Made by a program: the position numbers and the translations under genes | Notes under the pieces: model-generated | What the model was told of the DNA's origin: nothing | The model's database searches: none | The model's input: the letters and a program-made list of their open reading frames with translations, nothing else | DNA from: a virus | Lineage: Duplodnaviria > Heunggongvirae > Uroviricota > Caudoviricetes | Length of the DNA: 64,000 nt | Strand: one strand, 5' to 3' | Virus record (IMG/VR): IMGVR_UViG_2744054962_000001 | Part shown: piece after piece, positions 1 through 64,000 of the stretch | How the letters are laid out: every line of letters starts with the position of its first letter | Numbering within the stretch: position 1 is the stretch's first letter

Positions 1-2
1 CG

Positions 3-461
3 AACGAAAATAACACTGACGCCTATATTAATGAGGTGTCCAAAGCAGTTGGTGTAACCGCAGACATGATTATCGATCTGCATGATTACGACATCCTTCG
101 ACCTTTAGTTGAGGCAATCATTCGCCACGAGAATGGCCGAGGCCCGCTAAAAACGCTGAACACCTGGTATGCGGCAGAAGTTATTGAGGAAGGTCTGCGT
201 CGAGCTGGCGTCGTTAAGCCGGTGAAAACGGTGAAGGCTGTTCCTGTAACGAAAGAAACCGCAGGCGCAACTGTTACAGCAGGTATTGGTCTGGCGCAGC
301 TTGCCGATGTTATGCCGCAGATTTCCGCTGCTATGGATAAAGCACAAGGTCATATCTCTAGCGGGGATACAGTACGCATCATCTTCGGTATTGCCACTAT
401 TGTTGTGGCAGGATTCATTGCCTGGTCGCAGGTAAGAAAACACCAGAAAGGGATGGTCTAA
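3..461 (+). CDS. C-terminal fragment of hypothetical protein with C-terminal transmembrane helix; 5-prime end lies outside window; possibly part of the lysis cassette preceding the spanins
   Basis: Frame open from window edge with no stop; hydrophobic stretch IIFGIATIVVAGFIAW near C-terminus; ends 2 bp before the Rz-like gene. Confidence 0.35.
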   Translation, partial: NENNTDAYINEVSKAVGVTADMIIDLHDYDILRPLVEAIIRHENGRGPLKTLNTWYAAEVIEEGLRRAGVVKPVKTVKAVPVTKETAGATVTAGIGLAQLADVMPQISAAMDKAQGHISSGDTVRIIFGIATIVVAGFIAWSQVRKHQKGMV

Positions 462-462
462 T

Positions 463-714
463 ATGCTAGGCAGCCTGATGACAAAGCTAAAAGTTGCTTT
501 GATTACGCTGGCTGCCGTTCTTTTCGTTCTTGTCGGCGCTTACACGATGGGCGGGAATGCGGCGCGACGAGCAATGGAAGAGAAGGCAAAACAGGAAGAC
601 AGAAAACGACTTCAAAACACAGTGAAAGTGGTGAATGAGACGAGCAGTAAAATACGTCAGAAAGATGCTTCTGCCGTTCATCGTGAGTTGTATGATAAGT
701 GGGTGCGTCATTAA
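463..714 (+). CDS. i-spanin (Rz-like)
   Basis: N-terminal TM helix (ALITLAAVLFVLVGAY) followed by charged periplasmic domain; overlaps a +1 frame lipoprotein ORF, the classic Rz/Rz1 arrangement. Confidence 0.55.
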   Translation: MLGSLMTKLKVALITLAAVLFVLVGAYTMGGNAARRAMEEKAKQEDRKRLQNTVKVVNETSSKIRQKDASAVHRELYDKWVRH

Positions 715-850
715 ACCACAAACAGCCAGCGTGTTGTTCTGCGATGGGGCTGAGCCTATCTATATCAGCAATAATGATGTAATGACTGAAGAAACCGAAC
801 GCCAAATCCTTTTTCACAATACGATGGGAGAGAGGGTTTGTGGTTGGTGA
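635..850 (+). CDS. o-spanin (Rz1-like outer membrane lipoprotein); true start probably the internal Met near 665
   Basis: Signal peptide with lipobox-like ISGC overlapping the 3-prime end of the Rz-like ORF in a different frame. Confidence 0.5.
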   Translation: MRRAVKYVRKMLLPFIVSCMISGCVIKPQTASVLFCDGAEPIYISNNDVMTEETERQILFHNTMGERVCGW

Positions 851-857
851 TGTCGAA

Positions 858-879
858 GTTCCCCTCAAATGAGGGGAAC
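858..879. terminator. Bidirectional hairpin between convergent genes
   Basis: Perfect inverted repeat GTTCCCCTC aaat GAGGGGAAC between + strand gene ending 850 and - strand gene ending 883. Confidence 0.55.
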
Positions 880-882
880 ACA

Positions 883-1404
883 TTATTCTTCGAACAATTT
901 TTCGATAGATTTTGTAGGATAGAACAAAGAACGCTCGTTGTTACCAACCAGCTGGATAAAGCCTAAACTTTTATAAAACGCCTTGGCTTTGTCATTTAAC
1001 GCCTCAACGAAAAGTCCATGAATGCCTACAGCAAGAGATGCATTGTACACAACGCGCATTGCATGTGTTACAAGCATTGAGCCAAATCCTTGACCTTGAA
1101 GGGACTTGTCCAAAGCCAGCCTACCCAAAGTAACACTTGGAACATTCCGATAAGGAACCTTCTTTTGTTTGCTTCTTGAAGGTAAGGACTCCTTTTCAAA
1201 ACAACTACCTGACAAAGTGTAATATCCTAACACTTTTGGCCTTTCTTCTTGAGTGCAAAGCACATAAGCACGAAGAATTTTTCCCTCATGCTGCCTTTTT
1301 AAGTGGTTGGCTAAAAAGGCGTTTAGTGACTCTTCGCCGCAATCAAAACCGTTTAGATCATAATCTTTCTCTCCAGAGAAAATCTCTATCGTTGTATTGC
1401 TCAC
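883..1404 (-). CDS. GNAT-family acetyltransferase, probable type II toxin (TacT/AtaT/KacT-like)
   Basis: 173 aa with GNAT-like motif QGQGFGSMLV; immediately downstream of a small RHH/DUF1778-like gene with 7-bp spacing. Confidence 0.6.
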   Translation of the reverse strand: MSNTTIEIFSGEKDYDLNGFDCGEESLNAFLANHLKRQHEGKILRAYVLCTQEERPKVLGYYTLSGSCFEKESLPSRSKQKKVPYRNVPSVTLGRLALDKSLQGQGFGSMLVTHAMRVVYNASLAVGIHGLFVEALNDKAKAFYKSLGFIQLVGNNERSLFYPTKSIEKLFEE

Positions 1405-1411
1405 GAGTAAA

Positions 1412-1720
1412 CTACTCCATGCTTTTCAGACGATCAGCAGCTCGTTTCAGCTTGTCGTTCGGTGCCGGAGGATTGCTTATAGCGTCCATAACCAGATTCC
1501 AGGATTCTTCATTCAGAACTAGTCTACGGTGTTGCTCTATAACTTTCACGGCACGTTCAGATGCACTGCTAACCATAAACTGAGTAATGCTCTGGTTAGA
1601 CATTGCGGCAGCTTCCTCGATGATGCTTTTATCGTCATCGGTTAATCTCAAATCGATGCGCTGCTTTTTTAGTGCTGACATGTATTCCTCCTGATGGCCG
1701 TGATGTAGGAAGGCCATCAA
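1412..1720 (-). CDS. Small antitoxin-like protein (TacA/DUF1778-like), partner of GNAT toxin; true start probably an internal Met
   Basis: About 90 aa, upstream of GNAT gene on the same strand; LKKQRIDLRLTDDDKSIIEEAA resembles ribbon-helix-helix antitoxins of GNAT toxins. Confidence 0.55.
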   Translation of the reverse strand: MMAFLHHGHQEEYMSALKKQRIDLRLTDDDKSIIEEAAAMSNQSITQFMVSSASERAVKVIEQHRRLVLNEESWNLVMDAISNPPAPNDKLKRAADRLKSME

Positions 1721-1999
1721 TCTCCTCTGTTCAAACTGAGTTTTCGACTCAAAAATTACTTTAAAAGGCTATAGCCCATTACGTGTGCATTATCAAATTG
1801 TGTACGGCATATCACCGTACTTGTAATATAGAGGTCATTGTTACTTTTTTCAACAGACAAATACAAGCTATGATTGCCAATTGTTAATCACAACCTACCA
1901 TTTAACCTTTACACCGCAGCCGTAGGCATTTAGGCTATATCACATATAAGAAAACAAGTTGTTTCAGACGATAATTATATACGCAAAGGGAACTCTCCA

Positions 2000-2668
2000 A
2001 TGACCAAGATCTTTGTGGTTGGCGGCACAAAGGGCGGGCCTGGCAAATCCACCGTTGCCCAGCAAATTGCCGTTTGCCTGAAAGTCAAAAAGAAGAAGAA
2101 GGTTTATATTACCGATATAGATATTCAGCGCACGACAACGAGCTGGTGTGAAGACCGTCGACAGAACGAAGACCTTGAGCTGATTCCTTTTGCATACGTT
2201 CAGGATGACATCATTAAGCACCTAAAATCGCTTCAGGGTAGAGCTGAGTTTGTAGTGGTAGATGCTGGTGGCTTCGACTCCGAAATTCAGCGACAAGCGA
2301 TGCTGATGGCTGACGTTATCATTATCCCGCTGCGTCCTAAGCGTCGTGATTTGAAATCTTTACGTGACATCGATCCTATTATCGACAATGTTCGCAATGT
2401 AAACGATAAAGTGAAGGTCCGCGCGGTCATGAACCAGTGCCCGGCTTTGCCATCACAAGTGTCTCGCATTCTGGCGGCTAAAGAGATTGTTGAGACGTTT
2501 GGAATCGAGTCTGCGCCAGTCAATCTATATAACCGCAACGTCTATGATGATGCGGAAGAGTCTGGTCGTTCTATCTTTGAAATGACCGGTAGCGAGCGCG
2601 ACAAAAAGGCGGAAGCCGAGTTTGAAGAATTTGTAGATTATCTGTTGAGTCTGGAGGAAGAAGAATAA
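2000..2668 (+). CDS. parA: ParA-family partition ATPase (type Ib, small ParA)
   Basis: Deviant Walker A GGTKGGPGKST near N-terminus, 222 aa, followed by overlapping small DNA-binding gene. Confidence 0.8.
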   Translation: MTKIFVVGGTKGGPGKSTVAQQIAVCLKVKKKKKVYITDIDIQRTTTSWCEDRRQNEDLELIPFAYVQDDIIKHLKSLQGRAEFVVVDAGGFDSEIQRQAMLMADVIIIPLRPKRRDLKSLRDIDPIIDNVRNVNDKVKVRAVMNQCPALPSQVSRILAAKEIVETFGIESAPVNLYNRNVYDDAEESGRSIFEMTGSERDKKAEAEFEEFVDYLLSLEEEE

Positions 2669-3027
2669 TGTCCATGAAAATGGGTGACCTAGCAAAGCGC
2701 AAAGAGCCTGATGCACCGGCTAAGAACACAACTCCTTTGCGCCAACCAGTCAGACCACAAGGACGCCCGACTCGTGGCAAAGAGAAAATTAAAAGCCGCA
2801 CTATGTCACTGGAAGACGAATACTTCGAGCTTCTGGAAATGATGAAGTTTATCCCTCGTTTCGAGAAGTTCACCCGCTCTGATGTGATTCGTGCTGCTAT
2901 TTTCCATCTGGCAGAGAAGTCACCGCAGGAAATCGAGGACATCGTAAAGCTGAACGAGGCGATCACAGCTGCCGATGTCACGATGCGTACCGATGAAATT
3001 AAACGCGAGTTGATGAAGAAAGGTTAA
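2668..3027 (+). CDS. Partition centromere-binding protein (ParG/ParB-like, probable RHH fold)
   Basis: 119 aa, start overlaps parA stop; basic N-terminus and short helical C-terminal domain. Confidence 0.5.
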   Translation: MSMKMGDLAKRKEPDAPAKNTTPLRQPVRPQGRPTRGKEKIKSRTMSLEDEYFELLEMMKFIPRFEKFTRSDVIRAAIFHLAEKSPQEIEDIVKLNEAITAADVTMRTDEIKRELMKKG

Positions 3028-3028
3028 T

Positions 3029-3052
3029 AATGTGGGCTGTCTAGCCCACATT
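3029..3052. terminator. Hairpin terminator after partition operon
   Basis: Inverted repeat AATGTGGGCT gtct AGCCCACATT followed by ATTTTAATT. Confidence 0.55.
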
Positions 3053-3078
3053 ATTTTAATTAAAGTGGAGTGATAATT

Positions 3079-3831
3079 ATGCATTCGTTAGTATTTGCAT
3101 TTAAAAACATACTCAAGAATGTTATAAACATACTAGGGATGTTAAATATTTTTTTGTCTGTGAGGGTGAGGAGAAAAGATATAAAAGATAAATTAAAGGA
3201 ACTTAACAAAGAAAAAGAACAATTAAAAAGCGAAGAAATTATTATTGATTTATACAAGAAAAAACTCGCATCTAGCAAGGGGAAAGCTAATGATAAAATC
3301 AAAGGAAAAATAATTCACTATATTATTGCTAGAGAGTTGGGGAATGATCCTGATAATGAAGATTTGCGACATAATCTTTTTACAAAGATAAAAGAATCAG
3401 AAGAACAGGTTGAAGTTCTGGTTCATCAAAGAGAAGTAAGTGAGCAGGCGAACAAAAAAGAAACGGTTGTCAATTTGTTTTTATTGTATGAAAAAAATAA
3501 ATTGTTTAAAGCTAAGGGGTTGGCTGTGTTTCTTATAGTTATAAACTTAATTATAGTTGCGACTCTCGATCTTCCAGCTTGGTCATTGATTATAAGTTTT
3601 TTTATTCTCTCTTTGATTATGTTGAAAGATCAGATACTTACTATTCGTGTCTCTAAAGGATATTTTGGCACAAGTGCGTATGAAGCGGTTCAATTGCTTA
3701 AATTCATCAGAGAAAATTCAGACAAATTTGACTCAGATGATAATGACGGTAGCCCACGACGGATATTGAATCCGAAGGGAACAACAAAAAAATCAGACAA
3801 CCTATTCGATAAAGGGTGGCAAAATGTTTGA
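3079..3831 (+). CDS. Predicted multi-pass membrane protein in AT-rich island, unknown function
   Basis: ATG at 3079 preceded by GGAG; hydrophobic segments at N-terminus and mid-protein separated by lysine/glutamate-rich segment; local GC far below surroundings. Confidence 0.5.
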   Translation: MHSLVFAFKNILKNVINILGMLNIFLSVRVRRKDIKDKLKELNKEKEQLKSEEIIIDLYKKKLASSKGKANDKIKGKIIHYIIARELGNDPDNEDLRHNLFTKIKESEEQVEVLVHQREVSEQANKKETVVNLFLLYEKNKLFKAKGLAVFLIVINLIIVATLDLPAWSLIISFFILSLIMLKDQILTIRVSKGYFGTSAYEAVQLLKFIRENSDKFDSDDNDGSPRRILNPKGTTKKSDNLFDKGWQNV

Positions 3832-4246
3832 CCTTGACGCCATCACTAAGTTCTTAAATCAGTGTTTTGATCTACTTTTGCTCAAGCAGCCTTTAAGAAC
3901 TGTTTTCGGAATACTGATTGGTTTCATTATTTTTGTTTTTGTTTACACGTTTAGGTTTGCGATAGCTCAAGATTTTTATGAAATAGATGGTGTGCATTAC
4001 GCTGCATGTTTCGTCATCGGTGTTTTAGTTGTTCACACAAGAACATTTTTTGACGTTATCAAGGGCACCGCAGTTGATGAAGAAATAGATAGTATGATCA
4101 GAGTTATTACGAAGCAGCCACACCTATCTAACCATCAAAAAAACATAATGATTGCTGAAATACTTCAAAAAGAAATTGCAGCCATAAGTCAAAAGAGATT
4201 GGATAAAGTTGCACAAGAAATAACGGAGAAAAAGACAACTGATTAA
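3824..4246 (+). CDS. Predicted membrane protein, unknown function, co-transcribed with preceding gene
   Basis: Start overlaps upstream stop; two hydrophobic helices (ILIGFIIFVFVYTF, ACFVIGVLVV); AT-rich. Confidence 0.5.
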   Translation: MFDLDAITKFLNQCFDLLLLKQPLRTVFGILIGFIIFVFVYTFRFAIAQDFYEIDGVHYAACFVIGVLVVHTRTFFDVIKGTAVDEEIDSMIRVITKQPHLSNHQKNIMIAEILQKEIAAISQKRLDKVAQEITEKKTTD

Positions 4247-4254
4247 TTTAATTA

Positions 4255-4316
4255 CCTGTTTCTGTATATAAATAATAAGTAACTTATTAAATATATATAC
4301 GGAAGCAGGTCTTTTA
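4255..4316. terminator. Long AT-rich hairpin, probable terminator; member of a two-copy repeat family (second copy 53417-53480)
   Basis: Arms CCTGTTTCTGTATATA and TATATACGGAAGCAGG pair with G-U wobbles, followed by TCTTTT. Confidence 0.5.
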
Positions 4317-4417
4317 AAAGACACCCACCAGAACAACTCCCTTCCGTTTCCACTTCCAAAAACTGCCACCAGTCGCTATCATCCGCTCATTGTGATAAGT
4401 AAGTAACTACCTACCAG

Positions 4418-5167
4418 GTGAGCCACATGAGCCAAATCTTTTTCGATACCATCGACAACAACCAGTACGACTTCATGACAGAGTGGAATACCGCTGTTAT
4501 GGACAAGTGGGTTGCTGAAAACATTGGTTTGTCGCGCTGTAAAGACGAGGCTGAACTCTTCGAGACGAAGTGGTTTGATTATCGCGACATGCATCCTCTC
4601 ATGGCCACCTGTCTTTTTACGGAGGCATACAAACGTCAGTACTCAAATATCATGCTGACGCACGGTCGCGAACACTTTGAAACAGCTCCGTTCACCACCG
4701 GGTTAAAACGTCTGCCTTATCAGGAGTTGTCGACTGCCAACAAAACGTCGCTATGGAAAGCACGCCAGTTTGCGGATCGCTATTGCTGCTCATACGACTA
4801 CTTTATCTCCACCGTTCTTTCCGCAGCTGCACGACGGCTGTGGGACAAGCTGCCGCGCCCACAGCATTTGTGGCAGCCAGAACTGATTGAGATATTTGAA
4901 GAGAAATTAGCCAGACGCGCAACAACCCGTCTGGATGACTCTCTGGTTAGCTTTAAGCATATGGGAGACATGCAGTTCAACCCGATTCAGGAAAGCTATT
5001 TTGAGTGGATTCTGGAGCGTTTGCGCACCATCCCTCGCAGTAAGCGCATACGCGCAATTTTCTCCGCTATCTGGCTAATGGAAATCGTTCCAGAGCGCCT
5101 TATTTCCGCCCACTTTCCAGAAGAACTGGAAGAAGCACGGCGGTTTATTGATCCCCTATCTAATTAA
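4418..5167 (+). CDS. Hypothetical protein
   Basis: 249-aa ORF upstream of helicase gene; no recognisable motif. Confidence 0.45.
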   Translation: MSHMSQIFFDTIDNNQYDFMTEWNTAVMDKWVAENIGLSRCKDEAELFETKWFDYRDMHPLMATCLFTEAYKRQYSNIMLTHGREHFETAPFTTGLKRLPYQELSTANKTSLWKARQFADRYCCSYDYFISTVLSAAARRLWDKLPRPQHLWQPELIEIFEEKLARRATTRLDDSLVSFKHMGDMQFNPIQESYFEWILERLRTIPRSKRIRAIFSAIWLMEIVPERLISAHFPEELEEARRFIDPLSN

Positions 5168-5177
5168 CTAATACTAG

Positions 5178-5191
5178 AAAACAATTTGTTT
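5178..5191 (+). promoter_or_regulatory. Conserved palindrome AAACAAnTTGTTT upstream of extended SD (family member)
   Basis: AAACAATTTGTTT 20 bp upstream of ATG 5211; same motif recurs at 17422, 32912, 45666, 55884, 56613. Confidence 0.4.
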
Positions 5192-5210
5192 AAAAAACAA
5201 AGGAAAGCAC

Positions 5211-6551
5211 ATGACCGAACTTTGCCATACAGGACGCGGGCTGTCCGAAGAGTTTGATGAAGATTTCCAGAACAGACTGACGGCATATTTTTGTCGTGAT
5301 CACGAGTTTCTTACTCGTGCGGGAGATCTGGTTGTGCCTAGCCAATTTGCCAATGCGGCCAATGCCATATTGGTTAATATGGTTTCGGGCTATTACCGTA
5401 TGTACAAGAGCGCGCCCTCTTCATCTGCAATTCTGGATATGCTTAAGCGTGCGAAACGCGATAAGACTATCCGTGAGGAACTATTCGCCGATGTTGTTGC
5501 TGCGTTTAAGCGCATCCTTGCAGAAAAATTGTCCGATACCTCGTACATGGTTGACCAGGTATCAACCTTCGCAAAAAGCGTAGCGTTTGATGATGCTCTG
5601 ATTAAGGCTGCTGAACTGAAAGAGAAAGGCGACTTTCAGGGGGCGATGGCAATCATGGCCAAGGTTCAGCAGATTGGATCGAACGAAGCGACCGGAATCT
5701 ATGACTACTACACCTCCGCAAGTGAGCGATTGAAAGCGCGTGAATATGAGGCTTCAGAGGAGTATGTACCAAACAGTATTACAACTGGACTCCCTCTTCT
5801 CGATAGGTTGCTGTACCAAAAAGGCTGGGCAAAGCGCGAAATGGTGCTCTTCATGGGGTTCGCTAAATCCGGTAAATCGACCGCAATGGGTGAGTTTTCC
5901 ATAAACGCAACGCTTGCTGGCTACAATGTTCTGTATCTCTCGCTGGAGGTTCACACCACCATTTTATCCGACCGTTTTGATGCAAGATTGTCGGAGACGG
6001 AAATGTCCAAGCTGGTGGAACGGCGCGATGAGGTTCATCGTAAGTTGGCAGAGTTGGGAGCCACGAAGGGGATTGGTAGTTTGTGGGTTGTTGAGCGTCC
6101 GTCAGGAAGTATGTCACCGGCAGACCTGGATCGTATGCTTAACAGCATGAAAGCCAATGGCATGGTGCCTGACATGGTTGTTGTCGACTACGCAGATTTG
6201 ATGCGTGCCAGTTATGACCTTCGTGATGATCGCGCCAACATTCGTAGTATCTACACCGATTTACGTGCTCTTTATGACAAGCATAACGTTGCTGGTATCA
6301 CGGCGTCGCAAACAAACCGTGAAGGTGGCGCGTCAGAAGTTGCCACAATGATGCACGCTGCCGACAACATCGAAAAAGTACGTATTGCTGACCTGGTAAT
6401 AACGATCAACAAAACCGAAGAAGAAGAAGCGAAAGGAGAGGCTCGTCTCTACTTTGCTGGTTCGCGTAACCAGCAGGGAGGGATCAGCATTCGCGTTAAA
6501 CAAAACCTCGAACAAATGCGCTTCATTGAGCGAATCTTAGACGTTACCTAA
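5211..6551 (+). CDS. Replicative DNA helicase (DnaB-like / RecA-fold)
   Basis: Walker A GFAKSGKST, Walker B-like VVVDYADLM, 446 aa, immediately upstream of primase. Confidence 0.7.
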   Translation: MTELCHTGRGLSEEFDEDFQNRLTAYFCRDHEFLTRAGDLVVPSQFANAANAILVNMVSGYYRMYKSAPSSSAILDMLKRAKRDKTIREELFADVVAAFKRILAEKLSDTSYMVDQVSTFAKSVAFDDALIKAAELKEKGDFQGAMAIMAKVQQIGSNEATGIYDYYTSASERLKAREYEASEEYVPNSITTGLPLLDRLLYQKGWAKREMVLFMGFAKSGKSTAMGEFSINATLAGYNVLYLSLEVHTTILSDRFDARLSETEMSKLVERRDEVHRKLAELGATKGIGSLWVVERPSGSMSPADLDRMLNSMKANGMVPDMVVVDYADLMRASYDLRDDRANIRSIYTDLRALYDKHNVAGITASQTNREGGASEVATMMHAADNIEKVRIADLVITINKTEEEEAKGEARLYFAGSRNQQGGISIRVKQNLEQMRFIERILDVT

Positions 6552-6557
6552 AAAATA

Positions 6558-6580
6558 AGCGTGGAGAACACCTCCACGCT
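6558..6580. terminator. Hairpin after helicase gene
   Basis: AGCGTGGAG aacac CTCCACGCT inverted repeat. Confidence 0.4.
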
Positions 6581-6632
6581 TGATTCATTGGTGAAACAAC
6601 TTTTCTTTTGCCAAACCACAAAAGAAAAACAC

Positions 6633-7814
6633 ATGAGCCTTTATGTTATATCAACATTTAGGTTGGTCACAATATTGCCTGTTAAAAGTGGAATTATCGT
6701 GAGCGAGCTGAAAGAGCTAATTACCGAATTAGATTTTGAACAATGGTTGGATACTGAAGGTATCGTTTATCGACGTGGAGGCGTGAGTACTCGCGGTCGT
6801 GAAGTGAATATCAAGGAGTGTCCGGTATGCGGCAGCTCCAACTGGAAGGTATATTTCAATCTGACCAGTGGCGTCGGTAAATGCTTCGCTGGTGATCATC
6901 CCGAAGAGATTCAGTTCAATAAGCTGGTCTTCCTCAAGCACTACAGCGGTAAATCACGACGACAGTTCGAGGAATATGTGCAGAACGCTCTTCTTTCCCA
7001 GGGGTGGGCACCAAAGAAAGAAGAGATAGTGCTTGCAAGCACAGTCGAGTTAGAGGGACCAGTTGCACTCCCTCGTCATTACGATCTTCCTATAGATGGC
7101 CATCTTCCAGACTATCTGGTTGAACGAAATATATCGCCTGAAATGGCAAAGTATTTTGACCTACGATACTGCGTCGAAGGCAAGCACGCTTATGTAGATC
7201 CGTATACAGATCAGGTTAAAGGACAGATTTTCGATATGCGAATACTGATACCGGTTTACGATCTGGATGGGGTAATGAAGACATTTCAAGGACGAGACAT
7301 TACCGGTACAGCAGAACGCCGCTACCTCTTCCCTATGCAGCTGCCGGCGTCGGGTAAGTTTCTCTACAACGGCCACAACGCAGTCGGGAAACAAACAGTC
7401 GTTGTGTGTGAAGGGGCATTTGACGTAATGGGCGTGAAGCGAGCCATCTTCGACGAAAAGACGCTGAGGGATTATGTAGAGCCAATTGGCACGTTCGGGA
7501 TGCACTTGTCCGGAAATATGAATGAGGACGCTGAAGATCAGTTGGGCGCGTTCCTGACGCTCAAGGCGCGTGGATTACGCAACGTCATCATGATGTGGGA
7601 TAGCGAGAAGCAAGCGATCCGCAACACCATGTCGGCGGCCAAACGCCTCACCAGCATCGGACTAAATGTCAAAGTGGCCTGTCTGGGCGAAGAAGGTCTC
7701 GACCCCGGCGACGCGACGCCAGAGCAGATCCTCAAAGCCTATTATCGTGCCAAGCCTTACTCCAAACAGCTGGAGTTAAAATGCAAAGTGCTCGGTATCA
7801 AGTCACTCGTGTAG
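6633..7814 (+). CDS. DNA primase (DnaG-like zinc-binding domain plus TOPRIM)
   Basis: CPVCGSS...CFAGDH zinc-ribbon-like motif and TOPRIM-like VVVCEGAFDVMG; ATG at 6633 preceded by AAAAGAAAAACAC motif; ORF track start 6561 overlaps the upstream hairpin. Confidence 0.65.
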   Translation: MSLYVISTFRLVTILPVKSGIIVSELKELITELDFEQWLDTEGIVYRRGGVSTRGREVNIKECPVCGSSNWKVYFNLTSGVGKCFAGDHPEEIQFNKLVFLKHYSGKSRRQFEEYVQNALLSQGWAPKKEEIVLASTVELEGPVALPRHYDLPIDGHLPDYLVERNISPEMAKYFDLRYCVEGKHAYVDPYTDQVKGQIFDMRILIPVYDLDGVMKTFQGRDITGTAERRYLFPMQLPASGKFLYNGHNAVGKQTVVVCEGAFDVMGVKRAIFDEKTLRDYVEPIGTFGMHLSGNMNEDAEDQLGAFLTLKARGLRNVIMMWDSEKQAIRNTMSAAKRLTSIGLNVKVACLGEEGLDPGDATPEQILKAYYRAKPYSKQLELKCKVLGIKSLV

Positions 7815-7815
7815 T

Positions 7816-8913
7816 TTAAGTTGTGGGAGACAGACGGTTCAGGACAAACGCTGCGATATTATTTAGTGCTATATTTAGCAAACTTGCATCATATGTTTGG
7901 TCGTTATCCTTAGGTTTAAAATTGCTGATACTGACTGTCTCACTGTGCTCATTTTCATAGAAACGTTTACTGCTTGAATCTAGGCGTTTGAGGACGTAAA
8001 TTTGCCCAAATTCAATCCACTCACCTTCACCATTGAGTCCGCTCCCTGTTTTGACTGAGATGAAGTACTTTGCCAGCTTGGTTGTAATGCAGTCTTCATT
8101 TTTTTCTATGCAAACCTTAATGCCGGCGGCTTTCAAACTACGATAAATGCTGTTTGGATATGCCCCACTATAGATTTCGCTGCTTTCAATGATAATGACG
8201 TCGTATTCTTCCTTTGGCTCAATAGATAAAGCTTCAGGCTCCAAATCATCCTTGTGAAAAATAAATCCTAAAAGACGCTCAAGTTCATCTGTTAATTTGA
8301 ACATGGGGTTCGCTTGGATCTCGCCAGCCCTGTCTTCGTAGACGAGCCCCGAGGTTATGAGCTTATTTAGCGATCTCAGAGCCATTCCACTTTTTTGTGA
8401 TGTGAGGCTAACTTGGGCTAATACAGTTGATTTATAGCCTTTTATTGGCGAGCTTGTTGTGATGTAAAGTTTGCGCGCATATTCAATATCAAAGCAGGTT
8501 AACCCACTCAGTATGTGGATAAAAAATAGTTTTTCATCGTCGTTAAGGCTGCTGCGGGCTAGGCTTACCGTCAAGCGAATGTAGTATTCTGTTTTCTTGT
8601 CTTCATCATCAAGCACGAGCTTTTTGACTAACGCCGAAAAGTGTTCTCTTGAGATATCGACCTCATCGTCGCAAATTTCACCAATGCCCATAATGTAACG
8701 GTTGAATCGATCACGACAAGTCGTCGCATTTATCTCTGAGAACAACGTGAACATTTTTTCCGCTGCCTCAATATGAGGTCCAACAAGCGGTATAGATTTG
8801 GCAAACGCCAAACCAGTTTCTTTCAATACCTTCCTGTGTTGCATCACGTTTTTGGACAACGTTGTCATAGACCTAAGCCTTGTGTGTTTAACGTATGAGT
8901 TAAGTGAAATCAT
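7816..8913 (-). CDS. Hypothetical protein, orphan minus-strand gene within replication cluster
   Basis: 365-aa ORF on opposite strand to both neighbours, lower GC than flanks; no recognisable catalytic motif. Confidence 0.5.
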   Translation of the reverse strand: MISLNSYVKHTRLRSMTTLSKNVMQHRKVLKETGLAFAKSIPLVGPHIEAAEKMFTLFSEINATTCRDRFNRYIMGIGEICDDEVDISREHFSALVKKLVLDDEDKKTEYYIRLTVSLARSSLNDDEKLFFIHILSGLTCFDIEYARKLYITTSSPIKGYKSTVLAQVSLTSQKSGMALRSLNKLITSGLVYEDRAGEIQANPMFKLTDELERLLGFIFHKDDLEPEALSIEPKEEYDVIIIESSEIYSGAYPNSIYRSLKAAGIKVCIEKNEDCITTKLAKYFISVKTGSGLNGEGEWIEFGQIYVLKRLDSSSKRFYENEHSETVSISNFKPKDNDQTYDASLLNIALNNIAAFVLNRLSPTT

Positions 8914-9051
8914 ATAGAAGTGACCTGACAGCTACAACTGGACAAGATTAAGAGCATTTTTTATAAACGAAAATAAACGCCTACATTGATAAGTAGATAC
9001 ATACTTATATTTCTGTAAGAATATGCTCGACGAAGGAATTGAGGAACCTTT

Positions 9052-17453: not shown

Positions 17454-19562
17454 ATGTCTAAAAAACGTTCCATCAAAGAGGTTCAGGACTTCCGTGACAG
17501 TGTAAAACGAGTAGTCGCTCTCCTTTCAGGTAAAAACATCCCTGTTGCAGAACGAGGGGACGACGCTTATGTACGCTATAACGATGATGGAGAGCCAATT
17601 CTCGTAAACATCCCATCAATCCCGGATAACGCAACACCGGCATTGATGAATGCTGTGCGCGGATTTCTCGATCATGAGGTTGCTCACATTTTGTTTACCG
17701 ATATTCGTGTGTCCAACAAAATGAGAGAAAAAGGACGCGTTCCTTCCTGGTCGCTATGGAATGCCTTAGAAGACGTGTTCATCGAGCGAAAAATGGGTCA
17801 GGTCTTTAACGGAACAAGACGTAATCTGATGGCAACTCAGCGCCTTATAATCGAAAAAGTCTTTAAACCAAAGGCTTCAGAGGCTATTGCTTATTGTGGC
17901 AAAGATCAGCGCGCGCTTTTTCTAAACTTCTTTCTCTGTCCGGTTGTAAGAGCCTGGGATGGCCAAGCACCGTTCGTAGATTTCATGGATGAATATTGGC
18001 CTGTCATTGAGAAACCAATTTCATTATTAAAAGAACATGGTATCGATGTGGCCGTGCGTAACATGTCTTGCACCGAGGATTGTGTAAAGGTGGCTGCGAC
18101 CATAGCTAAGATCCTCAAAGACACTGAAAGTGAAAGCAAAGGTAAGGAGTCAGCTCCGGGAAAAACTTCCGATCCTTCAGACGCTGACCAGACGGATGCC
18201 TCTGGAGAAAACAATGAAGATAACGAAGATCATGAGACACCCTCAGCGTTAGATAATCACAAATCTATCAAATCAGAATCACACAGTAAGCACAAACATG
18301 ATAATAATGACAGTGATGATTTAGATAATTCTGAATCATCAGAAACAATATTCGATGATACAGAAAATGATAAAGAGGTATCAGATTCTGATGCTTCTGA
18401 TAACGCGGCGTCAGAATCATTAACCGCTGACCACGAAAAAAGAAAAACGACAGAAGACGGCTCTTCAGATATTCCAACTCCGTCAAAAATGAGTCTGGAA
18501 GAGGCTTTAGAGGAGCTGGATAGCATAGAAGATGAAGTCGGAGGCATGACAGAAGATGCTCTATCCGAAACGATTAAAAGCGAGTTAACAGAAAGCTCGA
18601 AAAGCGAATACAGGCCATACAATCGCTCATACGACTTCATCGGCTCGATTGATCAGGCAGAAGCCCATATCAAACGGCTTATTAAAACATTCTCCGATAT
18701 TGATTTAGGAGGATGTCCAATCAGCCGCTATCGCATCGTTCCTGAAGGCAACCAGCTCTTCGACAAATATATTGAAAAGCATCTTTCGTCAGGTGTTTCG
18801 TCGACGCTGGCAAAAGACCTGGAGCGAGCAATAGCAAGCAGAAACAGAGTTCAGTTTATACCGGGCCAGCGTCGGGGGCGCATTCATGGTTCTAGTATCT
18901 ACAGATTAGCAATGAATGATGATCGCGTGTTTCGTAAAAAAGAAGAATCTAAAGCCGTTAACGCCTGTGTTCAACAAGTGATTGATTTATCAGGTTCAAT
19001 GAGGGGTATAACGATACAATTGGCTCTTGCAAGTGCATATACCATCGCCGATGCCCTTGATCGAATAAATGTTCCCAACATTATCACCGGCTTCACTACA
19101 TTTGGTAGTCATATGGCGGCAGGAGAACTTAAGGCTGTCAAGTATGAGTTCTCTCGCTTTGAATCTTTAATGCTACCTATCATCAAAAATTGGAATGAAA
19201 AGGTAAATTCTCGCGAAGTTCGCTCACGTATGGGGTGCGTAGGCTACACATTCCCACTTCTTAATAACGTGGATGGTGAAAGCATAGCCAGCCTTGCATC
19301 GTTATTTTCCGGTCGCATGGAGGACAGGAAGATCATGCTTGTTCTGAGCGATGGCGAGCCGTGGGCTGTTGGGAGAGGTTTTGACGCTCATTTGCGTTCG
19401 GTTGCGAAGCAAATTGAAACGCAGACTGACATTGATTTGATGGCAATTGGCATCATGACTGACGCACCGGAGAGATTTTACTCAAATCATGCCCTGGTAA
19501 CGAGCGTTGATAGTCTTGGTTCATCTGTAGTTACTGAACTATCTCGTATCATTTTAAAGTGA
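17454..19562 (+). CDS. CobT-like protein with acidic Ser/Asp-rich linker and C-terminal vWA domain
   Basis: MIDAS-like DLSGSM motif in C-terminal third; long acidic low-complexity middle; upstream of AAA+ CobS-like gene. Confidence 0.55.
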   Translation: MSKKRSIKEVQDFRDSVKRVVALLSGKNIPVAERGDDAYVRYNDDGEPILVNIPSIPDNATPALMNAVRGFLDHEVAHILFTDIRVSNKMREKGRVPSWSLWNALEDVFIERKMGQVFNGTRRNLMATQRLIIEKVFKPKASEAIAYCGKDQRALFLNFFLCPVVRAWDGQAPFVDFMDEYWPVIEKPISLLKEHGIDVAVRNMSCTEDCVKVAATIAKILKDTESESKGKESAPGKTSDPSDADQTDASGENNEDNEDHETPSALDNHKSIKSESHSKHKHDNNDSDDLDNSESSETIFDDTENDKEVSDSDASDNAASESLTADHEKRKTTEDGSSDIPTPSKMSLEEALEELDSIEDEVGGMTEDALSETIKSELTESSKSEYRPYNRSYDFIGSIDQAEAHIKRLIKTFSDIDLGGCPISRYRIVPEGNQLFDKYIEKHLSSGVSSTLAKDLERAIASRNRVQFIPGQRRGRIHGSSIYRLAMNDDRVFRKKEESKAVNACVQQVIDLSGSMRGITIQLALASAYTIADALDRINVPNIITGFTTFGSHMAAGELKAVKYEFSRFESLMLPIIKNWNEKVNSREVRSRMGCVGYTFPLLNNVDGESIASLASLFSGRMEDRKIMLVLSDGEPWAVGRGFDAHLRSVAKQIETQTDIDLMAIGIMTDAPERFYSNHALVTSVDSLGSSVVTELSRIILK

Positions 19563-19657
19563 ACAAAACAGCCTTAACGATAAGTAACCACTTACGATAG
19601 ATAATGATATATTTATATAAGAAGTTGAACGCTCATTAGAAAACAAAGGAAAAACGC

Positions 19658-20893
19658 ATGACTACTACTGCACTGCAAAATGAAAAAAATCCTTCTGATT
19701 ACCTTGTTTGCAAATGGTGCGGAAAATCATTTCACTATTTTAAGTCCCATGTAGCCAATGGTAATTGCGAGGGCATTCCTGAGTCAGTAAAAGATGCCGA
19801 TCCTGACACCGTACTGAAAATGTACACAACACAGTTTCCAGATGAGCCAACGCTATCGAAAAAGGCACTTGATGCAATTCAAGCTAAACGTGCCGAGCAA
19901 AAAAGCGAAATGACCAAATCATCTGGCGTGACCAGTAGCCCAGGCTACACAGGCACAGTTGAGTACAAGACAGATCTGGTCGCAGCTCACGAACTGCTAA
20001 ATGTAACGGTGAAAGAACTCGGAACAAAACGTGGGACGCCGCTCATGGTTAGCGTCAACGTCAATACGCCGTTTCCAGAGTTCGTTCCAGAAGTGAAGAA
20101 GGGCTACGTATATGGCGACTTCGAACTGATCAAAGACATTTTCATGATGCTTGAACTTGGCATACCTGGCTATTTGTGGGGTCATGCAGGAACAGGCAAA
20201 TCTTCATTGCCTACACAACTATGTGCTTTGCTCAATCGTCCGTTAATCCGTGCCCAACATACAGCATCAATGGAAGAGGCTCATGTTACGGGACAAATTC
20301 TGGCGCGTGATGGCTCTACGTATTTCGAGCCTGGCTTGCTTGCGCTCGCAATGAAGCATGGCTGGGTTTACCTCGCGGATGAATACGACTTTGCGTTTCC
20401 ACAAATTCTTGGCGTGTATCAGCCAGTGCTGGAAGGTGAAGCGTTAGTCATCAAAGAGGCAACTCCAGAATGGCGTCGCATTACTCCGCATGAACGGTTT
20501 GCTTTCATTGGCACTGGCAACACGAACGGATCTGGTGATGAAACCGGCTTGTACCAGGGTACAAACATCCAGAACGCCGCGAACTTTTCGCGTTTTGGCA
20601 TCGTTTCGAATGTGAAATACATGAGCAAAGAGGCAGAGATCAACATGTTGATAAATGCCGGTATCGTGGATGAATACGCAGAAAAGATGGTTAAGTTTGC
20701 CGGTATCGTTCGCGATGGATACGAAGAACACCTTATCAGTCAGCCAATTGGCCCTCGTGAACTTTTGTTGTCGGCCAAGATTGGAATGATGCGAGGCGAC
20801 TTTGTGACAGGTATTGAGCGTTCTTTCATTAACAAACTCCCTTCAGCTTCTGCACAAGCGGCTCGTGAAGTTGTTCAAAAAATATTTGGTTGA
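19658..20893 (+). CDS. CobS-like AAA+ ATPase (MoxR-type)
   Basis: Walker A GHAGTGKSS, Walker B-like VYLADEYD, 411 aa. Confidence 0.6.
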   Translation: MTTTALQNEKNPSDYLVCKWCGKSFHYFKSHVANGNCEGIPESVKDADPDTVLKMYTTQFPDEPTLSKKALDAIQAKRAEQKSEMTKSSGVTSSPGYTGTVEYKTDLVAAHELLNVTVKELGTKRGTPLMVSVNVNTPFPEFVPEVKKGYVYGDFELIKDIFMMLELGIPGYLWGHAGTGKSSLPTQLCALLNRPLIRAQHTASMEEAHVTGQILARDGSTYFEPGLLALAMKHGWVYLADEYDFAFPQILGVYQPVLEGEALVIKEATPEWRRITPHERFAFIGTGNTNGSGDETGLYQGTNIQNAANFSRFGIVSNVKYMSKEAEINMLINAGIVDEYAEKMVKFAGIVRDGYEEHLISQPIGPRELLLSAKIGMMRGDFVTGIERSFINKLPSASAQAAREVVQKIFG

Positions 20894-21099
20894 TCGTGCG
20901 TAAAGGATGTTTCGGCTCTCTTATCGCTGCTTCTGAAACTGGTAAGGCTTGTCTGGTATGTCCAGACAAGCCCGATTGTCACCAATCAGCAAAAGAAGTT
21001 GCGATTTCGATGTATGGGAAGTTCGTAGGCTTCCCCAATGACAAAATCAAAAAAACCATAAAGGTAAAAACACATGAAAGCACTGATGGTTCGAACTGA
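20890..21099 (+). CDS. Small Cys-rich hypothetical protein
   Basis: CLVCPDKPDC motif; overlaps both neighbours. Confidence 0.3.
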   Translation: MIVRKGCFGSLIAASETGKACLVCPDKPDCHQSAKEVAISMYGKFVGFPNDKIKKTIKVKTHESTDGSN

Positions 21100-24000
21100 C
21101 TTCTCACTTGGGGAGTCGGCTCTAAAAGCAGAAAACGCGGTGAAGATTGCCAGAGAAGCTGGCTACACCGCTGTAATTTCAGCAGATAGCATGAATATTG
21201 CGAGTGTTATTCCACTACAACGTGCCGCTGGTGACGACATGGCGGTTATTTGTGGTGTGAAACTAAATATCGTTGATGATCCTACATACGAGCACCGGGC
21301 TAAACTTGCTAAAGAATCTATGAGATGTATGGAATCATTAGAGCGGGGACGTAACTACTCGTTTACCGCTCTAATTAAAAATGAGCAAGGATATCGCGAC
21401 ATCTGCGAACTAATGACGGTGGCCAACACACGAGAACAGTTCTACTTTGTACCGCGTCTCTCGCTCGAACAGTTGGTTTCTACATATGCCAAAGGCAACA
21501 TCATCCTGCTCACTTCCGACATCGGTAGCGTGTTCCAACGCAACGATTTTGCAAAAATCATAAGCTCACTGATTACAGCGGGCGGGAAAGACAACTTCTA
21601 TAGCGTGGTTTATCCGCACCCTACCCCATTCTACGACCAGATTAACGTCCGAGCGATGAAAGTAGCCAGCGCACTGAAAATAGAGCCAGTAGCGTTCTAT
21701 CCCGCTTATTACGAATCGATCGACGATGCAGACATTAAAGACATTGCGCACATGGTTACGAACAACATAAAAATCGACCAGCCGCATCGTCTGCGTATCC
21801 CCCACCAGCGAGATAACGCCATCAATGGTCGTCGCCATCTCCTTGAGGCGCTTAAAGCCTTCTCCGTTCGCATGGATGTGCCGGTAACAGCTGCAATGGC
21901 CTCAACAACGCAGGACTCCATTATCGATGCCTGCACATGGCGCTGGCATGAATTGCCACCAGCACTGCCCAAGATGGCAGACGACGAACCTGCAACGCTG
22001 ATGAAACTGGCTGTTGCAGGGCTGCGTAAACGTCTTACCACAAAAGAGTTTGGATACACACCACCTGCTTCTGAGAACAGGGTTTATGTTGAGCGGCTAA
22101 AGTACGAAATGAACACGCTGACTCGCCTGGGATTTTGTGGTTACTTCCTGATGGTACGCGATCTGATGAATCACAGCCGTGAAACTGGCATTCCTGTCGG
22201 GCCTGGTCGTGGTTCCTCTGCCGGTTCTCTGGTGGCGTGGTGCATAGGCATAACCAACGTCGACCCAATCCGTCACGGTCTTCTGTTTGAGCGTTTCATC
22301 AACCCTGAGCGTCTCGACTTGCCGGATGCGGACTTGGACTTCAGCCAGGCACGTCGCCATGAGGTGATCGAGTATCTGAATGAACGCTACGGCGAAGATT
22401 ACGTTGCAGGCATTCCGAACTTCACCTACCTGGGCGCAGCCTCTGCACTACGTGACACCGCTCGTATTTATGGTGTGGAGTCCGCAGATATGGCGGTATC
22501 AAAAGAACTGAAGAACGTCGAGGATGATAGCCTTCCATTGGAAGAGCTGCGCGAACAACTGGCAAGTCTCGACAAATACGCAACAAAATATCCTGATGCA
22601 TTCAATGCAGCCTGCAAGTTACAAAGCCTTATGCGTGGCTTTGGTAGACATGCGGCAGGGATGATTGTAGCAGGTGTTCCTCTGACAGAACGTACACCGG
22701 TTGAGCGCCGTGGTGACGCGCGTTGTATCGCATTTGACAAGCGTTACTGCGAGGCTATGGGCCTAATTAAGCTGGACGTGCTTGGCCTGGCAACTCTCGA
22801 TTTGCTCGATAGTGCAAAACGCTACATAAAAGAGAACACAGGTGAAGATATCAATCTTGATGCCATTTCTCTTGAAGATCGCAAGGTGCTGGATGGTTTT
22901 GCTGCAGGGTATACACAGGGCGTATTCCAGCTGGAGTCCGGCCCCATGCGCAAGCTGCTTAAAGATCTAGGCGGTGGCATTGAGCCAATGAGCTTTAAAA
23001 CCGTTGTCGCCACGACCGCACTCTTCCGACCTGGCCCGATCCAATCCGGCATGTTGGACGACTATGTCTCCGTGGCCAAAGGCTTCATGGCTCCACATTC
23101 AATTCATCCGCGTCTTGAGGAAGTCACCCGGGAGACTAATGGTGTTTTGCTCTATCAGGAACAAATCATGCAAAGTTCCCGAGTACTTGCCGGGTTCTCT
23201 ATGGCCGAAGCAGACGCTCTGCGTTCCGCTATCGGTAAAAAGAACATGGATAAGATGAAAGCGATCGGCAGCGATTTTGTAGAACGAGCACAAGCAGGCT
23301 GGGTGACACTGTCACTCAAAAATGGAGGCACTGTAGAGGTTCACAAACACGCAAAACTGGATTGCTCAGACGGTAAGCGTAGAAGCTACAGCGAGGCTAT
23401 TAGTGACGGCATAGACTACGTGGAGATCGTCTCTGAACAAGAAGGTCTCAGTAAGGAAAAAGCCCAAGAAATATGGGACGCCTTTGAGAAGTTCGGTGGA
23501 TATGCCTTCAATAAATCACACTCCGTTGCTTATTCTTTAATCAGTTATCAGTCTATGTGGTTAAAGACACATTACCCTGCTGAGTTCTTCGCTGCTGCGC
23601 TCACCATTCTGGGCGAGGATAAGCACCAGGGGCTGGTTAAGGATGCGCTGACCTATGGCATTCGCGTATTGCCACCAGACGTTAACGTGTCATCTAACCG
23701 AATCGAGATCCGCACGCTTGAAGATGGCAGCCAGGTGCTGTATGCGCCATTCTCTGCTGTGAAAGGCTGTTCTGAAAATGGTTGTCAGGCAATTATGCGT
23801 GCGCGTGAGAAAGTTGGTGGCAAATTCGAGTCAGTGGCACAATTCGATGAAGCGGTCGAGAAGCGTGCATGTAACAGTCGTGTACGCGAGTCGCTTCATA
23901 AAGTAGGGGCTTTTGCGTCAATTGAGCCAGGCAGTCTGCCAGCAACTGATCCTGAACGACTGCGCGACCAGGCTGAGCTGATGGGCAATCTCATCATTGA

Positions 24001-24580
24001 CGCTGTTAAAGCATCACGTCCGTTCGAAATGAATCCTAAGCGTTCTGCCGAAATCAACGTACTCATGACACGTATGGCGGCTGAAATGGGCTTGGGTGAG
24101 GAGTTGATACGCCCGACTATTGGTATTAAACCCAAAATCATGATCATTCTGGACAATGCGAACGGCAATGACGCTCGTACCGGCTACTTCATGGAGAACG
24201 GATACGACGACTTTAAGGCAAAACTACTGACAGTTGGAGATCTGCGCATGGGCGATCTTTATGTCACGGGTGTTTGTAAGAAGGTTAAGGACAAAGAGAA
24301 AGACTATACCAAAGACGAGATAGGCCAGTTCACAGACTTTATGCGGGAAGAAATTAATCTTGTACGACCAACCTACATTTTGACGTGTGGTAGTCGTTCA
24401 ACCGCACTATTTAACAATAAGAGTAAACCATCAGATCTGATTGGTCGTAAGGAGTACTTCCCAGAGCTTGATGCAACCGTCTTCTACGGATTTAACCCGA
24501 ATATCCTGTACTTCCGACCGGAAGAAGGAGAGCGACTGGAGGCCATTCTGGCTGATATCGCGGAGACAATAAATAAGTAA
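21074..24580 (+). CDS. dnaE: DNA polymerase III alpha subunit (DnaE-type, PHP domain)
   Basis: 1168 aa; conserved blocks GYFLMVRDL, PVGPGRGSSAGSLVAW, LFERFINPER, GYAFNKSHSVAYSLISYQ match bacterial DnaE. Confidence 0.8.
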   Translation: MKALMVRTDFSLGESALKAENAVKIAREAGYTAVISADSMNIASVIPLQRAAGDDMAVICGVKLNIVDDPTYEHRAKLAKESMRCMESLERGRNYSFTALIKNEQGYRDICELMTVANTREQFYFVPRLSLEQLVSTYAKGNIILLTSDIGSVFQRNDFAKIISSLITAGGKDNFYSVVYPHPTPFYDQINVRAMKVASALKIEPVAFYPAYYESIDDADIKDIAHMVTNNIKIDQPHRLRIPHQRDNAINGRRHLLEALKAFSVRMDVPVTAAMASTTQDSIIDACTWRWHELPPALPKMADDEPATLMKLAVAGLRKRLTTKEFGYTPPASENRVYVERLKYEMNTLTRLGFCGYFLMVRDLMNHSRETGIPVGPGRGSSAGSLVAWCIGITNVDPIRHGLLFERFINPERLDLPDADLDFSQARRHEVIEYLNERYGEDYVAGIPNFTYLGAASALRDTARIYGVESADMAVSKELKNVEDDSLPLEELREQLASLDKYATKYPDAFNAACKLQSLMRGFGRHAAGMIVAGVPLTERTPVERRGDARCIAFDKRYCEAMGLIKLDVLGLATLDLLDSAKRYIKENTGEDINLDAISLEDRKVLDGFAAGYTQGVFQLESGPMRKLLKDLGGGIEPMSFKTVVATTALFRPGPIQSGMLDDYVSVAKGFMAPHSIHPRLEEVTRETNGVLLYQEQIMQSSRVLAGFSMAEADALRSAIGKKNMDKMKAIGSDFVERAQAGWVTLSLKNGGTVEVHKHAKLDCSDGKRRSYSEAISDGIDYVEIVSEQEGLSKEKAQEIWDAFEKFGGYAFNKSHSVAYSLISYQSMWLKTHYPAEFFAAALTILGEDKHQGLVKDALTYGIRVLPPDVNVSSNRIEIRTLEDGSQVLYAPFSAVKGCSENGCQAIMRAREKVGGKFESVAQFDEAVEKRACNSRVRESLHKVGAFASIEPGSLPATDPERLRDQAELMGNLIIDAVKASRPFEMNPKRSAEINVLMTRMAAEMGLGEELIRPTIGIKPKIMIILDNANGNDARTGYFMENGYDDFKAKLLTVGDLRMGDLYVTGVCKKVKDKEKDYTKDEIGQFTDFMREEINLVRPTYILTCGSRSTALFNNKSKPSDLIGRKEYFPELDATVFYGFNPNILYFRPEEGERLEAILADIAETINK

Positions 24581-24587
24581 TAAAGAA

Positions 24588-24610
24588 AACCCGCCTGTTG
24601 GCGGGTTTAT
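24588..24610 (+). terminator. Intrinsic terminator after dnaE
   Basis: AAACCCGCC tgtt GGCGGGTTT. Confidence 0.6.
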
Positions 24611-24883
24611 AAAGAATTATGGCGCTTGTTGAGGAAGTCACTCCTCTTACGCACTTTGTTTTGCCATGCCGGCAGTTAGCTTCTGCCTTTGACTATTCAT
24701 GCGGCAACCCCGCATTTCGCCACAATGGGCAATTCACTTTTATGGAATAAACTGGCCGTTGTGTCGATTTAATTAGCATGGCCTTACCATGCTAATTTAT
24801 TCAACTTGTACAATCCTACAAATCTATCCACTCAGGCTTACACCGTCTTCGTTATTGTAGAAATGAGGATCATCAGCGTTGAA

Positions 24884-25099
24884 TCAGCTTAGAGCAACGA
24901 CATTTGCTGCTGCTGGGCCTTTAGCACCATTCTCGATAGAGAATTCGACCTGCTGGCCTTCTTCCAAAGTGCGGAAATTATTACTCTGAATTGCCGAAAA
25001 ATGTACAAAAACATCTTTACTGCCATCAGCAGGAGAAATAAAGCCAAAGCCTTTATCAGAGTTAAACCATTTTACTAAACCAGTCATTTTATTAGACAT
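24884..25099 (-). CDS. Cold-shock protein (CspA family)
   Basis: [21 protein letters not shown]...[10 protein letters not shown] cold-shock domain with RNP motifs; ORF-track N-terminal extension is probably 5-prime UTR. Confidence 0.8.
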
Positions 25100-25403
25100 A
25101 GATATTACCTTCTTAATTTTGTGAGCCACATAGTGCGGCGAGAATTTGATCTGTATAGATTGGGACTTACTTAGGCACTTAAGGAGGAGGCTCACGAAGA
25201 AGGGAAATCAGAAGATAACACTGAACTGAGACTGCTTTACTAAAACTGCTTACATAAGGTCTGTCTTGCAAACCAACGATGCTATTAACGCATACCCCTT
25301 CTTTTCATGCAACCTTTATTTTTCAAAGATAACTAATTTTTGTCACCATTGGTTTAGTAAACGTTAACGAACCAGACGATGCCAGACACCTTTACAGAGA
25401 ACA

Positions 25404-25427
25404 GATGCCCGCCAATTGGCGGGCATC
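25404..25427. terminator. Bidirectional hairpin terminator
   Basis: GATGCCCGCC aatt GGCGGGCATC. Confidence 0.55.
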
Positions 25428-25428
25428 A

Positions 25429-25992
25429 TTATGCGCATTTCGCAATATCTTTGCGGCGTTTAATCAGTTTCTCCGCAATTTGCTCTATTTCGTTGAAATC
25501 TTTCGAGACGCTGTTTCGAAGCGCCAGATTCCATTTACTCAAAGTTCGGGCATTTTGGACAATTTGATCGCCCTCTTTAAGTCGTCCGTTATTCATGAGC
25601 CATTCAGCCACATCAGCCCAATCCCAGAGAGGAGACTGGCCTTTTATGCGTTGTACAGGGCTAGGGAAGTCGCCGCTTCCGCGCTTACCGTCTTTGAGCA
25701 ACGCCACTGCCTGGCGAGACAGGTCTGTCAGTTCCGCGATATCGCTTAAGCCCACAAGAGCCGAGTCGACGGATTCAACAATTGCACCGATACCGGCTGA
25801 TTCAATATTGTCGACCGCAGATGCGATAGCTGCATCAAGTGATTGTGCTTCGCGGTCAAATTCTACATAGACGGAGTTTCCATATGCGCAAATTAGCGCA
25901 TCGTCACAGCCGTTTTGGTACAGCGCGTCTTCCAGTCCTTCCGTCTCATACGATACGCCTGAGAGCGTCAGAGTGAAGTTATAAAGCGCCAT
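25429..25992 (-). CDS. Two-domain protein with C-terminal excisionase-like HTH; possible HicB-like antitoxin
   Basis: C-terminal IAELTDLSRQAVALL...GDFPSPV...LWDWADVAEWL resembles HTH_17/excisionase-type motif; sits downstream of a small gene on same strand. Confidence 0.4.
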   Translation of the reverse strand: MALYNFTLTLSGVSYETEGLEDALYQNGCDDALICAYGNSVYVEFDREAQSLDAAIASAVDNIESAGIGAIVESVDSALVGLSDIAELTDLSRQAVALLKDGKRGSGDFPSPVQRIKGQSPLWDWADVAEWLMNNGRLKEGDQIVQNARTLSKWNLALRNSVSKDFNEIEQIAEKLIKRRKDIAKCA

Positions 25993-26052
25993 AGTTTTCC
26001 TTTGAAGATAGTTGGACAGTTTCTGCAAAAGGCGGCTAATGCCGCCTTGAAA

Positions 26053-26277
26053 TCATTTACAACGATCAACCATTCGTTTGATCTGTTTGGCATGGTTTTC
26101 GGGATTACCCGGAGTCGACCATACGCTCATTTGGTGAGTTTTGTGTTCACCTTCTGGATTACCGCATCGCAGTCTGCAAAAACAATGTGCAGCACCACCA
26201 GCAGCTACCCAGATCCAGCCTTTACTTAATGCATAGTCAATGGCTGCTTGAATATGCTTATTCGGATGTTGCTTCAT
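26053..26277 (-). CDS. Small protein, possible HicA-like toxin
   Basis: 74 aa with GW...GGAAH motif loosely resembling HicA GW..GSHH; upstream of the HTH protein in toxin-first order. Confidence 0.3.
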   Translation of the reverse strand: MKQHPNKHIQAAIDYALSKGWIWVAAGGAAHCFCRLRCGNPEGEHKTHQMSVWSTPGNPENHAKQIKRMVDRCK

Positions 26278-26531
26278 TCGCCTCCGATAATAGTATTCTA
26301 TTCACAGTGTTGACATCTGTCAACGGCGACTGAATTTCATCCGTTCATGCCACACCCCCATCCATCTCATGTATGTGACCTAAAGATGGTCAGCACAGCT
26401 TACCAAAATAAGACAACTAATTATCTTCGGTGATCTCAATATCTTCCCCTGAACAAAGTTGACATGACGCCATAAACCCGTTCTCTGTTTGATATAATTG
26501 ATACAGATTTTATAAGTAGGAACCTATTAGA

Positions 26532-26963
26532 GTGAACACTGATATTTTTTCTAAAATCATGGCCGATCTGGAGTTCGACCGCGACAACCTTGAGGAAGTA
26601 TGGCGTAAACAGCCACGGCTTTTAATGGAGTATGGGTCAAAACTAGCGCAGGCAGATCGAGATGTCGCAGAGGCAAAACTTAACCTTGAAGCTGTTGAAG
26701 CAAAGCTATACGACACAGAGCGTAAGAACTTGAGTATGAACGGCATTAAGTTCAACGAGTCTGTACTGGACGCTAAGGTTAAAACAAACCCACAGTATCT
26801 GTCTAAACGGCAGAAGTTGGATGAAGCACGGCACATCGCAGACATATACAAACATGCTGTCGCCGCCTTTTCGCATCGCCGAGACATGATCGTTCAGGCG
26901 TCGAAGATGGCTATCGTTGAATTAGAGCGATTAGGCTCTGAACGCTTTATTACTCCCCGTTGA
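26532..26963 (+). CDS. Hypothetical protein (GTG start)
   Basis: 143-aa ORF upstream of SSB gene. Confidence 0.4.
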   Translation: MNTDIFSKIMADLEFDRDNLEEVWRKQPRLLMEYGSKLAQADRDVAEAKLNLEAVEAKLYDTERKNLSMNGIKFNESVLDAKVKTNPQYLSKRQKLDEARHIADIYKHAVAAFSHRRDMIVQASKMAIVELERLGSERFITPR

Positions 26964-27080
26964 TTTTTGATAGATAATAAGTAAGTACTGATCTATCATT
27001 TAACAGCTCGAAAGAGCCACGAATGAACGAAAGCCCAACGCGCATAGCGCCATCGGCCAAATCACAACAAGGAGAAACAC

Positions 27081-28109
27081 ATGTCTAAGACATTACTTGA
27101 TTTGCTTAACAAAACTCGTGAAGACATTGCCGCCAAACGTGGTAACAACGTTGATCTGACTCGCTTAAAAGACGGCGTCAACTATATCCGCATCTTCCCG
27201 AATAAAGACGACCCAAACGGTAAGTTCTTCCAGACTTTCGGTATGCACTACGTTAAGTATCAGAACGAGGAAGGTAAAGAAGCAACCAACGCTTATATTT
27301 GTGAGCAACATACTCACGGTCGCGCTTGTCAGCTATGCGAAATGGTGATGGAAGGTCGCGCTCGTCACAAGGGTAACAAAGCAATGGAAGAACGCATCGG
27401 TCAAATGCGTGCCACTCCTCGCTACCTGGTCAACGGCATTCTTTCTGCTCGTGAGGATTTCGCAGATGCTGAGAAATGCCAGTTAATCGAGCTGCCGTCT
27501 ACTGTATTCGATGATATCTGCAAAGCAATCACCGAAGACATCGCTGATGATATCGGCAATCCACTGAGCAAAGAGGAAGGCTACGCATTCCTGATTAAAC
27601 GTACTGGCTCTGGTCGCGATACCAAATATGACGTCTCGCCTAAGCGTAAAGTCTACAAAGGCGATATCGAAGATAAATTCTGGAACACCCAGCATGATCT
27701 GATCGCATACGCAAATCAGGCTGATGAAACTCGTCTTCTGTCGACAGTTCGCACTATGGGTCGTCTGATTGGCATCGCTGCACCAACTGCCGCAGCATCT
27801 GCACCAGCAATTTCCTCAACCGCGAAAACATCGGCTGCGGCACTACCTGGATTTGGCTCTGTCACTGGTCATACAGAAGGAGCGACGGCTGTAGCAACCG
27901 CGCACACACCGGCTTCTGAACCAACCAGTCTGGTTGATGAAGAAATCCTCCGTGCCGTTGAAACTGAATTTAAACCAGAGGCAAGTTCCGCTGCCGTTGC
28001 CGTATCAGTCAAAGAGTCTGAAGCAGTCGCAGCGACATCTGTAGCAACCGCATCTGCGACGGAAGATGAAGGTCTGGATGACCTACTGAGAGAGCTGGAC
28101 TCTCTGTAA
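27081..28109 (+). CDS. Single-stranded DNA-binding protein (T4 gp32-like)
   Basis: Zinc-binding His/Cys cluster CEQHTHGRACQLC and acidic Ala/Ser-rich C-terminal tail. Confidence 0.6.
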   Translation: MSKTLLDLLNKTREDIAAKRGNNVDLTRLKDGVNYIRIFPNKDDPNGKFFQTFGMHYVKYQNEEGKEATNAYICEQHTHGRACQLCEMVMEGRARHKGNKAMEERIGQMRATPRYLVNGILSAREDFADAEKCQLIELPSTVFDDICKAITEDIADDIGNPLSKEEGYAFLIKRTGSGRDTKYDVSPKRKVYKGDIEDKFWNTQHDLIAYANQADETRLLSTVRTMGRLIGIAAPTAAASAPAISSTAKTSAAALPGFGSVTGHTEGATAVATAHTPASEPTSLVDEEILRAVETEFKPEASSAAVAVSVKESEAVAATSVATASATEDEGLDDLLRELDSL

Positions 28110-28125
28110 TCCCATTACGTGACCA

Positions 28126-28155
28126 GTAAGGCGTCTACGGACGCCTTACTTTTTG
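28126..28155 (+). terminator. Intrinsic terminator (GGCGTC family)
   Basis: GTAAGGCGTC tacg GACGCCTTAC followed by TTTTT. Confidence 0.55.
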
Positions 28156-28169
28156 GAAGGAATGTACCG

Positions 28170-29114
28170 GTGAATTATCTCTTCGTAGATGGCAATAGCC
28201 TGGGTTATTACCACCAACAATCTGACAAATTGCACAACGGCGAAATGGAAGTACAGGCTGCTTTCGGCTTTGTTAAGAACGTCCGTCGTTATGCCTCCAT
28301 CCTCCATGCCCGACCTATGATTCTTTGGGATGGATTTAGTGACAAGCGTCGCGACTTTTACCCGGACTACAAAGCAAATCGCGACGACGATCCTGATATG
28401 AAAAAGATGAAGGAAGGCTTTGCTATCCAGAAGCCATACATCCTCAAAATGATGACCGCGCTTGGAGTTACCCAACTCATTGCAAAAGATGCAGAAGCGG
28501 ATGATCTGGCCGGGCTGCTGGTATCCCGCATGGCACCGCAGCCAACCGTTGAACACATCTATCTGTTAACAGGCGATAGCGACTGGCTTCAGTTAGTTCG
28601 TGAAAACGTAAGCTGGGTAAGCCTGCGTGAAGACGCCAAAAACAAGCAGGTTAATTTTGAGCAATTTGCGGAGCTGACAGGATTCGCCACGCCTCGCGCA
28701 TTTTTGGAAGCAAAAGCATTACAAGGCGATAACTCGGACAACATTAGCGGTGTTGGTGGCATTGGTGCTGGCGGTGCGAAAGAGCTGCTGCATGAATGGG
28801 GAAGTGTCGCAACGATGGTACGCGGCATCAACGACGGCTCAATCGTGGTTAATAAAGGGCGTCATAAGACCGCCTTCAACAAACTAGCGAAGAATGCCTT
28901 CAACGAGAAAACAGGCTGTCGAATGCTCGAAGCGTTCAAGAGAAACATCACGCTAATGAACCTGATTGAGACGAAGTTTCCGCCTACCGAAATCGAAACA
29001 ATCAAAGGCAATCGTGACGTGAAAGCATTCGAGCAACTGTGCTACGAGCTGAATTTCCGTTCGTTCCTTGAAGACCTTGAAGTGTTTGTTCTTCCATTCG
29101 AAAGGTATTGCTAA
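28170..29114 (+). CDS. 5-prime to 3-prime exonuclease / flap endonuclease
   Basis: N-terminal NYLFVDGNSLGYY, EADDLAG acidic cluster, H3TH motif GDNSDNISGVGGIGAGGAKELL; GTG start at 28170 downstream of the terminator. Confidence 0.7.
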   Translation: MNYLFVDGNSLGYYHQQSDKLHNGEMEVQAAFGFVKNVRRYASILHARPMILWDGFSDKRRDFYPDYKANRDDDPDMKKMKEGFAIQKPYILKMMTALGVTQLIAKDAEADDLAGLLVSRMAPQPTVEHIYLLTGDSDWLQLVRENVSWVSLREDAKNKQVNFEQFAELTGFATPRAFLEAKALQGDNSDNISGVGGIGAGGAKELLHEWGSVATMVRGINDGSIVVNKGRHKTAFNKLAKNAFNEKTGCRMLEAFKRNITLMNLIETKFPPTEIETIKGNRDVKAFEQLCYELNFRSFLEDLEVFVLPFERYC

Positions 29115-29380
29115 TGCTTAAATCGATTATTAATGGCGCTACAACCACCCCTACCCAACTGGCAAAAGAGATTGTCTTTTATCACGGTGAGTACGCTGTC
29201 ATCGCACTGCCGTCAATTCTGGGCGCTGCCGGAATGAAAGCGACAGATCGCGAGTTTGGATTAGTCAGCGAGCAGGTCGTAAAAATCCTCGCTCGTGTAT
29301 CCAGACTCCTTAACCACGATGCGATTGTATTCGACGAATCCGCCGCTTTAAAACGAATCAACGAAACAAAAGGAGCCTGA
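29108..29380 (+). CDS. Hypothetical protein
   Basis: 90-aa ORF between flap endonuclease and recombinase genes. Confidence 0.4.
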   Translation: MLMLKSIINGATTTPTQLAKEIVFYHGEYAVIALPSILGAAGMKATDREFGLVSEQVVKILARVSRLLNHDAIVFDESAALKRINETKGA

Positions 29381-29382
29381 TC

Positions 29383-31722
29383 ATGGCAAAAGGAAAATCC
29401 GCACTGGCACTTGCTCTGAAAAAGAAAATCGGTAGCAACGACGAAATTCAGAAAGTAACTCATTGGATTGATACAGGCTTTCCACCGTTAAACAAAGCTA
29501 TTTCTGGTCGTTACGATGGCGGCTTCCCATGTGGTCGTATCGTCGAAGTATTCGGTCCTCCAAGCGCGGGGAAATGTGTTACCGCAGACACCATGCTGCT
29601 GACGGAGCGTGGAATGGTAACAGTGAAAGAGTTGTTTGAGATTGAAGGGTACAAAGCGACATGCACTACTCGCGATGTAGAGCATAACGTTGGACTCATC
29701 AATGAAAATGGCGTGATAGAGAAGACCTCACACCTGACATGGAACAACCGTCGCAAATTCAAGCGTATTAAGCTGGCATCAGGCGGTTATATCGAGGCTA
29801 CGTTCCGTCACCCAATCCGTGTGGTTGACGACTTAGGTAATGTCGTCTGGCGACATGCTGAAAAAATCAGTGTAGGCGACACGATTCCTTCAATGGTTGG
29901 CACACATCAATTCGGCGATCAGCACCTGGATGCCAATATCGCAAAACTGATGGGCTATTTAATTGCTGACGGATACGTGGCCTCTGAAAATTCAGTGAAT
30001 TTTTCTAACACAGATCCTTTCATCAAGGATGAGTACTACCGCCTCATTTCGCTGGTATCAGACAAGATGCCAGTTACGAGAAAACATAACGGCTCGGAAG
30101 ACCATGTGCTGTTTAGCAAAGAGGTGCGTTCGCTGCTTTTTAAAGAATATGGTCTGGAGTATGAGAAAGCTGCTGGCAAGCAGGTTCCGTTGAGTGTGCG
30201 TCGCGCCAATAGCGAGGCTCAAATTGCATTCCTTCGCGGCTACTTTGAGCTGGAATGCCACGTCAATGATGGTCGCTGCATTGAGGTTGTGAGCGCGAGT
30301 GGGCTGCTGCTACAGCAAATTCGCCTCATGCTCCTGAATCTGGGGATTACGTCAACTATCTCTGAAAAACACGTCGCGGGTTATGAAAATACATATTACC
30401 GGCTGTCATTCAGTGGCTCTAATTACGACCTTTTTCTGTCAACGATTGGTTTCGAATCTCCGGCACGTTTATCAGTGGCAACCAAACGGGACATTGGTTT
30501 TGACCGCACTTACTCAGGCTATGTTCCGCACATCAGCGGCTTAGTGAAATCACTCTACGAGTCGCTCACCAAGACCACCCGTGAAGACTACGCTCTGGTA
30601 GACCACGTTATTGGCCGCGGCGATCGTGTCGGAATAGACAAACTGCGAGAAATCTATGTCTCCTTCATTGGCAGAAAGAATCGTTTTAACGAGCATCTGT
30701 TTGCACAACTGGCAGCGGTAATTGGCTCTAACTTGTTCTACGACGAAGTCGTGGCTATTGAGGAAGGTGAAGCACCAACGTTCGACGTAGCGATGCCGGA
30801 AACACACTCTTTCTGGTCTAACGGGATTATCAGCCACAACACATTCCTTGCAACAGCAGCGATGATCTCCGCTCAAAAACAAGATGGTCTGGCGGTATTC
30901 CTCGATCATGAAAACAGTTTTGACGTTGGCCTGGCTGTAGCCAATGGCCTGAACGCAGATGAGGATGACGGTCAGTGGGTATACAAGCAGCCTGATACCT
31001 TCGAAGACTCTGTAGAGTTGATCGGCACAATACTTAAATTGGTACGTGATGAAGAGCTTATCCCCGAATCAGCACCTATCTGTATCGTGGCTGACTCTCT
31101 TGCGTCTATGGTTCCGAACTCCAAAGCCGAGAAGTTCGAAAAGATGGCTGAAGGCACTGCCAAAGACAAAGATCAGCTAAACATGAACGACAATACGGCA
31201 CTGGCTCGTGCGACGAGTGCGAACTTCCCTACTCTGGCTTTGTGGGCACGCAAATACAACGCCTGCATCATCTTCTTGAATCAGGTTCGCACAAAAATCG
31301 GTGTAATGTTTGGCGACCCTACTACGTCGCCAGGTGGAGATTCACCGAAGTTCTACGCATCTGTACGTATCCGTCTTGGTGCATCGGTGATGAAGGATGG
31401 TAAAGAGAAGATCGGTCAGGACGTAGGCGCAGAATGCATCAAAAACAAAGTTGCACCACCGTATGGCAAATGCACCTGGAAATTCTACTTCGATCCTACT
31501 CGTGGCCTCGACGTTATCGAGTCGCTCGTCGAGTACATGCTGGAAGAAGGATACCTGCCAAAGAACGCCAGCGGTCGAGTAGAAATTGGTGACAAGAAAT
31601 ACACCAAATCACAGATCGTCGAGATGTATCGGGAGAAGCCACTGGCTGAAATCATTGCGGCTTTGCAGGCAATCGACGACCGAAGAGCAAAAGACAACCC
31701 CACCGAGTCAGTAGAAGAGTAA
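29383..31722 (+). CDS. RecA/UvsX-like recombinase interrupted by an intein
   Basis: P-loop GPPSAGK split from TFLATAAMISAQ by 422 aa; extein about 357 aa. Confidence 0.75.
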   Translation: MAKGKSALALALKKKIGSNDEIQKVTHWIDTGFPPLNKAISGRYDGGFPCGRIVEVFGPPSAGKCVTADTMLLTERGMVTVKELFEIEGYKATCTTRDVEHNVGLINENGVIEKTSHLTWNNRRKFKRIKLASGGYIEATFRHPIRVVDDLGNVVWRHAEKISVGDTIPSMVGTHQFGDQHLDANIAKLMGYLIADGYVASENSVNFSNTDPFIKDEYYRLISLVSDKMPVTRKHNGSEDHVLFSKEVRSLLFKEYGLEYEKAAGKQVPLSVRRANSEAQIAFLRGYFELECHVNDGRCIEVVSASGLLLQQIRLMLLNLGITSTISEKHVAGYENTYYRLSFSGSNYDLFLSTIGFESPARLSVATKRDIGFDRTYSGYVPHISGLVKSLYESLTKTTREDYALVDHVIGRGDRVGIDKLREIYVSFIGRKNRFNEHLFAQLAAVIGSNLFYDEVVAIEEGEAPTFDVAMPETHSFWSNGIISHNTFLATAAMISAQKQDGLAVFLDHENSFDVGLAVANGLNADEDDGQWVYKQPDTFEDSVELIGTILKLVRDEELIPESAPICIVADSLASMVPNSKAEKFEKMAEGTAKDKDQLNMNDNTALARATSANFPTLALWARKYNACIIFLNQVRTKIGVMFGDPTTSPGGDSPKFYASVRIRLGASVMKDGKEKIGQDVGAECIKNKVAPPYGKCTWKFYFDPTRGLDVIESLVEYMLEEGYLPKNASGRVEIGDKKYTKSQIVEMYREKPLAEIIAALQAIDDRRAKDNPTESVEE
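29575..30840 (+). mobile_element. Intein with LAGLIDADG homing endonuclease domain inserted in the RecA P-loop
   Basis: Begins with Cys after GPPSAGK, ends SHN followed by Thr; LAGLIDADG-like blocks LMGYLIADGYV and FLRGYFELECHV. Confidence 0.7.
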
Positions 31723-31726
31723 ACAC

Positions 31727-31752
31727 AAGGCGTCCACAGGACGCCTTTTTTA
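31727..31752 (+). terminator. Intrinsic terminator (GGCGTCC family)
   Basis: GGCGTCC aca GGACGCC followed by TTTTTT. Confidence 0.6.
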
Positions 31753-31814
31753 TCTCTTGAAAATATATAAGTGCTTACTTATTATTTTCACATAACAACC
31801 ACATAGGAAAACAC

Positions 31815-32015
31815 ATGATCAAAATCTATCTATTGGCAGTAGCCACAGGCCTTTCAGTGGCTCTCATCTACGGTTTACTGGTTCCGTCGCTGATTTCTAC
31901 CAAGAGTGATTTAGCCGTCATGTTTGGAGTTATCGTTGGTTTTGGTGCTCCTGTAATCGGTCTTATTGCTGGTCGTAAGTTTATCAACTCATTAATCAAA
32001 GCAAAGGGGAAATAA
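31815..32015 (+). CDS. Small two-helix membrane protein
   Basis: 66 aa, two hydrophobic helices; directly upstream of SPFH lipoprotein. Confidence 0.45.
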   Translation: MIKIYLLAVATGLSVALIYGLLVPSLISTKSDLAVMFGVIVGFGAPVIGLIAGRKFINSLIKAKGK

Positions 32016-32018
32016 GTA

Positions 32019-32849
32019 ATGAAGAAAGGTTTACTTGCAGTTGCTCTGGCGGCTATTTGCACAATGGGTCTTACTGGCTGCGATCGCGTGGAGCCTGGAT
32101 ACGTTGGCATCAAAGTAAACAAATTAGGTGAAGACAAAGGGATTGGTGAAGTGGTTGGCGTTGGTCGCCAATGGACAGGTCTTAACACCGAACTTTACGT
32201 ATTCCCGACCTTCAAACAAATGAAGACCTACGACGAGCCGTTCACATTCCAGATGAGTGACGGTACTGCTATTGGTCACAAAATTGGCGTTGCGTATCTG
32301 GTTAATCGTGACAAGGTAACGACGGTGTTCCAGACCTATCGCAAAGGCGTAGACGATATCACCGAATCAGATCTGCGTCAGAAAATTGCCGACTCTCTAA
32401 ACCGTTTGGCCAGCCGTATGACCACTGACTCATTTATCGACGGTGGTAAGGCACAATTGCTGGACAACGCACTGAAAGATATTCAGAAAGAGATGTCTCC
32501 GGTTGGTATTGAGGTACTGAGCCTGTCATGGGTTGGAAAGCCTGATTACCCAAAAACTGTCATTGAATCTATTAACGCCAAAGTAACGGCTAACCAGCGT
32601 ACTCTGCAACGTCAGCAGGAAGTTGAACAACGTAAAGCTGAGGCGAATATGCTACGTGAACAGGCTAATGGTGAAGCTGATGCTATCCGTGCTCGTGCGC
32701 AAGCAGAAGCAGACGCCATTCGTCTGCGCGGTGAAGCTCTGCGTCAAAACCCGAACGTTATGGAACTGGAAGCCATCAATAAATGGAATGGCCAGTTACC
32801 GCAGTACATGACTCAAGGGGCTAACACTCCTTTCATTACAGTGAAATAA
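32019..32849 (+). CDS. SPFH/band-7 domain lipoprotein
   Basis: Signal peptide with lipobox LTGC; coiled-coil Ala/Glu/Arg-rich C-terminal region typical of SPFH proteins. Confidence 0.6.
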   Translation: MKKGLLAVALAAICTMGLTGCDRVEPGYVGIKVNKLGEDKGIGEVVGVGRQWTGLNTELYVFPTFKQMKTYDEPFTFQMSDGTAIGHKIGVAYLVNRDKVTTVFQTYRKGVDDITESDLRQKIADSLNRLASRMTTDSFIDGGKAQLLDNALKDIQKEMSPVGIEVLSLSWVGKPDYPKTVIESINAKVTANQRTLQRQQEVEQRKAEANMLREQANGEADAIRARAQAEADAIRLRGEALRQNPNVMELEAINKWNGQLPQYMTQGANTPFITVK

Positions 32850-32865
32850 CTCCCCTAAAAAGTTC

Positions 32866-32890
32866 AGGCGTCCAGTTGGACGCCTTTTTT
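32866..32890 (+). terminator. Intrinsic terminator (GGCGTCC family)
   Basis: AGGCGTCC agtt GGACGCCT followed by TTTTTT. Confidence 0.6.
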
Positions 32891-32940
32891 ATCGCAATTA
32901 TCTTATTAAGAAAACAATTTGTTTAAAAGGATAAGAAAAC

Positions 32941-33366
32941 ATGACAGCTATTAAGAAACTCTACGATGCCGCAAACGTGGCTCTGGATGTTATTGATGAT
33001 GAAGTAGCAAAAGGCTTTCCTGAACCTGATTGGGCGCATCAGCTACGAAACGCTATCGCAGAAATGACCCCACCAGATCCAACCCCCGACGAGACAGACT
33101 GGCAGCGATTCATCCGTATGTACGCTCAGGAAATAGGTCCAACGCCAACGGCAGAGCAGGCAATGCTGCTGAAATACTTCAAAGAGGCGGGAGAGGATTT
33201 ACCAATTGATGACTCAGCATATTGGTTCCACTGCGCATGGCGTAAGTATGACGTGATATTCACACAAGGCATGGGAAGCAAAGATATGGTTGTGTGGCAT
33301 CTACTCCATATAGACACAGCCGTTGACAGAGTTATTGAACAGTTTTTCCCTAAACAAGAAGATTGA
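32941..33366 (+). CDS. Hypothetical protein
   Basis: 141-aa ORF preceded by AAACAATTTGTTT motif and AGGA-containing RBS. Confidence 0.45.
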   Translation: MTAIKKLYDAANVALDVIDDEVAKGFPEPDWAHQLRNAIAEMTPPDPTPDETDWQRFIRMYAQEIGPTPTAEQAMLLKYFKEAGEDLPIDDSAYWFHCAWRKYDVIFTQGMGSKDMVVWHLLHIDTAVDRVIEQFFPKQED

Positions 33367-33421
33367 TCGCCTATTCATAACTAACAAAATAAGTAAACAC
33401 TAACCACAAAAGGAAAAACAC

Positions 33422-33697
33422 ATGAGAGTTTTAGTTCGAATCGTTACCAGCACTGTCTATGACGTGTTTCCACTTTTTATGATCAAAGTCGATGGCCTTA
33501 ACGACGAAGAAACTGACGCGCTGATCCAGCGTACTCTTGTTGAATATACAGGTCATGACGCTGATTCAGTGATGGTTGATGATGATGGTGTTTGTTGGCA
33601 TAACGGCAACTGTTGGTACGTAGAAGAGACTCAACAAATCAGTGATGAAGATGCCGAACATCTTGAGCGTATTTTAAGCATCAGCACTTTTGAGTGA
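33422..33697 (+). CDS. Hypothetical acidic protein
   Basis: 91-aa ORF preceded by AAAGGAAAAACACATG motif. Confidence 0.45.
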   Translation: MRVLVRIVTSTVYDVFPLFMIKVDGLNDEETDALIQRTLVEYTGHDADSVMVDDDGVCWHNGNCWYVEETQQISDEDAEHLERILSISTFE

Positions 33698-33736
33698 GTT
33701 TACAGTAAAATTTATATAAGTTGGTATCTACCTATC

Positions 33737-33916
33737 ATGAAGATTTTTATTGAATACTTGTTACTCATCGTTTCAATAGCTTTTGTCATCGACTGCATTT
33801 TCACTGGTGTCATTCGTAAAGTCTTTTCCCCGGTGCACGACGTAGTCATAAACGCTTTGGCTATCGTGCTCGTATTTAATTCAGCATTTGATGTAATCAA
33901 AGAGGTGGCAGCATGA
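33737..33916 (+). CDS. Small membrane protein (59 aa)
   Basis: + strand ORF with two hydrophobic helices, stop overlapping next start (ATGA); preferred over the minus-strand ORF 33712-33900. Confidence 0.3.
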   Translation: MKIFIEYLLLIVSIAFVIDCIFTGVIRKVFSPVHDVVINALAIVLVFNSAFDVIKEVAA

Positions 33917-34248
33917 AGGCCATCCCATTCGCGCTGTTGTTCCTTTCTTCGATCGTTGTGGCCGACACCACTGTTTATCAGTGTGAAATGTCTGTAGCCG
34001 ACGTTAAGAATGGCGCTCTTACCGACGTCATAAAAGCACCATATGGAGCGATGGTCGTAGACAGCGGCGACCAGTTCTATGTTGTGCGTGACGATCGAGT
34101 GTTGTCATCCCCATATCTCACAAATCGTAATGGCAAATTAACCGGCGTCGGAGAAGACCACTTCGTATACAACAAATACAAGGGCTTCTATGGCGTTCAC
34201 GCTTCTCAGCAAAGCTACCTTTTCGATGACTGCAAGGAGGTTGGATAA
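33913..34248 (+). CDS. Secreted hypothetical protein
   Basis: N-terminal signal peptide MKAIPFALLFLSSIVVA. Confidence 0.45.
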   Translation: MKAIPFALLFLSSIVVADTTVYQCEMSVADVKNGALTDVIKAPYGAMVVDSGDQFYVVRDDRVLSSPYLTNRNGKLTGVGEDHFVYNKYKGFYGVHASQQSYLFDDCKEVG

Positions 34249-34460
34249 TGGCATTAACACTGGCAGGTCTGGAAATCGAGAAAACAAGCGGCTACTGGCG
34301 TGCTAAGGGTTTCAAGCAGCCTGGCATTCTTGAGCGTCTGGAACGTGAAGATGGGTATATCGTCCACCAGCGGCGTGAATGGCGTATGTACAATCCAGAA
34401 ACAGGAAAACTGACTACAAAAGCCGGAACACTTTGGGGCCTGTTGAAGAAAATACACTAA
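34248..34460 (+). CDS. Hypothetical protein
   Basis: 70-aa ORF translationally coupled to upstream gene. Confidence 0.4.
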   Translation: MALTLAGLEIEKTSGYWRAKGFKQPGILERLEREDGYIVHQRREWRMYNPETGKLTTKAGTLWGLLKKIH

Positions 34461-34465
34461 TAGCA

Positions 34466-34949
34466 CCAACCACTGCGGTGAGTAGCCAGCTCACCGCATT
34501 CGTATCAGCTCATTATCCACCGTGGTCTGCAGTCCTCTCTTCCTACATATCTGCTAACCACTGTAGCGAGTAGACAGCCTTTCATTCGCATCAAACAACC
34601 ACTATGGTGAGTATTGGAGTGAGATGTCCAGCTGGTATCCACTATGGTGAGTAAGCCTTTGCTGTTTTCAGTGGATATCCACTCGCCACAGTGGATACGC
34701 TCAAAGATGAGGGCGACAACAACCACTATAGACAGTGAATTTTCCAAGATACCCAGTGACCACTAACCTCGCAGCCCTTGTTTCATCAGTGTTAGTGATC
34801 ACTAACATTTAATTCAGTATTTGCATTCTACTGCCTACAGTGGTTATCAACAGATAACGATACTCACTATAGTGGATAGCGAATTACAGATATAAGTAAG
34901 GCTCACTACAGTGGATAGTGAGCCTTACTACTAACTACAGTGGTTGGGC
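34466..34949. repeat. Iteron array downstream of rep gene
   Basis: At least 10 copies of a motif around CCACTATGGTGAGT / CACTATAGTGGATAG in both orientations. Confidence 0.6.
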
Positions 34950-36004
34950 TATTTGCGAGTCTTTGCCTTGCGCAACTCTTCGAGAAGCGCCAGTTCTTCT
35001 TTACTCAACATGACCATTTTGCCTTCTTTTTCGTCAGGCACAACGTCGATAATGTCATCTTGATTCTCATCTGGGAGGCTATATTCCGTCTCATCATTAT
35101 CGATTTTTGTTGATATTTGTGCCTGGCGTAACTTTGGCCGCCTATAGTGGATGATGAAGTAGACCGAGTTTCCGCGCTTAACTTCCGTGTAATCGAGATA
35201 TCCTATCTCTCGCAGCTGTTCCATAGCCTTTCTTACCGTCGCATTCTGAGTAATAGTGCGACTTGTCAGATTAAGTCTGGCGCGTAAACGAGCTAGTGAT
35301 ATTGGTGCCGGATCAGGCGGCAAACTTTCAATAAAAGTATAAAGCGCCTGAGCGGATTCTTTTCTTGAGAGTTCGTTTATAGCCCGGAGTTGCAGAAGAA
35401 CCTTTTTGTCGAACTGGTAGAGTTCGAAAATCTTGGGATCTGCTTTCAGTTCGACCGTATCGTGCTTGACACTATATTTTGCCGTTTGCACAAGATGCGT
35501 TACGTAAAACTCATCAGAGCCTTTGCTACGGAACGAGATGGTATTTGTGGCAATACGGCTTAGCGAACTGTCCAGGCGTTTGCGTAACTTCGCTGATGAC
35601 CTGGCGGTCGGAATGCCACACAGCCTTACAAACTCAACGAACGGCAACGTGACAGTATCGCCAACGACCTTGTGTTTGGCAAACGCGTGGATTATTCCCA
35701 CCCACGTTTTAAAGTCGTTATCCATATCAAGCCGAAGGCCAGAGATCCTTATGTCTTCGTACCCTTCGGCTTTTGCCAGAGACAGCTGTTTGAGTTCAGC
35801 AGAGGCATCCATAGAGACCATTTGCCCCTTTCTTCCTCTGGATGTCGATTTCAGCGTCGGAACGAAGAGGCCCAGACGCATCAAAGCAACAGGCTGAACA
35901 GTGTTATTAGTGTTAGGAACCAACGTAACAACTTCGCCTGTCTTTTTATCTGTTTCTGAAAATGCTTCAACGATCGCTATGTTTTTATTGCCGTTTTCGC
36001 TCAT
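34949..36004 (-). CDS. repA: Plasmid replication initiator (RepA-like, iteron-binding)
   Basis: 351-aa minus-strand gene flanked on both sides by iteron arrays; protein motifs themselves not diagnostic without a search. Confidence 0.6.
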
Positions 36005-36047
36005 TCCAAATGTCTCTTGTTATTCGACGGCTTTGGTGGCCTTTGCT

Positions 36048-36172
36048 GATTACAGTGGATAGTAGCACTCATCACAGCGGTTATCCTACCGTCTATAGTG
36101 GTTTTTCTCCTCTCTATAGTGGTTGCTTTGCTCCCTATAGTGGATTATTCGCTCTCTATAGTGGATATCGAT
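36048..36172. repeat. Iteron array (origin-proximal, upstream of rep)
   Basis: Copies of CTCTATAGTGG(A/T)T at about 21-22 bp spacing (36091, 36112, 36133, 36155). Confidence 0.6.
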
Positions 36173-36278
36173 CATGTCTGAAGGCAGATGGCGCAACGGT
36201 TTGAGGTGGGCGGGGATCTTATTGGGTCTTTATGGGTCTCTTTGGTTCTCTTTGTGATCTGAATTACTGGATCGGGCC

Positions 36279-36287
36279 TGTGGATAA
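36279..36287. promoter_or_regulatory. DnaA box (TTATCCACA on minus strand)
   Basis: TGTGGATAA perfect match to reverse complement of DnaA-box consensus; second near-match at 36325-36333. Confidence 0.5.
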
Positions 36288-36439
36288 AATCAGAGGATTT
36301 CAAGAACAGGTAACTCTACTCTTCTGTGGATATTTAAGGACATAAGAATCATGACTAAGAGTAGAGTTTAAAATATATCTATGTATATCAGTATGTTAAT
36401 GAAGAATTAAGTCATTAAGTTATCCATAAAAGACAATGT

Positions 36440-36556
36440 GCTCTACTCTCTACAGTGGATATATACAGCTCTCCAGAGTGGTTGTTTTACTCTTCATAGC
36501 GGTTATTCAGCTCTCTACAGAGGTTTCTTTGCTCTCCATAGTGGATGGCAACACCC
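36440..36556. repeat. Second iteron array
   Basis: Five copies of CTCTACAGTGGATA-like motif at about 21 bp spacing after an AT-rich stretch (36340-36430). Confidence 0.55.
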
Positions 36557-36589
36557 TTTCAGACCAGTAACCGCAACGGCTAGAGGCGA

Positions 36590-36650
36590 TCGGGGATCTC
36601 TTTGGATCTTCTATTTGATCTTACTTGGGATCTCTTATTTGGATCTATCC
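36590..36650. promoter_or_regulatory. GATC (Dam site) cluster in origin region
   Basis: Five GATC in about 60 bp; similar cluster at 36205-36275. Confidence 0.45.
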
Positions 36651-36746
36651 AGTGGATAACTGGGATAAGTAAAACAGGCAAATGCAGATTAAGGTATGCC
36701 TAATGAGTTATCGTAGCATCGGCCAATAACTACTGAAAAAACGATT

Positions 36747-37391
36747 ATGGATCTAAAACGCACGCGCTGGGTTCGTCGTCTTGAGGACGGCTCCTACACT
36801 ATCGAATCAAATTCCAACCTGAATAAGCAGAAGTTGCTTTGTGACATCTGCGGTATAGCGGCGAAGTGCCCGATCTACGAAACCAGAATTAAACTTGATA
36901 AGGCTGGTGTGAATTTTCATTTAAACAGTTGCATCAGGTACGTTCCATTGCTCGCATTTCGTAAACCGATCATCGGATTGGATGCACCCTACTTCAACAC
37001 ACTCCGTTCAGGTGTGACGTGGCAAGATCGTTTATCACCAGACAAGCTGATTTGCCTTGTATCCGCAGACACAGGGAAAATCATCCGTTTTGGGAAAGTA
37101 GACAAGGTTTACTCAGGCCCAGTAGACGAAATGTTGCGGAAACACAGCCGGTTTAATCATCTCTGTATGGGTGGTGAGAAAATCGAGAAGGTAGAAGAAG
37201 TGATCCGCAAATCCTACGGACACTTCCTGACCAAAGATAGCCTGCTCACCGCAATCTACATCAGACATGTAAAACGTGAGTTCGACCTCGAATACCACAG
37301 TGAAGAAGAGCTTAACCTTGTTGACCCACGTCCAAAAGCTGGCGTCATAAGCATAAACGCAGCGCGTAAAAAGCCCACTGAGACGTTTTAA
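36747..37391 (+). CDS. Hypothetical protein
   Basis: 214-aa ORF adjacent to origin. Confidence 0.45.
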   Translation: MDLKRTRWVRRLEDGSYTIESNSNLNKQKLLCDICGIAAKCPIYETRIKLDKAGVNFHLNSCIRYVPLLAFRKPIIGLDAPYFNTLRSGVTWQDRLSPDKLICLVSADTGKIIRFGKVDKVYSGPVDEMLRKHSRFNHLCMGGEKIEKVEEVIRKSYGHFLTKDSLLTAIYIRHVKREFDLEYHSEEELNLVDPRPKAGVISINAARKKPTETF

Positions 37392-37465
37392 ACGTAATCT
37401 CAGGGTTTAACCGAGGCATAAAATATGGTGCATTAGAAAGACACTGAGGGCTTTTAGGATTAATA

Positions 37466-37907
37466 CATGAGTGAATTTTATTCAAGGGCAGCAACTGTGA
37501 CAGACATGCCTTTTATCATGGCTGAGTTCGAGGACGGCGCACGCAAAGGTCACTTCTACGAAGAGATCCTCACATCAAAGGGGGGGTAAAACCTTTGAGC
37601 AGCAGACCAGACTGGCAATCAAGACGAACGAGCGGGGCCAATACTCCGGGCATTTTATCTACATCCTGCTGCATCGTTCTGATGACAAAAAGTAGGACTA
37701 ATCTGGTTCTGTGCCGCACTCGATCCGACTGGCGCACCTTGACTTGAACTCCGTGCCGTCAGTATTGTCAAAGAGCTTCGCGGAAAAGGCTATGGGTCAA
37801 TGCTGGTGTCCGACATGATCGCATCAAACCCTAGTCAGCCGATGATGGCAAAGTGCTACGTCAAATCCTCGCAAATGGCCGACATGCTGTTTCGCGACCC
37901 AAAATAA
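37466..37907 (+). pseudogene. Disrupted GNAT-family acetyltransferase gene
   Basis: N-terminal frame stops after a G7 tract (37582-37588); C-terminal frame encodes GNAT-like ELRGKGYGSMLVSDMIA; at least two frame disruptions. Confidence 0.5.
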
Positions 37908-37938
37908 AAAGCACCCCATACGAGGTGCTCCTGAAGAA

Positions 37939-49072: not shown

Positions 49073-49486
49073 ATGGCAAGAGGTATGTATGTCTTATGCG
49101 AAATTGAAGGTGTGCTGGCAAATGCCAGCCATCGTAAATCAGTATCTGACGCGGATGCAGGCCAGCTCATTGCCGGTGATGAACTCATTTTCCCCACCAG
49201 CCGTATGTTGCGTGGTTTTGCTCGCTCAGGGGCTGAAGTGGTGCTTATCAGTAGCCGCTCTGAAACTCTTGAAGCGCCAACTAAACGATGGCTGAAAGAT
49301 TTTGGCGTTGATTATGACTGGCTTCATCTCGTACCGAATGGCACCAGTTATGAGAAGCATATTAAGCGCACATTAGCGGAGCATAAAGGCGATCTGCTTA
49401 TCGCTGCGCTGGTGCACGATCCTCGACTCCGTGCCGCTTTAGCCGACTCTCACCATCGACCGGTCATCTATGAGGTGAGCAAATGA
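49073..49486 (+). CDS. Hypothetical protein
   Basis: 138-aa ORF translationally coupled between thyA and DHFR. Confidence 0.4.
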   Translation: MARGMYVLCEIEGVLANASHRKSVSDADAGQLIAGDELIFPTSRMLRGFARSGAEVVLISSRSETLEAPTKRWLKDFGVDYDWLHLVPNGTSYEKHIKRTLAEHKGDLLIAALVHDPRLRAALADSHHRPVIYEVSK

Positions 49487-49959
49487 AGATGATCGCTGCT
49501 GTTGGCCGTAACTATGAGATCGGCATAGCGAATGAACTCCCCTGGCGTTGTTCTACCGATCTGAAGCTATTTAAGAGACTCACCAAAAACGCCACTGTCG
49601 TTATGGGGCGTAAAACGATGGAAAGTCTCAAACGCCCTCTTCCAGAGCGTCATAACCTCGTTTTGACGCGCTCTCATGGCTTTGTACCAAATGGATTCTA
49701 TCCTGCTGGTGTGGATGATGTGTTGCGATTACCAGAGCCTGTGTGGGTGATTGGCGGGGAACAAATTTACTCGCTATTCATGCCGCATGTTGAAGAGATT
49801 TGGCTCTCCCACATCGGCGTTGATGTACCAAACGCCGATGCATTCTTCCCGGCAAGCATGATGCGTAACTTAGGCTTTGTGCCTGTTGAAACAGCTTATA
49901 CCCAACGAGCCAGCGAGGAAGAGCCTGGCTTTTCGCAGATCGTATACAGAAGGTCGTAA
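49483..49959 (+). CDS. folA: Dihydrofolate reductase
   Basis: MIAAVGRNYEIG...ELPW...VVMGRKTMESL...VIGGEQIY DHFR signature, 158 aa. Confidence 0.8.
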   Translation: MKMIAAVGRNYEIGIANELPWRCSTDLKLFKRLTKNATVVMGRKTMESLKRPLPERHNLVLTRSHGFVPNGFYPAGVDDVLRLPEPVWVIGGEQIYSLFMPHVEEIWLSHIGVDVPNADAFFPASMMRNLGFVPVETAYTQRASEEEPGFSQIVYRRS

Positions 49960-50603
49960 TGGATTACCGGATTGGGATCACTGGTGCTCAGGGCAGTGGG
50001 AAAACAACCCTGGCTAAATATATCGACAAACATTACGGAATCCCTTACGTGGATGCTGGTGTCGGAAGTTTGATGAGCCGCCTCGGTGTTCGAGTAGGTG
50101 AGTCTATGCCTCTATATGAGCGGCTTCAGATTCAAATGGAAATAGCAAAGCATATAGAGCTACTTACGCGTGGTGTTGAAGGCTTTGTTATCGATCGCAC
50201 ACCTGCTGATGTTATGGCCTACACGTTGGATTTGGTCGGCCATACAAATGAAGATCGGTGTATTGAGTTAGCCCTCGATATCGAAAAGTTTTGCCACAAA
50301 ACTGCTATTTCAAACTTTAACGCCATTGCTGGCTTACGCCCGGGAGTCGCTCTCTCAGAGCGAGATTACTTGCGATCACAACGAGCATCATTAGACCGTC
50401 TGTATGTCGCTCGTATTGATGCGTTGATGTGCGGGGAACTGACAAAAATTCACCTGCATCCGCAAAGGGGAGATCTGCAAACCTTCGTCGTTTCCAACCG
50501 ATATCGCACGGTTGAAGCAAGAGCCAGATCAGTGATGAGAATGCTAGATAACGCTGTAGAAAAGATAGAAAACCGGTTCTGTGGCCGAGTGACCGTTCAT
50601 TAG
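49959..50603 (+). CDS. P-loop nucleotide kinase (dNMP kinase-like)
   Basis: Walker A GAQGSGKTT at N-terminus, 214 aa, within nucleotide-metabolism operon. Confidence 0.45.
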   Translation: MDYRIGITGAQGSGKTTLAKYIDKHYGIPYVDAGVGSLMSRLGVRVGESMPLYERLQIQMEIAKHIELLTRGVEGFVIDRTPADVMAYTLDLVGHTNEDRCIELALDIEKFCHKTAISNFNAIAGLRPGVALSERDYLRSQRASLDRLYVARIDALMCGELTKIHLHPQRGDLQTFVVSNRYRTVEARARSVMRMLDNAVEKIENRFCGRVTVH

Positions 50604-50664
50604 AAATTGTTCGCCTCTTCGACATTGCGACAATAAAACTCTCAAAATGGGTTAAGGATAAAAA

Positions 50665-51084
50665 ATGTTTAGTGAAATGTTGCTTGAAGATGAACTGGAT
50701 CGGAAAACAACAGAGGCTTTGATTCGTGTAGCGGACGAACATTCCCGGTCGCTTATGACCGATCGAGAGGCTCGTCTGGCTATTCGTGCCATATTCGAAA
50801 CTGCGCAGGGGCTTGTTGGCGCACAAGTAGGTGAAGCCATTAACATCGCCATGTCTCAGTTCAGTGAAGACAGTAAAAAGCCTCTGTTTCCTATGCATTT
50901 GATGCTGGCTGGTGGCACGGTGCTTTATATCTCTGTTTGTCTGGATAGCAACCAAATCAATATTCTCAACACTGCGTCAGGTAAGTGGAAAGATCCGATT
51001 GTCTGTGAAACCAGTGAAGAAACTTTGAAAAAAGCGGCTCAATTTGTACGTAGCGCACTACTTAAGGGCGCTAAGAAGTTGTAA
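50665..51084 (+). CDS. Hypothetical protein
   Basis: 139-aa ORF. Confidence 0.4.
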   Translation: MFSEMLLEDELDRKTTEALIRVADEHSRSLMTDREARLAIRAIFETAQGLVGAQVGEAINIAMSQFSEDSKKPLFPMHLMLAGGTVLYISVCLDSNQINILNTASGKWKDPIVCETSEETLKKAAQFVRSALLKGAKKL

Positions 51085-51093
51085 GGAGTTCTG

Positions 51094-51648
51094 ATGACAA
51101 CGATTGTTGCAGGCATCGATATCGAGTCTACGGGACTGGATTTCCTTGCTGGTCATAAAATTATTGAAATCGCAATTACCCGCTATGAACTGGAGACACA
51201 GACAATGGTTGATAGTTTTGTAATGCGGTTCAACCCGCGTCGCAGTATCGATCCGAAAGCGCAAGCGGTACACGGCATCAGTCTTGAAGATTTAGCCGCC
51301 GAGCCGTTACTAGCCGATCACGCTTCATCTGTCGCTTCGTATCTCTCTTCTTCCGATATTTGGATAGCCCACAACGGCGAAGCGTTCGATATTCCGTTTA
51401 TTAGGCATGAGCTGAAAAGTTACGGTTTTTCGCTTCCAGACATCCCATTGATTGACACTCTATTTTCCCTGTGGGCCACAGAAGACGGTAAACGTCCCCG
51501 CCTTGAAGAGTTGGCCTTCTCTCTTGGCTTTATGTACGATCATACTAAAGCACATAGTGCCTTATATGACACAAACTTAATGATGCAATGCTTCTTTAAG
51601 GCACGTAATAAGTACGGATTTTTTAAATTACCCTCTGAAATTGTGTAA
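51094..51648 (+). CDS. DnaQ-like 3-prime to 5-prime exonuclease (DEDDh)
   Basis: Exo I GIDIESTG, Exo II HNGEAFD, Exo III HSALYDT. Confidence 0.7.
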   Translation: MTTIVAGIDIESTGLDFLAGHKIIEIAITRYELETQTMVDSFVMRFNPRRSIDPKAQAVHGISLEDLAAEPLLADHASSVASYLSSSDIWIAHNGEAFDIPFIRHELKSYGFSLPDIPLIDTLFSLWATEDGKRPRLEELAFSLGFMYDHTKAHSALYDTNLMMQCFFKARNKYGFFKLPSEIV

Positions 51649-51652
51649 AACA

Positions 51653-51691
51653 AAAGCCTGCTTTAAAGAGAGTTTAAAGCAGGCTTTCTTT
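51653..51691 (+). terminator. Long hairpin terminator
   Basis: AAAGCCTGCTTTAAA gagag TTTAAAGCAGGCTTT followed by CTTTT. Confidence 0.6.
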
Positions 51692-51808
51692 TAAAGAACA
51701 GCCGCCTTTCAATCATTTCCTGCCTGTATTTAATACTTTTCCGCCTGATAGGTTTAGTCAAAATGTAGCTATCGAAACGCAAATGTAACCAAGCAGAAGG
51801 AGACTTAC

Positions 51809-52618
51809 ATGAGTTCGGTTGAAAATGTAATGGCAAATGATGATCTGGACGAGCTGACAGCCATGTTGCAATCACTTGATGAGCCAGTAAAAAAAGCCGC
51901 ACAGGTTGAAAATACTGATGATATTGACGATCTGCTGCTCGGCCTCGATGCTGGCGTAGCCATGAGTTCTGATGATGTTGCCGAAGAACTGTTCAATGAA
52001 GAAAAAGCAGGTGATTTCAGCTCTGCTTTAAATGAGTTGGAGTTAGCGCATGAGCCTATAAACGTAATTAACGCTGAAAGTGTTGAATCTGCCGAAAACG
52101 AGCCAGAACAATTGGGATTGATTGAGGTTGAAGAGTGTGTTGATGTTAATGATGAATTAAAAGTTCAACAGTCAAATGATAGCAACACAAATAAAAAAGC
52201 GCGTACTGCAAGAGGTCCTCGTTTTACTTTAAGTGATAAAGATGATTCGTTTTTCAATAAAGCAGGCTTAGAAACAGATATTTTCTTAGACGCTTACGAA
52301 AACGCGCCTGTCAAAGCAAAGGATAAGATATTAAACCTTCTTAATTGGTTTAGCGGAGGTCCAGATATTAGTGTTTACACGGTAATTTCCATGAGACACC
52401 TTCTCACAGAAAAGAAGGCTACAAGTAATAGTATTAAGATTGCTTTAATGAGCAATCCAGAAAAACCGTATCCGCTTAACACTGCGTCAACTCAGGCTGG
52501 GCAAATGATGGCTGTATTTCCAGCGACAGGAATTGCCGTTAGAGACGGTGGAAATCTAACATTGAACGAAGAATCACCGATCGTTAAGAAGTTTGTAGCG
52601 GAGTACACTATTGGATGA
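51809..52618 (+). CDS. Hypothetical protein with strongly acidic N-terminal half
   Basis: First 110 aa dominated by Asp/Glu (DDLDELT, DDIDDLLLGLD, DDVAEELFNEE); 269 aa. Confidence 0.45.
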   Translation: MSSVENVMANDDLDELTAMLQSLDEPVKKAAQVENTDDIDDLLLGLDAGVAMSSDDVAEELFNEEKAGDFSSALNELELAHEPINVINAESVESAENEPEQLGLIEVEECVDVNDELKVQQSNDSNTNKKARTARGPRFTLSDKDDSFFNKAGLETDIFLDAYENAPVKAKDKILNLLNWFSGGPDISVYTVISMRHLLTEKKATSNSIKIALMSNPEKPYPLNTASTQAGQMMAVFPATGIAVRDGGNLTLNEESPIVKKFVAEYTIG

Positions 52619-52693
52619 CGTCCCCCTACTGAAAATAAAGCCCATAGAGAGCTTTATAGTGCTGGGTAAGCCAATCACATATCCAGCACCACA

Positions 52694-52740
52694 AAAACGC
52701 GCCAGAGAGCTTCTCGTTTGCATTTCTGGCGCGTTTTATT
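52694..52740 (+). terminator. Hairpin terminator
   Basis: AAAACGCGCCAGA ... TCTGGCGCGTTTT. Confidence 0.5.
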
Positions 52741-52801
52741 TGATTGTCAGACATAAAATCAAATGCAAAAATAGGTAATCACTTACCTATCGAGAAAGAA
52801 G

Positions 52802-53395
52802 ATGATTGCAGCCGAAAAAATCAAACAGCGAAAGCGCGACAACTCTCTTCGTGACCTCTGGAGAACACCTGACTGGCTGTTTTCTGCCATTCAACGTTAT
52901 CTTGGAGTGACATTTGATGTTGACGTTGCCTGCAACAAGGACAATGCGAAGCTGCCTAATTTCATAGGCGTTGAGCGTGATGCTTTGAAATCTGAATGGG
53001 GAAAGCCAGGTACAATTGCCTTCCTCAATCCACCCTACTCCAAAATCTCCCCCTGGATTGATGCGGCTATACGTGAGCAGGCTCGCGGAGTTACAACAGT
53101 GATGCTAATTCCTCAATCCCTCGATACAAAGTGGTATGAGCGTGCAACAGAGTGTGCGAATGAGACGATTATTCTGTCTGGTGGCCGCGTAGCGTTTGTC
53201 GAGCCTGACGTCAATTTGGGTCAGGTAGAAGTAAACATCAACCCCGGTGGCAGTATGCTCGTTGTTTTTCGAGGATTCTGTCAGGACGCTGGGCACTCTA
53301 TAAGCAAGATCCCTTTGGACGTCATGAAAAGTCTGGGAGGGTATGATCCTGCGAATGTGATCAGGAAAAAAAGACCATCAAAGAAGGCTGCTTAG
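52802..53395 (+). CDS. Orphan DNA N6-adenine methyltransferase (phage Dam-like)
   Basis: Catalytic NPPY motif (FLNPPYSK); 197 aa with no adjacent restriction gene. Confidence 0.65.
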   Translation: MIAAEKIKQRKRDNSLRDLWRTPDWLFSAIQRYLGVTFDVDVACNKDNAKLPNFIGVERDALKSEWGKPGTIAFLNPPYSKISPWIDAAIREQARGVTTVMLIPQSLDTKWYERATECANETIILSGGRVAFVEPDVNLGQVEVNINPGGSMLVVFRGFCQDAGHSISKIPLDVMKSLGGYDPANVIRKKRPSKKAA

Positions 53396-53416
53396 TTTGT
53401 TCTGGCGTCTGTAATT

Positions 53417-53480
53417 AGCCTGCTTCTGTATATATAAATAACTACATATTAATTATTAATATACGGAAGCAGGCTGTTTT
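53417..53480. terminator. Long AT-rich hairpin, second copy of the 4255-4316 family
   Basis: AGCCTGCTTCTGTATAT ... ATATACGGAAGCAGGCT with one G-U wobble, followed by GTTTT. Confidence 0.5.
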
Positions 53481-53581
53481 ATATCAGAGACTCCCAGACC
53501 TGAACACCACTACAGAATCCACTAGAACCCCTTCCCAGACGCTTTAAAATCGATTTTATGAACCACTTTAAGGAAACCAAC

Positions 53582-53812
53582 ATGTCATATCCGACTAATG
53601 TCGTTGCGCTCGTAGAGAGCGATTTTCTGGCCCAGGCTCGTGAAATGATGAAAGATCGTGAGCAGGCTTTCAACTTGTACGAATGGGCAATTAAGTGCTT
53701 GCATCTTGGGGAGCATCGCGAACTTGTTGAACAGCTTTTAGGTGAGTTGATCAACGAGGTGTTTGCCTTGAATGTTCAACTACATGGTCGAAAAAATAAT
53801 CAATCGAAATGA
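53582..53812 (+). CDS. Hypothetical protein
   Basis: ATG at 53582 preceded by AAGGAAACCAAC; 76 aa. Confidence 0.4.
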   Translation: MSYPTNVVALVESDFLAQAREMMKDREQAFNLYEWAIKCLHLGEHRELVEQLLGELINEVFALNVQLHGRKNNQSK

Positions 53813-54395
53813 TAGATAAGTACAAACTATTCATAAAGTGAATTGTAAGTGCTAAGATCTGATAGTTTCCAGTCGTAGACTGGAGACTCGACCTGATGGG
53901 TGGGGGTAAGCGTCACTGGCGTCAGGTTTAAAAAAGCTCACTACCAGCGTAGAACCGGTGCCGTTTAGGTGTCGGGGAAGGGGGAACCAAAGTGAGCAGA
54001 GACAAGGGTCACTTTATGATTGTCGAGTCTGGGGTGTTTCGAGAGGTTGAATCCAGTACTCCCCTTCATAAAGTGTGGGAAGATCTCGGTTCTGGGGTGC
54101 TGTCATCCATAACTTCCCAAGTCTAAGCTGGCAGTAGACTTAGACCATAGCTTTTCAGGTTATGAAACGACCAGGTTGGTGAGGAATTTTATACTCACCT
54201 CCCTGGGAGAGTATTACCTGAAAAGACAACCTCTCACTTCGTTCGAGGTGAACTTCACTCACTTCGTTCGTTCAGTTCAGGTTTATAAAAAACCTGTTCT
54301 GGGAAGTAATTTGTTTATTTTAATAATTATTAACACGCACGCGTGTGCGCACGCGCGAGGAAAAAATCGGCGCGGCGCTTGATTCAGGAGTTTAT
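53813..54395. other. ORF-poor structured region (candidate ncRNA or regulatory region) ending in a 25-bp alternating purine-pyrimidine tract
   Basis: No ORF of 60 aa or more on + strand across about 360 bp; multiple local hairpins; direct repeat TCACTTCGTTCG x2; Z-DNA-prone ACACGCACGCGTGTGCGCACGCGCG at 54333-54357. Confidence 0.3.
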
Positions 54396-54989
54396 ATGAC
54401 GACGAAGACACCAGCCCGATCGCAAGCAAAAACTCGCAAAAAAGCCAAAAACAAAAATTCTCCCCGCACCAATCCAACAACGCCTGTCGTAGAGTTCAAT
54501 CCCCAGCTCAAAACCGTGAAAATCTTTAGTGATGGCTCTTGCCTTAAAAATCCGGGTGGCCCGGGCGGTTACGGTATCGTTCTCCAGTATCGTGGTGAGG
54601 AACGCGAGTTCTCAGATGGTTTTCATAGCACCACCAATAACCGCATGGAGATGATGGGCGCACTTATCGGGCTGGAGCGTTTGAAATATCCATGCAACGT
54701 TATTTTGTACTCTGATAGCCAGTATCTGAAAAACGGCATGACACAGTGGATGAAATGGTGGAAACGTAATGGATGGATGACTTCTGATAAAAAACCGGTA
54801 AAGAATGTTGATCTGTGGAAACGTCTGGATGAGGCCGCAAGTCGACATAATGTTCGCTGGAAGTGGGTTAAAGGTCACGCCGGGCATCGTGAAAATGAAA
54901 TATGTGATCGACTCGCGAAGATCGCAGCTTTTTCAGCAGCAGATATGCCTCACAAGAAAGATATTGGTTTTGTTTATAACAAGTGGTAA
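54396..54989 (+). CDS. rnhA: Ribonuclease HI with basic N-terminal extension
   Basis: [49 protein letters not shown] match RNase HI; SD CAGGAG upstream of ATG 54396. Confidence 0.85.
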
Positions 54990-55134
54990 GTAAGTGTTTA
55001 CCTATCATTTTAAATCATGTATCTTATCAGCGTCAGGATGACAATGTGTCGGTAAGACACAGTTCCAGGATGGAACGAGAAAGGCGGCTGGCAATCGCCA
55101 GCCGCAACTCTTTCTGACACTGGATGGAGTCCAC

Positions 55135-55629
55135 ATGGCACGTCAAACCTATTTCACTTCTGCAACTAAACGTCCTCGTTCTTTACGTCAAATTTTGGCC
55201 GAATTGTTTAGCGGTCGTGTTATGTCACGTCTTGATGAACTAGAGACTACCGTTCGGTTGCTGAATGAACGTTTAGATAATCAAGCGTCAGTTGTTGCGA
55301 ACGTGGGGGCGATTGTTGCCTCTGGTTCTTCACGCGAAGCGAAAAGTACACGGCCTTTAGTGAAGGAGAAAAACAACAAGGACAGTTCGAATGGAAAATT
55401 TTCAAAGAAAGAGGCTGAAACCAATGGCCTACGTTCTCATTATAGTTTCACTGGCGACGGTAGCCGTTCCAGCCGGCCAGAGCCTTTTGATGCCGGGTTC
55501 ATCCATCACCACACCTCCGTCGACGACAATTACCACCACTCCAGTAGAGCGTCCTGTCACTCTGGATGGGATGACGGTGGATGCGATACCTCAAGTTCAT
55601 CCGGTTACTCAGGATCATGCTGTGACTAA
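55135..55629 (+). CDS. Hypothetical protein; 3-prime half overlaps an alternative-frame ORF and may not be translated as called
   Basis: Coiled-coil-like N-terminus then low-complexity Ser/His/Cys-rich tail; overlapping ORF 55391-55642 has a hydrophobic N-terminus. Confidence 0.3.
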   Translation: MARQTYFTSATKRPRSLRQILAELFSGRVMSRLDELETTVRLLNERLDNQASVVANVGAIVASGSSREAKSTRPLVKEKNNKDSSNGKFSKKEAETNGLRSHYSFTGDGSRSSRPEPFDAGFIHHHTSVDDNYHHSSRASCHSGWDDGGCDTSSSSGYSGSCCD

Positions 55630-55638
55630 GGCGGTTGT

Positions 55639-55827
55639 ATGAACTGGTTTTCAAATCACTTTGGAAAAATTTGGCTGGCAATTCTTGCCCTCATGGCCGC
55701 CGGTTGGGTATCGAACATTATAAAACTTGTTTGCTCTGGCGATCTCCAGTTTCAGGCTGGCATGACCTTGGCTCGTGTAGTTGGGATTTTTGTTTTTCCA
55801 GTCGGTTCGGTACTTGGTTATTTCTGA
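55639..55827 (+). CDS. Small membrane protein
   Basis: 62 aa with two hydrophobic helices. Confidence 0.35.
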   Translation: MNWFSNHFGKIWLAILALMAAGWVSNIIKLVCSGDLQFQAGMTLARVVGIFVFPVGSVLGYF

Positions 55828-55920
55828 CGGCTGTTAGTGCATATGCATTGACCATCTTTGCGTAAGCAATTTATGAAACTATAAAACAACTTGTTTTGAC
55901 AAATAACAAAAGGAAAACAC

Positions 55921-56346
55921 ATGTTAGGTTTCTTCAAAAAGAAAACTCGTAAAGCAGTTATCGAAGTCAAAAAAATGGAGAACCGTGATGCGGTTGAGGC
56001 CACCGTGTGGGGCGCGTACATGATCTCCTATGCCGACGGCACATGTGACGCAAAAGAAATTGCCATTCTTGAGAAGACAATTGCAGCTCTGCCTGCGTTT
56101 TCTCCGTTTGCTGGTGAAATTGCCCAAATGAGCGCCAATATCCGTGCTCGTTACGAAGCGTCCCCTCGTTCTGCTAATGCACAGGCTATTCGTGAGCTGT
56201 CTGATATTGCGGGTACTCCAGAGGCGGTCGATGTTCTGTGTCTGTGCCTTGATATTGCCGATCAGGATGGCATTGGTGAACAAGAAGAGCAGGCACTGAA
56301 AAAGATCGCCCAGGCGCTTCAGTTGTCACTGGATGCTTATCTCTAA
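55921..56346 (+). CDS. Hypothetical protein, possibly TerB-like
   Basis: 141 aa, all-helical acidic protein; TerB resemblance is by overall pattern only. Confidence 0.35.
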   Translation: MLGFFKKKTRKAVIEVKKMENRDAVEATVWGAYMISYADGTCDAKEIAILEKTIAALPAFSPFAGEIAQMSANIRARYEASPRSANAQAIRELSDIAGTPEAVDVLCLCLDIADQDGIGEQEEQALKKIAQALQLSLDAYL

Positions 56347-56504
56347 TGCTTGAGAGATTCCGGCTTGTGATCGTCATTGCTCTTCTGGTGATGGCGGTGT
56401 TGGTGGATTTTACGGGAAAGATGATGTCTGTCATTTCTGATGGCGTCCTCATTGGTCTGGCGATCTACTTCGCTTATCCGCTAGTCCGTAAAGCAACGTG
56501 TTAA
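56346..56504 (+). CDS. Small membrane protein (52 aa)
   Basis: ATG overlaps upstream stop (TAATG); two hydrophobic helices; followed by hairpin terminator. Confidence 0.3.
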   Translation: MLERFRLVIVIALLVMAVLVDFTGKMMSVISDGVLIGLAIYFAYPLVRKATC

Positions 56505-56506
56505 TA

Positions 56507-56533
56507 ACAAGGGCCAAATGGCCCTTGTGTTTC
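56507..56533 (+). terminator. Hairpin terminator
   Basis: ACAAGGGCC aaat GGCCCTTGT followed by GTTT. Confidence 0.55.
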
Positions 56534-56643
56534 GTTGACCGAAATAGAGAGTTTGCACCTTTACGTTTAGCTTGCTCCCCTTTTATGCCACATCACAATA
56601 AAGCCAATAAGAAAACAACTTGTTTAAGAATTAGGAAAAACAC

Positions 56644-57213
56644 ATGTGCAAGAAATGCAAAGCGATAGCTGATGAACAAAACGCCTTATTCGAAGAAATG
56701 GATGCTAATGAACTGGTCAAAATGTTAGCCATTCTTCGAGGAATAGAAGACGTTTCCATATTTGAGAGAGTGGTTACAGCACTTAATTTTGAGTCCACCT
56801 TTGAAGAGCCAACTCAGGTTGTAGCTTTAGCACATCATTTCGGTGTTCATTATCTTGCTGAAAAAGAGCGCGCTGATAAGTTGCAGGCGACTTTGGATAT
56901 GGTGAGCGAGACTCAACGAACTGATGACACTAACAAGAGTGAGACGATTATTGCCAGCAAAGATCGTGAAATTGCTGGGCTTAAATCCTCTCTAACGATG
57001 TTGATGTCTGCGTTCAATCTTATGTCTTCTCAGGCGGGTTATAAAATGCCATCACTAAACAGCGATGATCCGATGGCCGTTCGTCAGCTTTTGGGAGCAA
57101 TGGCCGACCAACTCGACGACACAAAGAGTCGCCTTGAAGACATGATGCGTGAGTTAAGCCATCGACATAACCTCGCAACACAACCACACAAAGTCTTTCA
57201 AAGCTCTAATTGA
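56644..57213 (+). CDS. Hypothetical protein
   Basis: 189-aa ORF preceded by AAAACAACTTGTTT motif and GGAAAAACACATG. Confidence 0.45.
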   Translation: MCKKCKAIADEQNALFEEMDANELVKMLAILRGIEDVSIFERVVTALNFESTFEEPTQVVALAHHFGVHYLAEKERADKLQATLDMVSETQRTDDTNKSETIIASKDREIAGLKSSLTMLMSAFNLMSSQAGYKMPSLNSDDPMAVRQLLGAMADQLDDTKSRLEDMMRELSHRHNLATQPHKVFQSSN

Positions 57214-57217
57214 TCTG

Positions 57218-57241
57218 ATATGGCCGCATGATCGGCCATAT
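57218..57241 (+). terminator. Hairpin terminator
   Basis: ATATGGCCG catgat CGGCCATAT. Confidence 0.5.
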
Positions 57242-57267
57242 TGTGTTGATAAAAACAAGGGTGAAAA

Positions 57268-57549
57268 ATGGCATACGGTACAGGGATTTACAACAATAAA
57301 GGAATTAACGTTACTGGCTTCCTTACACCTATTTTTTTTCTTGATCGATTTACGGCGTCATCAGGCTCTAAGACGTACTCTAATCCGCCACCGGGTAAAT
57401 CACTACATGCCGTGTGGTCATTAATGCCTCTTAACAACGACAACTACATCAATTTACCTGTTCCAAATGTTACTATTAATGGAAATACGGTTAGTTGGTC
57501 AAATTTATATACGGGGCTTGGTTCTTACATATACACATACTGGGGATAA
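57268..57549 (+). CDS. Hypothetical protein (AT-rich module, gene 1)
   Basis: 93 aa, Asn/Tyr/Gly-rich; lower GC than neighbours. Confidence 0.4.
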   Translation: MAYGTGIYNNKGINVTGFLTPIFFLDRFTASSGSKTYSNPPPGKSLHAVWSLMPLNNDNYINLPVPNVTINGNTVSWSNLYTGLGSYIYTYWG

Positions 57550-57551
57550 TT

Positions 57552-58166
57552 ATGTTCGGGATGTCAATTACTCAATCAGATGGAAGTTTGTGGATGAGTC
57601 CTGAATTTACTCCGCAAAATCTGATTAATAAAGGGACAATGTCTACATCTAAAGGTTCTGTTTTTCAAACATCAATCCCATCAAACAAATCATGTTTTTT
57701 TTTCATAAAAAGCAGTAATAAGGCGAACATGATGTTTATTCATGAACATAGTAACGGATACAATGCTCTCAGATTGCATCAGGTAAATGGTAGCCCCGGA
57801 ACAATAACAGTTTATGCTTTTTCTGATATGGTGTTACCACATTCTGGCTATGGCATTGCCATGTATAACAGCGCAGGCGCAATGGTGTATCACGGTGAGA
57901 TGATGCCCCTTGATGCGAAACTTATCACTATTTCTGACCCTCAATTTACAATAGATATGGGGTATCCATGTGCGGTAATGCCTGCTATGGTTGGAGTATA
58001 TAACTATAGACGAACCGATTACGACAGACCTGTCTATGTAACAATGACAGGTGCAACTGGAAACCAAGTATATAACGGTCAATGGTATTCCGGTAATGTC
58101 ACATGGGATATTAAGAAGATTTATACAAACAAAATTCTGGTGATAAATACCTCCAAGTATGATTAG
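57552..58166 (+). CDS. Hypothetical protein (AT-rich module, gene 2)
   Basis: 204 aa from ATG 57552 two bases after upstream stop; Asn/Tyr/Ser/Met-rich; no known motif. Confidence 0.4.
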   Translation: MFGMSITQSDGSLWMSPEFTPQNLINKGTMSTSKGSVFQTSIPSNKSCFFFIKSSNKANMMFIHEHSNGYNALRLHQVNGSPGTITVYAFSDMVLPHSGYGIAMYNSAGAMVYHGEMMPLDAKLITISDPQFTIDMGYPCAVMPAMVGVYNYRRTDYDRPVYVTMTGATGNQVYNGQWYSGNVTWDIKKIYTNKILVINTSKYD

Positions 58167-58315
58167 CCAATGCCTTTATTTGAAGGATTGCCTGTTTATT
58201 TCTATTTAGTACCTTTTCATTTTTGAAATAATAGCACCATTAAACAAATCACTTCTTAATGGTGCTATTATGAATACAGCCCTTTCCATCATCGACGATC
58301 CCAACTCAAACGCTG

Positions 58316-58343
58316 CTATCGACTATCGACTATCGACTATCGG
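58316..58343. repeat. Heptanucleotide tandem repeat (CTATCGA) x 3 plus a variant copy
   Basis: CTATCGACTATCGACTATCGACTATCGG immediately upstream of start codon at 58350. Confidence 0.6.
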
Positions 58344-58349
58344 CAGGAA

Positions 58350-58691
58350 ATGAATGTCATCCACGAAATCGTGGCCGAGTGCGAGAAAGAGATCGCCTTC
58401 ATGTATCAGGTACACGACTTCGTTTATGGCGACGAACGCCACAACATGATTAATCGCCTGCTGAGACTAAACCATCGACCAGATGAAGATCGCTCACGTT
58501 TAAATCGAGGTTGTTTGGATAAAGTCGATCTGGAATGGGTGAAACAGAATATTTGGGCCGAGTACTGGAGGAAGGTCACGGACATGACTAACGTTTTGCT
58601 GATCATGCCAGCTTCCCGTCGAGATGAGTGGCGCGAGCAGTTTATAGAGGGCAAACAGGAAGTCATCAAAACTGACAGAACCGGCTACTAG
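58350..58691 (+). CDS. Hypothetical protein
   Basis: 113-aa ORF downstream of heptamer repeat. Confidence 0.45.
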   Translation: MNVIHEIVAECEKEIAFMYQVHDFVYGDERHNMINRLLRLNHRPDEDRSRLNRGCLDKVDLEWVKQNIWAEYWRKVTDMTNVLLIMPASRRDEWREQFIEGKQEVIKTDRTGY

Positions 58692-58818
58692 ATGAAGGTT
58701 AAAGAGTTCGTTGGTGTACCTGAGTTCAAAGTGGATACAGACATCCCTACGATGGTTTGATCTGACAGCTATCTGCAATTTGCACAGATATCTGCCAGAT
58801 CTGGTTCAGATTAATACA

Positions 58819-61800
58819 CTATATCTGCCCACCTACTCCTTTGAACTTTTCAATAAACGTGACGATTTTCTGGAAAACGGTCTGTTTTTTCGTTTTATAT
58901 TGCGGGTTTAACGGACTAAGTTTTGGTAATGTCTCGTTTAATTCTGTGCCATTTTCGGTGGCGTATTCGCGTTTTAAAGACGTGCGAATATAGCGTTTCG
59001 CCGCCTCTTCATTGAGATTTTCTTCTTTTATCAATGCTTCTGCTTCACGTTGCTGTTCGCGTTGAGCAAACGTAAAGAATGCCTCAATGATACTGGCTTT
59101 GTCTGGTAAATCATCCAGGTTCGTTTGCTGAATAAAATCGACCACCAGGCCCTCTTTCGCCCGGTTCCCCAGGCTTGAACGAATTAAGCGTTTGACCTCT
59201 TCGATCATTTCGCCCTTGCCTTTATTTTGTCTGTTGTGTTCGAAAATCAGTCCAAGGATATAATCCAGGTTTATTTCCTGAGACTTCAGCAAATCGACCT
59301 CAAAAACTACGTCATCCCAGTCAGTGGTTGATTTCTCTTTTTTCTCAGCTTCTTTCTCACGGCGTTGCCAGTCGCGAATATCGTTATAGGCAGAACGATA
59401 ATCCTGAATCTTGCGTTCAGCAGGGAGACGAATCGTTTGCAATTCAGCGAACTTTTCATCATCCACATAATGTTCTTCTTTGAATTTTTCTACCGCAACA
59501 GGATCGCTAAGATCGATTTGTTGCAGGGCTTTCAGCGTGGCAAATTCATCATAGTTTTGCAGGATGTTCTCGGCACGCAGGTATTCACCAAACAGTTTAA
59601 CGAAGTCTTTCTTCTCTTTTTCACTTTCAATACTGGTAGGGTCAGGGAACCGTTGTTCCAATTCTGAAACTACTGCCATAAAGCCGCGCTTAGCTTCACC
59701 AGTGGCAGCATCAGTAAAGCCTTCCATATACTCTGCATAACTCTTTTCTAAAACCACATTTTTGGTGTTTTTGCCACCAAACAGCGTTATGGCATCAATA
59801 GTTGAGCGTTCCAGATCCCGGAAAGTGACGATATTACCGAAGGTTTTAGTTGCATCATAAATACGGTTGGTGCGGGAAAATGCCTGCATCAAGCCGTGAA
59901 AACGCAGGTTTTTATCGACGAATAGCGTGTTCAATGTTGGAGCATCGAAGCCAGTTAAAAACATCCCCACGACAATTAACAGATCGATATCCTGATTTTT
60001 AACCCGCTGGGCTAAATCACGATAGTAGTTCTGAAAACCGTTACTGTCGGTGCTGAAGTTAGTTTTAAAATAGCTGTTATACTCACGAATTGCAGCATCA
60101 AGAAACTCTTTAGCACTGCTGTCCATTGCGCTGGTATCAAAAGTTTCATCGGATATTTCACCAATGGCATTTTGTTCTTCATTAGCGGCAAAGGAGAAGA
60201 TTGTCGCAACACGCAGTGGGTTATAGGTGGCAGATTTATTAGCGGCTTCCTCTTGTAACCGTTTAAACGTCGCGTAATAGGCTTTCGCGGCATCCACGCT
60301 GCTTACTGCCAGCATGGCATTAAAACCTTTGGAACCAGGGAAAGTACGGTGGGTCTTCTGACGGAAATTATTCAGAATATATTGCGTGATTTCCTGAATA
60401 CGCATGGGATGAAGAAACGCCTGCTGATTTTCAGCCGCACTCAGTTTTTTCTCGTCAGTTTCTGTCTCTAAAGACTTAAACTGTGGCCGCACATCGTTGT
60501 AGTCCACCTTGAATTTGAGCACTTTTTCGTCACGAATCGCATCGGTAATTACATACGAATGCAATTCACGACCAAATACGCTGGCGGTTATTTCTGAGCC
60601 TAAGGCATTTTCCGGGAAAATAGGTGTGCCGGTAAAACCAAACTGATAATAGCGTTTGAATTTCTTCTTCAGGTTTTTCTGCGCTTCTCCAAACTGGCTG
60701 CGGTGACATTCATCAAATATAAACACCACTTGCTGATTGTATACAGGCAGGTCGCTTTCTGCTTTCATCAGGTTATTAAGTTTCTGAATAGTGGTGACGA
60801 TAATTTTGTTATCGTCCTTATCCAGATTTCGTTTAAGACCTGCTGTATTTTCCGAGCCGTTAACACTATCTGGCGAAAAACGCTGATATTCCTTCATGGT
60901 CTGGTAATCGAGGTCTTTCCTGTCGACCACGAAGAAGACTTTATCAATAAAGTCCAGTTCTGTTGCCAGACGCGCGGCTTTAAAGCTGGTCAGTGTTTTA
61001 CCAGAACCGGTGGTGTGCCAGATAAAGCCACCGCTTTCGGGGTTAGACCAGTTTTTCGCTTTATAGGAGCTGTTGATTTTCCATAAGATTCGTTCGGTGG
61101 CGGCAATCTGGTACGGTCGCATCACCAGTAGTGTCTGACTACTGTCAAACACGCTGTAGTTCACCAGAACATTCAGCAGAGTATGTTTCTGGAAAAAGGT
61201 AGCGGTAAAATCTTTGAGGTCTTTAATCAGCGTGTTGTCTGATTTCGCCCAGTTCATGGTGAAGTCAAAACTATTTTTATCGCGCTTTGTGGTGTTGGCA
61301 AAGTAACGGGTATCGGTGCCGTTAGAAATGACAAACAGTTGCAGATACTTAAACAGGGAATTTTCGCTGTTAAAACTCTCTTTACTGTAACGATGTATCT
61401 GGTTGAAAGCCTCACGAATCGCCACGCCGCGCTTTTTCAGTTCGATTTGCACCAGAGGCAAGCCATTAACCAGGATAGTTACGTCATAACGGTTAGCGTG
61501 AGAACCTGCCTGTTCAAACTGCTGGATAATCTGCACTTTGTTGCGCATGAGATTCTTTTTATCGATCAAATAGATGTTCTCAAGACGCCCGTCATCAAAA
61601 ATAAAGTCGCAAATATAGTCGATATGGATTTTACGGGTCTTATCCAGAATGCCATCACTCGGGTTGTCCAGATACTGCTCCGTGAAACGCCGCCACTCGC
61701 TGTCATTAAATACCACACCATTGAGGCTCTGAAGCTGTTCCCGAACATTGGACAGCATCGCCAACTGTGATTTTACCGAAATAAATTCATAGCCCTGATT

Positions 61801-61935
61801 CCGCAGGTCCTGAATCAGTTCCCGTTCCAGGTCCGATTCGCTCTGGTAGCTGTCGCCTGTTTGCTCAGCTTTGATGTACTTATCAAGGACGATAAAGTTA
61901 TTGGATTCAGCAATGGTGTGTGTTTGATGAGTCAT
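58819..61935 (-). CDS. hsdR: Type I restriction enzyme R subunit (Type IC, EcoR124I-like)
   Basis: 1038 aa; N-terminus [24 protein letters not shown] matches my recollection of EcoR124I HsdR; helicase motifs TGSGKT and DECHRS. Confidence 0.8.
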
Positions 61936-62056
61936 AGCGCATCCTTTGTGCCGCCTGGCAAGGGCCGGAAGGGCGTTAAGAGTGACTTCCGGCGCGTAAA
62001 AAATAGTCTATATACAGACCGGGTGTTAAGGAGGCCCGGTCGGTAGCAATGGTCAA

Positions 62057-63394
62057 TTATTTACTGACAGTTTCAGGTTTTGGGAAACTGAACAGTAAAT
62101 CACGATAGTACTCGTATTGTTTCTGGCGCAACTCGATTTCACGCGGAAGGCCTTCGGTGATGGAGTTAGTCAGGGTGTCGAATTTATCCAGAATCCGAAC
62201 GATTTCAGACTGGATGGCAAGGGATTTTTCCGGATTGCCCGGGCAGGGGATGGGGATGAGTAGTTTTGACATCAATGCATTTGAGCTTAGATTCGGCTGT
62301 GCTCCGCCCCCTGCAAGGATATAAATAGTCTCTGTATTTAACAATAAAAAATGGTATAAATAATTATTGTTTAGAATATTTTCTTTGGGTATAAATTTTC
62401 CAACCCGTTGATTAAGATAACATTTTATTTCTTTTTTATAAATCCCCACTTTTCCTGTAGTGGCACCTGACATTGCAATCAATATATTTCCCATAGATAC
62501 CTCAAAGGAGGATAAATCTTCCTTGTAATCATTTAGTGAAAAGTATTTCACCTCATCTAAGTTAACATTAAACCCATCTATATTTGTGATTCTAACTATC
62601 GGTAACCCAGTTTCTTTAAATAAGCTGCTTTTAAATGCAAATCCATTTTTAAAATCACAAACATCCTTCAGGGTTTTCCACTCAACCTCAACCCCATCCA
62701 GCAATTTTTCCAGATAAATAGGTTTTTCCTGCTCCTCATCAAAACTCAACAACTGGTCGCGATAGTAGTTGTATTGTTTTTTACGCATGCTAAGCTCTGC
62801 TGTAAGCTCTGCTGTAAGGGCGCTGAATTTGTCCAGAATTCGCACGATTTCAGACTGGATAGTAAGGGATTTTTCTGGATCATTAGGACAAATGATAGGA
62901 ACCAGTATTTTTTTAAATCTTGATTTTGAAATATTAAAGCGTGTTACACCACTAGCTGTTTTTGCTATTTCAGAGCGCATGAAATGGGTTCGAAAAAGGT
63001 ATTTTGCGAACTCCGGTTTGATTTTTATGCTGTTACTGAATCTGATACCAAAAGAAAAGCTGTTTAAATACACTGATTCTTCGAAGTGTACTGTAACGGC
63101 GGAGGACATGCCTGCTTCATCAGCAATTTCAGATGAGCCAGTAAATAAAACATCCCCATATCTTACTTTATTTTGTCTTTCTCCCTCACTAATATATACA
63201 TAATCAGTAGGGTAATCATTCACATCTAAATAACCAAATATTTTTTTGTATGAAACATATCTGGCATTACCGTTCTCAAAATCAGATTTACTCTTTCCTG
63301 TTAGGCCACCATAAATTTCAGCGACGTTCCCCAATGGCAACCACTTAACTTCAACCCCATCCAGCAATTTTTCCAGATAACTTAACTCGCTCAT
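62057..63394 (-). CDS. hsdS: Type I restriction-modification specificity subunit (Type IC) with two TAEL repeats
   Basis: Conserved N-terminal, central and C-terminal blocks ([20 protein letters not shown]...[23 protein letters not shown]) with two AT-rich variable target-recognition domains. Confidence 0.8.
62793..62816 (-). repeat. 12-bp tandem repeat encoding TAEL-TAEL in the hsdS central conserved region
   Basis: AGCTCTGCTGTA x2 on + strand, equivalent to ACAGCAGAGCTT x2 on coding strand. Confidence 0.7.
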
Positions 63395-64000
63395 TTCTGT
63401 ACCTCGCAGCCTTCAATTTCAGCCACAATCGCATCAATATCTTTACGCAACTGGTCGATTTTGCTGACCGTGGTTTTCAGCTCTGCATTCAGTTCAGCAA
63501 TATTGATTATTTCGCGGTTATCTTTCGCTTCCACATAGCTGCTTACCGACAGGTTATAGTCATTCGCGACAACGGTCTCAAACGTGACAGATTTCGCCAG
63601 ATGAGCAACATCTTCCTTGCTGGCAAATACCTGCATAATCTGTTCGATATGGGCATCGGTCAGGATATTGTTGTTAGTCTCTTTTTTGAACAGTTCGCTG
63701 GCGTCAATAAACTGAACTTTGGTATCCGTTTTATGTTTAGACAGCACCAGAATGTTTACGGCAATGGTGGTGCCAAAGAACAGGTTCGGTGCCAGTGAAA
63801 TCACGGTTTCGACATAGTTATTATCGACCAGATACTGACGGATTTTCTGCTCCGCGCCGCCACGGTAAAAAATACCCGGGAAGCAGACAATCGCAGCACG
63901 ACCTTTGGCAGAAAGATAGTTCAGTGCATGTAATACAAACGCAAAGTCAGCTTTGGATTTGGGGGCCAGAACGCCAGCCGGGGCAAAACGCTCATCGTTA
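63391..64000 (-). CDS. hsdM: Type I restriction-modification methyltransferase subunit, C-terminal part (5-prime end beyond window)
   Basis: Frame open to window edge on minus strand; overlaps hsdS start by 4 bp. Confidence 0.7.

What the first reader, a model, noticed from the sequence alone, without database searches (positions are those of the whole stretch)
51809..53395. Strongly acidic protein followed by an orphan Dam-like N6-adenine methyltransferase
The 269-aa protein has an N-terminal half dominated by Asp/Glu, reminiscent of DNA-mimic anti-restriction proteins. It is followed by a solitary NPPY methyltransferase with no partner nuclease. Both are classic strategies for evading host restriction, although the element itself carries a Type IC system 5 kb away.
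Basis: inference. Interest (0 to 1): 0.5.

Follow-up and report, generated by a model that had tools for sequence, protein, structure and literature searches.

The report
Acidic winged-helix protein plus orphan methylase
Both genes are real, but the acidic protein is a conserved core protein of a large phage lineage (a disordered acidic tail on a DNA-binding-type winged-helix domain), not a DNA-mimic anti-restriction protein, and the gene after it is an ordinary phage orphan adenine methylase added only in the SSU5 branch.

Summary
The window is an SSU5-like phage-plasmid, 95% identical to Escherichia phage Cyrano.

**Methylase (52802-53395).** It is a full-length, NPPY-bearing member of the phage Dam family (PF05869; TIGR01712 above its curated cut-off). 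No nuclease lies next to it. A Type IC restriction-modification system begins 5.4 kb downstream.

**Acidic protein (51809-52618).** It has three parts:
- a conserved N-terminal LDxLLxxL-like helix;
- a fast-evolving, low-confidence acidic linker;
- a confidently folded C-terminal winged-helix domain.

It matches no Ocr or ArdA family. It belongs to an unnamed family of about 646 sequence clusters, found so far in phages of about 100-120 kb. In that family it always lies downstream of the DnaQ-like exonuclease of the replication module. The methylase follows it in 78 of 80 SSU5-like loci and in 0 of 58 distant loci.

Terminator-like hairpins flank each gene, and both genes are silent in the Cyrano lysogen.

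**Verdict.** These are two unrelated lytic-cycle genes, not an anti-restriction pair. My best guess for the acidic protein is a DNA-anchored regulator or adaptor. A lineage-associated AAGT-core palindrome near promoters is a candidate target, but this is unproven. Interest is modest.

The parts
51094..51648 (+). DnaQ-like 3'-5' exonuclease (Pol III epsilon-like). This is the conserved upstream neighbour of the acidic gene.
   Evidence: PF00929 RNase_T at 2.5e-23. Weak epsilon models, below cut-off. Upstream on the same strand in 79/80 SSU5-like loci and 47/58 distant loci.
51653..51687 (+). Terminator-like hairpin after the exonuclease gene
   Evidence: 15-bp stem, -20.8 kcal/mol, z -5.0, 0 of 200 shuffles fold as well. 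Followed by CTTTT.
51809..52618 (+). Acidic 269-aa protein, homologous to CYRAN_78 and SSU5_087
   Evidence: ORF. phrog_5235 at 2e-149, function unknown. 55 close homologues, all named hypothetical. About 646 clusters in the exhaustive search.
51845..51868 (+). N-terminal LD-like amphipathic acidic motif LDELTAML (aa 13-20), inside the conserved segment DDLDELTAMLQSLDEP
   Evidence: L16, L20, L23 and D24 are (nearly) invariant. Residues 1-26 are 59% identical across orthologues, against 27% for the linker. The motif is about 14-fold enriched over shuffles across the family, and its first copy sits near residue 14.
51887..52159 (+). Variable acidic linker (aa 27-117), predicted low-confidence or disordered
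   Evidence: pLDDT 30-63, with residues 84-132 below 50. Many indels in the alignment. 27% mean identity.
52160..52225 (+). Short basic patch (aa 118-139, ...NKKARTARGPRF) preceding the folded domain
   Evidence: Net charge +4 in the sliding window. R138 and F139 are nearly invariant.
52226..52615 (+). C-terminal winged-helix domain (aa 140-269)
52694..52737 (+). Terminator-like hairpin after the acidic gene, followed by TTTTATTT
   Evidence: -26.2 kcal/mol, z -6.3, 0 of 200 shuffles fold as well.
52744..52772 (+). Sigma-70-like promoter candidate upstream of the methylase (TTGTCA-17-AAAAAT with an extended TG)
   Evidence: Consensus scan, 9 of 12 matches. The number of sites in the region does not exceed shuffles, so this is weak.
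52802..53395 (+). Orphan phage Dam-family N6-adenine DNA methyltransferase. NPPY at aa 76-79 (nt 53027-53038).
   Evidence: PF05869 at 1.2e-38. TIGR01712 scores 114.6, above its 97.05 cut-off. PADLOC orphan-MTase models. phrog_111. 78 of 82 orthologous ORFs keep NPPY and full length.
53418..53474 (+). Hairpin after the methylase gene, followed by TGTTTTAT
   Evidence: Sequence. Fold -17.3 kcal/mol, z -3.0.
58819..64000 (-). Type IC restriction-modification cassette (hsdR, hsdS, and the 3' part of hsdM cut by the window end). Context only.
   Evidence: EcoR124_C, HSDR_N, Methylase_S and N6_Mtase domains. PADLOC REase_I and Specificity_I. Absent at this site in Cyrano. 95% identical to a cassette in two other E. 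coli phages, vB_EcoM-673R5 (95 kb) and phi456 (89 kb).

Best explanation
These are two independent lytic-cycle genes of an SSU5-like phage-plasmid, not an anti-restriction pair.

(1) The acidic gene encodes a conserved core protein of a lineage of roughly 100-120 kb phages. Members seen here include SSU5-like phage-plasmids, Pseudomonas Nickievirus, and the Rhizobium RHEph10 and Stenotrophomonas BUCTxx99 types. The protein is bipartite. A C-terminal winged-helix domain carries a nearly invariant putative recognition helix (GT[AS]xxQxxQ[ML]M). A flexible acidic N-terminal tail carries one or more LDxLLxxL-like amphipathic motifs. I infer that the winged helix anchors the protein on DNA. I also infer that the acidic tail recruits, or competes for, a partner such as RNA polymerase or a replisome or recombination protein. 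On this reading the protein is a DNA-bound regulator or adaptor of the replication/transcription programme. A promoter-associated AAGT-core palindrome is a candidate binding site: ATAAGTA-N2-6-TACTTAT in this element, and AAGTCA-N4-TGACTT in many distant loci that carry the family.

(2) The downstream gene is a standard orphan phage Dam-family m6A methyltransferase acquired in the SSU5 clade. I infer that it is transcribed on its own during lytic growth and methylates progeny DNA before packaging. Its target is unknown; GATC is the guess from characterised family members.

Shown: the gene structures, family memberships, fold, synteny, hairpins and lysogenic silence. Inferred: DNA binding, partner recruitment, the link to the palindrome, and the methylation target and timing.
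For: **Element identity and collinearity.** The window is 95% identical to Cyrano. Cyrano, SSU5 and the lytic phage nickie share gene order.

**Family-wide traits.** The exhaustive profile search found 646 clusters at E <= 0.001; the 150 best-scoring members listed are mostly 200-340 aa with the domain at or near the C-terminus. Among the 198 proteins held at that point, the median N-terminal extension is 131 aa, 24% D/E, net charge -20. The LD-like motif occurs 1.05 times per protein against 0.076 in shuffles.

**Core-gene behaviour.** Named phage hits all have genomes of 84-122 kb. The gene lies downstream of dnaQ in nickie, RHEph10 and BUCTxx99. The exonuclease is upstream on the same strand in 79/80 and 47/58 loci. 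Dam is downstream in 78/80 and 0/58 loci.

**Separate transcription units.** Hairpins lie between the genes.

**Silence in lysogeny.** CYRAN_78 is at 10.7 FPKM and CYRAN_79 at 6.0 FPKM. The background median is 9.8 and the authors' moron cut-off is 49 (supplement of PMC9928086).

**Methylase.**

**Palindrome.**
- ATAAGT..ACTTAT occurs 5 times against 0.04 expected in the window.
- AAGTCA..TGACTT occurs 13 times against 0.6 expected in 51 non-redundant distant loci.
- Among the 23 instances printed, about ten place the palindrome's last TT at the start of a TTGnnn, followed by 17 nt and a -10-like hexamer (read by eye). That centres the palindrome near -41.5.
- Over 204 sites pooled from the family loci and from the motif-selected loci, 24 of 407 site-directions fit a relaxed version of this geometry (TTG, 16-18 nt, -10-like hexamer) against 3 in a shifted control.
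Against: - No experiment or named homologue supports DNA binding. The C-domain is near neutral rather than basic, and winged helices can also bind proteins (cullin and kleisin hits).
- The palindrome link is circumstantial. The loci were selected for carrying the family. Phage nickie has the protein but no enriched palindrome.
- Spacing in the SSU5 clade varies from 2 to 6 nt, which is awkward for a rigid dimer.
- Many sites lie 0-30 nt from start codons, which is too close for activator geometry.
- Other regulators are annotated in Cyrano.
- No palindrome lies directly upstream of the acidic gene or the methylase.
- The methylase target is not determined. Identity to Stx-phage Dam is only 39%.
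Confidence: 0.5

Rival explanations
1. First reader's model. The acidic protein is a DNA-mimic anti-restriction protein of the Ocr/ArdA type that titrates Type I enzymes. It works alongside the methylase as a two-pronged restriction-evasion module.
For: There is a strong acidic bias: pI 4.2 and net charge -31 in 120 aa. It is adjacent to an orphan methylase in 78/80 SSU5-like loci. The window avoids 6-bp palindromes, which indicates restriction pressure. Flexible acidic tails can compete with DNA in other systems (own knowledge).
Against: - No hit to any Pfam family, including the Ocr and ArdA families, nor to NCBIfam or PADLOC.
- The acidic part is the least conserved part and is modelled with low confidence, not as a rigid array of charges.
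- The conserved part is a neutral winged helix.
- The gene is a syntenic core gene of the replication module in lytic relatives across Pseudomonas, Rhizobium and Stenotrophomonas that lack the methylase.
- It is separated from the methylase by a terminator-like hairpin.
- It is not in an early-entry or leading position as far as the map shows.
Confidence: 0.07
2. Replisome or recombination accessory protein. The winged helix or the LD-motif tail binds the phage DnaQ-like exonuclease, Pol III alpha, the gp32-like SSB or a host factor. On this reading the protein acts as a tether or organiser rather than a transcription factor.
For: The gene always lies downstream of the DnaQ-like exonuclease on the same strand across the lineage. 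It is embedded among nucleotide-metabolism and replication genes. In the Cyrano data its expression rises across samples together with the exonuclease gene, while the methylase stays flat. Acidic tails that dock partners are typical of SSB, T7 gp2.5 and T4 gp32 (own knowledge).
Against: No interaction could be computed. Synteny in collinear phage genomes is weak evidence of physical interaction. The polar residues of the third helix of the winged helix are nearly invariant, which fits nucleic-acid recognition at least as well.
Confidence: 0.28
3. Structural or scaffolding protein: an acidic, helical, elongated protein used in head assembly.
For: Many scaffolding proteins are acidic and helical, with a small C-terminal binding domain (own knowledge). 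The N-terminal half is predicted helical in segments.
Against: The gene lies about 70 kb from the head module. The slot between portal and major capsid protein is occupied by another gene in both Cyrano (CYRAN_4) and nickie (gp150). The acidic gene sits in the DNA-metabolism block in all relatives.
Confidence: 0.03
4. For the methylase alone. It is not an anti-restriction device. It is a replication, packaging or gene-regulation enzyme that tops up GATC methylation when the host Dam is outpaced, as phage P1 Dam does at its pac site.
For: The hosts (Enterobacteriaceae) are already Dam+. GATC is not avoided: 269 sites observed against 326 expected in 64 kb. Characterised relatives (T1, VT-2) are reported as GATC enzymes (own knowledge; references listed in PMC7556043). 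The same paper says the function of phage Dam enzymes is still unclear.
Against: The target is unknown. Some small phage adenine methylases have very relaxed specificity and do protect against many enzymes (PMC3299994; PMC7556043). The Hia5 family belongs to a different class (DPPY motif, FxGxG upstream), however.
Confidence: 0.35

Closest known systems
Phage Dam-family N6-adenine methyltransferases (Pfam PF05869, TIGR01712; e.g. Dam of coliphage T1 and of Stx/VT-2 phages)
   Same: Full-length HMM match above the curated cut-off, the NPPY catalytic motif, a small size of about 200 aa, no partner nuclease, and phage-borne.
   Different: Only 39% identical to the Stx-phage enzymes and about 28-30% to those of the roughly 50-kb Klebsiella and Salmonella phages listed. 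Specificity is untested. Here it is a monocistronic insert in the replication block of a phage-plasmid.
DNA-mimic anti-restriction proteins Ocr (T7 gp0.3) and ArdA
   Same: Low pI and a high Asp/Glu content.
   Different: There is no sequence relationship. Ocr and ArdA are compact folded mimics that are acidic throughout (own knowledge). Here the acidity sits in a variable, low-confidence tail attached to a neutral winged helix. The gene behaves as a core gene, not an accessory one.
Winged-helix transcription factors (Fur, BlaI/MecI, MarR, E2F-DP, linker histone globular domain)
   Different: Sequence identity is 4-17%. Foldseek finds no significant PDB match (E >= 0.17). There is no Pfam family. 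The long acidic N-terminal extension and the extra helices at 146-181 are not part of those families.
Phage T4 MotA and class II (-41.5) bacterial activators, as a functional analogy only
   Same: A two-domain layout with an N-terminal partner-binding part and a C-terminal DNA-binding part. The candidate cognate box overlaps the -35 region in a subset of relatives.
   Different: No sequence homology to the T4 MotA families: the Pfam scan returned no family at all. The MotA C-domain is a 'double wing', not a classic winged helix (own knowledge). Binding of this protein to the box is unproven, and the box is absent from nickie.
Acidic C-terminal tails of SSB, T7 gp2.5 and T4 gp32, and eukaryotic LD motifs (paxillin LDxLLxxL) and acidic activation domains
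   Same: A disordered acidic segment bearing short amphipathic motifs, likely used for partner docking or self-inhibition.
   Different: The tail is N-terminal, there is no OB fold, and there is no homology. The resemblance is compositional and comes from memory; it is not a tested membership.

Membership tests
Phage Dam-family m6A methyltransferase (PF05869 / TIGR01712) | Profile match above the curated threshold over the full domain | tested here: met
   PF05869 scores 132.9 bits against a 28.1 cut-off, covering profile 5-160 of 169. TIGR01712 equivalog scores 114.6 against 97.05.
Phage Dam-family m6A methyltransferase (PF05869 / TIGR01712) | Catalytic motif IV (D/N)PP(Y/F) | tested here: met
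   NPPY at aa 76-79. Retained in 78 of 82 orthologous ORFs.
Phage Dam-family m6A methyltransferase (PF05869 / TIGR01712) | Orphan status (no cognate endonuclease adjacent) | tested here: met
   The flanking genes are the acidic protein and an 84-aa hypothetical (phrog_5343), with no nuclease domains. The same arrangement is seen in SSU5 and Cyrano.
Phage Dam-family m6A methyltransferase (PF05869 / TIGR01712) | m6A activity and target sequence (GATC in characterised members) | not testable with these tools
   Needs a methylome or a DpnI/MboI assay. GATC is present at 269 sites in the window.
DNA-mimic anti-restriction proteins (Ocr, ArdA) | Sequence membership in the Ocr or ArdA families | tested here: not met
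   0 Pfam families at E <= 0.01. 0 NCBIfam. 0 PADLOC. No PDB sequence match for the C-domain profile.
DNA-mimic anti-restriction proteins (Ocr, ArdA) | A compact folded domain displaying an ordered array of carboxylates that imitates B-DNA | tested here: not met
   The acidic half has pLDDT 30-63 and residues 84-132 are below 50. It has 27% identity and many indels among orthologues. A prediction cannot fully exclude order on binding.
DNA-mimic anti-restriction proteins (Ocr, ArdA) | Accessory or early-entry gene behaviour | tested here: not met
   Conserved synteny behind dnaQ in the replication module in 126 of 138 loci and in nickie, RHEph10 and BUCTxx99.
DNA-mimic anti-restriction proteins (Ocr, ArdA) | Inhibition of Type I restriction in vivo or in vitro | not testable with these tools
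   Requires plating-efficiency or binding assays.
Winged-helix (wHTH) DNA-binding fold | Helix-turn-helix followed by a beta-hairpin wing | tested here: met
Winged-helix (wHTH) DNA-binding fold | Actual DNA binding and a cognate site | tested here: inconclusive
   The polar third helix is nearly invariant. An AAGT-core palindrome is enriched in loci with the family. But it is absent from nickie, and no direct link is shown.
   PF12008 EcoR124_C at 1e-71, plus HSDR_N, SWI2_SNF2, Methylase_S and N6_Mtase. PADLOC REase_I and Specificity_I. HsdM is cut by the window end.
Head scaffolding protein | Position in the head-morphogenesis module between portal and major capsid protein | tested here: not met
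   That slot is CYRAN_4 in Cyrano and gp150 in nickie. The acidic gene is about 70 kb away in the DNA-metabolism block.

The most novel reading that the evidence does not exclude
The acidic winged-helix protein is the dedicated transcription activator of this phage lineage. On this reading a dimer binds the AAGT-core palindrome that overlaps the -35 region, centred at about -41.5. Its acidic LDxLLxxL-motif tail then works like a eukaryote-style acidic activation domain on host RNA polymerase. This would define a new, widespread family of phage activators with a recognisable box, including in clinically common SSU5-type phage-plasmids.
Probability: 0.2. Interest if true: 0.6.

Novelty: new variant of a known kind. 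Interest (0 to 1): 0.3.

Why it matters
SSU5-type phage-plasmids are common in clinical Enterobacteriaceae, and their lytic programme is essentially unstudied. The methylase adds nothing new.

The acidic protein is different. It marks a large unnamed family of about 646 sequence clusters with no Pfam entry, which behaves as a core gene of a phage lineage of roughly 110 kb. It has an unusual 'acidic motif tail plus winged helix' design.

If it proves to be the lineage's regulator, its palindromic box would allow prediction of the lytic regulon. If it does relieve restriction after all, it would be a new architecture for anti-restriction. Either way, the practical value here is negative: acidity next to a methylase should not be read as an anti-restriction module.

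Tried and rejected
1. **Sequence libraries.** Pfam, NCBIfam and PADLOC scans of the acidic protein gave no hits; PHROGs gave only unknown-function families (phrog_5235, phrog_3932). A PDB sequence search with the C-domain profile gave nothing.

2. **Named homologues.** Two large protein searches returned only 'hypothetical protein'.

3. **Fold searches.** BFVD gave only uncharacterised phage proteins. Foldseek against PDB gave nothing significant. afdb50 was not available.

4. **Hia5/Hin1523 non-specific adenine methylases (PMC3299994).** I considered them as the methylase's family and rejected this. They are alpha-class enzymes with FxGxG upstream of DPPY at about residue 194. This is unlike the present enzyme, which has NPPY at residue 76.

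5. **Exonuclease-linker-acidic fusion for AF2.** I prepared a paired alignment to look for an interaction with DnaQ.

6. **Literature search for the AAGTCA/TGACTT box.** It returned only unrelated primer hits.

7. **Whole IMG/VR scan for TAAGTCA-N4-TGACTTA.** About a quarter of the listed hits come from contigs of roughly 85-120 kb, including seven that carry the family. The flanks held no copy of the gene, so co-occurrence could not be scored.

8. **The same box in phage nickie.** No enriched palindrome was found. This weakens the protein-box link.

9. **CTATCGA, shared upstream of both genes.** With 8 forward and 7 reverse copies in 64 kb, it is not distinctive.
Full report
**What the element is.** A 3-kb stretch around the finding is 95% identical to Escherichia phage Cyrano, the phage-plasmid pLF82. 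It is 76% identical, over 65% of its length, to Salmonella phage SSU5. In Cyrano the two genes are CYRAN_78 ('hypothetical') and CYRAN_79 ('adenine methyltransferase'). In SSU5 they are gp087 and gp088. They lie in a long same-strand block of DNA-metabolism genes:
- ribonucleotide reductase, MazG, thymidylate synthase and DHFR;
- an AAA-type kinase-like ATPase and a DnaQ-like exonuclease;
- then the acidic gene, the methylase and RNase H.

**Checking the observation.** Both ORFs are at the stated coordinates.
- *Acidic protein.* It has pI 4.2. Residues 1-135 hold 35 D/E against 8 K/R, and the second half is near neutral. Its most acidic 120-aa stretch has net charge -31. That ties for first among 57 ORFs in the window.
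- *Methylase.* It matches PF05869 (Dam) over the whole profile. It passes the curated cut-off of the TIGR01712 equivalog. NPPY lies at residues 76-79, and no nuclease is next to it.
- *Type IC system.* hsdR carries the EcoR124_C domain and starts 5.4 kb downstream on the other strand.

**Anatomy of the acidic protein.** An alignment of 21 orthologues shows three zones:
- a conserved N-terminal segment, DDLDELTAMLQSLDEP, 59% identical on average;
- a linker full of indels, 27% identical;
- a C-terminal domain of about 130 aa, 69% identical.

**The family.** An exhaustive profile search with the C-domain found 646 clusters at E <= 0.001. The 150 best-scoring members listed are mostly 200-340 aa with the domain at or near the C-terminus. 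Across 184 members, the N-terminal extension is a median 131 aa long, 24% D/E, with net charge -20. It carries a short amphipathic motif of the form hydrophobic-[DE]-x-hydrophobic-hydrophobic-x-x-hydrophobic.
- In the window protein this is LDELTAML at residues 13-20.
- The motif is about 14-fold more frequent than in shuffled tails, and the first copy usually sits near residue 14.
- 52 proteins carry two or more copies.

The third helix of the winged helix is nearly invariant and polar: GT[AS]xxQxxQ[ML]M, or TASTQAGQMM in this protein. Every source name is 'hypothetical protein'.

**Where the family lives.** In the GenBank phage collection a distant member hits 30 records, all from phages with genomes of 84-122 kb: SSU5-like phage-plasmids and a Klebsiella prophage, Pseudomonas Nickievirus, and Stenotrophomonas and Rhizobium phages. 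Most IMG/VR contigs carrying the gene are also about 100-118 kb. Nickie, a lytic phage, is collinear with Cyrano over the structural and DNA-metabolism modules. In nickie, RHEph10 and BUCTxx99 the gene lies downstream of the DnaQ-like exonuclease, and none has a Dam-family gene after it.

| Locus set | Exonuclease upstream, same strand | Methylase downstream |
|---|---|---|
| 80 SSU5-like loci | 79 | 78 |
| 58 distant loci | 47 | 0 |

(All counts.) So the acidic gene is an old core gene of the replication block. Its adjacency to the methylase is a clade-specific accident of insertion.

**Transcription.** Strong hairpins followed by T-runs sit after three genes:
- after the exonuclease gene (-20.8 kcal/mol, z -5.0);
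- after the acidic gene (-26.2 kcal/mol, z -6.3);
- after the methylase.

A weak promoter-like site precedes the methylase. In the published LF82 RNA-seq re-analysis, CYRAN_78 is at 10.7 FPKM and CYRAN_79 at 6.0 FPKM. Both are at the Cyrano background (median 9.8) and far below the authors' cut-off of 49 for genes expressed in lysogeny (supplement of PMC9928086). Both are therefore lytic-cycle genes, and they appear to be separate units.

**The methylase.** Homologues occur in 1,978 phage records, including Stx phages (39% identity), roughly 50-kb Klebsiella, Salmonella and E. coli phages (about 28-30%) and lactococcal 936 phages. Within the SSU5 clade, 78 of 82 orthologous ORFs are full-length and keep NPPY, which suggests the enzyme is maintained. 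Its target is unknown.
- Characterised relatives (T1, VT-2) are reported as GATC enzymes. This is from my own knowledge; the references are listed in PMC7556043.
- GATC is frequent in the window: 269 sites, an observed/expected ratio of 0.83.
- Some small phage adenine methylases are nearly non-specific (PMC3299994; PMC7556043). The best-studied ones (Hia5) belong to a different class.
- PMC7556043 itself notes that the role of phage Dam enzymes is not well understood.

**A lead on the winged helix's target.** The most over-represented inverted repeat in the window is ATAAGTA-N2-6-TACTTAT: 5 copies against 0.04 expected. All five (8990, 12572, 19581, 31768, 47938) are intergenic and lie 30-250 nt upstream of plus-strand genes. 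Cyrano has eight, including copies before tail and tail-fibre genes.

In 51 non-redundant distant loci that carry the family, the top inverted repeat is AAGTCA-N4-TGACTT, with 13 copies against 0.6 expected. There are 23 distinct instances with the consensus T-AAGTCA-N4-TGACTT-(A/G).

In about ten of these instances (read by eye), the last TT of the palindrome starts a TTGnnn hexamer, followed by 17 nt and a -10-like hexamer. That places the palindrome centre near -41.5. Over 204 sites pooled from the family loci and the motif-selected loci, a relaxed version of this geometry (TTG, 16-18 nt, -10-like hexamer) appears in 24 of 407 site-directions, against 3 in a shifted control.

This fits a conserved dimeric factor with a conserved recognition helix, and the acidic winged-helix protein is a candidate. 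The link remains weak, for four reasons:
- the loci were chosen for carrying the family;
- many sites lie too close to start codons for activator geometry;
- spacing varies in the SSU5 clade;
- nickie has the protein but no enriched palindrome.

My best-supported reading is that the acidic protein is a DNA-anchored regulator or adaptor whose acidic motif tail docks a partner. I give about 0.5 to this general class as a whole. I do not regard the transcription-factor and replisome-adaptor versions as separable with the present data; as a standalone rival I score the replisome-adaptor version 0.28. I give the DNA-mimic model about 0.07 and the scaffold model about 0.03.

**Novelty.** The methylase is an ordinary member of a known family. 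The acidic protein belongs to an unnamed family with a known fold and an unusual tail. Overall this is a new variant of a known kind, of modest interest.

Noticed in passing
window 8990-9007, 12572-12589, 19581-19594, 31768-31781, 47938-47951 (also Cyrano; L093, L099, L134, L139-L143 and others): Inverted repeat ATAAGTA-N2-6-TACTTAT sits just upstream of several plus-strand genes. ATAAGT..ACTTAT occurs 5 times against 0.04 expected. Distant relatives carry AAGTCA-N4-TGACTT (13 against 0.6 expected). In about ten printed instances this overlaps a -35-like TTGnnn, with a 17-nt spacer to a -10-like hexamer. It is probably a lineage-specific regulatory box. Phage nickie lacks it.
   Followed up: partly
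whole window: There is strong avoidance of 6-bp palindromes typical of Type II sites. AAGCTT occurs once against 16 expected, AGCGCT 0 against 12, GAGCTC 0 against 10.7, and CTCGAG 0 against 8.2. CTAG is at 0.36 of expectation. This indicates a history of restriction pressure.
   Followed up: no
window 58755-64000: Homology to Cyrano ends near 58754, at the start of Cyrano's DUF4942 methyltransferase gene. It is replaced by a Type IC R-M cassette that is 95% identical to one in two other E. coli phages (vB_EcoM-673R5 and phi456) and 82% identical to one in a Klebsiella SSU5-like phage. This is a variable defence hotspot with a cassette shared between different phages.
   Followed up: partly
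window 58315-58336: Tandem heptamer CTATCGA occurs three times, with a degenerate fourth copy (GCTATCGACTATCGACTATCGACTATCGG). It lies between the last Cyrano-like gene and the Type IC cassette.
   Followed up: no
window 53992-54126: A small 44-aa ORF lies at the position corresponding to CYRAN_81, in the long gap between the methylase unit and RNase H. CYRAN_81 is one of the few Cyrano genes expressed in the lysogen, at 117 FPKM against a background of 9.8. It could be a moron or a non-coding RNA. No Rfam family matches.
   Followed up: partly
window 24859-25277 (-): Full-length Rfam cspA thermoregulator match at 187 bits. This implies a cspA-like cold-shock gene with its 5' UTR on the element.
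   Followed up: no
window 13339-13583 (+): Three tRNA genes in a row, at the position where Cyrano annotates a tRNA-Asn/Thr/Ser cluster.
   Followed up: no
Cyrano genome (L145, L006, L001, L146); window: A second over-represented inverted repeat, AAACAA-N1-TTGTTT, occurs 9 times against 0.42 expected in Cyrano. In the window, the wider 1-9 nt gap scan counted 5 against 0.2. It may be an operator or part of terminators.
   Followed up: no
window 47968-49071 (+): The thymidylate synthase is unusually long at 367 aa. Its Pfam match is split into two stretches, which suggests an insertion in the ThyA fold. Cyrano's annotation names it 'ThyX', although the match is to ThyA-type PF00303.
   Followed up: no
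window 17454-19562 (+): The CobT-like 702-aa ORF contains an acidic stretch as extreme as the finding's protein, with net charge -31 in 120 aa. Acidity alone does not single out the finding's protein in this element.
   Followed up: no

Follow-up and report, generated by a model that had tools for sequence, protein, structure and literature searches.

The gap upstream of the rnhA gene in the DNA stretch analysed here (64 kb in its entirety; hereafter the window) holds what we take, from sequence analysis, to be a non-coding structured RNA gene of ~445 nt on the + strand, at about 53865-54310. We rate it as a new family of RNA, though one whose general kind is known. Our favoured reading, held with somewhat better than even confidence, is that of a stand-alone structured ncRNA gene specific to the SSU5/pHCM2-like phage-plasmids of Enterobacteriaceae, and we prefer it to a cis-acting leader or attenuator of rnhA, which we regard as rather unlikely. 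That the molecule acts in trans during lysogeny, as a large RNA or ribonucleoprotein of a new class, is a more tentative proposal, for which we see slightly less than an even chance.

SSU5/pHCM2-like phage-plasmids are common in clinical Enterobacteriaceae and can carry resistance genes, and to our knowledge enterobacterial genomes are those most thoroughly mined for RNAs. Despite such mining, this ~445-nt RNA, which no neighbouring segment equals in conservation, is present in no RNA database. Its expression in lysogens, with a rise inside macrophages, makes it a concrete candidate regulator, be it of the lysogeny or replication of the phage-plasmid or of its interaction with the host. Two existing annotations are corrected by our analysis, that of CYRAN_81 as a protein and that of a GTG start codon for rnhA.

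The 1.8 kb around the gap are 99.9% identical to ~110-kb non-mobilizable IncFIB plasmids of E. coli, and the same 1.8-kb query matches 685 PLSDB records from Klebsiella, Escherichia, Enterobacter, Salmonella, Citrobacter and Cronobacter, as well as the phages SSU5, Cyrano and CMS-2020a and several Klebsiella phages. On the strength of these matches, we assign the window to an SSU5/pHCM2-type phage-plasmid. The gap is located within a long + strand module for replication and nucleotide metabolism that encodes a DnaE-like polymerase, a gp32-like SSB, FEN, an intein-containing RecA and SbcCD, along with RNR, ThyA, DHFR, a DnaQ-like exonuclease and Dam (Table 1 gives the coordinates of the features discussed here). 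The gene that follows the gap had been named as an RNase HI gene in an earlier reading of this DNA made from its letters (hereafter the sequence-only reading), and its product indeed matches the Pfam RNase_H family; it carries a basic N-terminal extension of ~40 aa. The true start of rnhA is probably the ATG at 54396. Some annotations place the start at GTG 54345, which is unlikely to be real because reading from there crosses a length-variable tract and an A-run.

Table 1. Features of the rnhA upstream region, in coordinates of the window
Feature	Position	Strand	Description
84-aa ORF	53558-53812		5' neighbour of the RNA element
Operator-like box GATAGATAAGTACAAACTAT	53812-53831	.	Directly upstream of and overlapping the -35 region
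Putative sigma-70-type promoter	53830-53858	+	-35-like TTCATA (53830-35), 17-nt spacer, extended -10 TGcTAAGAT (53850-58)
5'-terminal hairpin P0	53865-53887	+	Directly adjoins the conserved core
Structured RNA core	53888-54310	+	Identity, RNAalifold, pair counts
Core helices	H1 53890-53928; H2-H4 53936-53997; H15 54240-70; H16 54271-54303
Large multi-branch domain of the core	53999-54235	+
44-aa ORF, Cyrano hypothetical protein CYRAN_81	53992-54126	+	OV696614.1, 78657-78791
68-aa TTG ORF	54176-54382	+	Frame interrupted in relatives (1-2-nt indels)
Two invariant copies of CTCACTTCGTTCG	54233-45 and 54258-70 (within 54233-54270)	+	25 nt from start to start
AT-rich, U-rich spacer	54311-54332	+	4.5% G+C; sequence and length vary between lineages
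Alternating purine-pyrimidine tract ACACGCACGCGTGTGCGCACGCGCG	54333-54357	.	25 nt, perfect
GC-rich hairpin	54342-54381	+	Arms 54342-54 and 54372-81; helices 17 and 18, RNAalifold
rnhA (RNase HI, 197 aa)	54396-54989	+	Pfam PF00075 RNase_H, E = 1.2e-45; PHROG 531

Conservation, fold and reading frames of the RNA element

In 12 divergent relatives, positions 53900-54300 are conserved at 89-94% identity versus 70-82% for the flanking protein genes, so that conservation in this neighbourhood peaks in the non-coding core. The tract-containing stretch 54300-54399 reaches only ~75% identity in the same 12 relatives. At its 3' end, the core terminates in the invariant CUGGGAAGUAA, which extends to about 54310. 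The + strand folds with -212 kcal/mol (z = -7.3), a value that none of 100 shuffles equalled, and the z-score of the - strand fold is -4.9. The structured character ascribed to this region by the sequence-only reading is borne out by these values. Both hairpins that it gave as examples are present (GTCTAAG 54121-27 with CTTAGAC 54139-45; GGTGAG 54178-83 with CTCACC 54194-99), and so is its direct repeat, in that TCACTTCGTTCG occurs twice and extends to the 13-mer CTCACTTCGTTCG.

A consensus derived with RNAalifold from an alignment of 30 non-redundant copies comprises 137 pairs in ~18 helices, and 99.3% of the cells counted on this consensus are paired. Changes on both sides of a pair were observed in eight pairs and 40 cells, compared with 10.2 +/- 3 cells in shuffles, none of which (0/500) scored as high, and with 0-2 pairs and 0-4 cells in slid controls. 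Compensatory and G·U-compatible substitutions above the level of controls are the generic mark of a structured ncRNA, and the alignment for covariation proposed in the sequence-only reading has thus spoken for such an RNA. Helix H1 contributes three double changes within one lineage, and the helix GTCTAAG/CTTAGAC is represented in relatives by GCCTAAG/CTTAGGT, GCTTAAG/CTTAAGC and ACCTAAG/CTTAGGT. In the majority of sequences, some 15 of the pairs are G·U; since the opposite strand would have A·C mismatches at these positions, the + strand is the folded strand. Because all relatives are at least 86% identical, the support from covariation consists of the eight pairs plus the 5' hairpin P0, and most helices are invariant. 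Two copies of the heptamer UGGGAAG, at 54076-82 and 54300-06, face a single CUUCCCA (54113-19) with which each of them can pair; none of these three segments varies.

The statement of the sequence-only reading that ~360 bp of the + strand are devoid of ORFs of 60 aa or more needs to be amended, as a TTG-initiated ORF of 68 aa exists, but the region is nonetheless non-coding. Indels of 1-2 nt sit in loops and interrupt both this ORF and the 44-aa ORF annotated in Cyrano as CYRAN_81, from which it follows that the region does not code for protein. In the Klebsiella/Salmonella-type relatives, 1- and 2-nt indels at TCTGGGGTGTTT shift the frame of the 44-aa ORF. No conserved reading frame was found for CYRAN_81, as is to be expected of an ncRNA, and judged by these comparisons CYRAN_81 does not appear to be a real coding sequence.

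Rfam 15, run on the whole window at the gathering threshold, reported only cspA and three tRNAs. For positions 53700-54500 at E <= 10, the best score was one of 21 bits, against a gathering threshold of 56, to an HCV stem-loop model; the Rfam scan that had been proposed as a check of the sequence-only reading hence yielded no family match to the element at either setting. Neither CTCACTTCGTTCG nor its complement was found elsewhere in the 110-kb plasmid with up to two mismatches allowed. A search for antisense targets of the RNA or of CTCACTTCGTTCG that covered the window plus the remaining 47 kb of the plasmid returned only 12-mers at chance level.

Promoter, transcription and 3' side of the element

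Upstream of the core, we recognize the signature of an extended -10 sigma-70 promoter with a predicted transcription start at ~53865 (G53865). The extended -10 element of the window reads TGCTAAGAT at 53850-58, and its -35 counterpart, TTCATA, is a weak one. A TAnnAT hexamer is positioned exactly 6 nt before the first G of P0 in 41 of 41 upstream variants and is preceded by TGn in all lineages but one, and the bases that flank it differ between lineages. This promoter is not reported by a simple consensus scan because only 8 of its 12 positions match. The hairpin P0 folds in all 20 sequence variants with a G-C closing pair and with -3.4 to -15.7 kcal/mol; its stem is entirely different in sequence between lineages and is always kept.

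An operator-like box accompanies the promoter. It is kept in 41 of 41 upstream variants, with varying bases around it, and in the Klebsiella/Salmonella-type relatives it takes the form of the perfect palindrome GGTAAGTACTTACC. Its conserved part, (G/A)(G/A)TAAGTA(C/G), is placed just before the -35 region and belongs to a palindromic motif, ATAAGTA..TACTTAT, of which the E. coli-type promoter of the RNA holds only a half-site. The pattern RTAAGTASWWAC has 19 matches in the window against 2.75 expected, a number attained in none of 100 shuffles. Most of these matches precede + strand genes in the replication module (gp32, RNR and thyA among them), and the palindromic motif is probably a shared operator.

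Published RNA-seq data from E. coli LF82 are available for Cyrano (pLF82), which is 97.6% identical to the window in this region; its CYRAN_81 is located inside the RNA core. In overnight LB cultures, normalised counts were 117 for CYRAN_81, 9.5 for the upstream ORF CYRAN_80 and 8.4 for rnhA (CYRAN_82), and across ten samples the log2(FPKM+5) values ranged from 6.8 to 10.35 for CYRAN_81 versus 2.6 to 5.0 for rnhA (PMC9928086, Table 1 and S1 Table; GEO GSE154648). CYRAN_81 is hence expressed ~12-14-fold above both neighbours in overnight LB cultures and 6-50-fold above rnhA in the ten samples. Its expression was highest in macrophages at 6 h (PMC9928086), with a rise of about ten-fold inside macrophages relative to the overnight LB culture. 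The authors of that study read this expression as that of a protein "moron" (PMC9928086). Conservation, covariation and the frame-shifting indels together indicate instead that the CYRAN_81 signal is that of an RNA. Since the RNA-seq values are given per gene and their strand-specificity is unstated (PMC9928086), we infer the strand and the ends of the transcript from sequence analysis. Among the possibilities raised by the sequence-only reading, that of a large structured ncRNA is well supported by conservation, covariation, the conserved promoter and the published RNA-seq data; with this transcription and an identity of 89-94%, the region is neither silent nor unconserved.

The AT-rich spacer that follows the core may provide the RNA with a U-rich 3' end, rnhA with a promoter, or both. 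Beyond it lie, in this order, the alternating tract, an A-run, GGCGCGGCGC and the Shine-Dalgarno sequence. The 25-nt alternating tract ACACGCACGCGTGTGCGCACGCGCG is perfect and the longest of its kind in the 64-kb window, the next being 15 nt long. It exceeds chance expectation, as none of 200 first-order Markov simulations reached 25 nt (mean longest run 16, maximum 24). Perfect alternation is kept in 35 of 35 variants, with lengths of 18-29 nt that differ in steps of 2, 4, 6 or 8 nt, a variation that looks microsatellite-like. As a long, G+C-rich purine/pyrimidine alternation, the tract has the sequence characteristics of Z-DNA, and formation of Z-DNA or of a cruciform is conceivable. A simpler reading is that of a microsatellite in the leader of rnhA, or of a sequence that supplies one arm to a GC-rich RNA hairpin there. 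The loop of this GC hairpin is the variable A-run (5-11 A in most variants), and the hairpin ends a few bases before the Shine-Dalgarno sequence AGGAG (54386-90). Its helices 17 and 18 are 97-99% paired, and the changes in them are exclusively one-sided and G·U-compatible, with none on both sides. The tract is part of this downstream hairpin and spacer and lies outside the RNA core. The Z-prone tract, to which the sequence-only reading gave prominence, is therefore not central to the element: it is found on the 3' side of the conserved RNA, where conservation is only ~75%, and it varies in length. We found no canonical intrinsic terminator between the core and rnhA; the 6-50-fold drop in expression before rnhA could result from non-canonical or Rho-dependent termination, or from a greater stability of the folded RNA.

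These features lend themselves to the following model of a stand-alone RNA. Its own sigma-70 promoter of the extended -10 type would drive the RNA, and the operator-like box would be one common to promoters of the replication module. The transcript would start with a hairpin that is variable in sequence and conserved as a stem and continue into a multi-domain fold of about 18 helices; in lysogens it accumulates well above the genes on both sides. It would work as an RNA in its own right. Many of its unpaired nucleotides are invariant, with the duplicated CUCACUUCGUUCG and the G-rich GGGGAAGGGGGAACC among them, and these are probably the sites at which a partner, be it a protein or a nucleic acid, is contacted. 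Transcripts may for the most part end, or be trimmed, at the GC hairpin or within the U-rich spacer; little transcription would consequently reach rnhA during lysogeny, and the 3' region of the RNA would keep rnhA expression low. Counting against this model are a deletion derivative (L064/L065) that is devoid of the RNA altogether, the lack of a complementary target in the plasmid, and the lack of a canonical terminator before rnhA.

Cis-acting, primer, DNA-level and coding alternatives

A terminated leader would give the same RNA-seq picture as a stand-alone RNA, and a cis-acting leader or attenuator of rnhA and of the co-directional genes downstream is for this reason a serious rival, albeit one to which we give only a limited chance. 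The promoter would then be constitutive, and the folded leader would stop transcription before rnhA in lysogens; a signal or phage factor present in lytic growth would switch the fold and permit read-through, and the RNA found in lysogens would be the terminated leader. The element shares with riboswitch and attenuator leaders the 5' leader position, possible alternative pairings, and leader reads far in excess of ORF reads. It is located directly upstream of rnhA on the same strand, its core ends 85 nt before the ATG, and no clear separate rnhA promoter is discernible. The two UGGGAAG copies and the single CUUCCCA suggest mutually exclusive folds, a U-rich tract follows the second UGGGAAG in every lineage, and a GC hairpin is positioned just before the Shine-Dalgarno sequence; leader reads that exceed those of the ORF are, moreover, the pattern of an attenuator in its 'off' state. 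However, with 445 nt and about 18 helices the element is far larger than known leaders (2-4 times the typical size of riboswitch and attenuator leaders), Rfam finds no match to a known aptamer or leader family, and a canonical terminator was not found. None of the predicted folds sequesters the Shine-Dalgarno sequence, and the proposed parts of the switch are invariant, hence outside the reach of covariation. Distant phage rnhA genes (39-49% identity) are devoid of the element, and most of them adjoin the preceding gene with no upstream gap.

The neighbouring RNase HI gene also brings to mind an origin primer, that is, a G-rich structured RNA that would hybridize persistently, as an R-loop, with the AT-rich and alternating GC DNA downstream of it and, once cut by RNase HI (the host enzyme or that of the adjacent phage gene), would prime lytic or plasmid DNA synthesis. 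R-loop primers of this kind are represented by ColE1 RNA II, T4 oriF/oriG and mitochondrial LSP/CSB, and the length of ~450 nt resembles that of RNA II. If true, a ColE1-, T4- or mitochondria-like RNA-primed origin would operate in a tailed phage-plasmid with a dedicated RNase H; we consider this improbable. The element does adjoin rnhA in a replication module with T4-like parts (gp32-like SSB, FEN, RecA, SbcCD), the 5' third of the RNA is G-rich with G-clusters and a GC skew of +0.27, and the AT-rich spacer, kept in composition and not in sequence as an unwinding element would be, is followed by a tract prone to Z-DNA or cruciform formation. Against a primer stand the absence of an RNAI-like match in Rfam and of a turning point of the cumulative GC skew at 54 kb; a consensus scan found no - strand promoter in the core, the sole nearby site (53871->53842) being one of variable sequence that points away. 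The plasmid is typed as IncFIB, a RepA-initiator type, and IncFIB replication depends on this initiator. Cyrano has repA (PMC9928086). Homology to ColE1 RNA II was rejected: by blastn and local alignment against NC_001371.1, the similarity is within the range of shuffles (score 20 versus 14 +/- 2.2, shuffle maximum 24) and amounts to only a 15-nt patch, ACGCGC(G)AG(G)AAAAAA, which is not significant. Hence, for the replication or packaging cis-element considered in the sequence-only reading, no evidence was found, neither a GC-skew switch nor a significant similarity to the ColE1 origin. An element acting exclusively as DNA, in packaging, in partition, as an iteron origin or through Z-DNA or a cruciform, with an RNA structure that is incidental, has very little probability in our view. 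Strong sequence conservation, the direct repeat of the 13-mer and the presence of the alternating tract in all lineages would suit it, as would the record of the Klebsiella phage vB_KpnS_p4727, which starts ~300 bp before the element. Yet compensatory changes keep the helices, the other strand would have A·C mismatches in place of the ~15 conserved G·U pairs, transcription is well above that of the neighbours, promoter and 5' hairpin are conserved, and the terminase genes are located elsewhere on the plasmid. A small protein-coding 'moron' gene, CYRAN_81 with 44 aa, is the least probable of all; it is annotated in OV696614.1 and was called a moron from its expression (PMC9928086). In the Klebsiella-/Salmonella-type sequences, however, its frame shifts after about codon 6 (counted from the internal ATG 54016) into an unrelated peptide, and nucleotide conservation is uniform and extends far beyond the ORF, which covers 135 of the about 445 conserved nt. 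The DNA-only element and the small protein are thereby largely excluded.

Distribution, known RNAs and the repeated motif

The element is present in 687 PLSDB plasmids and in the phages SSU5 and Cyrano, and 232 of 5,426 complete E. coli genomes (4.3%) carry it, none of them with an annotated feature beneath it. It is unannotated in the RefSeq and PLSDB records that were examined; only Cyrano has an annotation there, that of a hypothetical protein. The match covers the RNA together with the genes on its two sides in 602 of 685 plasmid records. Among viral contigs, every rnhA relative with at least 76% amino acid identity is accompanied by the element at no less than 86% nucleotide identity, the exceptions being the aforementioned deletion derivative and contigs cut at the gene; all 68 full-length copies next to an rnhA relative are located directly upstream of it and in the same orientation. 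Homologues below about 86% identity were not found, either by blastn (word size 11) in PLSDB and the phage collection, by nhmmer in 320 loci, or in rnhA-guided IMG/VR loci. All detected copies reside in SSU5-like phage-plasmids of Enterobacteriaceae, and the literature that we searched contained no description of an RNA in SSU5, pHCM2 or phage-plasmids.

With GOLLD, ROOL, HEARO, OLE and raiA, large structured ncRNAs of bacteria and phages, the element has in common a length of several hundred nt, many helices, carriage by phages or mobile elements, a conservation above that of neighbouring proteins and a genetic context that does not reveal function. It differs from them by the absence of an Rfam match even at E <= 10, by its confinement to phage-plasmids of Enterobacteriaceae within a narrow range (at least 86% identity), and by its sigma-70 promoter with an operator-like box. 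ColE1 RNA II is alike as a structured transcript of about 450-550 nt with G-clusters and, as the neighbouring gene suggests here, a link to RNase H, whereas the element lacks significant similarity to it, no antisense RNA I was found, and the replicon is IncFIB. The P4 CI RNA, the P1/P7 c4 RNA and the N15 CA RNA, immunity RNAs that phage-plasmids and satellites derive from leaders, likewise are RNAs of the lysogenic or plasmid state within or ahead of lytic genes, contain a short repeated element and go along with downstream genes that are kept low. In contrast to the element, for which no complementary site was found in the plasmid, these RNAs are about 70-80 nt long and act through complementary sites in the same operon; Rfam gave no match in the region, which would extend to a c4-type model should the database contain one. 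A ToxI-like type III toxin-antitoxin system, in which tandem repeats of about 34-45 nt precede an endoribonuclease toxin gene, was rejected, as Tandem Repeats Finder detected no tandem array and the downstream gene encodes a canonical RNase HI. None of eight neighbouring proteins matches a PADLOC model.

A 47-nt module with both CTCACTTCGTTCG copies recurs at ~90% identity in the contig of an environmental T4-like phage that is unrelated, where it forms an inverted pair. There, the first CTCACTTCGTTCG copy is again found in the loop of a small hairpin, with the stems CATC/GATG and AACAAC/GTTGTT versus CCTC/GAGG in the element studied here. When prokaryotic genomes were scanned for the doubled 11-mer, the matches listed were mostly unrelated tandem repeats, many of them tandem arrays in diverse bacteria and archaea, and included at least one full-length copy of the element (L303). 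The listed tandem arrays have neither a recurrent neighbouring gene family nor an Rfam match, and they are in part the expected yield of repeats that contain the searched word. In about a fifth of the listed occurrences, TCACTTCGTTC forms the loop of a perfect stem closed by C-G, a regularity that goes beyond this account.

A palindromic motif with operator-like features

Our pattern search with RTAAGTASWWAC recovered 19 matches to the palindrome ATAAGTA-N-TACTTAT in the window, where 2.75 would be expected, a strong enrichment. The majority of these copies are positioned immediately 5' of genes of the replication module on the + strand, and most of them are adjoined by -35-like hexamers. The palindrome probably serves as the operator for a regulator of the phage-plasmid.

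Coordinates of the features discussed in the text
Feature	Location	Strand	Remarks
ATAAGTA-N-TACTTAT palindrome	19 sites across 4403-60556		pattern search; examples in the window: 8989-9000, 12571-86, 16924-35, 26981-92, 31767-78, 43225-36, 47937-52, 53816-27
Three-tRNA cluster	13339-13586	+	Asn-GTT, Thr-TGT, Ser-TGA
184-aa ORF	14585-15139	-	CYRAN_43 counterpart
cspA thermoregulator	24859-25277	-	RF01766; Rfam, 187 bits
RecA-like protein split by intein	29383-31722	+	intein with LAGLIDADG homing-endonuclease domain
nrdA-rnhA fusion	L064 and L065, ~2300-2500		
Inverted CTCACTTCGTTCG module pair	L102 9025-9254; also L108, L115, L199		
Tandem TCACTTCGTTC-loop hairpins	L202-L321, e.g. L240 7400-7455, L246 3469-3502, L205 6768-6807		genome-contig search
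Remaining plasmid part	L201 (NZ_CP031294.1), 37000-83750		outside the window

Other genes of the phage-plasmid

The 184-aa ORF, in which we found no Pfam domain, adjoins the integrase/repressor region, with the tRNA cluster about 1 kb away. Its counterpart in the related phage-plasmid Cyrano, CYRAN_43, was expressed 723-fold over the prophage background in RNA-seq of E. coli LF82, far above every other Cyrano gene (PMC9928086). The phage-plasmid also encodes a CspA-like gene together with its long structured 5' UTR. Beyond the window, the plasmid record L201 carries metG (methionyl-tRNA synthetase), apbC, a homologue of Pol III theta and an S24 peptidase, as well as type I restriction-modification genes and a siphovirus structural module.

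The CTCACTTCGTTCG module and TCACTTCGTTC hairpins in other genomes

In an unrelated T4-like environmental phage (L102), the 47-nt CTCACTTCGTTCG module of the structured RNA occurs twice, as inverted copies separated by about 170 bp. They sit inside a 900-bp intergenic gap whose flanking genes, judged from their translations, resemble T4 gp55/gp47 and UvsW, and a T-run follows one copy. TCACTTCGTTC forms the constant loop of tandem hairpins with variable stems in many bacterial and archaeal phyla, a yield for which searching by the TCACTTCGTTC word itself may in part account. These tandem hairpins matched no Rfam family, and no gene was found to recur beside them.

The rnhA start and deletion derivatives

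In some RefSeq records rnhA is annotated as a 215-aa protein starting at an upstream GTG. Because this extension (54345-54395) crosses two stretches that differ in length among relatives, the alternating purine-pyrimidine tract and the A-run, rnhA probably starts at ATG 54396. Read from this ATG, the protein carries a K/R (lysine/arginine)-rich N-terminal extension of about 40 aa ahead of its RNase H domain. In the deletion derivatives L064 and L065, the 5' part of rnhA is joined to the RNR promoter and the initial codons of nrdA; relative to the window, these derivatives have lost about 11 kb, including thyA, dhfr, dam and the structured RNA, and their rnhA frame looks damaged.

What the first reader, a model, noticed from the sequence alone, without database searches (positions are those of the whole stretch)
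55135..56504. Cluster of small membrane proteins with an overlapping-frame ORF pair and a possible TerB-like protein
Gene 55135-55629 has a plausible coiled-coil N-terminus but a low-complexity tail that overlaps an alternative-frame ORF (55391-55642) starting with a signal-peptide-like helix. Downstream lie a 62-aa membrane protein, a 141-aa helical protein that may be TerB-like, and a 52-aa membrane protein overlapping its stop. The overlap could be an embedded gene or a frameshift; the module as a whole resembles a membrane-stress or exclusion unit.
Basis: partly seen in the sequence, partly recalled or inferred. Interest (0 to 1): 0.45.

Follow-up and report, generated by a model that had tools for sequence, protein, structure and literature searches.

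The report
Nested phage gene pair beside TciA/TciB
In an E. coli phage-plasmid of the SSU5/pLF82 type, one stretch of DNA is read in two frames to make two conserved proteins, and it sits next to an already-known, function-untested TerB-like "tellurite resistance" gene pair borrowed from the phage P1 repertoire.

Summary
The window is an SSU5/pLF82 (Cyrano)-type phage-plasmid. The stretch holds two separable units.

Unit 1 (55135-55827) is gA, gB and gC. gA (164 aa) is a long helix plus a probably disordered Ser/His/Cys-rich tail. gB (83 aa) has a signal/anchor helix and a Pro/Thr-rich tail, and is encoded in the +1 frame inside gA's 3' half. gC (62 aa) has two TM helices, and its start overlaps gB's stop (ATGA).

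Comparison of about 90 loci in 10 lineages indicates a genuine dual-coding overlap, not a frameshift. Codon periodicity switches to gB's frame. pN/pS is 0.55 for gB and 0.49 for gA's N-part. gB's SD and start codon are conserved. Both frames have no stops in any lineage, while the third sense frame has 3-9. gA's C-terminal motif survives in very distant homologues.

Unit 2 (55883-56528) is a P1-type tciA-tciB cassette. TciA is 79% identical to P1 TciA, passes Pfam TerB and has a TerB-like fold. TciB is a 2-TM DUF3927 protein. The cassette has its own promoter-like palindrome and terminator, and is absent from about a third of related loci.

All four annotated genes are at the detection floor in the LF82 lysogen. 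Function is untested. The TerB part is already known; the nested pair appears undescribed.

The parts
55084..55105 (+). G+C-rich stem-loop (9 bp, 8 G-C) 30 nt upstream of the gA start. It is terminator-like on both strands and separates rnhA from gA.
   Evidence: terminator-like scan; sequence.
55135..55629 (+). gA, 164 aa (phrog_10411). It has a basic N-terminus, a short helix (17-25), a long helix (28-70), and a probably disordered Ser/His/Cys-rich tail ending in C-x-SGWD-x2-G-x-D...CCD. An SD (GGAG, 55126-55129) precedes the start.
   Evidence: Distant homologues keep the tail motif. Frame kept open: P 0.03-0.13 per lineage. No stop-gain in 81 loci.
55378..55382 (+). Shine-Dalgarno (AAGGA) for gB, 8 nt before ATG 55391. 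An SD-like element (AAGGA, GGAG or GGAAGG) is present in every lineage examined.
   Evidence: Alignment; distant lineages.
55391..55642 (+). gB, 83 aa (phrog_15659), in the +1 frame of gA. It has a basic n-region (MENFQRKRLKP), a hydrophobic helix (12-28), a Pro/Thr-rich stretch, and conserved LDGM..D and VT(K/E)A.. motifs at the end. Its stop TGA (55640-55642) overlaps the gC ATG.
55639..55827 (+). gC, 62 aa (phrog_6006), with two TM helices. It is translationally coupled to gB (ATGA; GTGA in Klebsiella). It is absent or truncated in some lineages. Stand-alone relatives occur in Aeromonas and Vibrio phages.
55883..55897 (+). Palindrome AAAACAAcTTGTTTT. It is one of six copies in the window of a promoter- or operator-like element that precedes the RBS and ATG of + strand genes. 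Here it lies 23 nt before tciA.
   Evidence: 11 matches against 0.41 expected. Also present upstream of tciA in the distant locus L090.
55921..56346 (+). tciA, 141 aa: a soluble TerB-domain protein and an orthologue of phage P1 TciA.
   Evidence: Pfam TerB, 31.5 bits against 24.4; phrog_632; 78.7% identity to P1 TciA; confident all-helical model, with 2H5N and 2OU3 as best folds.
56346..56504 (+). tciB, 52 aa: a DUF3927 protein with two TM helices. Its ATG overlaps the tciA stop (TAATG).
   Evidence: PF13064, 48.3 bits against 25; phrog_1470; (39% identity to P1 TciB, E 8e-11).
56507..56528 (+). Intrinsic-terminator-like hairpin (9 bp) followed by GTTTCGTT. It closes the tciA-tciB unit, and there is no tciC here.
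   Evidence: P1 comparison.

Best explanation
The stretch holds two independent accessory units of an SSU5/pLF82-type phage-plasmid. Both encode small proteins that act at or near the inner membrane, and both are silent in the lysogen.

Unit 1 is a coupled three-cistron unit, gA-gB-gC, containing a true same-strand dual-coding overlap.
- Ribosomes starting at 55135 make gA, a cytoplasmic protein with an oligomerising helix and a disordered His/Cys/Ser/Asp-rich tail.
- Ribosomes starting at the internal SD and ATG (55378-55382 and 55391), in the +1 frame, make gB. gB is a small Sec-targeted or membrane-anchored Pro/Thr-rich protein.
- Termination of gB at ATGA reinitiates gC, a 2-TM protein.

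Unit 2 is the P1-type tciA-tciB cassette. It consists of a soluble TerB-fold protein and its tiny 2-TM DUF3927 partner, expressed from its own promoter-like element and closed by a terminator.

Shown here: the gene structures, conservation and selection in both frames, family membership of TciA and TciB, separability of the two units, and lack of expression in one lysogen.

Inferred: translation of gB from its own start, export of gB, membrane docking of TciA on TciB, and expression during lytic development.

The biological role is unknown. The most probable guess is protection or remodelling of the envelope of the infected cell. The confidence given here refers to the anatomy and dual-coding claim. 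For the functional guess I would give about 0.3.
For: Identity of the element: 100% match to an E. coli IncFIB phage-plasmid and 98.9% to phage Cyrano (pLF82).

Evidence for dual coding:
- Mean pairwise divergence by gA codon position is 0.34/0.22/0.52 upstream. Inside the overlap it is 0.37/0.285/0.26, so periodicity switches to gB's frame.
- pN/pS is 0.49 for the gA N-part, 0.55 for gB, and 1.11 for the gA tail.
- Within-clade SNPs, relative to the neutral expectation: changes nonsynonymous only in gB 0.46, only in the gA tail 0.56, in both 0.33. No stop-creating change was seen in either frame.
- P(gA frame open | gB protein) is 0.03-0.13 in each of 8 lineages.
- 74 of the 81 loci first scanned (the window included) were scored with both ORFs intact, in 51 protein-pair variants. 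Of the other seven, two proved intact on inspection, one is cut by a contig end, one has lost gA's N-terminus but keeps gB and gC, and three carry 1-nt frameshifts.
- gB's SD, its start codon, and its stop position (10-13 nt after gA's stop) are conserved even in lineages where gA's N-part is only 16-36% identical.
- gA's C-terminal motif is retained in distant homologues P0051 and P0058.
- A frame control gives 0/0 stops in the two coding frames against 3-9 in the third sense frame.

TciA and TciB.

Separate units.

Silent in the lysogen: PMC9928086 S1 Table.
Against: - There is no direct evidence of translation (no ribosome profiling or proteomics) for gB or for gA's tail.
- Selection on gA's tail is the weakest link. 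Its pN/pS is 1.11. The SNP ratio of 0.56 rises to about 0.8 if only gA's own synonymous rate is used as the neutral proxy, because synonymous rates are heterogeneous (0.68 in N against 1.39 in gC).
- gB's openness alone is not surprising given gA's tail composition (P 0.10-0.72 in most lineages).
- Lineages share ancestry, so the per-lineage probabilities are not independent.
- Signal-peptide status of gB rests only on hydropathy and charge.
- Expression data come from one strain and do not include induced cultures.
- Nothing here tests function. PADLOC and NCBIfam gave no hits for gA, gB or gC.
Confidence: 0.75

Rival explanations
1. Only gB is functional in the overlap. gA's real product is the N-terminal helical domain, and its tail is a tolerated read-through. 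The frame might be kept open only so that gA ribosomes reach the gC start, or for no reason at all.
For: - gA-tail pN/pS is 1.11.
- The tail is predicted disordered (pLDDT below 50) and low-complexity.
- The SNP ratio for gA-only nonsynonymous changes is 0.56-0.8, depending on the neutral proxy.
Against: - gA's frame is open in all 10 lineages, although each has only a 3-13% chance of that given gB's protein.
- No stop-gain was found in 81 loci.
- Invariant residues Cys141, SGWD, G149, D151 and the C-terminal Cys163 are kept even where gB's residues change, for example in the Klebsiella lineage.
- The motif and the His-rich stretch persist in P0051 and P0058, whose N-parts are 16-36% identical.
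- Changes nonsynonymous in both frames are the rarest class (0.33).
Confidence: 0.15
2. Only gA is coding. The +1 ORF is a by-product of gA's Ser/Gly/Asp/His-rich tail, whose codons rarely create +1 stops.
For: - P(gB frame open | gA tail protein) is as high as 0.46-0.72 in some lineages.
- RefSeq, SSU5 and Cyrano annotate only gA.
Against: - Codon periodicity and pN/pS in the overlap follow gB's frame, not gA's.
- A conserved SD and ATG/GTG precede gB, and an ATGA/GTGA junction links it to gC.
- gB's n-region, hydrophobic helix and LDGM motif are conserved in all 10 lineages.
- P(gB open) is 0.014 in L090 and 0.096 in L011.
- Gene callers are known to suppress embedded ORFs (PMC6139136).
Confidence: 0.06
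3. The overlap is a programmed ribosomal frameshift (or slippage) site that yields a gA-gB fusion protein.
For: - Databases hold about 168-aa proteins made of gA's N-part fused to gB's C-part (P0028-P0030, P0033, P0039).
- An A_AAT_TTT heptamer lies at gB codons 2-4 in 5 of 10 lineages.
Against: - The fusions arise from 1-nt changes in a T4 run (55485-55488) or an A5 run (55369-55373). These runs are absent from other lineages.
- No slippery heptamer or homopolymer is conserved.
- Going from gA to gB needs a +1 shift, and no pause or stop context for one exists.
- A fusion model does not explain gB's conserved SD, start codon and signal-like N-terminus, nor gA's open tail.
Confidence: 0.03
4. 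gA/gB is a second, Rz/Rz1-like two-component spanin (overlapped architecture), with gC as a holin-like partner.
For: - The architecture matches the 'overlapped' spanin class. The small Pro-rich product is in the +1 frame, starts at 0.52 of the larger gene's length, and ends just beyond it (PMC6139136).
- gA has a long helix.
Against: - gA has no TM segment (maximum Kyte-Doolittle 1.03).
- gB has no cysteine in this window and no conserved lipobox.
- The genome already has holin, endolysin, Rz and Rz1 about 50 kb away (CYRAN_22-25).
- The locus sits among replication and nucleotide-metabolism genes.
Confidence: 0.03
5. This is the first reader's reading: the five genes form one prophage-expressed membrane-stress or superinfection-exclusion module that protects the lysogen.
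For: - Three of the five products are small membrane proteins.
- TerB domains occur in ter operons linked to phage and colicin resistance, and in the defence systems Shango, Bunzi and Dionysus.
- The synteny RNase H - gA/gB - TerB - DUF3927 recurs in deep lineages.
Against: - In LF82, CYRAN_83-86 are at the detection floor in LB and are not morons.
- tciA/tciB are missing from about a third of gA/gB loci.
- tciA/tciB are also carried by strictly virulent phages.
- In P1 they lie in the C1-repressed ban operon.
- There were no PADLOC hits.
Confidence: 0.12

Closest known systems
[quoted passage not shown]
   Same: - The 141-aa protein is 78.7% identical to P1 TciA over its full length.
- The 52-aa protein is 39% identical to P1 TciB.
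- Gene order is the same, with overlapping stop and start codons.
- As in P1-like elements, the cassette is variably present (PMC9603915).
   Different: - There is no tciC: a terminator follows tciB directly.
- The genomic context differs. Here the cassette follows RNase H and gA/gB/gC and has its own palindromic upstream element. In P1 it lies in the C1-controlled ban operon among tRNAs.
- Function is assigned 'by homology' only in P1 as well.
TerB of the terZABCDE tellurite-resistance operon, and solved TerB-family structures (2OU3, 2H5N)
   Same: - Pfam PF05099 is matched above the gathering score.
- Two acidic 'ADG...E'-type segments are invariant in the family alignment: YADGTCDAKE and IADQDGIGEQEE (their equivalence to the TerB signature is from my own knowledge).
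   Different: - Sequence identity is only 10-18%, and PDB sequences give no significant match.
- No TerC, TerD, TerZ or TerA partners are present.
- The only partner is the tiny DUF3927 membrane protein.
Lambda Rz/Rz1 and P2 lysB/lysC (embedded or overlapped two-component spanins)
   Same: - A same-strand +1 nested gene encodes a small, Pro-rich, unstructured exported protein inside the 3' half of a larger helical protein.
- The embedded ORF is usually missed by gene callers (PMC6139136).
   Different: - gA lacks the N-terminal TM domain.
- gB lacks a lipobox cysteine.
- The locus is not in the lysis cassette, and the genome has a separate Rz/Rz1 pair.
- This is a resemblance of architecture, not of family.
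TerB-containing anti-phage systems (Shango SngA, Bunzi BnzA, Dionysus DinB)
   Same: A TerB-domain protein is encoded next to membrane proteins, with a proposed membrane-surveillance role (bioRxiv 10.1101/2025.09.30.679545).
   Different: - No PADLOC model matched at E below 0.1.
- No helicase, ATPase or pore-forming partner is present.
- The genes are carried by phages, virulent ones included, rather than by defence islands.
Overprinted (de novo) overlapping genes of viruses
   Same: - One product lies in a disordered, compositionally biased region.
- Taxonomic range is very narrow: 20 hits among 1.84 billion representatives.
- Both frames are under constraint.
   Different: - This is an about 110-kb dsDNA phage-plasmid with no obvious pressure on genome size.
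- Which of the two frames is ancestral could not be determined, because both have the same distribution.

Membership tests
TerB domain family (Pfam PF05099) / P1 TciA | Match to the family profile above the curated cut-off | tested here: met
   PF05099 at 31.5 bits against a cut-off of 24.4, residues 33-136. phrog_632 'tellurite resistance' at E 4.8e-63.
TerB domain family (Pfam PF05099) / P1 TciA | Orthology to P1 TciA (full-length, high identity) | tested here: met
   tblastn gives 78.7% identity over 141/141 residues to P1 tciA. The P1 record is shown.
TerB domain family (Pfam PF05099) / P1 TciA | All-helical TerB fold | tested here: met
TerB domain family (Pfam PF05099) / P1 TciA | Confers tellurite, colicin or phage resistance, or binds metal | not testable with these tools
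   The P1 annotation itself says 'by homology'. No experiment was found in the literature searched.
DUF3927 / P1 TciB | Profile match above cut-off, small 2-TM protein, encoded immediately after a TerB gene with overlapping stop and start | tested here: met
   PF13064 at 48.3 bits against 25. phrog_1470. Two hydrophobic segments. TAATG junction. 39% identity to P1 TciB.
Two-component spanin (Rz/Rz1 type) | i-spanin with an N-terminal transmembrane domain | tested here: not met
   gA's maximum 17-residue Kyte-Doolittle hydropathy is 1.03, with no TM-like segment. The definition is from PMC6139136.
Two-component spanin (Rz/Rz1 type) | o-spanin with a lipoprotein signal (lipobox Cys) | tested here: not met
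   gB of this window has no cysteine. Cysteines in other lineages are not at a conserved lipobox position.
Two-component spanin (Rz/Rz1 type) | Location in the lysis cassette | tested here: not met
   Holin, endolysin, Rz and Rz1 are CYRAN_22-25, about 50 kb away.
Same-strand overlapping (dual-coding) gene pair | Both frames open and conserved across divergent relatives, beyond expectation | tested here: met
   0 stops in both frames in 10 lineages, against 3-9 in the third sense frame. P(gA open | gB) is 0.03-0.13 per lineage. 74 of 81 loci were scored intact, plus two more on inspection.
Same-strand overlapping (dual-coding) gene pair | Purifying selection detectable in each frame | tested here: inconclusive
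   This is clear for gB: pN/pS 0.55, SNP ratio 0.46, and the periodicity switch. For gA's tail the measures disagree. pN/pS is 1.11, while the SNP ratio is 0.56-0.8, there are no stop gains, and the C-terminal motif is invariant.
Same-strand overlapping (dual-coding) gene pair | Independent translation signals for the internal gene | tested here: met
   An SD-like element lies 5-9 nt before a conserved ATG (GTG in K. oxytoca elements) in all lineages. Actual initiation was not tested.
Same-strand overlapping (dual-coding) gene pair | Both products detected in vivo | not testable with these tools
   No ribosome-profiling or proteomic data were available. The LF82 RNA-seq shows the locus silent in the lysogen.
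Known anti-phage defence systems (PADLOC-DB v2) | Match of any component to a defence-system model | tested here: not met
   gA, gB, gC, TciA and TciB gave no hit at E 0.1 or below.

The most novel reading that the evidence does not exclude
gA, gB and gC, with TciA/TciB in the ancestral arrangement, form one previously unrecognised phage-encoded envelope system. Its parts would be a cytoplasmic oligomer with a His/Cys-rich metal-binding tail (gA), an exported Pro/Thr-rich peptide made from the same DNA (gB), and small inner-membrane partners that recruit an amphitropic TerB protein. During lytic growth the system would sense or buffer membrane or metal stress, or exclude competing phages and colicins. 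The nested coding would enforce co-inheritance and fixed stoichiometry. The deep synteny RNase H - gA/gB - TerB - DUF3927 and the His/Cys-rich tail are compatible with this reading. Nothing tested here demonstrates it.
Probability: 0.12. Interest if true: 0.65.

Novelty: new member of a known kind. Interest (0 to 1): 0.42.

Why it matters
- SSU5/pLF82-type phage-plasmids are common in clinical Escherichia, Klebsiella, Salmonella and Enterobacter, with hundreds of PLSDB records matching. Their accessory genes are almost all uncharacterised.
- The analysis shows that a gene (gB) is missing from the RefSeq, SSU5 and Cyrano annotations of these elements. It also adds a well-supported same-strand dual-coding pair in a large dsDNA phage, outside the spanin paradigm.
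- The pair is a clean test case for how overlapping genes are kept: 10 lineages and both frames intact.
- The 'TerB-like' gene is clarified as simply the P1 tciA/tciB cassette. It is portable, silent in the one lysogen with data (LF82), and has never been tested for function.
- The practical consequence is modest: better annotation and a defined target for ribosome profiling or knock-outs. It does not reveal a new mechanism.

Tried and rejected
- NCBIfam and PADLOC scans of all products: nothing for gA, gB or gC, and no defence model for TciA or TciB.
- Rfam scan of 53300-57300: only two sub-threshold hits.
- PDB sequence searches with TciA alone and as a profile: no significant hit. The fold search was needed instead.
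- Profile search of gA against 1.84 billion representatives: no relatives outside this phage-plasmid group. One low-complexity false positive appeared (P0055). No functional lead came from it.
- AlphaFold2 of gA: only a helix plus a disordered tail (pTM 0.25), so I ran no fold search on it.
- Neighbourhoods of distant gC relatives in Aeromonas and Vibrio phages: stand-alone small ORFs with no informative context.
- Spanin hypothesis: rejected on TM and lipobox criteria and on the presence of a separate lysis cassette.
- Programmed frameshift: rejected, since no slippery site is conserved.
- The P1 genome paper (PMC523184) is not held, so statements about P1 tci genes rest on the GenBank record and PMC9603915.
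- My first SNP script failed on the Cronobacter clade, and my first openness script timed out. I re-ran both.
- My initial statement that gB always ends 13 nt after gA was corrected: it is 10 nt in the K. oxytoca lineage.
Full report
**What the window is.** A 3-kb stretch around the finding is 100% identical to an E. coli IncFIB phage-plasmid (NZ_CP133922). It is 98.9% identical to Escherichia phage Cyrano (pLF82), an SSU5-type phage-plasmid. About 450 PLSDB plasmids from Escherichia, Klebsiella, Salmonella and Shigella match it. Records annotate four genes here: 164 aa, 62 aa, a 'tellurite/colicin resistance' or 'P1 TciA-like' protein, and a DUF3927 or 'P1 TciB-like' protein. Upstream lie a Dam methylase and RNase H; downstream lies a conserved 189-aa gene.

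**Observation check.** I call them gA (55135-55629), gB (55391-55642, +1 frame), gC (55639-55827), tciA (55921-56346) and tciB (56346-56504).
- Hydropathy gives one signal/anchor-like helix in gB, preceded by four basic residues.
- gC and TciB have two TM-like helices each; gA and TciA have none.
- AlphaFold2 predicts gA as a short helix (17-25), a long helix (28-70), and an unstructured tail (68-164, pLDDT below 50). The overlap with gB lies entirely in that tail.

**Is the overlap real coding in both frames?** PHROGs holds separate families for both frames: phrog_10411 for gA and phrog_15659 for gB. That only shows that annotators have called both, so I tested the question by comparison. A distant blastn search found relatives at about 66-68% nucleotide identity in Salmonella, Klebsiella, Enterobacter, Citrobacter and Cronobacter elements. 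I fetched 9 annotated loci, 3 genome loci, 68 viral contigs, and loci of three distant homologues. The evidence is as follows.

1. *Both ORFs are open in every lineage.* Indels are multiples of three. gB's stop lies 13 nt after gA's stop (10 nt in K. oxytoca elements). Where gC is present, it overlaps gB's stop as ATGA or GTGA.
2. *Codon periodicity switches.* Divergence by gA codon position is 0.34/0.22/0.52 in the upstream part of gA. In the overlap it is 0.37/0.285/0.26, so the most variable position becomes gB's third position. The switch begins at ATG 55391.
3. *Nei-Gojobori pN/pS.* The values are 0.49 for the gA N-part, 0.55 for gB, and 1.11 for the gA tail read in gA's frame.
4. *Translation signals.* An SD-like element (AAGGA, GGAG or GGAAGG) lies 5-9 nt before gB's ATG in all lineages (GTG in one).
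5. *Openness simulation.* Given gB's protein and random synonymous codons, gA's frame stays open in only 3-13% of simulations per lineage. The converse figure is 1-72%.
6. *Within-clade SNPs, scaled to the synonymous rate of the single-coding flanks.* Changes nonsynonymous only in gB occur at 0.46 of the neutral rate, only in gA's tail at 0.56, and in both at 0.33. There are no stop-creating changes, where about 4.7 (gA) and 3.9 (gB) would be expected.
   - Caveat: synonymous rates differ between the flanks (0.68 against 1.39). With gA's own rate, the gA-tail ratio is about 0.8.
7. *Ascertainment check.* I examined the seven loci first excluded. Two are intact, one is cut by a contig end, one lacks gA's N-terminus but keeps gB and gC, and three have 1-nt frameshifts. 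None has a stop-gain substitution.
8. *Narrow family with informative outliers.* A profile search of gA against 1.84 billion representatives found only 20 proteins. Among them are distant homologues P0044, P0051 and P0058. Their N-parts are 16-48% identical to the window's, yet they keep the C-terminal signature (C.SGW[DN]..G.D.S..SS..SG..C[C]D) and a His-rich stretch. Their loci keep gB in the +1 frame, with the same n-region, hydrophobic helix, Pro/Thr-rich part, L(D/E)GM..D motif and C-terminal VT.A.. ending.
9. *Frame control.* Both frames have 0 stops in 10 lineages. The third sense frame has 3-9, and all but one of the 30 antisense frame readings have 1-6 (one has none). Mean pairwise protein identity is 0.43 for the gA N-part, 0.45 for the gA tail and 0.50 for gB.

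I conclude that gB is a real gene. I also conclude that gA's tail is kept translatable and carries a conserved motif. Selection on the tail's sequence is the least secure point.

**Frameshift alternative.** Databases contain about 168-aa gA-gB 'fusions'. They result from single-base changes in a T4 run (55485-55488) or an A5 run (55369-55373), and these runs are not conserved in other lineages. No slippery heptamer is conserved. Programmed frameshifting is therefore not supported.

**Spanin alternative.** The architecture is that of 'overlapped' two-component spanins (PMC6139136). However, gA has no TM domain, gB has no lipobox cysteine, and the genome has its own holin, endolysin, Rz and Rz1 (CYRAN_22-25).

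**The TerB-like gene.**
- The 141-aa protein passes Pfam TerB and is 78.7% identical to P1 TciA over its full length.
- The 52-aa protein is DUF3927, or TciB.
- In P1, tciA-tciB-tciC lie in the C1-repressed ban operon, and their function is annotated 'by homology' only. In P1-like elements the operon is a variable region that is often lost (PMC9603915).
- The pair also occurs in lambdoid phages between Q and the holin, and in virulent Erwinia, Salmonella and Pseudomonas phages.
- Here there is no tciC. A terminator (56507-56528) follows tciB.
- TerB domains also occur in the Shango, Bunzi and Dionysus defence systems, whose mechanism is unclear. No PADLOC model matched TciA.

**One module or two?**
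- gA/gB are followed by tciA/tciB in about 58 loci and not in about 26.
- gC is missing or truncated in some Klebsiella and Buttiauxella loci and in the two most distant lineages.
- gC has stand-alone relatives in Aeromonas and Vibrio phages.
- tciA is preceded by a palindrome (AAAACAAcTTGTTTT, 55883-55897) that recurs six times in the window. Each copy lies just upstream of an RBS and ATG.

So the stretch holds two separable units. Even so, the order RNase H - gA/gB - TerB - DUF3927 is found in the deepest lineages.

**Expression.** In LF82 RNA-seq (PMC9928086, S1 Table), CYRAN_83-86 have 5-8 normalised counts in overnight LB. That is the detection floor, and these genes are not among the 13 Cyrano morons. 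They rise to log2 of about 5.4-6 in the 'B1' samples only. This argues against a constitutively expressed lysogenic-conversion role in that strain. It fits lytic-phase expression, which was not measured.

**Mechanism (inferred).**
- gA mRNA is read in two frames from two starts.
- gB is probably exported or anchored by its N-terminal helix.
- gC translation is coupled to gB's termination.
- TciA probably associates with the membrane through TciB.
- The biological role is unknown. My best guess is envelope protection or remodelling during lytic growth, at about 0.3.

**Novelty and score.** The TerB/TciB part is already known and annotated. In the literature I could search, I found no description of the nested gA/gB pair, and RefSeq, SSU5 and Cyrano do not annotate gB. 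It is a new member of a known kind, namely same-strand overlapping phage genes, and its function is unknown. Interest is moderate.

Noticed in passing
window 1951-1965, 5178-5192, 32911-32925, 45663-45677, 55883-55897, 56612-56626: There are six same-orientation copies of TAAG-AAAACAAnTTGTTTA (palindromic core AACAAnTTGTT). Each lies 15-35 nt upstream of an RBS (often GGAAAACAC) and the ATG of a + strand gene. The scan found 11 matches on both strands against 0.41 expected. The motif is also upstream of tciA in the distant locus L090. It is likely a phage-specific promoter or operator.
   Followed up: partly
window 53812-54345 (especially 53992-54126): This is an ORF-poor gap of about 530 nt between a small gene and rnhA. 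The Cyrano equivalent (CYRAN_81, a 44-aa 'hypothetical protein') is transcribed at about 117 normalised counts in LF82 lysogens, about 12-fold above background. It may be a small RNA rather than a protein. Rfam gave no hit.
   Followed up: partly
window 55031-55134: The gA leader carries several GGA motifs. One lies in the loop of the hairpin GTTCC-AGGAT-GGAAC (55062-55076), and two lie at the gA SD (ctGGAtGGAgtccacATG). There is a weak CsrB-like Rfam hit (E 0.11, far below gathering). This could be a CsrA-binding leader, but that is speculative.
   Followed up: no
window 55369-55373 (A5) and 55485-55488 (T4): Public protein databases contain about 168-aa gA-gB fusion proteins and other chimeras caused by 1-nt changes in these short homopolymers. 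At least two sequence backgrounds share the T4 event. These are probably assembly errors or sporadic mutants.
   Followed up: partly
locus L074 (IMGVR_UViG_2576861193_000004), gA/gB region: This is a natural recombinant. gA's N-part and gB's N-terminus are of the 'BHD6' type (L008-like), while gA's tail, gB's C-part and gC are of the window type. The breakpoint lies inside the overlap, and both frames remain intact.
   Followed up: no
window 56644-57213: A conserved 189-aa acidic protein (phrog_5508) starts MCKKCK and is preceded by the same palindrome. It follows the locus in most lineages whether or not tciA/tciB are present.
   Followed up: no
loci L005, L007, L008, L013, L014, and SSU5 (L098): In lineages lacking tciA/tciB, the same slot between gC and the 189-aa gene is occupied by a Rha-family regulator or antirepressor gene. 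This suggests a cargo-exchange hotspot.
   Followed up: no
window about 2074-3492 (by collinearity with Cyrano CYRAN_22-25): The canonical lysis cassette (holin, endolysin, Rz, Rz1) is here. Several toxin-antitoxin pairs follow it (KacT-like, RelE/ParE, HicAB) that are expressed in the LF82 lysogen.
   Followed up: no
window 55124-55243, and the +1 frame of the whole of gA: The +1 frame is unusually free of stops upstream of gB as well. It is open across the entire gA gene in the Cronobacter lineage (a 166-aa ORF). Codon periodicity there follows gA only, so I treated this as composition and not as coding.
   Followed up: partly

What the first reader, a model, noticed from the sequence alone, without database searches (positions are those of the whole stretch)
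58316..58343. Heptanucleotide tandem repeat directly upstream of a start codon
CTATCGA is repeated three times plus a variant copy, ending 7 bp before the ATG of gene 58350-58691. Repeat-number changes would alter promoter or RBS spacing, a known mechanism of phase-variable expression.
Basis: seen in the sequence. Interest (0 to 1): 0.4.

Follow-up and report, generated by a model that had tools for sequence, protein, structure and literature searches.

The report
Unstable 7-base repeat in dead methylase gene
The 7-base repeat is real and its copy number differs between closely related plasmids, but it lies inside the start of a DNA-methylase gene that is broken and cut short here, so it is a slippage-prone leftover and not a working on/off switch for a gene.

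Summary
The repeat is confirmed: (CTATCGA)3+CTATCGG at 58316-58343. It is the only such array in the window and was absent from 300 simulated windows. The window is an SSU5-type phage-plasmid of E. coli. In about 190 related plasmids a 561-aa DUF4942/phrog_6263 DNA-methyltransferase gene starts at the ATG equivalent to window 58270, and the repeat, normally 2 units encoding I-D-Y-R, lies in its codons 16-20. The "start codon" at 58350 is that protein's internal Met23.

The window's copy is a dead remnant with three defects: two extra units (+14 nt) break the frame, a CAG>TAG stop at 58689 is unique to this window, and homology ends at about 58732-58757, where a type IC restriction-modification cassette takes over.

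Copy number is polymorphic (2, 3, 4, 5 or 7 units). Two plasmids with only 4 substitutions in 40 kb differ by one unit. Eleven of the 12 expanded alleles in complete E. coli genomes sit in the 49 plasmids with the truncated gene. Only two otherwise intact genes (PK8276, 4 units; Shigella sonnei CP045933, 3 units) are thrown out of frame.

Verdict: a slippage-prone microsatellite in a pseudogene. It acts at most as a rare frameshift hotspot, not a promoter/RBS spacer. Low to moderate interest.

The parts
58316..58343 (+). Heptanucleotide simple-sequence repeat: (CTATCGA)x3 plus the variant unit CTATCGG, counted here as 4 units.
   Evidence: The homologous tract has 2 units in most relatives and 3, 4, 5 or 7 units in 14 others.
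58270..58353 (+). Ancestral start codon (ATG 58270) and the frameshifted 27-codon leader ORF (MNTALSIIDDPNSNAAIDYRLSTIGRK*). Its TGA stop (58351-58353) overlaps ATG 58350 as ATGA.
   Evidence: translation; the 561-aa ORF starts at this ATG in every 2-unit or imperfect-tract relative read that is not truncated by the hsd cassette or by another frameshift.
58350..58691 (+). It corresponds to residues 23-135 of the ancestral methyltransferase and ends at a CAG>TAG nonsense codon (58689-58691) found only in this window.
   Evidence: it aligns to positions 23-127 of phrog_6263 and 23-135 of phrog_16000. TAG in 1 of 68 loci, CAG in the other 67; no Pfam domain.
58270..58757 (+). Whole remnant (pseudogene) of the DUF4942/phrog_6263 DNA-methyltransferase gene, about the first 160 of 561 codons. 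Homology to intact genes decays between about 58732 and 58757.
   Evidence: Alignment; the L080 versus L083 breakpoint at locus position 20492 corresponds to window ~58731; matches to intact genes end at query 655-658, which is window 58754-58757.
58228..58271 (+). 16-bp palindrome or hairpin (arms 58228-58243 and 58256-58271) whose 3' arm contains the SD-like GGTG and the AT of ATG 58270. It may be a translational or operator element of the methylase gene.
   Evidence: fold; z = -4.1 for the 171-nt stretch. (arm variants AATAGC/GCTATT, AATTGC/GCAATT, AATTAC/GTAATT); covariation count inconclusive.
58819..61935 (-). hsdR of the type IC (EcoR124-like) restriction-modification cassette that replaces the 3' part of the methylase gene. 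The 1038-aa ORF is intact and convergent with the remnant.
   Evidence: Pfam HSDR_N, SWI2_SNF2, T1R_D3-like, EcoR124_C. Annotation.
62057..63394 (-). hsdS (445 aa) with two TAEL repeats, encoded by the 12-nt tandem repeat at 62792-62815. The 3' part of hsdM follows (63391 to the window end, frame open).

Best explanation
The tract is a slipped-strand (replication-slippage) microsatellite that arose inside the 5' coding region of an orphan DNA-methyltransferase gene (561 aa, DUF4942 domain, PHROG 6263) of SSU5-type phage-plasmids. The ancestral sequence, GCT ATC GAC TAT CGG (A-I-D-Y-R), happens to form two 7-nt units. In one flank haplotype it expanded to 3 or more units and then became length-unstable. 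Because 7 is not a multiple of 3, each gain or loss shifts the frame:
- 2, 5 or 8 units read through.
- 3 or 6 units run into a stop after about 52-58 codons.
- 4 or 7 units stop at a TGA that overlaps the internal Met23 ATG.

In this window the tract has 4 units and the gene is a pseudogene remnant. Its frame is broken by the tract, it has a private nonsense codon at 58689, and its last ~400 codons have been replaced by a type IC restriction-modification cassette. Here the repeat has no regulatory role and drifts in length because nothing selects on the frame.

Shown: the anatomy, the frames, the homology, and the polymorphism with its concentration in truncated genes. Inferred: slippage as the mutational mechanism, relaxed selection as the reason for the concentration, and the absence of any function for the remnant.
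For: (1) Position in the gene. In L002 the annotated 561-aa CDS starts at the ATG equivalent to window 58270 and reads through a 2-unit tract. The same 561-aa ORF (557 aa in two of the most diverged loci) is open from that ATG in 47 of the IMG/VR loci, including diverged ones where the tract is imperfect (GATATCGACTACCGG, still D-I-D-Y-R).

(2) Internal start. PHROGs aligns the window ORF from profile position 23, whereas the intact protein aligns from position 1.

(3) Three defects in the window: +14 nt in the tract, TAG at 58689 (1 of 68 loci) and loss of homology at about 58732-58757 next to hsdR.

(4) Polymorphism. Alleles of 2, 3, 4, 5 and 7 units were read directly in 15 loci.

(5) Speed. 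L080 (4 units) and L081 (3 units) differ over 40.2 kb by 4 substitutions and 2 indels, both at tandem repeats. The window, L003-L006 and L008 have 0-1 mismatch in the 3,040 nt upstream, yet carry 3, 4 or 5 units.

(6) Distribution. In complete E. coli genomes, 11 of the 49 plasmids with the remnant/hsdR junction are expanded, against 1 (PK8276) of about 180-190 with a non-truncated gene. PLSDB adds one more remnant allele (CP142569) and one intact-gene allele (Shigella sonnei CP045933).

(7) Origin. All expanded remnant alleles share the flank haplotype CCCAACTCAAACGCTG, which fits one founding expansion followed by repeated gains and losses. L048 carries a different haplotype and is therefore an independent 2>3 expansion.

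(8) Neither the promoter nor the terminator scan gave a hit on the + strand around the tract.
Against: No expression data exist, so a residual role of the remnant or of its transcript cannot be excluded. The remnant is convergent with hsdR. With 2 units it is a 158-aa ORF common enough to have its own PHROG (phrog_16000). The concentration of expanded alleles in truncated genes could partly reflect shared ancestry (one haplotype) rather than relaxed selection. Copy numbers of most 2-unit records were inferred from match lengths and ranking, not read base by base. In the 4-unit state the leader stop overlaps the Met23 ATG (ATGA), an arrangement that can support translational coupling, so '4 units = off' is not proven for intact genes such as PK8276.
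Confidence: 0.85

Rival explanations
1. The tract is a real, if low-rate, contingency locus of the phage-plasmid family. Slippage reversibly switches the orphan methyltransferase between full-length (2, 5 or 8 units), off (3 or 6 units) and possibly an N-terminally shortened form made by stop-start coupling at ATGA (4 or 7 units). That would give phage-plasmid populations mixed methylation states. The window would then hold a fossil of such a switch.
For: The unit length is not a multiple of 3, the tract lies in the 5' ORF of a DNA methyltransferase, and expanded alleles have 3 or more units and differ between strains. These are the sequence criteria used in surveys of phase-variable methyltransferases (PMC7383803). 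Two otherwise intact genes are out of frame only because of the tract: PK8276 (4 units; 537/539 identical downstream) and S. sonnei CP045933/L048 (3 units; 534/539). L048 is an independent expansion. The tract changes about as often as 4 substitutions accumulate in 40 kb.
Against: More than 95% of intact genes have just 2 units, a state with little slippage potential. Diverged relatives in Klebsiella, Salmonella and Enterobacter have an imperfect tract. No intact gene with an expanded in-frame allele (5 or 8 units) was found. All but two expanded alleles are in truncated genes. The rough rate implied, about 1e-6 per generation (inferred from 1 change versus 4 substitutions in 40 kb and a textbook E. 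coli substitution rate), is far below that of classical contingency loci. In this window the gene cannot be switched on at any tract length.
Confidence: 0.09
2. One reading: the repeat is a spacer between a promoter or RBS and the start codon of a functional gene at 58350-58691, and copy number tunes that gene's expression, as the 7-bp repeats do in the hmw1A/hmw2A promoters of Haemophilus influenzae.
For: The tract ends 6 nt before an ATG and AGGA precedes that ATG. Copy number varies between isolates. NCBI's pipeline annotates a CDS from this ATG in several relatives.
Against: The ATG is Met23 of a conserved 561-aa protein. AGGA is 1 nt from the ATG. The consensus scan found no promoter on the + strand. 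The ORF ends at a nonsense codon unique to this window and matches no Pfam domain. The sequence upstream of the tract is conserved as coding sequence, with the same ATG and an open frame in all 2-unit relatives.
Confidence: 0.03
3. The copy-number differences are assembly or sequencing artefacts, or the array is a protein-binding (iteron-like) site rather than a slippage product.
For: Tandem repeats can be mis-assembled in long-read assemblies. TCGA recurs every 7 bp in the array.
Against: The array is at most 49 nt, far shorter than any read. The same alleles recur in independent assemblies from different countries: 5 units in Singapore and Argentina, and 3 units in two separate assemblies, NZ_CP190020 (China) and NZ_OW849379. 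Relatives function with only 2 units or an imperfect tract, which argues against a required binding array.
Confidence: 0.02

Closest known systems
Intragenic simple-sequence repeats in DNA-methyltransferase genes (phasevarions: mod genes of type III systems; hsdM/hsdS of type I systems in Haemophilus, Neisseria and others)
   Same: A tandem repeat whose unit is not a multiple of three lies in the 5' part of a methyltransferase ORF. Gains and losses shift the frame, and repeat number differs between strains (criteria quoted from PMC7383803).
   Different: The usual allele has only 2 units. Expanded alleles are rare (about 5% of E. coli plasmids) and nearly all sit in a truncated, dead gene. The host is a phage-plasmid of E. 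coli, not a host-adapted mucosal pathogen. No in-frame expanded allele was found in an intact gene, and no methylome or expression evidence exists.
7-bp tandem repeats in the hmw1A/hmw2A promoter regions of nontypeable Haemophilus influenzae
   Same: Both are heptanucleotide tandem repeats whose number varies between isolates.
   Different: The hmw repeats lie in the promoter region, number around 20 or more (strains with 20-24 were built in that study), and grade transcription. Here the tract has 2-7 units, lies downstream of the conserved start codon inside the ORF, and acts, if at all, by frameshift.
Microsatellite instability in pseudogenes (neutral length drift of a tandem repeat after gene inactivation)
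   Same: The length variants are concentrated in copies where the gene is already truncated. Near-identical plasmids differ at the tandem repeats first.
   Different: Nothing essential; this is the category the window's copy belongs to.
12-bp TAEL repeat of type IC HsdS (EcoR124I versus EcoR124II)
   Same: This applies to the neighbouring hsdS gene, not the heptamer. The same LTAEL(n) repeat has 2 copies in the window and L081 and 3 in L080, L001 and L082. In EcoR124I/II, 2 versus 3 copies changes the recognition-site spacer from N6 to N7 (PMC3874165).
   Different: The recognition sequence of the window's enzyme is unknown, and its target-recognition domains differ from those of L080 (only partial similarity across hsdS).

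Membership tests
Promoter/RBS-spacing phase-variable locus (hmw1A type) | The tandem repeat lies between promoter elements, or between the promoter/RBS and the true start codon. | tested here: not met
   The tract is 46 nt downstream of the conserved start ATG 58270 and inside the ORF. ATG 58350 corresponds to profile position 23. No + strand promoter match.
Promoter/RBS-spacing phase-variable locus (hmw1A type) | Repeat number varies between isolates. | tested here: met
   Alleles of 2, 3, 4, 5 and 7 units.
Promoter/RBS-spacing phase-variable locus (hmw1A type) | Expression of a functional downstream gene changes with repeat number. | not testable with these tools
   No expression data. The downstream ORF is a truncated remnant with a nonsense codon.
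Intragenic-SSR phase-variable DNA methyltransferase (phasevarion type) | The repeat is inside the ORF and its unit length is not divisible by 3. | tested here: met
   A 7-nt unit in codons 16-20 of the 561-aa ORF.
Intragenic-SSR phase-variable DNA methyltransferase (phasevarion type) | The tract is long enough to slip (at least 3 units by the survey criterion of PMC7383803). | tested here: inconclusive
   Met by the window (4 units) and 14 relatives. Not met by the 2-unit or imperfect tract of about 95% of family members.
Intragenic-SSR phase-variable DNA methyltransferase (phasevarion type) | Both on-length and off-length alleles occur in otherwise intact genes of closely related strains. | tested here: not met
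   Two off alleles occur in intact genes (PK8276 and S. sonnei CP045933). The only on allele in intact genes is the ancestral 2 units. The 5-unit alleles occur only in truncated genes.
Intragenic-SSR phase-variable DNA methyltransferase (phasevarion type) | An intact methyltransferase lies downstream of the tract. | tested here: not met
   In the window there is a TAG at 58689, and homology ends at about 58757, before the catalytic C-terminal part (NPPY motif near residue 490 of L002).
Intragenic-SSR phase-variable DNA methyltransferase (phasevarion type) | Methylation and gene-expression states switch with tract length. | not testable with these tools
   This needs methylome sequencing of length variants.
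DUF4942 / PHROG 6263 DNA methyltransferase of SSU5-type phage-plasmids | Sequence homology to the family. | tested here: met
   The window ORF matches phrog_6263 at E = 8.9e-48 over positions 23-127. It is about 95% identical in nucleotides to intact genes.
DUF4942 / PHROG 6263 DNA methyltransferase of SSU5-type phage-plasmids | Full-length protein with the DUF4942 domain (residues 140-295) and the C-terminal SAM-methyltransferase region. | tested here: not met
   Only about the first 160 codons remain. Pfam DUF4942 is found in L002 but not in the window ORF. The window's copy is therefore a pseudogene remnant of the family, not a member with function.
Type IC restriction-modification system (EcoR124 family), for the neighbouring cassette | HsdR with the EcoR124-type C-terminal domain, and HsdS with TAEL repeats between the two target-recognition domains. 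| tested here: met
   Pfam EcoR124_C at E = 1e-71. LTAELTAEL in HsdS. The hsdM frame is open to the window end.

The most novel reading that the evidence does not exclude
The heptamer is a young contingency locus on a phage-plasmid. Once expanded beyond 2 units, it stochastically toggles the element's orphan DNA methyltransferase between full-length, off, and perhaps an N-terminally shortened form made by ATGA stop-start coupling. That would diversify the methylation state of phage-plasmid DNA, and possibly of the host, within a clone. It would be a phasevarion-like switch carried by a mobile element in E. coli, a species in which repeat-driven phase variation is rare. A more remote variant is that, in truncated copies, tract length sets how far ribosomes protect the remnant transcript and so how much antisense transcription reaches the convergent hsdR.
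Probability: 0.07. Interest if true: 0.55.

Novelty: new member of a known kind. Interest (0 to 1): 0.27.

Why it matters
For annotation, it shows that 'gene 58350-58691' is not a gene but residues 23-135 of a decayed methyltransferase. It also shows that a repeat next to an ATG can look like a promoter switch when it is really an intragenic frameshift site.

For phage-plasmid biology, it documents a variable spot where an orphan methylase and several small genes are swapped for a type IC restriction-modification cassette. It further shows that, in the one near-identical pair compared (L080 and L081), the only indels are at two tandem repeats: this heptamer and the TAEL repeat of hsdS.

If the rare out-of-frame alleles in intact genes turned out to revert at a useful rate, this would be an unusual case of repeat-driven switching of a methyltransferase on an E. 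coli mobile element. The present evidence points to ordinary neutral instability.

Tried and rejected
(1) Pfam on the 113-aa ORF and its three upstream neighbours gave no domains. A PDB sequence search with the intact protein gave no hits. NCBIfam gave only sub-threshold methyltransferase matches.

(2) The promoter/terminator consensus scan of 58050-58900 found nothing on the + strand. This is negative evidence only.

(3) The palindrome at 58228-58271 showed compensatory-looking arm variants. In the formal count, however, 82% of cells were paired against a shuffled mean of 81% (121 of 500 shuffles as high), with only 2 pairs changed on both sides. This is inconclusive.

The IMG/VR scan returned only the two alleles already found.

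(5) I tried to show that the window itself is clonal with the other expanded-allele plasmids over 25 kb. It is not. The window is mosaic, and its best 25-kb matches (about 98.6%) are other plasmids. Clonality was instead shown for L080 versus L081.

(6) I suspected an interrupted hsdM from the ORF list, but the frame is open to the window end.

(7) An assembly artefact was rejected, because the same alleles recur in independent assemblies.

Full report
**Observation**

The window reads CTATCGA CTATCGA CTATCGA CTATCGG at 58316-58343. Tandem Repeats Finder reports 58316..58342, period 7, 3.9 copies, 100% matches. It is the only array with a period of 4-9 and at least 3.8 perfect copies in the 64 kb. 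None of 300 first-order-Markov simulations of the window produced a period-7 array of even 20 nt. Two-unit (13-nt) period-7 matches, by contrast, are frequent by chance: 12.2 +/- 3.7 per simulated window and 7 in the real one. The repeat is therefore real and is a product of duplication, not chance. Six bases (CAGGAA) separate it from ATG 58350.

**Context**

The region matches about 240 E. coli plasmids of 105-125 kb and almost no chromosomes. Over 38000-58000 the window is 97-98.6% identical to Escherichia phages Cyrano, CMS-2020a and PhiR41_1, and about 77% identical to Salmonella phage SSU5. It is therefore an SSU5-type phage-plasmid. PLSDB holds the locus in 416 plasmids of Escherichia, Klebsiella, Enterobacter, Salmonella, Citrobacter and Shigella.

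**What the 'gene' is**

- In plasmid WEM25 p1 (L002) the annotated 561-aa 'DUF4942 domain-containing protein' starts at the ATG equivalent to window 58270. It reads through a 2-unit tract: GCT ATC GAC TAT CGG CAG GAA ATG, which encodes A-I-D-Y-R-Q-E-M.
- The same 561-aa ORF (557 aa in two of the most diverged loci) is open from that ATG in 47 IMG/VR loci. These include diverged ones where the tract is imperfect (GATATCGACTACCGG) but still encodes D-I-D-Y-R.
- PHROGs assigns the protein to phrog_6263 'DNA methyltransferase' (residues 1-561 to profile 1-548, E = 1.3e-299). The window's 113-aa ORF aligns from profile position 23.
- Pfam finds DUF4942 at residues 140-295 of the intact protein. The C-terminal part carries EPQAGRGD and NPPY motifs (read from the sequence) and gives weak adenine-methyltransferase matches.
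- ATG 58350 is therefore the internal Met23 codon, and the repeat occupies codons 16-20 of the ancestral gene.

**State of the gene in the window.** There are three independent defects.

1. The two extra units (+14 nt) put ATG 58270 out of frame. The leader ORF is 27 codons long and stops at TGA 58351-58353, overlapping ATG 58350 as ATGA.
2. CAG has become TAG at 58689. This change is seen in 1 of 68 loci, namely this window.
3. Homology to intact genes decays between about 58732 and 58757, 60-90 nt before the stop codon of a convergent hsdR.

Comparison of L080 with PK8276 (L083) shows that a ~6.2-kb hsdR-hsdS-hsdM block replaces ~4.2 kb, consisting of the last ~1.2 kb of the methylase gene and about five small genes. 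The cassette is type IC: HsdR carries the EcoR124_C domain and HsdS has TAEL repeats.

**Copy-number variation**

Units are counted including the last variant unit. Alleles read directly:

| Units | Loci |
|---|---|
| 2 | L002, L085, L086 and many IMG/VR loci |
| 3 | L006, L007, L048, L077 |
| 4 | window, L001, L003, L008 |
| 5 | L004, L005 |
| 7 | L084 (YPE3) |

Ranking searches were designed so that alleles close in length to the query rank first. They list, for complete E. coli genomes: 3 units in 3 records, 4 units in 6, 5 units in 2, 7 units in 1, and 2 units in the rest of 231. PLSDB adds CP142569 (3 units) and Shigella sonnei CP045933 (3 units). A synthetic 8-unit query found no allele of 6 units or of 8 or more.

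**How fast the tract changes**

L080 (4 units) and L081 (3 units) align over 40.2 kb with 4 substitutions and 2 indels. One indel is a 7-nt unit of this tract and the other is a 12-nt TAEL unit in hsdS. The window, L003-L006 and L008 have 0-1 mismatch in the 3,040 nt upstream, yet carry 3, 4 or 5 units.

As a rough inference, one tract change occurred per ~1e-4 substitutions per site. With a textbook E. coli substitution rate of order 1e-10 per site per generation (my own knowledge), this gives about 1e-6 per generation. That is similar to the 0.5-2e-6 quoted for a 3-unit tetranucleotide tract (PMC7383803) and far below classical contingency loci.

**Where the variants sit**

Forty-nine E. coli plasmids carry the remnant/hsdR junction. 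Eleven of them (22%) have 3-7 units. Among the ~180-190 plasmids without the junction, only PK8276 is expanded (4 units). Its gene and that of S. sonnei CP045933/L048 (3 units) are otherwise intact: their Met23-frame ORFs are 539 aa long and 537/539 and 534/539 identical to L002.

All expanded remnant alleles, and PK8276, share the flank haplotype CCCAACTCAAACGCTG. L048 has GCCAGCTCAAACACTG and a CGA end, so it is an independent 2>3 expansion.

The simplest reading has three parts. A chance 2-unit sequence expanded once in one haplotype. Longer tracts slip more readily. The variants persist where the gene is already dead. The shared haplotype means that phylogenetic non-independence inflates the contrast between truncated and intact genes.

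**Frame consequences (from the sequence)**

| Units | Result |
|---|---|
| 2 | 561 aa, full length |
| 3 | stop after 52-58 codons |
| 4 or 7 | leader stops at the TGA overlapping Met23 (ATGA) |
| 5 | in frame with a 7-aa insertion (LSTIDYR) |

No expanded in-frame allele was found in an intact gene.

**Mechanism and verdict**

The tract is a slippage-prone microsatellite inside the 5' coding region of a phage-plasmid methyltransferase gene. In this window it lies in a pseudogene remnant and has no plausible regulatory role. The promoter/RBS-spacing mechanism and the idea of a functional gene at 58350 are not supported. There is no + strand promoter match, AGGA is 1 nt from the ATG, and homology shows that the ATG is internal.

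The family-level possibility of a low-rate frameshift switch of the methylase remains open but weakly supported (about 0.07-0.09).

**Comparison with known systems**

- The tract works like the intragenic repeats of phase-variable methyltransferases (PMC7383803). It fails two membership features: an intact gene downstream in this window, and on- and off-length alleles in intact genes of close relatives.
- It resembles the 7-bp hmw1A/hmw2A promoter repeats (PMC8262952) only in unit length.
- The neighbouring hsdS TAEL repeat is a textbook case (EcoR124I/II; PMC3874165) and is polymorphic here between near-identical plasmids.

**Limits**

- There are no expression, methylome or read-level data.
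- Most 2-unit calls rest on match length and ranking, not on reading each record.
- The genome and metagenome pattern scans were uninformative.
- The covariation test on the hairpin at the gene start was inconclusive.

Noticed in passing
window 62792-62815 (minus strand, inside hsdS 62057-63394): A perfect 12-nt tandem repeat encodes the TAEL repeat of a type IC specificity subunit (..[16 protein letters not shown]..). The window and L081 have 2 copies; L080, L001 and L082 have 3. L080 and L081 are otherwise near-identical (4 substitutions in 40 kb), so this repeat also changes quickly. In EcoR124I/II, 2 versus 3 copies changes the recognition spacer from N6 to N7 (PMC3874165), so sister plasmids probably restrict and methylate different sites.
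   Followed up: partly
window 58228-58271: A 16-bp perfect palindrome or hairpin abuts the methylase start. Its 3' arm holds the SD-like GGTG and the AT of ATG 58270. Haplotypes differ on both arms (AATAGC/GCTATT, AATTGC/GCAATT, AATTAC/GTAATT), and the core CACCA..TGGTG is conserved in diverged relatives. It could occlude the ribosome-binding site or be an operator. The covariation count was inconclusive.
   Followed up: partly
window ~58732-64000; L080:20493-26726 versus L083:20493-24713: This is a cassette swap, not a simple insertion. The hsdR-hsdS-hsdM block (~6.2 kb) replaces the last ~1.2 kb of the methylase gene plus about five small genes, including an ead/Ea22-like gene. Both arrangements are common: 49 versus about 190 E. 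coli plasmids. The site looks like a variable defence/anti-defence spot of SSU5-type phage-plasmids.
   Followed up: partly
window 36092-36168, 36222-36254, 36439-36544, 36594-36646: There are clusters of 21-nt (3.7 and 4.6 copies) and 10-13-nt tandem repeats just upstream of a 351-aa minus-strand ORF (34949-36004). Relatives annotate a RepA replication protein in this stretch, so these are probably iterons of the plasmid origin. NCBIfam gave no hit for the ORF.
   Followed up: no
window 54345-54989: An RNase HI-like ORF is open for 214 aa in the window (GTG start). NCBI's pipeline marks the homologous rnhA as 'frameshifted' in all eight relatives whose annotation I read. This is either an annotation effect of an N-terminal extension or a conserved frameshift.
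   Followed up: no
window ~49483-49959 (by offset from L080:11244-11720): Relatives annotate a 'trimethoprim-resistant dihydrofolate reductase DfrA51' inside the conserved nucleotide-metabolism block (nrdAB, thymidylate synthase). It is probably the phage-plasmid's own DHFR and not an acquired resistance cassette.
   Followed up: no
L234, L269, L176, L233, L106 and other loci: The same heptamer, (CTATCGA)n, forms much longer arrays (several non-overlapping 20-mers in a row) in unrelated metagenomic and MAG contigs from Helicobacteraceae, Synergistales, Chloroflexota and Chitinophagales. None carries this gene's flanks.
   Followed up: no

Follow-up and report, generated by a model that had tools for sequence, protein, structure and literature searches.

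EcoR124I, encoded by the conjugative plasmid R124, is a Type IC restriction-modification (R-M) system, and membership of the Type IC family is defined by the sequence similarity of the subunits and by their interchangeability. In the EcoR124 family, two copies of the TAEL repeat give the recognition sequence GAAN6RTCG and three copies give GAAN7RTCG, and unequal crossing-over switches one form into the other (PMC3874165, PMC7383803). EcoR124II, EcoDXXI and EcoprrI are also Type IC systems, with three TAEL units and N7 spacers (PMC3874165). In Helicobacter pylori and Streptococcus pyogenes, the target-recognition domains (TRDs) encoded by Type I hsdS are known to undergo domain movement (DoMo), which is modelled on an x-TRD1-y-x-TRD2-y arrangement (Furuta et al. 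2011, PMC3077401).

The R-M locus analyzed here lies at one end of the window, that is, the whole stretch of 64,000 nucleotides under study (Table 1). It resembles EcoR124I in the gene order hsdM-hsdS-hsdR, in the HsdR length of 1038 aa and in the presence of exactly two TAEL units. Compared with the EcoR124II, EcoDXXI and EcoprrI group, it belongs to the same family and has the same repeat as spacer determinant, but with two TAEL units instead of three; in addition, prrC is absent between hsdS and hsdR, where a gap of 121 bp is found instead. The hsdM and hsdS genes share an ATGA overlap. Because hsdM is cut by the edge of the window, completeness of the system rests on the near-identical records NZ_CP133922.1 and LNUH01000021.1, both of which contain full-length hsdM (518 aa). 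No second hsd copy and no orphan hsdS could be detected within the window.

Table 1. Coordinates of the R-M locus and of its sub-features in the window.
Feature	Position	Strand	Length or residues	Description
Left cassette/backbone junction	58755..58818	.		Cyrano homology stops inside truncated DUF4942 gene
hsdR	58819..61935	minus	1038 aa	ORF; restriction/translocase subunit
hsdS-hsdR intergenic region	61936..62056	minus	121 bp	55% GC; two stem-loops
hsdS	62057..63394	minus	445 aa	ORF; specificity subunit, layout x-TRD1-y-(TAEL)2-x-TRD2-y
C-terminal conserved region of HsdS	62057..62254	minus	aa 381-445	44-residue stretch identical to EcoR124I
TRD2	62255..62668	minus	aa 243-380	31% GC; weak similarity to EcoR124I TRD2
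Long linker	62669..62737	minus	aa 220-242	Internal copy of N-terminal conserved segment; second x repeat
Central conserved region of HsdS	62738..62899	minus	aa 166-219	Near-identical to EcoR124I central region
12-bp tandem repeat	62791..62818	.		Tandem Repeats Finder: period 12, 2.3 copies, 100% matches
TRD1	62900..63319	minus	aa 26-165	34% GC; zero alignment to 7bst_A
hsdM, 3' third	63391..64000	minus	aa 317-518 of 518	Remainder past window end

The two enzymatic subunits are nearly those of EcoR124I. HsdR matched EcoR124I HsdR (PDB 2w00) from residue 1 to 1038, both proteins being of equal length, with 987 identities over the first 1010 residues (97.7%) and ∼98% identity overall. HsdM, taken as the full gene of NZ_CP133922.1, was identical to EcoR124 HsdM (7bst_D) at 514 of 518 residues (99.2%), and the part inside the window at 199 of 202. 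Pfam analysis identified N6_Mtase and HsdM_N in this full-length HsdM, and HSDR_N, SWI2_SNF2/ResIII, a T1R_D3-like domain and EcoR124_C in HsdR, the last of them (PF12008) covering aa 728-1031 with E = 1e-71. The PD-(D/E)xK nuclease region of HsdR (QIELKK at aa 163) and its SF2 motor motifs (GSGKT at 310, DECH at 408) are intact. The GC content of hsdR and hsdM is 44-46%. Thus, HsdR/HsdM homology, operon layout, HsdS regions and the EcoR124_C domain all agree with Type IC, and by sequence the system belongs to this EcoR124I family, as a first-pass annotation had proposed from the gene order and the HsdR length.

The same annotation had stated that HsdS keeps the conserved frame of EcoR124I, and alignment with EcoR124I HsdS (7bst_A) confirmed it: the two proteins match in their conserved regions at the N-terminus, in the centre and at the C-terminus (E = 3e-65), with an overall identity of 34% in the structural alignment. 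Two Methylase_S domains were found by Pfam, and an AlphaFold model (pLDDT 85.7) confirmed the HsdS fold, in which the coiled-coil spacer is built from one helix in the central region (aa 173-216) and a second in the C-terminal region (aa 388-434). A substitution, A178T, falls in a conserved part; in the 98 homologues with a parsable central region, this position is Ala in 97 and Thr in one. The substitution is probably neutral.

The backbone around the locus is 98.4% identical to phage Cyrano and 79% identical to SSU5. Cyrano, the closest backbone relative, lacks an R-M cassette at the corresponding locus, and a cassette of 6.85 kb stands here in place of 5.86 kb of Cyrano sequence. Matches in other genomic contexts begin at ∼58815-58819, at the hsdR stop codon. 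The 113-aa ORF adjoining hsdR gave no Pfam match; comparison with Cyrano identified it as a remnant of the DUF4942 gene, which is truncated here and also carries a stop codon and a frameshift. Other phage-plasmids, namely the P1-like vB_EcoM-673R5 and phi456 and the Klebsiella SSU5-like vB_KpnS_p4727, have the same pair of genes, hsdR and hsdM, at 82-95% DNA identity, but with other hsdS TRDs and in other insertion contexts. The exact HsdS protein was found on 8 contigs of ∼110 kb, including LNUH01000021.1 and LNUG01000021.1. The window was also compared with NZ_CP133922.1 and proved not to be that record exactly, since three differences were found. These data place the EcoR124I family on SSU5-like phage-plasmids, whereas the carrier of EcoR124I itself is a conjugative plasmid, and the locus is very probably a complete Type IC R-M system carried as accessory cargo by an E. 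coli SSU5/Cyrano-like phage-plasmid.

We infer from the preserved coding sequences that the system is enzymatically active. The locus could instead be silent or partly active (modification-only, inactivated by A178T or unexpressed) and persist as hitch-hiking cargo, as the rarity of Thr at a conserved position might suggest; moreover, the adjacent backbone gene is degraded, so the region tolerates decay. All three ORFs, however, are full length with intact catalytic motifs, HsdR and HsdM are 98-99% identical to those of an enzyme with proven activity, and the exact A178T allele has been retained on all of the ∼110-kb contigs mentioned above, which makes loss of function quite unlikely.

If the system works according to the established EcoR124I mechanism, HsdS would assemble with two HsdM subunits into an M2S methyltransferase, in which the two TRDs would each read a half-site of an asymmetric, bipartite target, with N6-methylation of one adenine on each strand. 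The central and C-terminal helices, paired as an antiparallel coiled coil, would set the distance between the TRDs. Joining of HsdR would give R2M2S, which would translocate unmodified DNA at the expense of ATP and cut it at a distance. Such a system would be expected to methylate the DNA of the phage-plasmid itself and to restrict rival phages and plasmids, thereby shaping gene flow in clinical E. coli.

The 12-bp repeat that the first-pass annotation had located at 62793-62816 was recovered as two copies of the unit AGCTCTGCTGTA at exactly this place, within a perfect tract slightly longer than the two units (Table 1). It encodes TAELTAEL at HsdS aa 193-200, a position homologous to the TAEL repeat of EcoR124I HsdS 7bst_A. 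Because of this homology, and because 100 of the 120 closest homologues also have two TAEL units, the repeat is not a chance occurrence, and its reading as the site where unequal crossover changes spacer length agrees with the literature (PMC3874165, PMC7383803). With two units, the central helix would be shorter than the C-terminal helix by one four-residue unit, as in EcoR124I, from which an interval of 7 nt between the methylated adenines is predicted, that is, an N6 spacer if the half-sites are 3+4; this prediction presumes EcoR124I-like docking of the TRDs, and TRD-dependent shifts of the written spacer are possible. Unequal crossing-over or slippage that adds or removes one 12-bp unit would change the spacer length by 1 bp.

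In nature, E. coli has alleles with one, two and three TAEL copies. The homologues P0073 (two units, 49 contigs) and P0094 (one unit, 47 contigs) are otherwise identical at 421 of 422 residues, and E. coli strain 550 has a chromosomal three-unit allele with the same gene layout as here. TAEL x3 arrays in the same HsdS context were found in at least 120 species-representative genomes. At the DNA level, the 12-bp units are perfect in the window, and they are also perfect in 89 of 118 arrays of three units, which come from many phyla. This perfection, together with the finding that alleles differing by copy number alone (P0073 and P0094) are both common, might point to a programmed, high-frequency specificity switch of the phasevarion type, and Atack et al. 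raise the idea of phase variation for repeats beside TAEL (PMC7383803). Yet a 12-bp unit present in two copies is a poor slippage substrate, a change of specificity with an active hsdR would leave the unmodified host chromosome open to restriction, and the prevalence of exactly two units among the closest homologues suggests stability. Programmed switching is therefore highly improbable, and we favour the view that the repeat is a site of occasional evolutionary variation.

In contrast to the conserved frame, the recognition domains differ from those of EcoR124I. Both are AT-rich, as annotated, compared with 42-48% GC in the conserved parts of hsdS. By alignment, TRD1 shows no relationship to its EcoR124I counterpart, which recognises GAA. 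The comparison covered EcoR124I and the other solved structures; the structures matching HsdS were EcoR124I and the distant chains 1yf2 (from an archaeon) and 7vru (PacII). The TRDs are not essentially identical to those of EcoR124I, as those of an isoschizomer of that enzyme would be. Since TRD1 cannot be aligned and TRD2 aligns only weakly, the recognition sequence should differ from that of EcoR124I, in support of what the annotation had implied.

Each TRD recurs with 98-100% identity in other uncharacterised E. coli HsdS proteins, and TRD1 occupies position 1, at 99-100% identity, in many of them. Among 5,426 complete E. coli genomes, the DNA of TRD1 was found in 22 and that of TRD2 in 14, but the two were paired in just one. 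No motif for these TRDs appeared in the retrieved literature on Type IC systems, methylomes and TRDs (reviews and methylomes of other species), nor did we find a published methylome for strains carrying either TRD. The system could still be an isoschizomer of an enzyme of known specificity (EcoDXXI, EcoprrI or an entry assigned in REBASE by SMRT sequencing), in which case the target would not be new: the near-identical TRDs occur in other E. coli proteins, some of the strains sharing them have been long-read sequenced, so that REBASE motif assignments are possible, and the half-site specificities could be known even if the pair is not. We consider this unlikely, although it deserves some weight, because the TRDs are unlike those of EcoR124I, the sole Type IC S subunit compared directly, the pair is so rare in complete genomes, and the retrieved papers hold no motif for these TRDs. 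Probably, then, the target sequence is new and the machinery well known; the locus would add one more specificity, probably uncharacterised, to the best-studied Type IC family, a contribution of modest importance. Once a methylome has revealed the half-sites of the TRDs, the modularity of HsdS seen in this allele might help in predicting or engineering Type I specificities.

A further difference from EcoR124I concerns the segment that precedes TRD2, which in EcoR124I consists of the 4-aa KEGE and here of an 18-aa linker. The long linker is present in ∼25 of 120 homologues, and most have the 4-aa EcoR124I type. We considered whether it could extend the coiled coil, and hence affect the spacer, but rejected this idea because in the AlphaFold model it forms a short helix of its own (aa 226-232), a counterpart of the N-terminal helix (aa 3-11). 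At the DNA level, the linker and the N-terminal segment form a direct repeat of 40 nt, x (62678-62717 and 63341-63380, 95% identical). The C-terminal conserved region provides the second copy of another direct repeat, y, of 99 nt (62169-62267 and 62814-62912, 76% identical), with 46 nt more at 74%.

TRDs of the same family occur at either position. Among the parsed homologues, 34 have the TRD2 family at position 1 and 5 have it at position 2, while the corresponding numbers for the TRD1 family are 19 and 6; overall, 4 of 24 TRD clusters occupy both positions. The TRD2 of the window is 98-99% identical to aa 22-159 of P0007, P0068, P0073, P0094, P0102 and others and to the position-2 domain of P0012 and P0016, and the identity with the position-1 TRD of strain JX21CE8 (P0068) reaches 98.6% at the DNA level. 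The homologue P0002 has the reciprocal order, a TRD2-like domain followed by a TRD1-like one, 81% and 73% identical. Direct repeats flanking both TRDs and the presence of one TRD family at either position are the features by which DoMo is recognised. As in the hsdS genes described with DoMo, the layout is x-TRD1-y-(12-bp central repeats)-x-TRD2-y and the position of a TRD family varies among alleles; the bacterial group and the R-M family are, however, different, and a full second x exists here only in the long-linker subset of alleles.

The specificity gene is thus probably a recombinant of modules drawn from a family pool, in which TRD1 and TRD2 each occur elsewhere and their pairing is rare. 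TRD2, normally a position-1 domain, is bounded like TRD1 by x and y repeats, and recombination at these repeats would exchange TRDs or move them from one position to the other. In its broadest form, which we put forward tentatively and would not yet rate at even chances, the proposal is that the enterobacterial EcoR124 family comprises two forms of hsdS, a short-linker and a long-linker one, and that the fully symmetrical long-linker form (x-TRD-y-x-TRD-y) lets TRDs swap between positions 1 and 2. On this view, the window allele and P0002 might represent enzymes 'circularly swapped' in nature, perhaps sharing one duplex target sequence, and, with the common one-, two- and three-TAEL alleles, phage-plasmid-borne Type IC systems might act as a combinatorial specificity generator. 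If true, such a generator would be undescribed for the classic EcoR124 family; in a limited literature search, we found no paper describing DoMo organisation in it. The allele offers a clean natural case of modular HsdS evolution, combining TRD reassortment, position swapping and change in the number of spacer repeats.

A transcription terminator after hsdMS and a separate hsdR promoter have been described for Type IC systems. The hsdS-hsdR intergenic region is predicted to fold with −37.7 kcal/mol (z = −2.57), and it is a candidate for both elements; its sigma-70-like site at 62029..62000 is weak, a 9/12 match that is at chance level for the region.

The first-pass annotation had placed three hsd genes, including one for a 1038-aa HsdR, at 58819-64000, and all of these features were confirmed in full. 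The genes already carry a generic annotation in RefSeq. In pEco_M21170_105 (NZ_CP133922.1), a near-identical plasmid, full-length hsdM encodes 518 aa, and the contigs encoding the exact window HsdS likewise carry the whole gene. The spacer between hsdS and hsdR (61936-62056) is GC-rich (55% GC) and showed two stable hairpins, GACCGGG/CCCGGTC and GCCGGAAG/CTTCCGGC (fold -37.7 kcal/mol, z = -2.6); these may serve as a terminator or regulatory site, or may represent a REP-like element.

Positions of the hsd genes and of the cassette junctions
Feature	Position	Strand	Remarks
hsdR	58819-61935	minus	1038 aa
hsdS	62057-63394	minus	445 aa; 121-bp gap to hsdR
hsdM, last 202 codons	63391 to window end	minus	ATGA overlap with hsdS
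Cassette left junction	~58755-58818		
Cassette right junction	past 64000, outside the window		

Comparison with the EcoR124I subunits bore out the proposed Type IC assignment. HsdR aligned with PDB 2w00 over residues 1-1038, with 23 of the first 1010 residues differing (97.7% identity), and HsdM differed from 7bst_D at 4 of 518 residues (99.2% identity). As had been claimed, HsdS keeps the conserved frame regions of EcoR124I and has different variable domains: the N-terminal 26 residues, the central region and the C-terminal region were near-identical to those of 7bst_A, whereas TRD1 (aa 26-165) could not be aligned and TRD2 (aa 243-380) showed weak similarity. Pfam searches identified HSDR_N, SWI2_SNF2/ResIII, T1R_D3-like and EcoR124_C domains in HsdR, HsdM_N and N6_Mtase in HsdM, and two Methylase_S stretches in HsdS. 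Judged from sequence, the system is of Type IC, a further member of a very well-known R-M class, and would not be an EcoR124I isoschizomer. Very probably, the locus encodes a functioning enzyme of the EcoR124I type whose bipartite target differs and which acts as a defence and competition module for the phage-plasmid. A silent, or only partially active, locus appears unlikely; the Walker A GSGKT (310), DEAD-box DECH (408) and nuclease QIELKK (163) motifs of HsdR are intact.

The variable domains are AT-rich, as had been noted, with 34% (TRD1) and 31% (TRD2) GC in their coding DNA compared to 42-48% in the conserved parts of hsdS. Segment-wise comparison of HsdS with its 120 best homologues showed that many E. 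coli HsdS proteins have, at position 1, a TRD 99-100% identical to TRD1. The 98-99% identical counterpart of TRD2 also lies mostly at position 1 (aa 22-159; homologues P0007, P0068, P0073, P0094, P0102 and others) and at position 2 in few alleles (P0012, P0016); in P0002 the order is reversed, the first domain being TRD2-like (81%) and the second TRD1-like (73%). Across 62 homologues that could be parsed, the TRDs fell into 24 clusters, four of them found at both positions. Of 5,426 complete E. coli genomes, about one in four contained the hsd family (any match in 1,444; at least 80% of 5.3 kb in 479); TRD1 DNA was detected in 22 of the 5,426, TRD2 DNA in 14, and both together in one. These identities indicate that the hsdS of the window is a mosaic gene. 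The added value of the locus lies in its phage-plasmid context and in clear evidence of TRD reassortment and position swapping within the EcoR124 family. It is conceivable, though rather doubtful, that REBASE already lists the target; a literature search found no recognition motif for these TRDs; the S-subunit comparison covered EcoR124I as the sole Type IC member.

The two-copy 12-bp repeat reported in hsdS was confirmed as a perfect tract at 62791-62818 (Tandem Repeats Finder: period 12, 2.3 copies, 100% matches) that codes for TAELTAEL (aa 193-200). EcoR124I, with two TAEL units like the window HsdS, recognizes GAAN6RTCG, whereas EcoR124II has three units and recognizes GAAN7RTCG, a change produced by unequal crossing-over; EcoDXXI and EcoprrI also have three (PMC3874165, PMC12707154, PMC7383803). 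The suggestion that unequal crossover at the repeat changes spacer length agrees with this literature, and both the observation and the interpretation of the first-pass annotation hold. An AlphaFold model of HsdS (pLDDT 85.7) placed the repeat within a 44-residue central helix (aa 173-216), and the C-terminal helix comprised 47 residues (aa 388-434). Self-alignment of HsdS showed the central helix to be shorter than the C-terminal one by one four-residue unit, in line with a review remark that three TAEL units are apparently the optimum. By analogy with EcoR124I, we predict that the two methylated adenines would be 7 nt apart.

Copy number varies in nature: among the 120 closest HsdS homologues, 100 have two TAEL units, 14 have one and six have none. 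Apart from this difference in units, homologues P0073 (two units, on 49 contigs) and P0094 (one unit, on 47) agree at 421 of 422 positions, and E. coli strain 550 has in its chromosome a three-unit allele whose genes are laid out as in the window. A role of the repeat as a high-frequency phase switch seems very improbable. With a degenerate pattern, three-unit arrays were found in at least 120 species-representative genomes of many phyla, all matches listed being in the same HsdS context. Perfect 12-mer DNA repeats occurred in 89 of 118 three-unit arrays among the matches listed, which suggests that the repeat is kept homogeneous as DNA, beyond protein-level conservation. Bacillota, Bacteroidota, Pseudomonadota, Cyanobacteria and Spirochaetes are included among the phyla with such arrays (loci L003-L122).

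Ahead of TRD2, HsdS has an 18-residue linker where EcoR124I has KEGE. The linker duplicates the N-terminal conserved segment within the protein (direct repeat of 40 nt with 95% identity) and a 99-nt repeat was found behind each TRD, so that hsdS has the layout x-TRD1-y-(central repeats)-x-TRD2-y, x and y being the flanking repeats. This layout is common to the H. pylori and S. pyogenes genes in which Furuta et al. proposed it as the substrate of TRD 'domain movement' (PMC3077401). In the AlphaFold model the linker forms a short helix (aa 226-232) mirroring the N-terminal helix (aa 3-11); being separate, this helix ruled out a coiled coil lengthened by the linker.

The window departs from NZ_CP133922.1 at three points: position 62863, position 58689 (where it has a stop codon) and a repeat of 7 bp. 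The single-nucleotide difference at 62863 results in HsdS A178T, at the beginning of the central helix, where 97 of 98 homologues with a parsable central region have Ala and one has Thr. Because the exact window HsdS, with the Thr allele, is encoded on 8 contigs of ~110 kb (e.g. LNUH01000021.1), A178T is a genuine variant and not an error.

The backbone is of the SSU5-like phage-plasmid kind: over window 34000-58754, identity is 98.4% with Escherichia phage Cyrano and 79% with Salmonella phage SSU5, and NZ_CP133922.1 is a 105-kb, non-mobilizable IncFIB plasmid. The R-M genes are absent from Cyrano at the corresponding locus. A 6.85-kb R-M cassette (locus L001, 12059-18910) takes the place of 5.86 kb of Cyrano backbone, comprising most of the DUF4942 gene and ead/ea22/eaa-like genes as far as the S24 LexA-like peptidase gene, which identifies this site as one of variable cargo in SSU5-like phage-plasmids. 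The same hsd module was found at 1,029 places in chromosomes and 768 in plasmids, as well as in P1-like phage-plasmids and a Klebsiella SSU5-like phage.

Among the other genes of the backbone (~34000-58750 and L001 1-12000) are TciA/TerB-like genes, one for a phage N6-adenine methyltransferase and, for nucleotide metabolism, nrdA/B and those for thymidylate synthase and dihydrofolate reductase; metG and apbC/minD-like genes are located immediately outside the window. A CTATCGA tandem repeat (58316-58342), ~50 nt inside the 5' end of the truncated DUF4942 gene, has four copies in the window, five in NZ_CP133922.1 and two in Cyrano. Since the reading frame is kept with two or five copies and shifted with four, the tract looks slippage-prone, and possibly phase-variable in the intact gene of relatives. 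At 58689, a C-to-T change relative to both NZ_CP133922.1 and Cyrano converts CAG to a TAG stop in the DUF4942 remnant, which the R-M cassette had already truncated, so this stop represents added decay of a dead gene.
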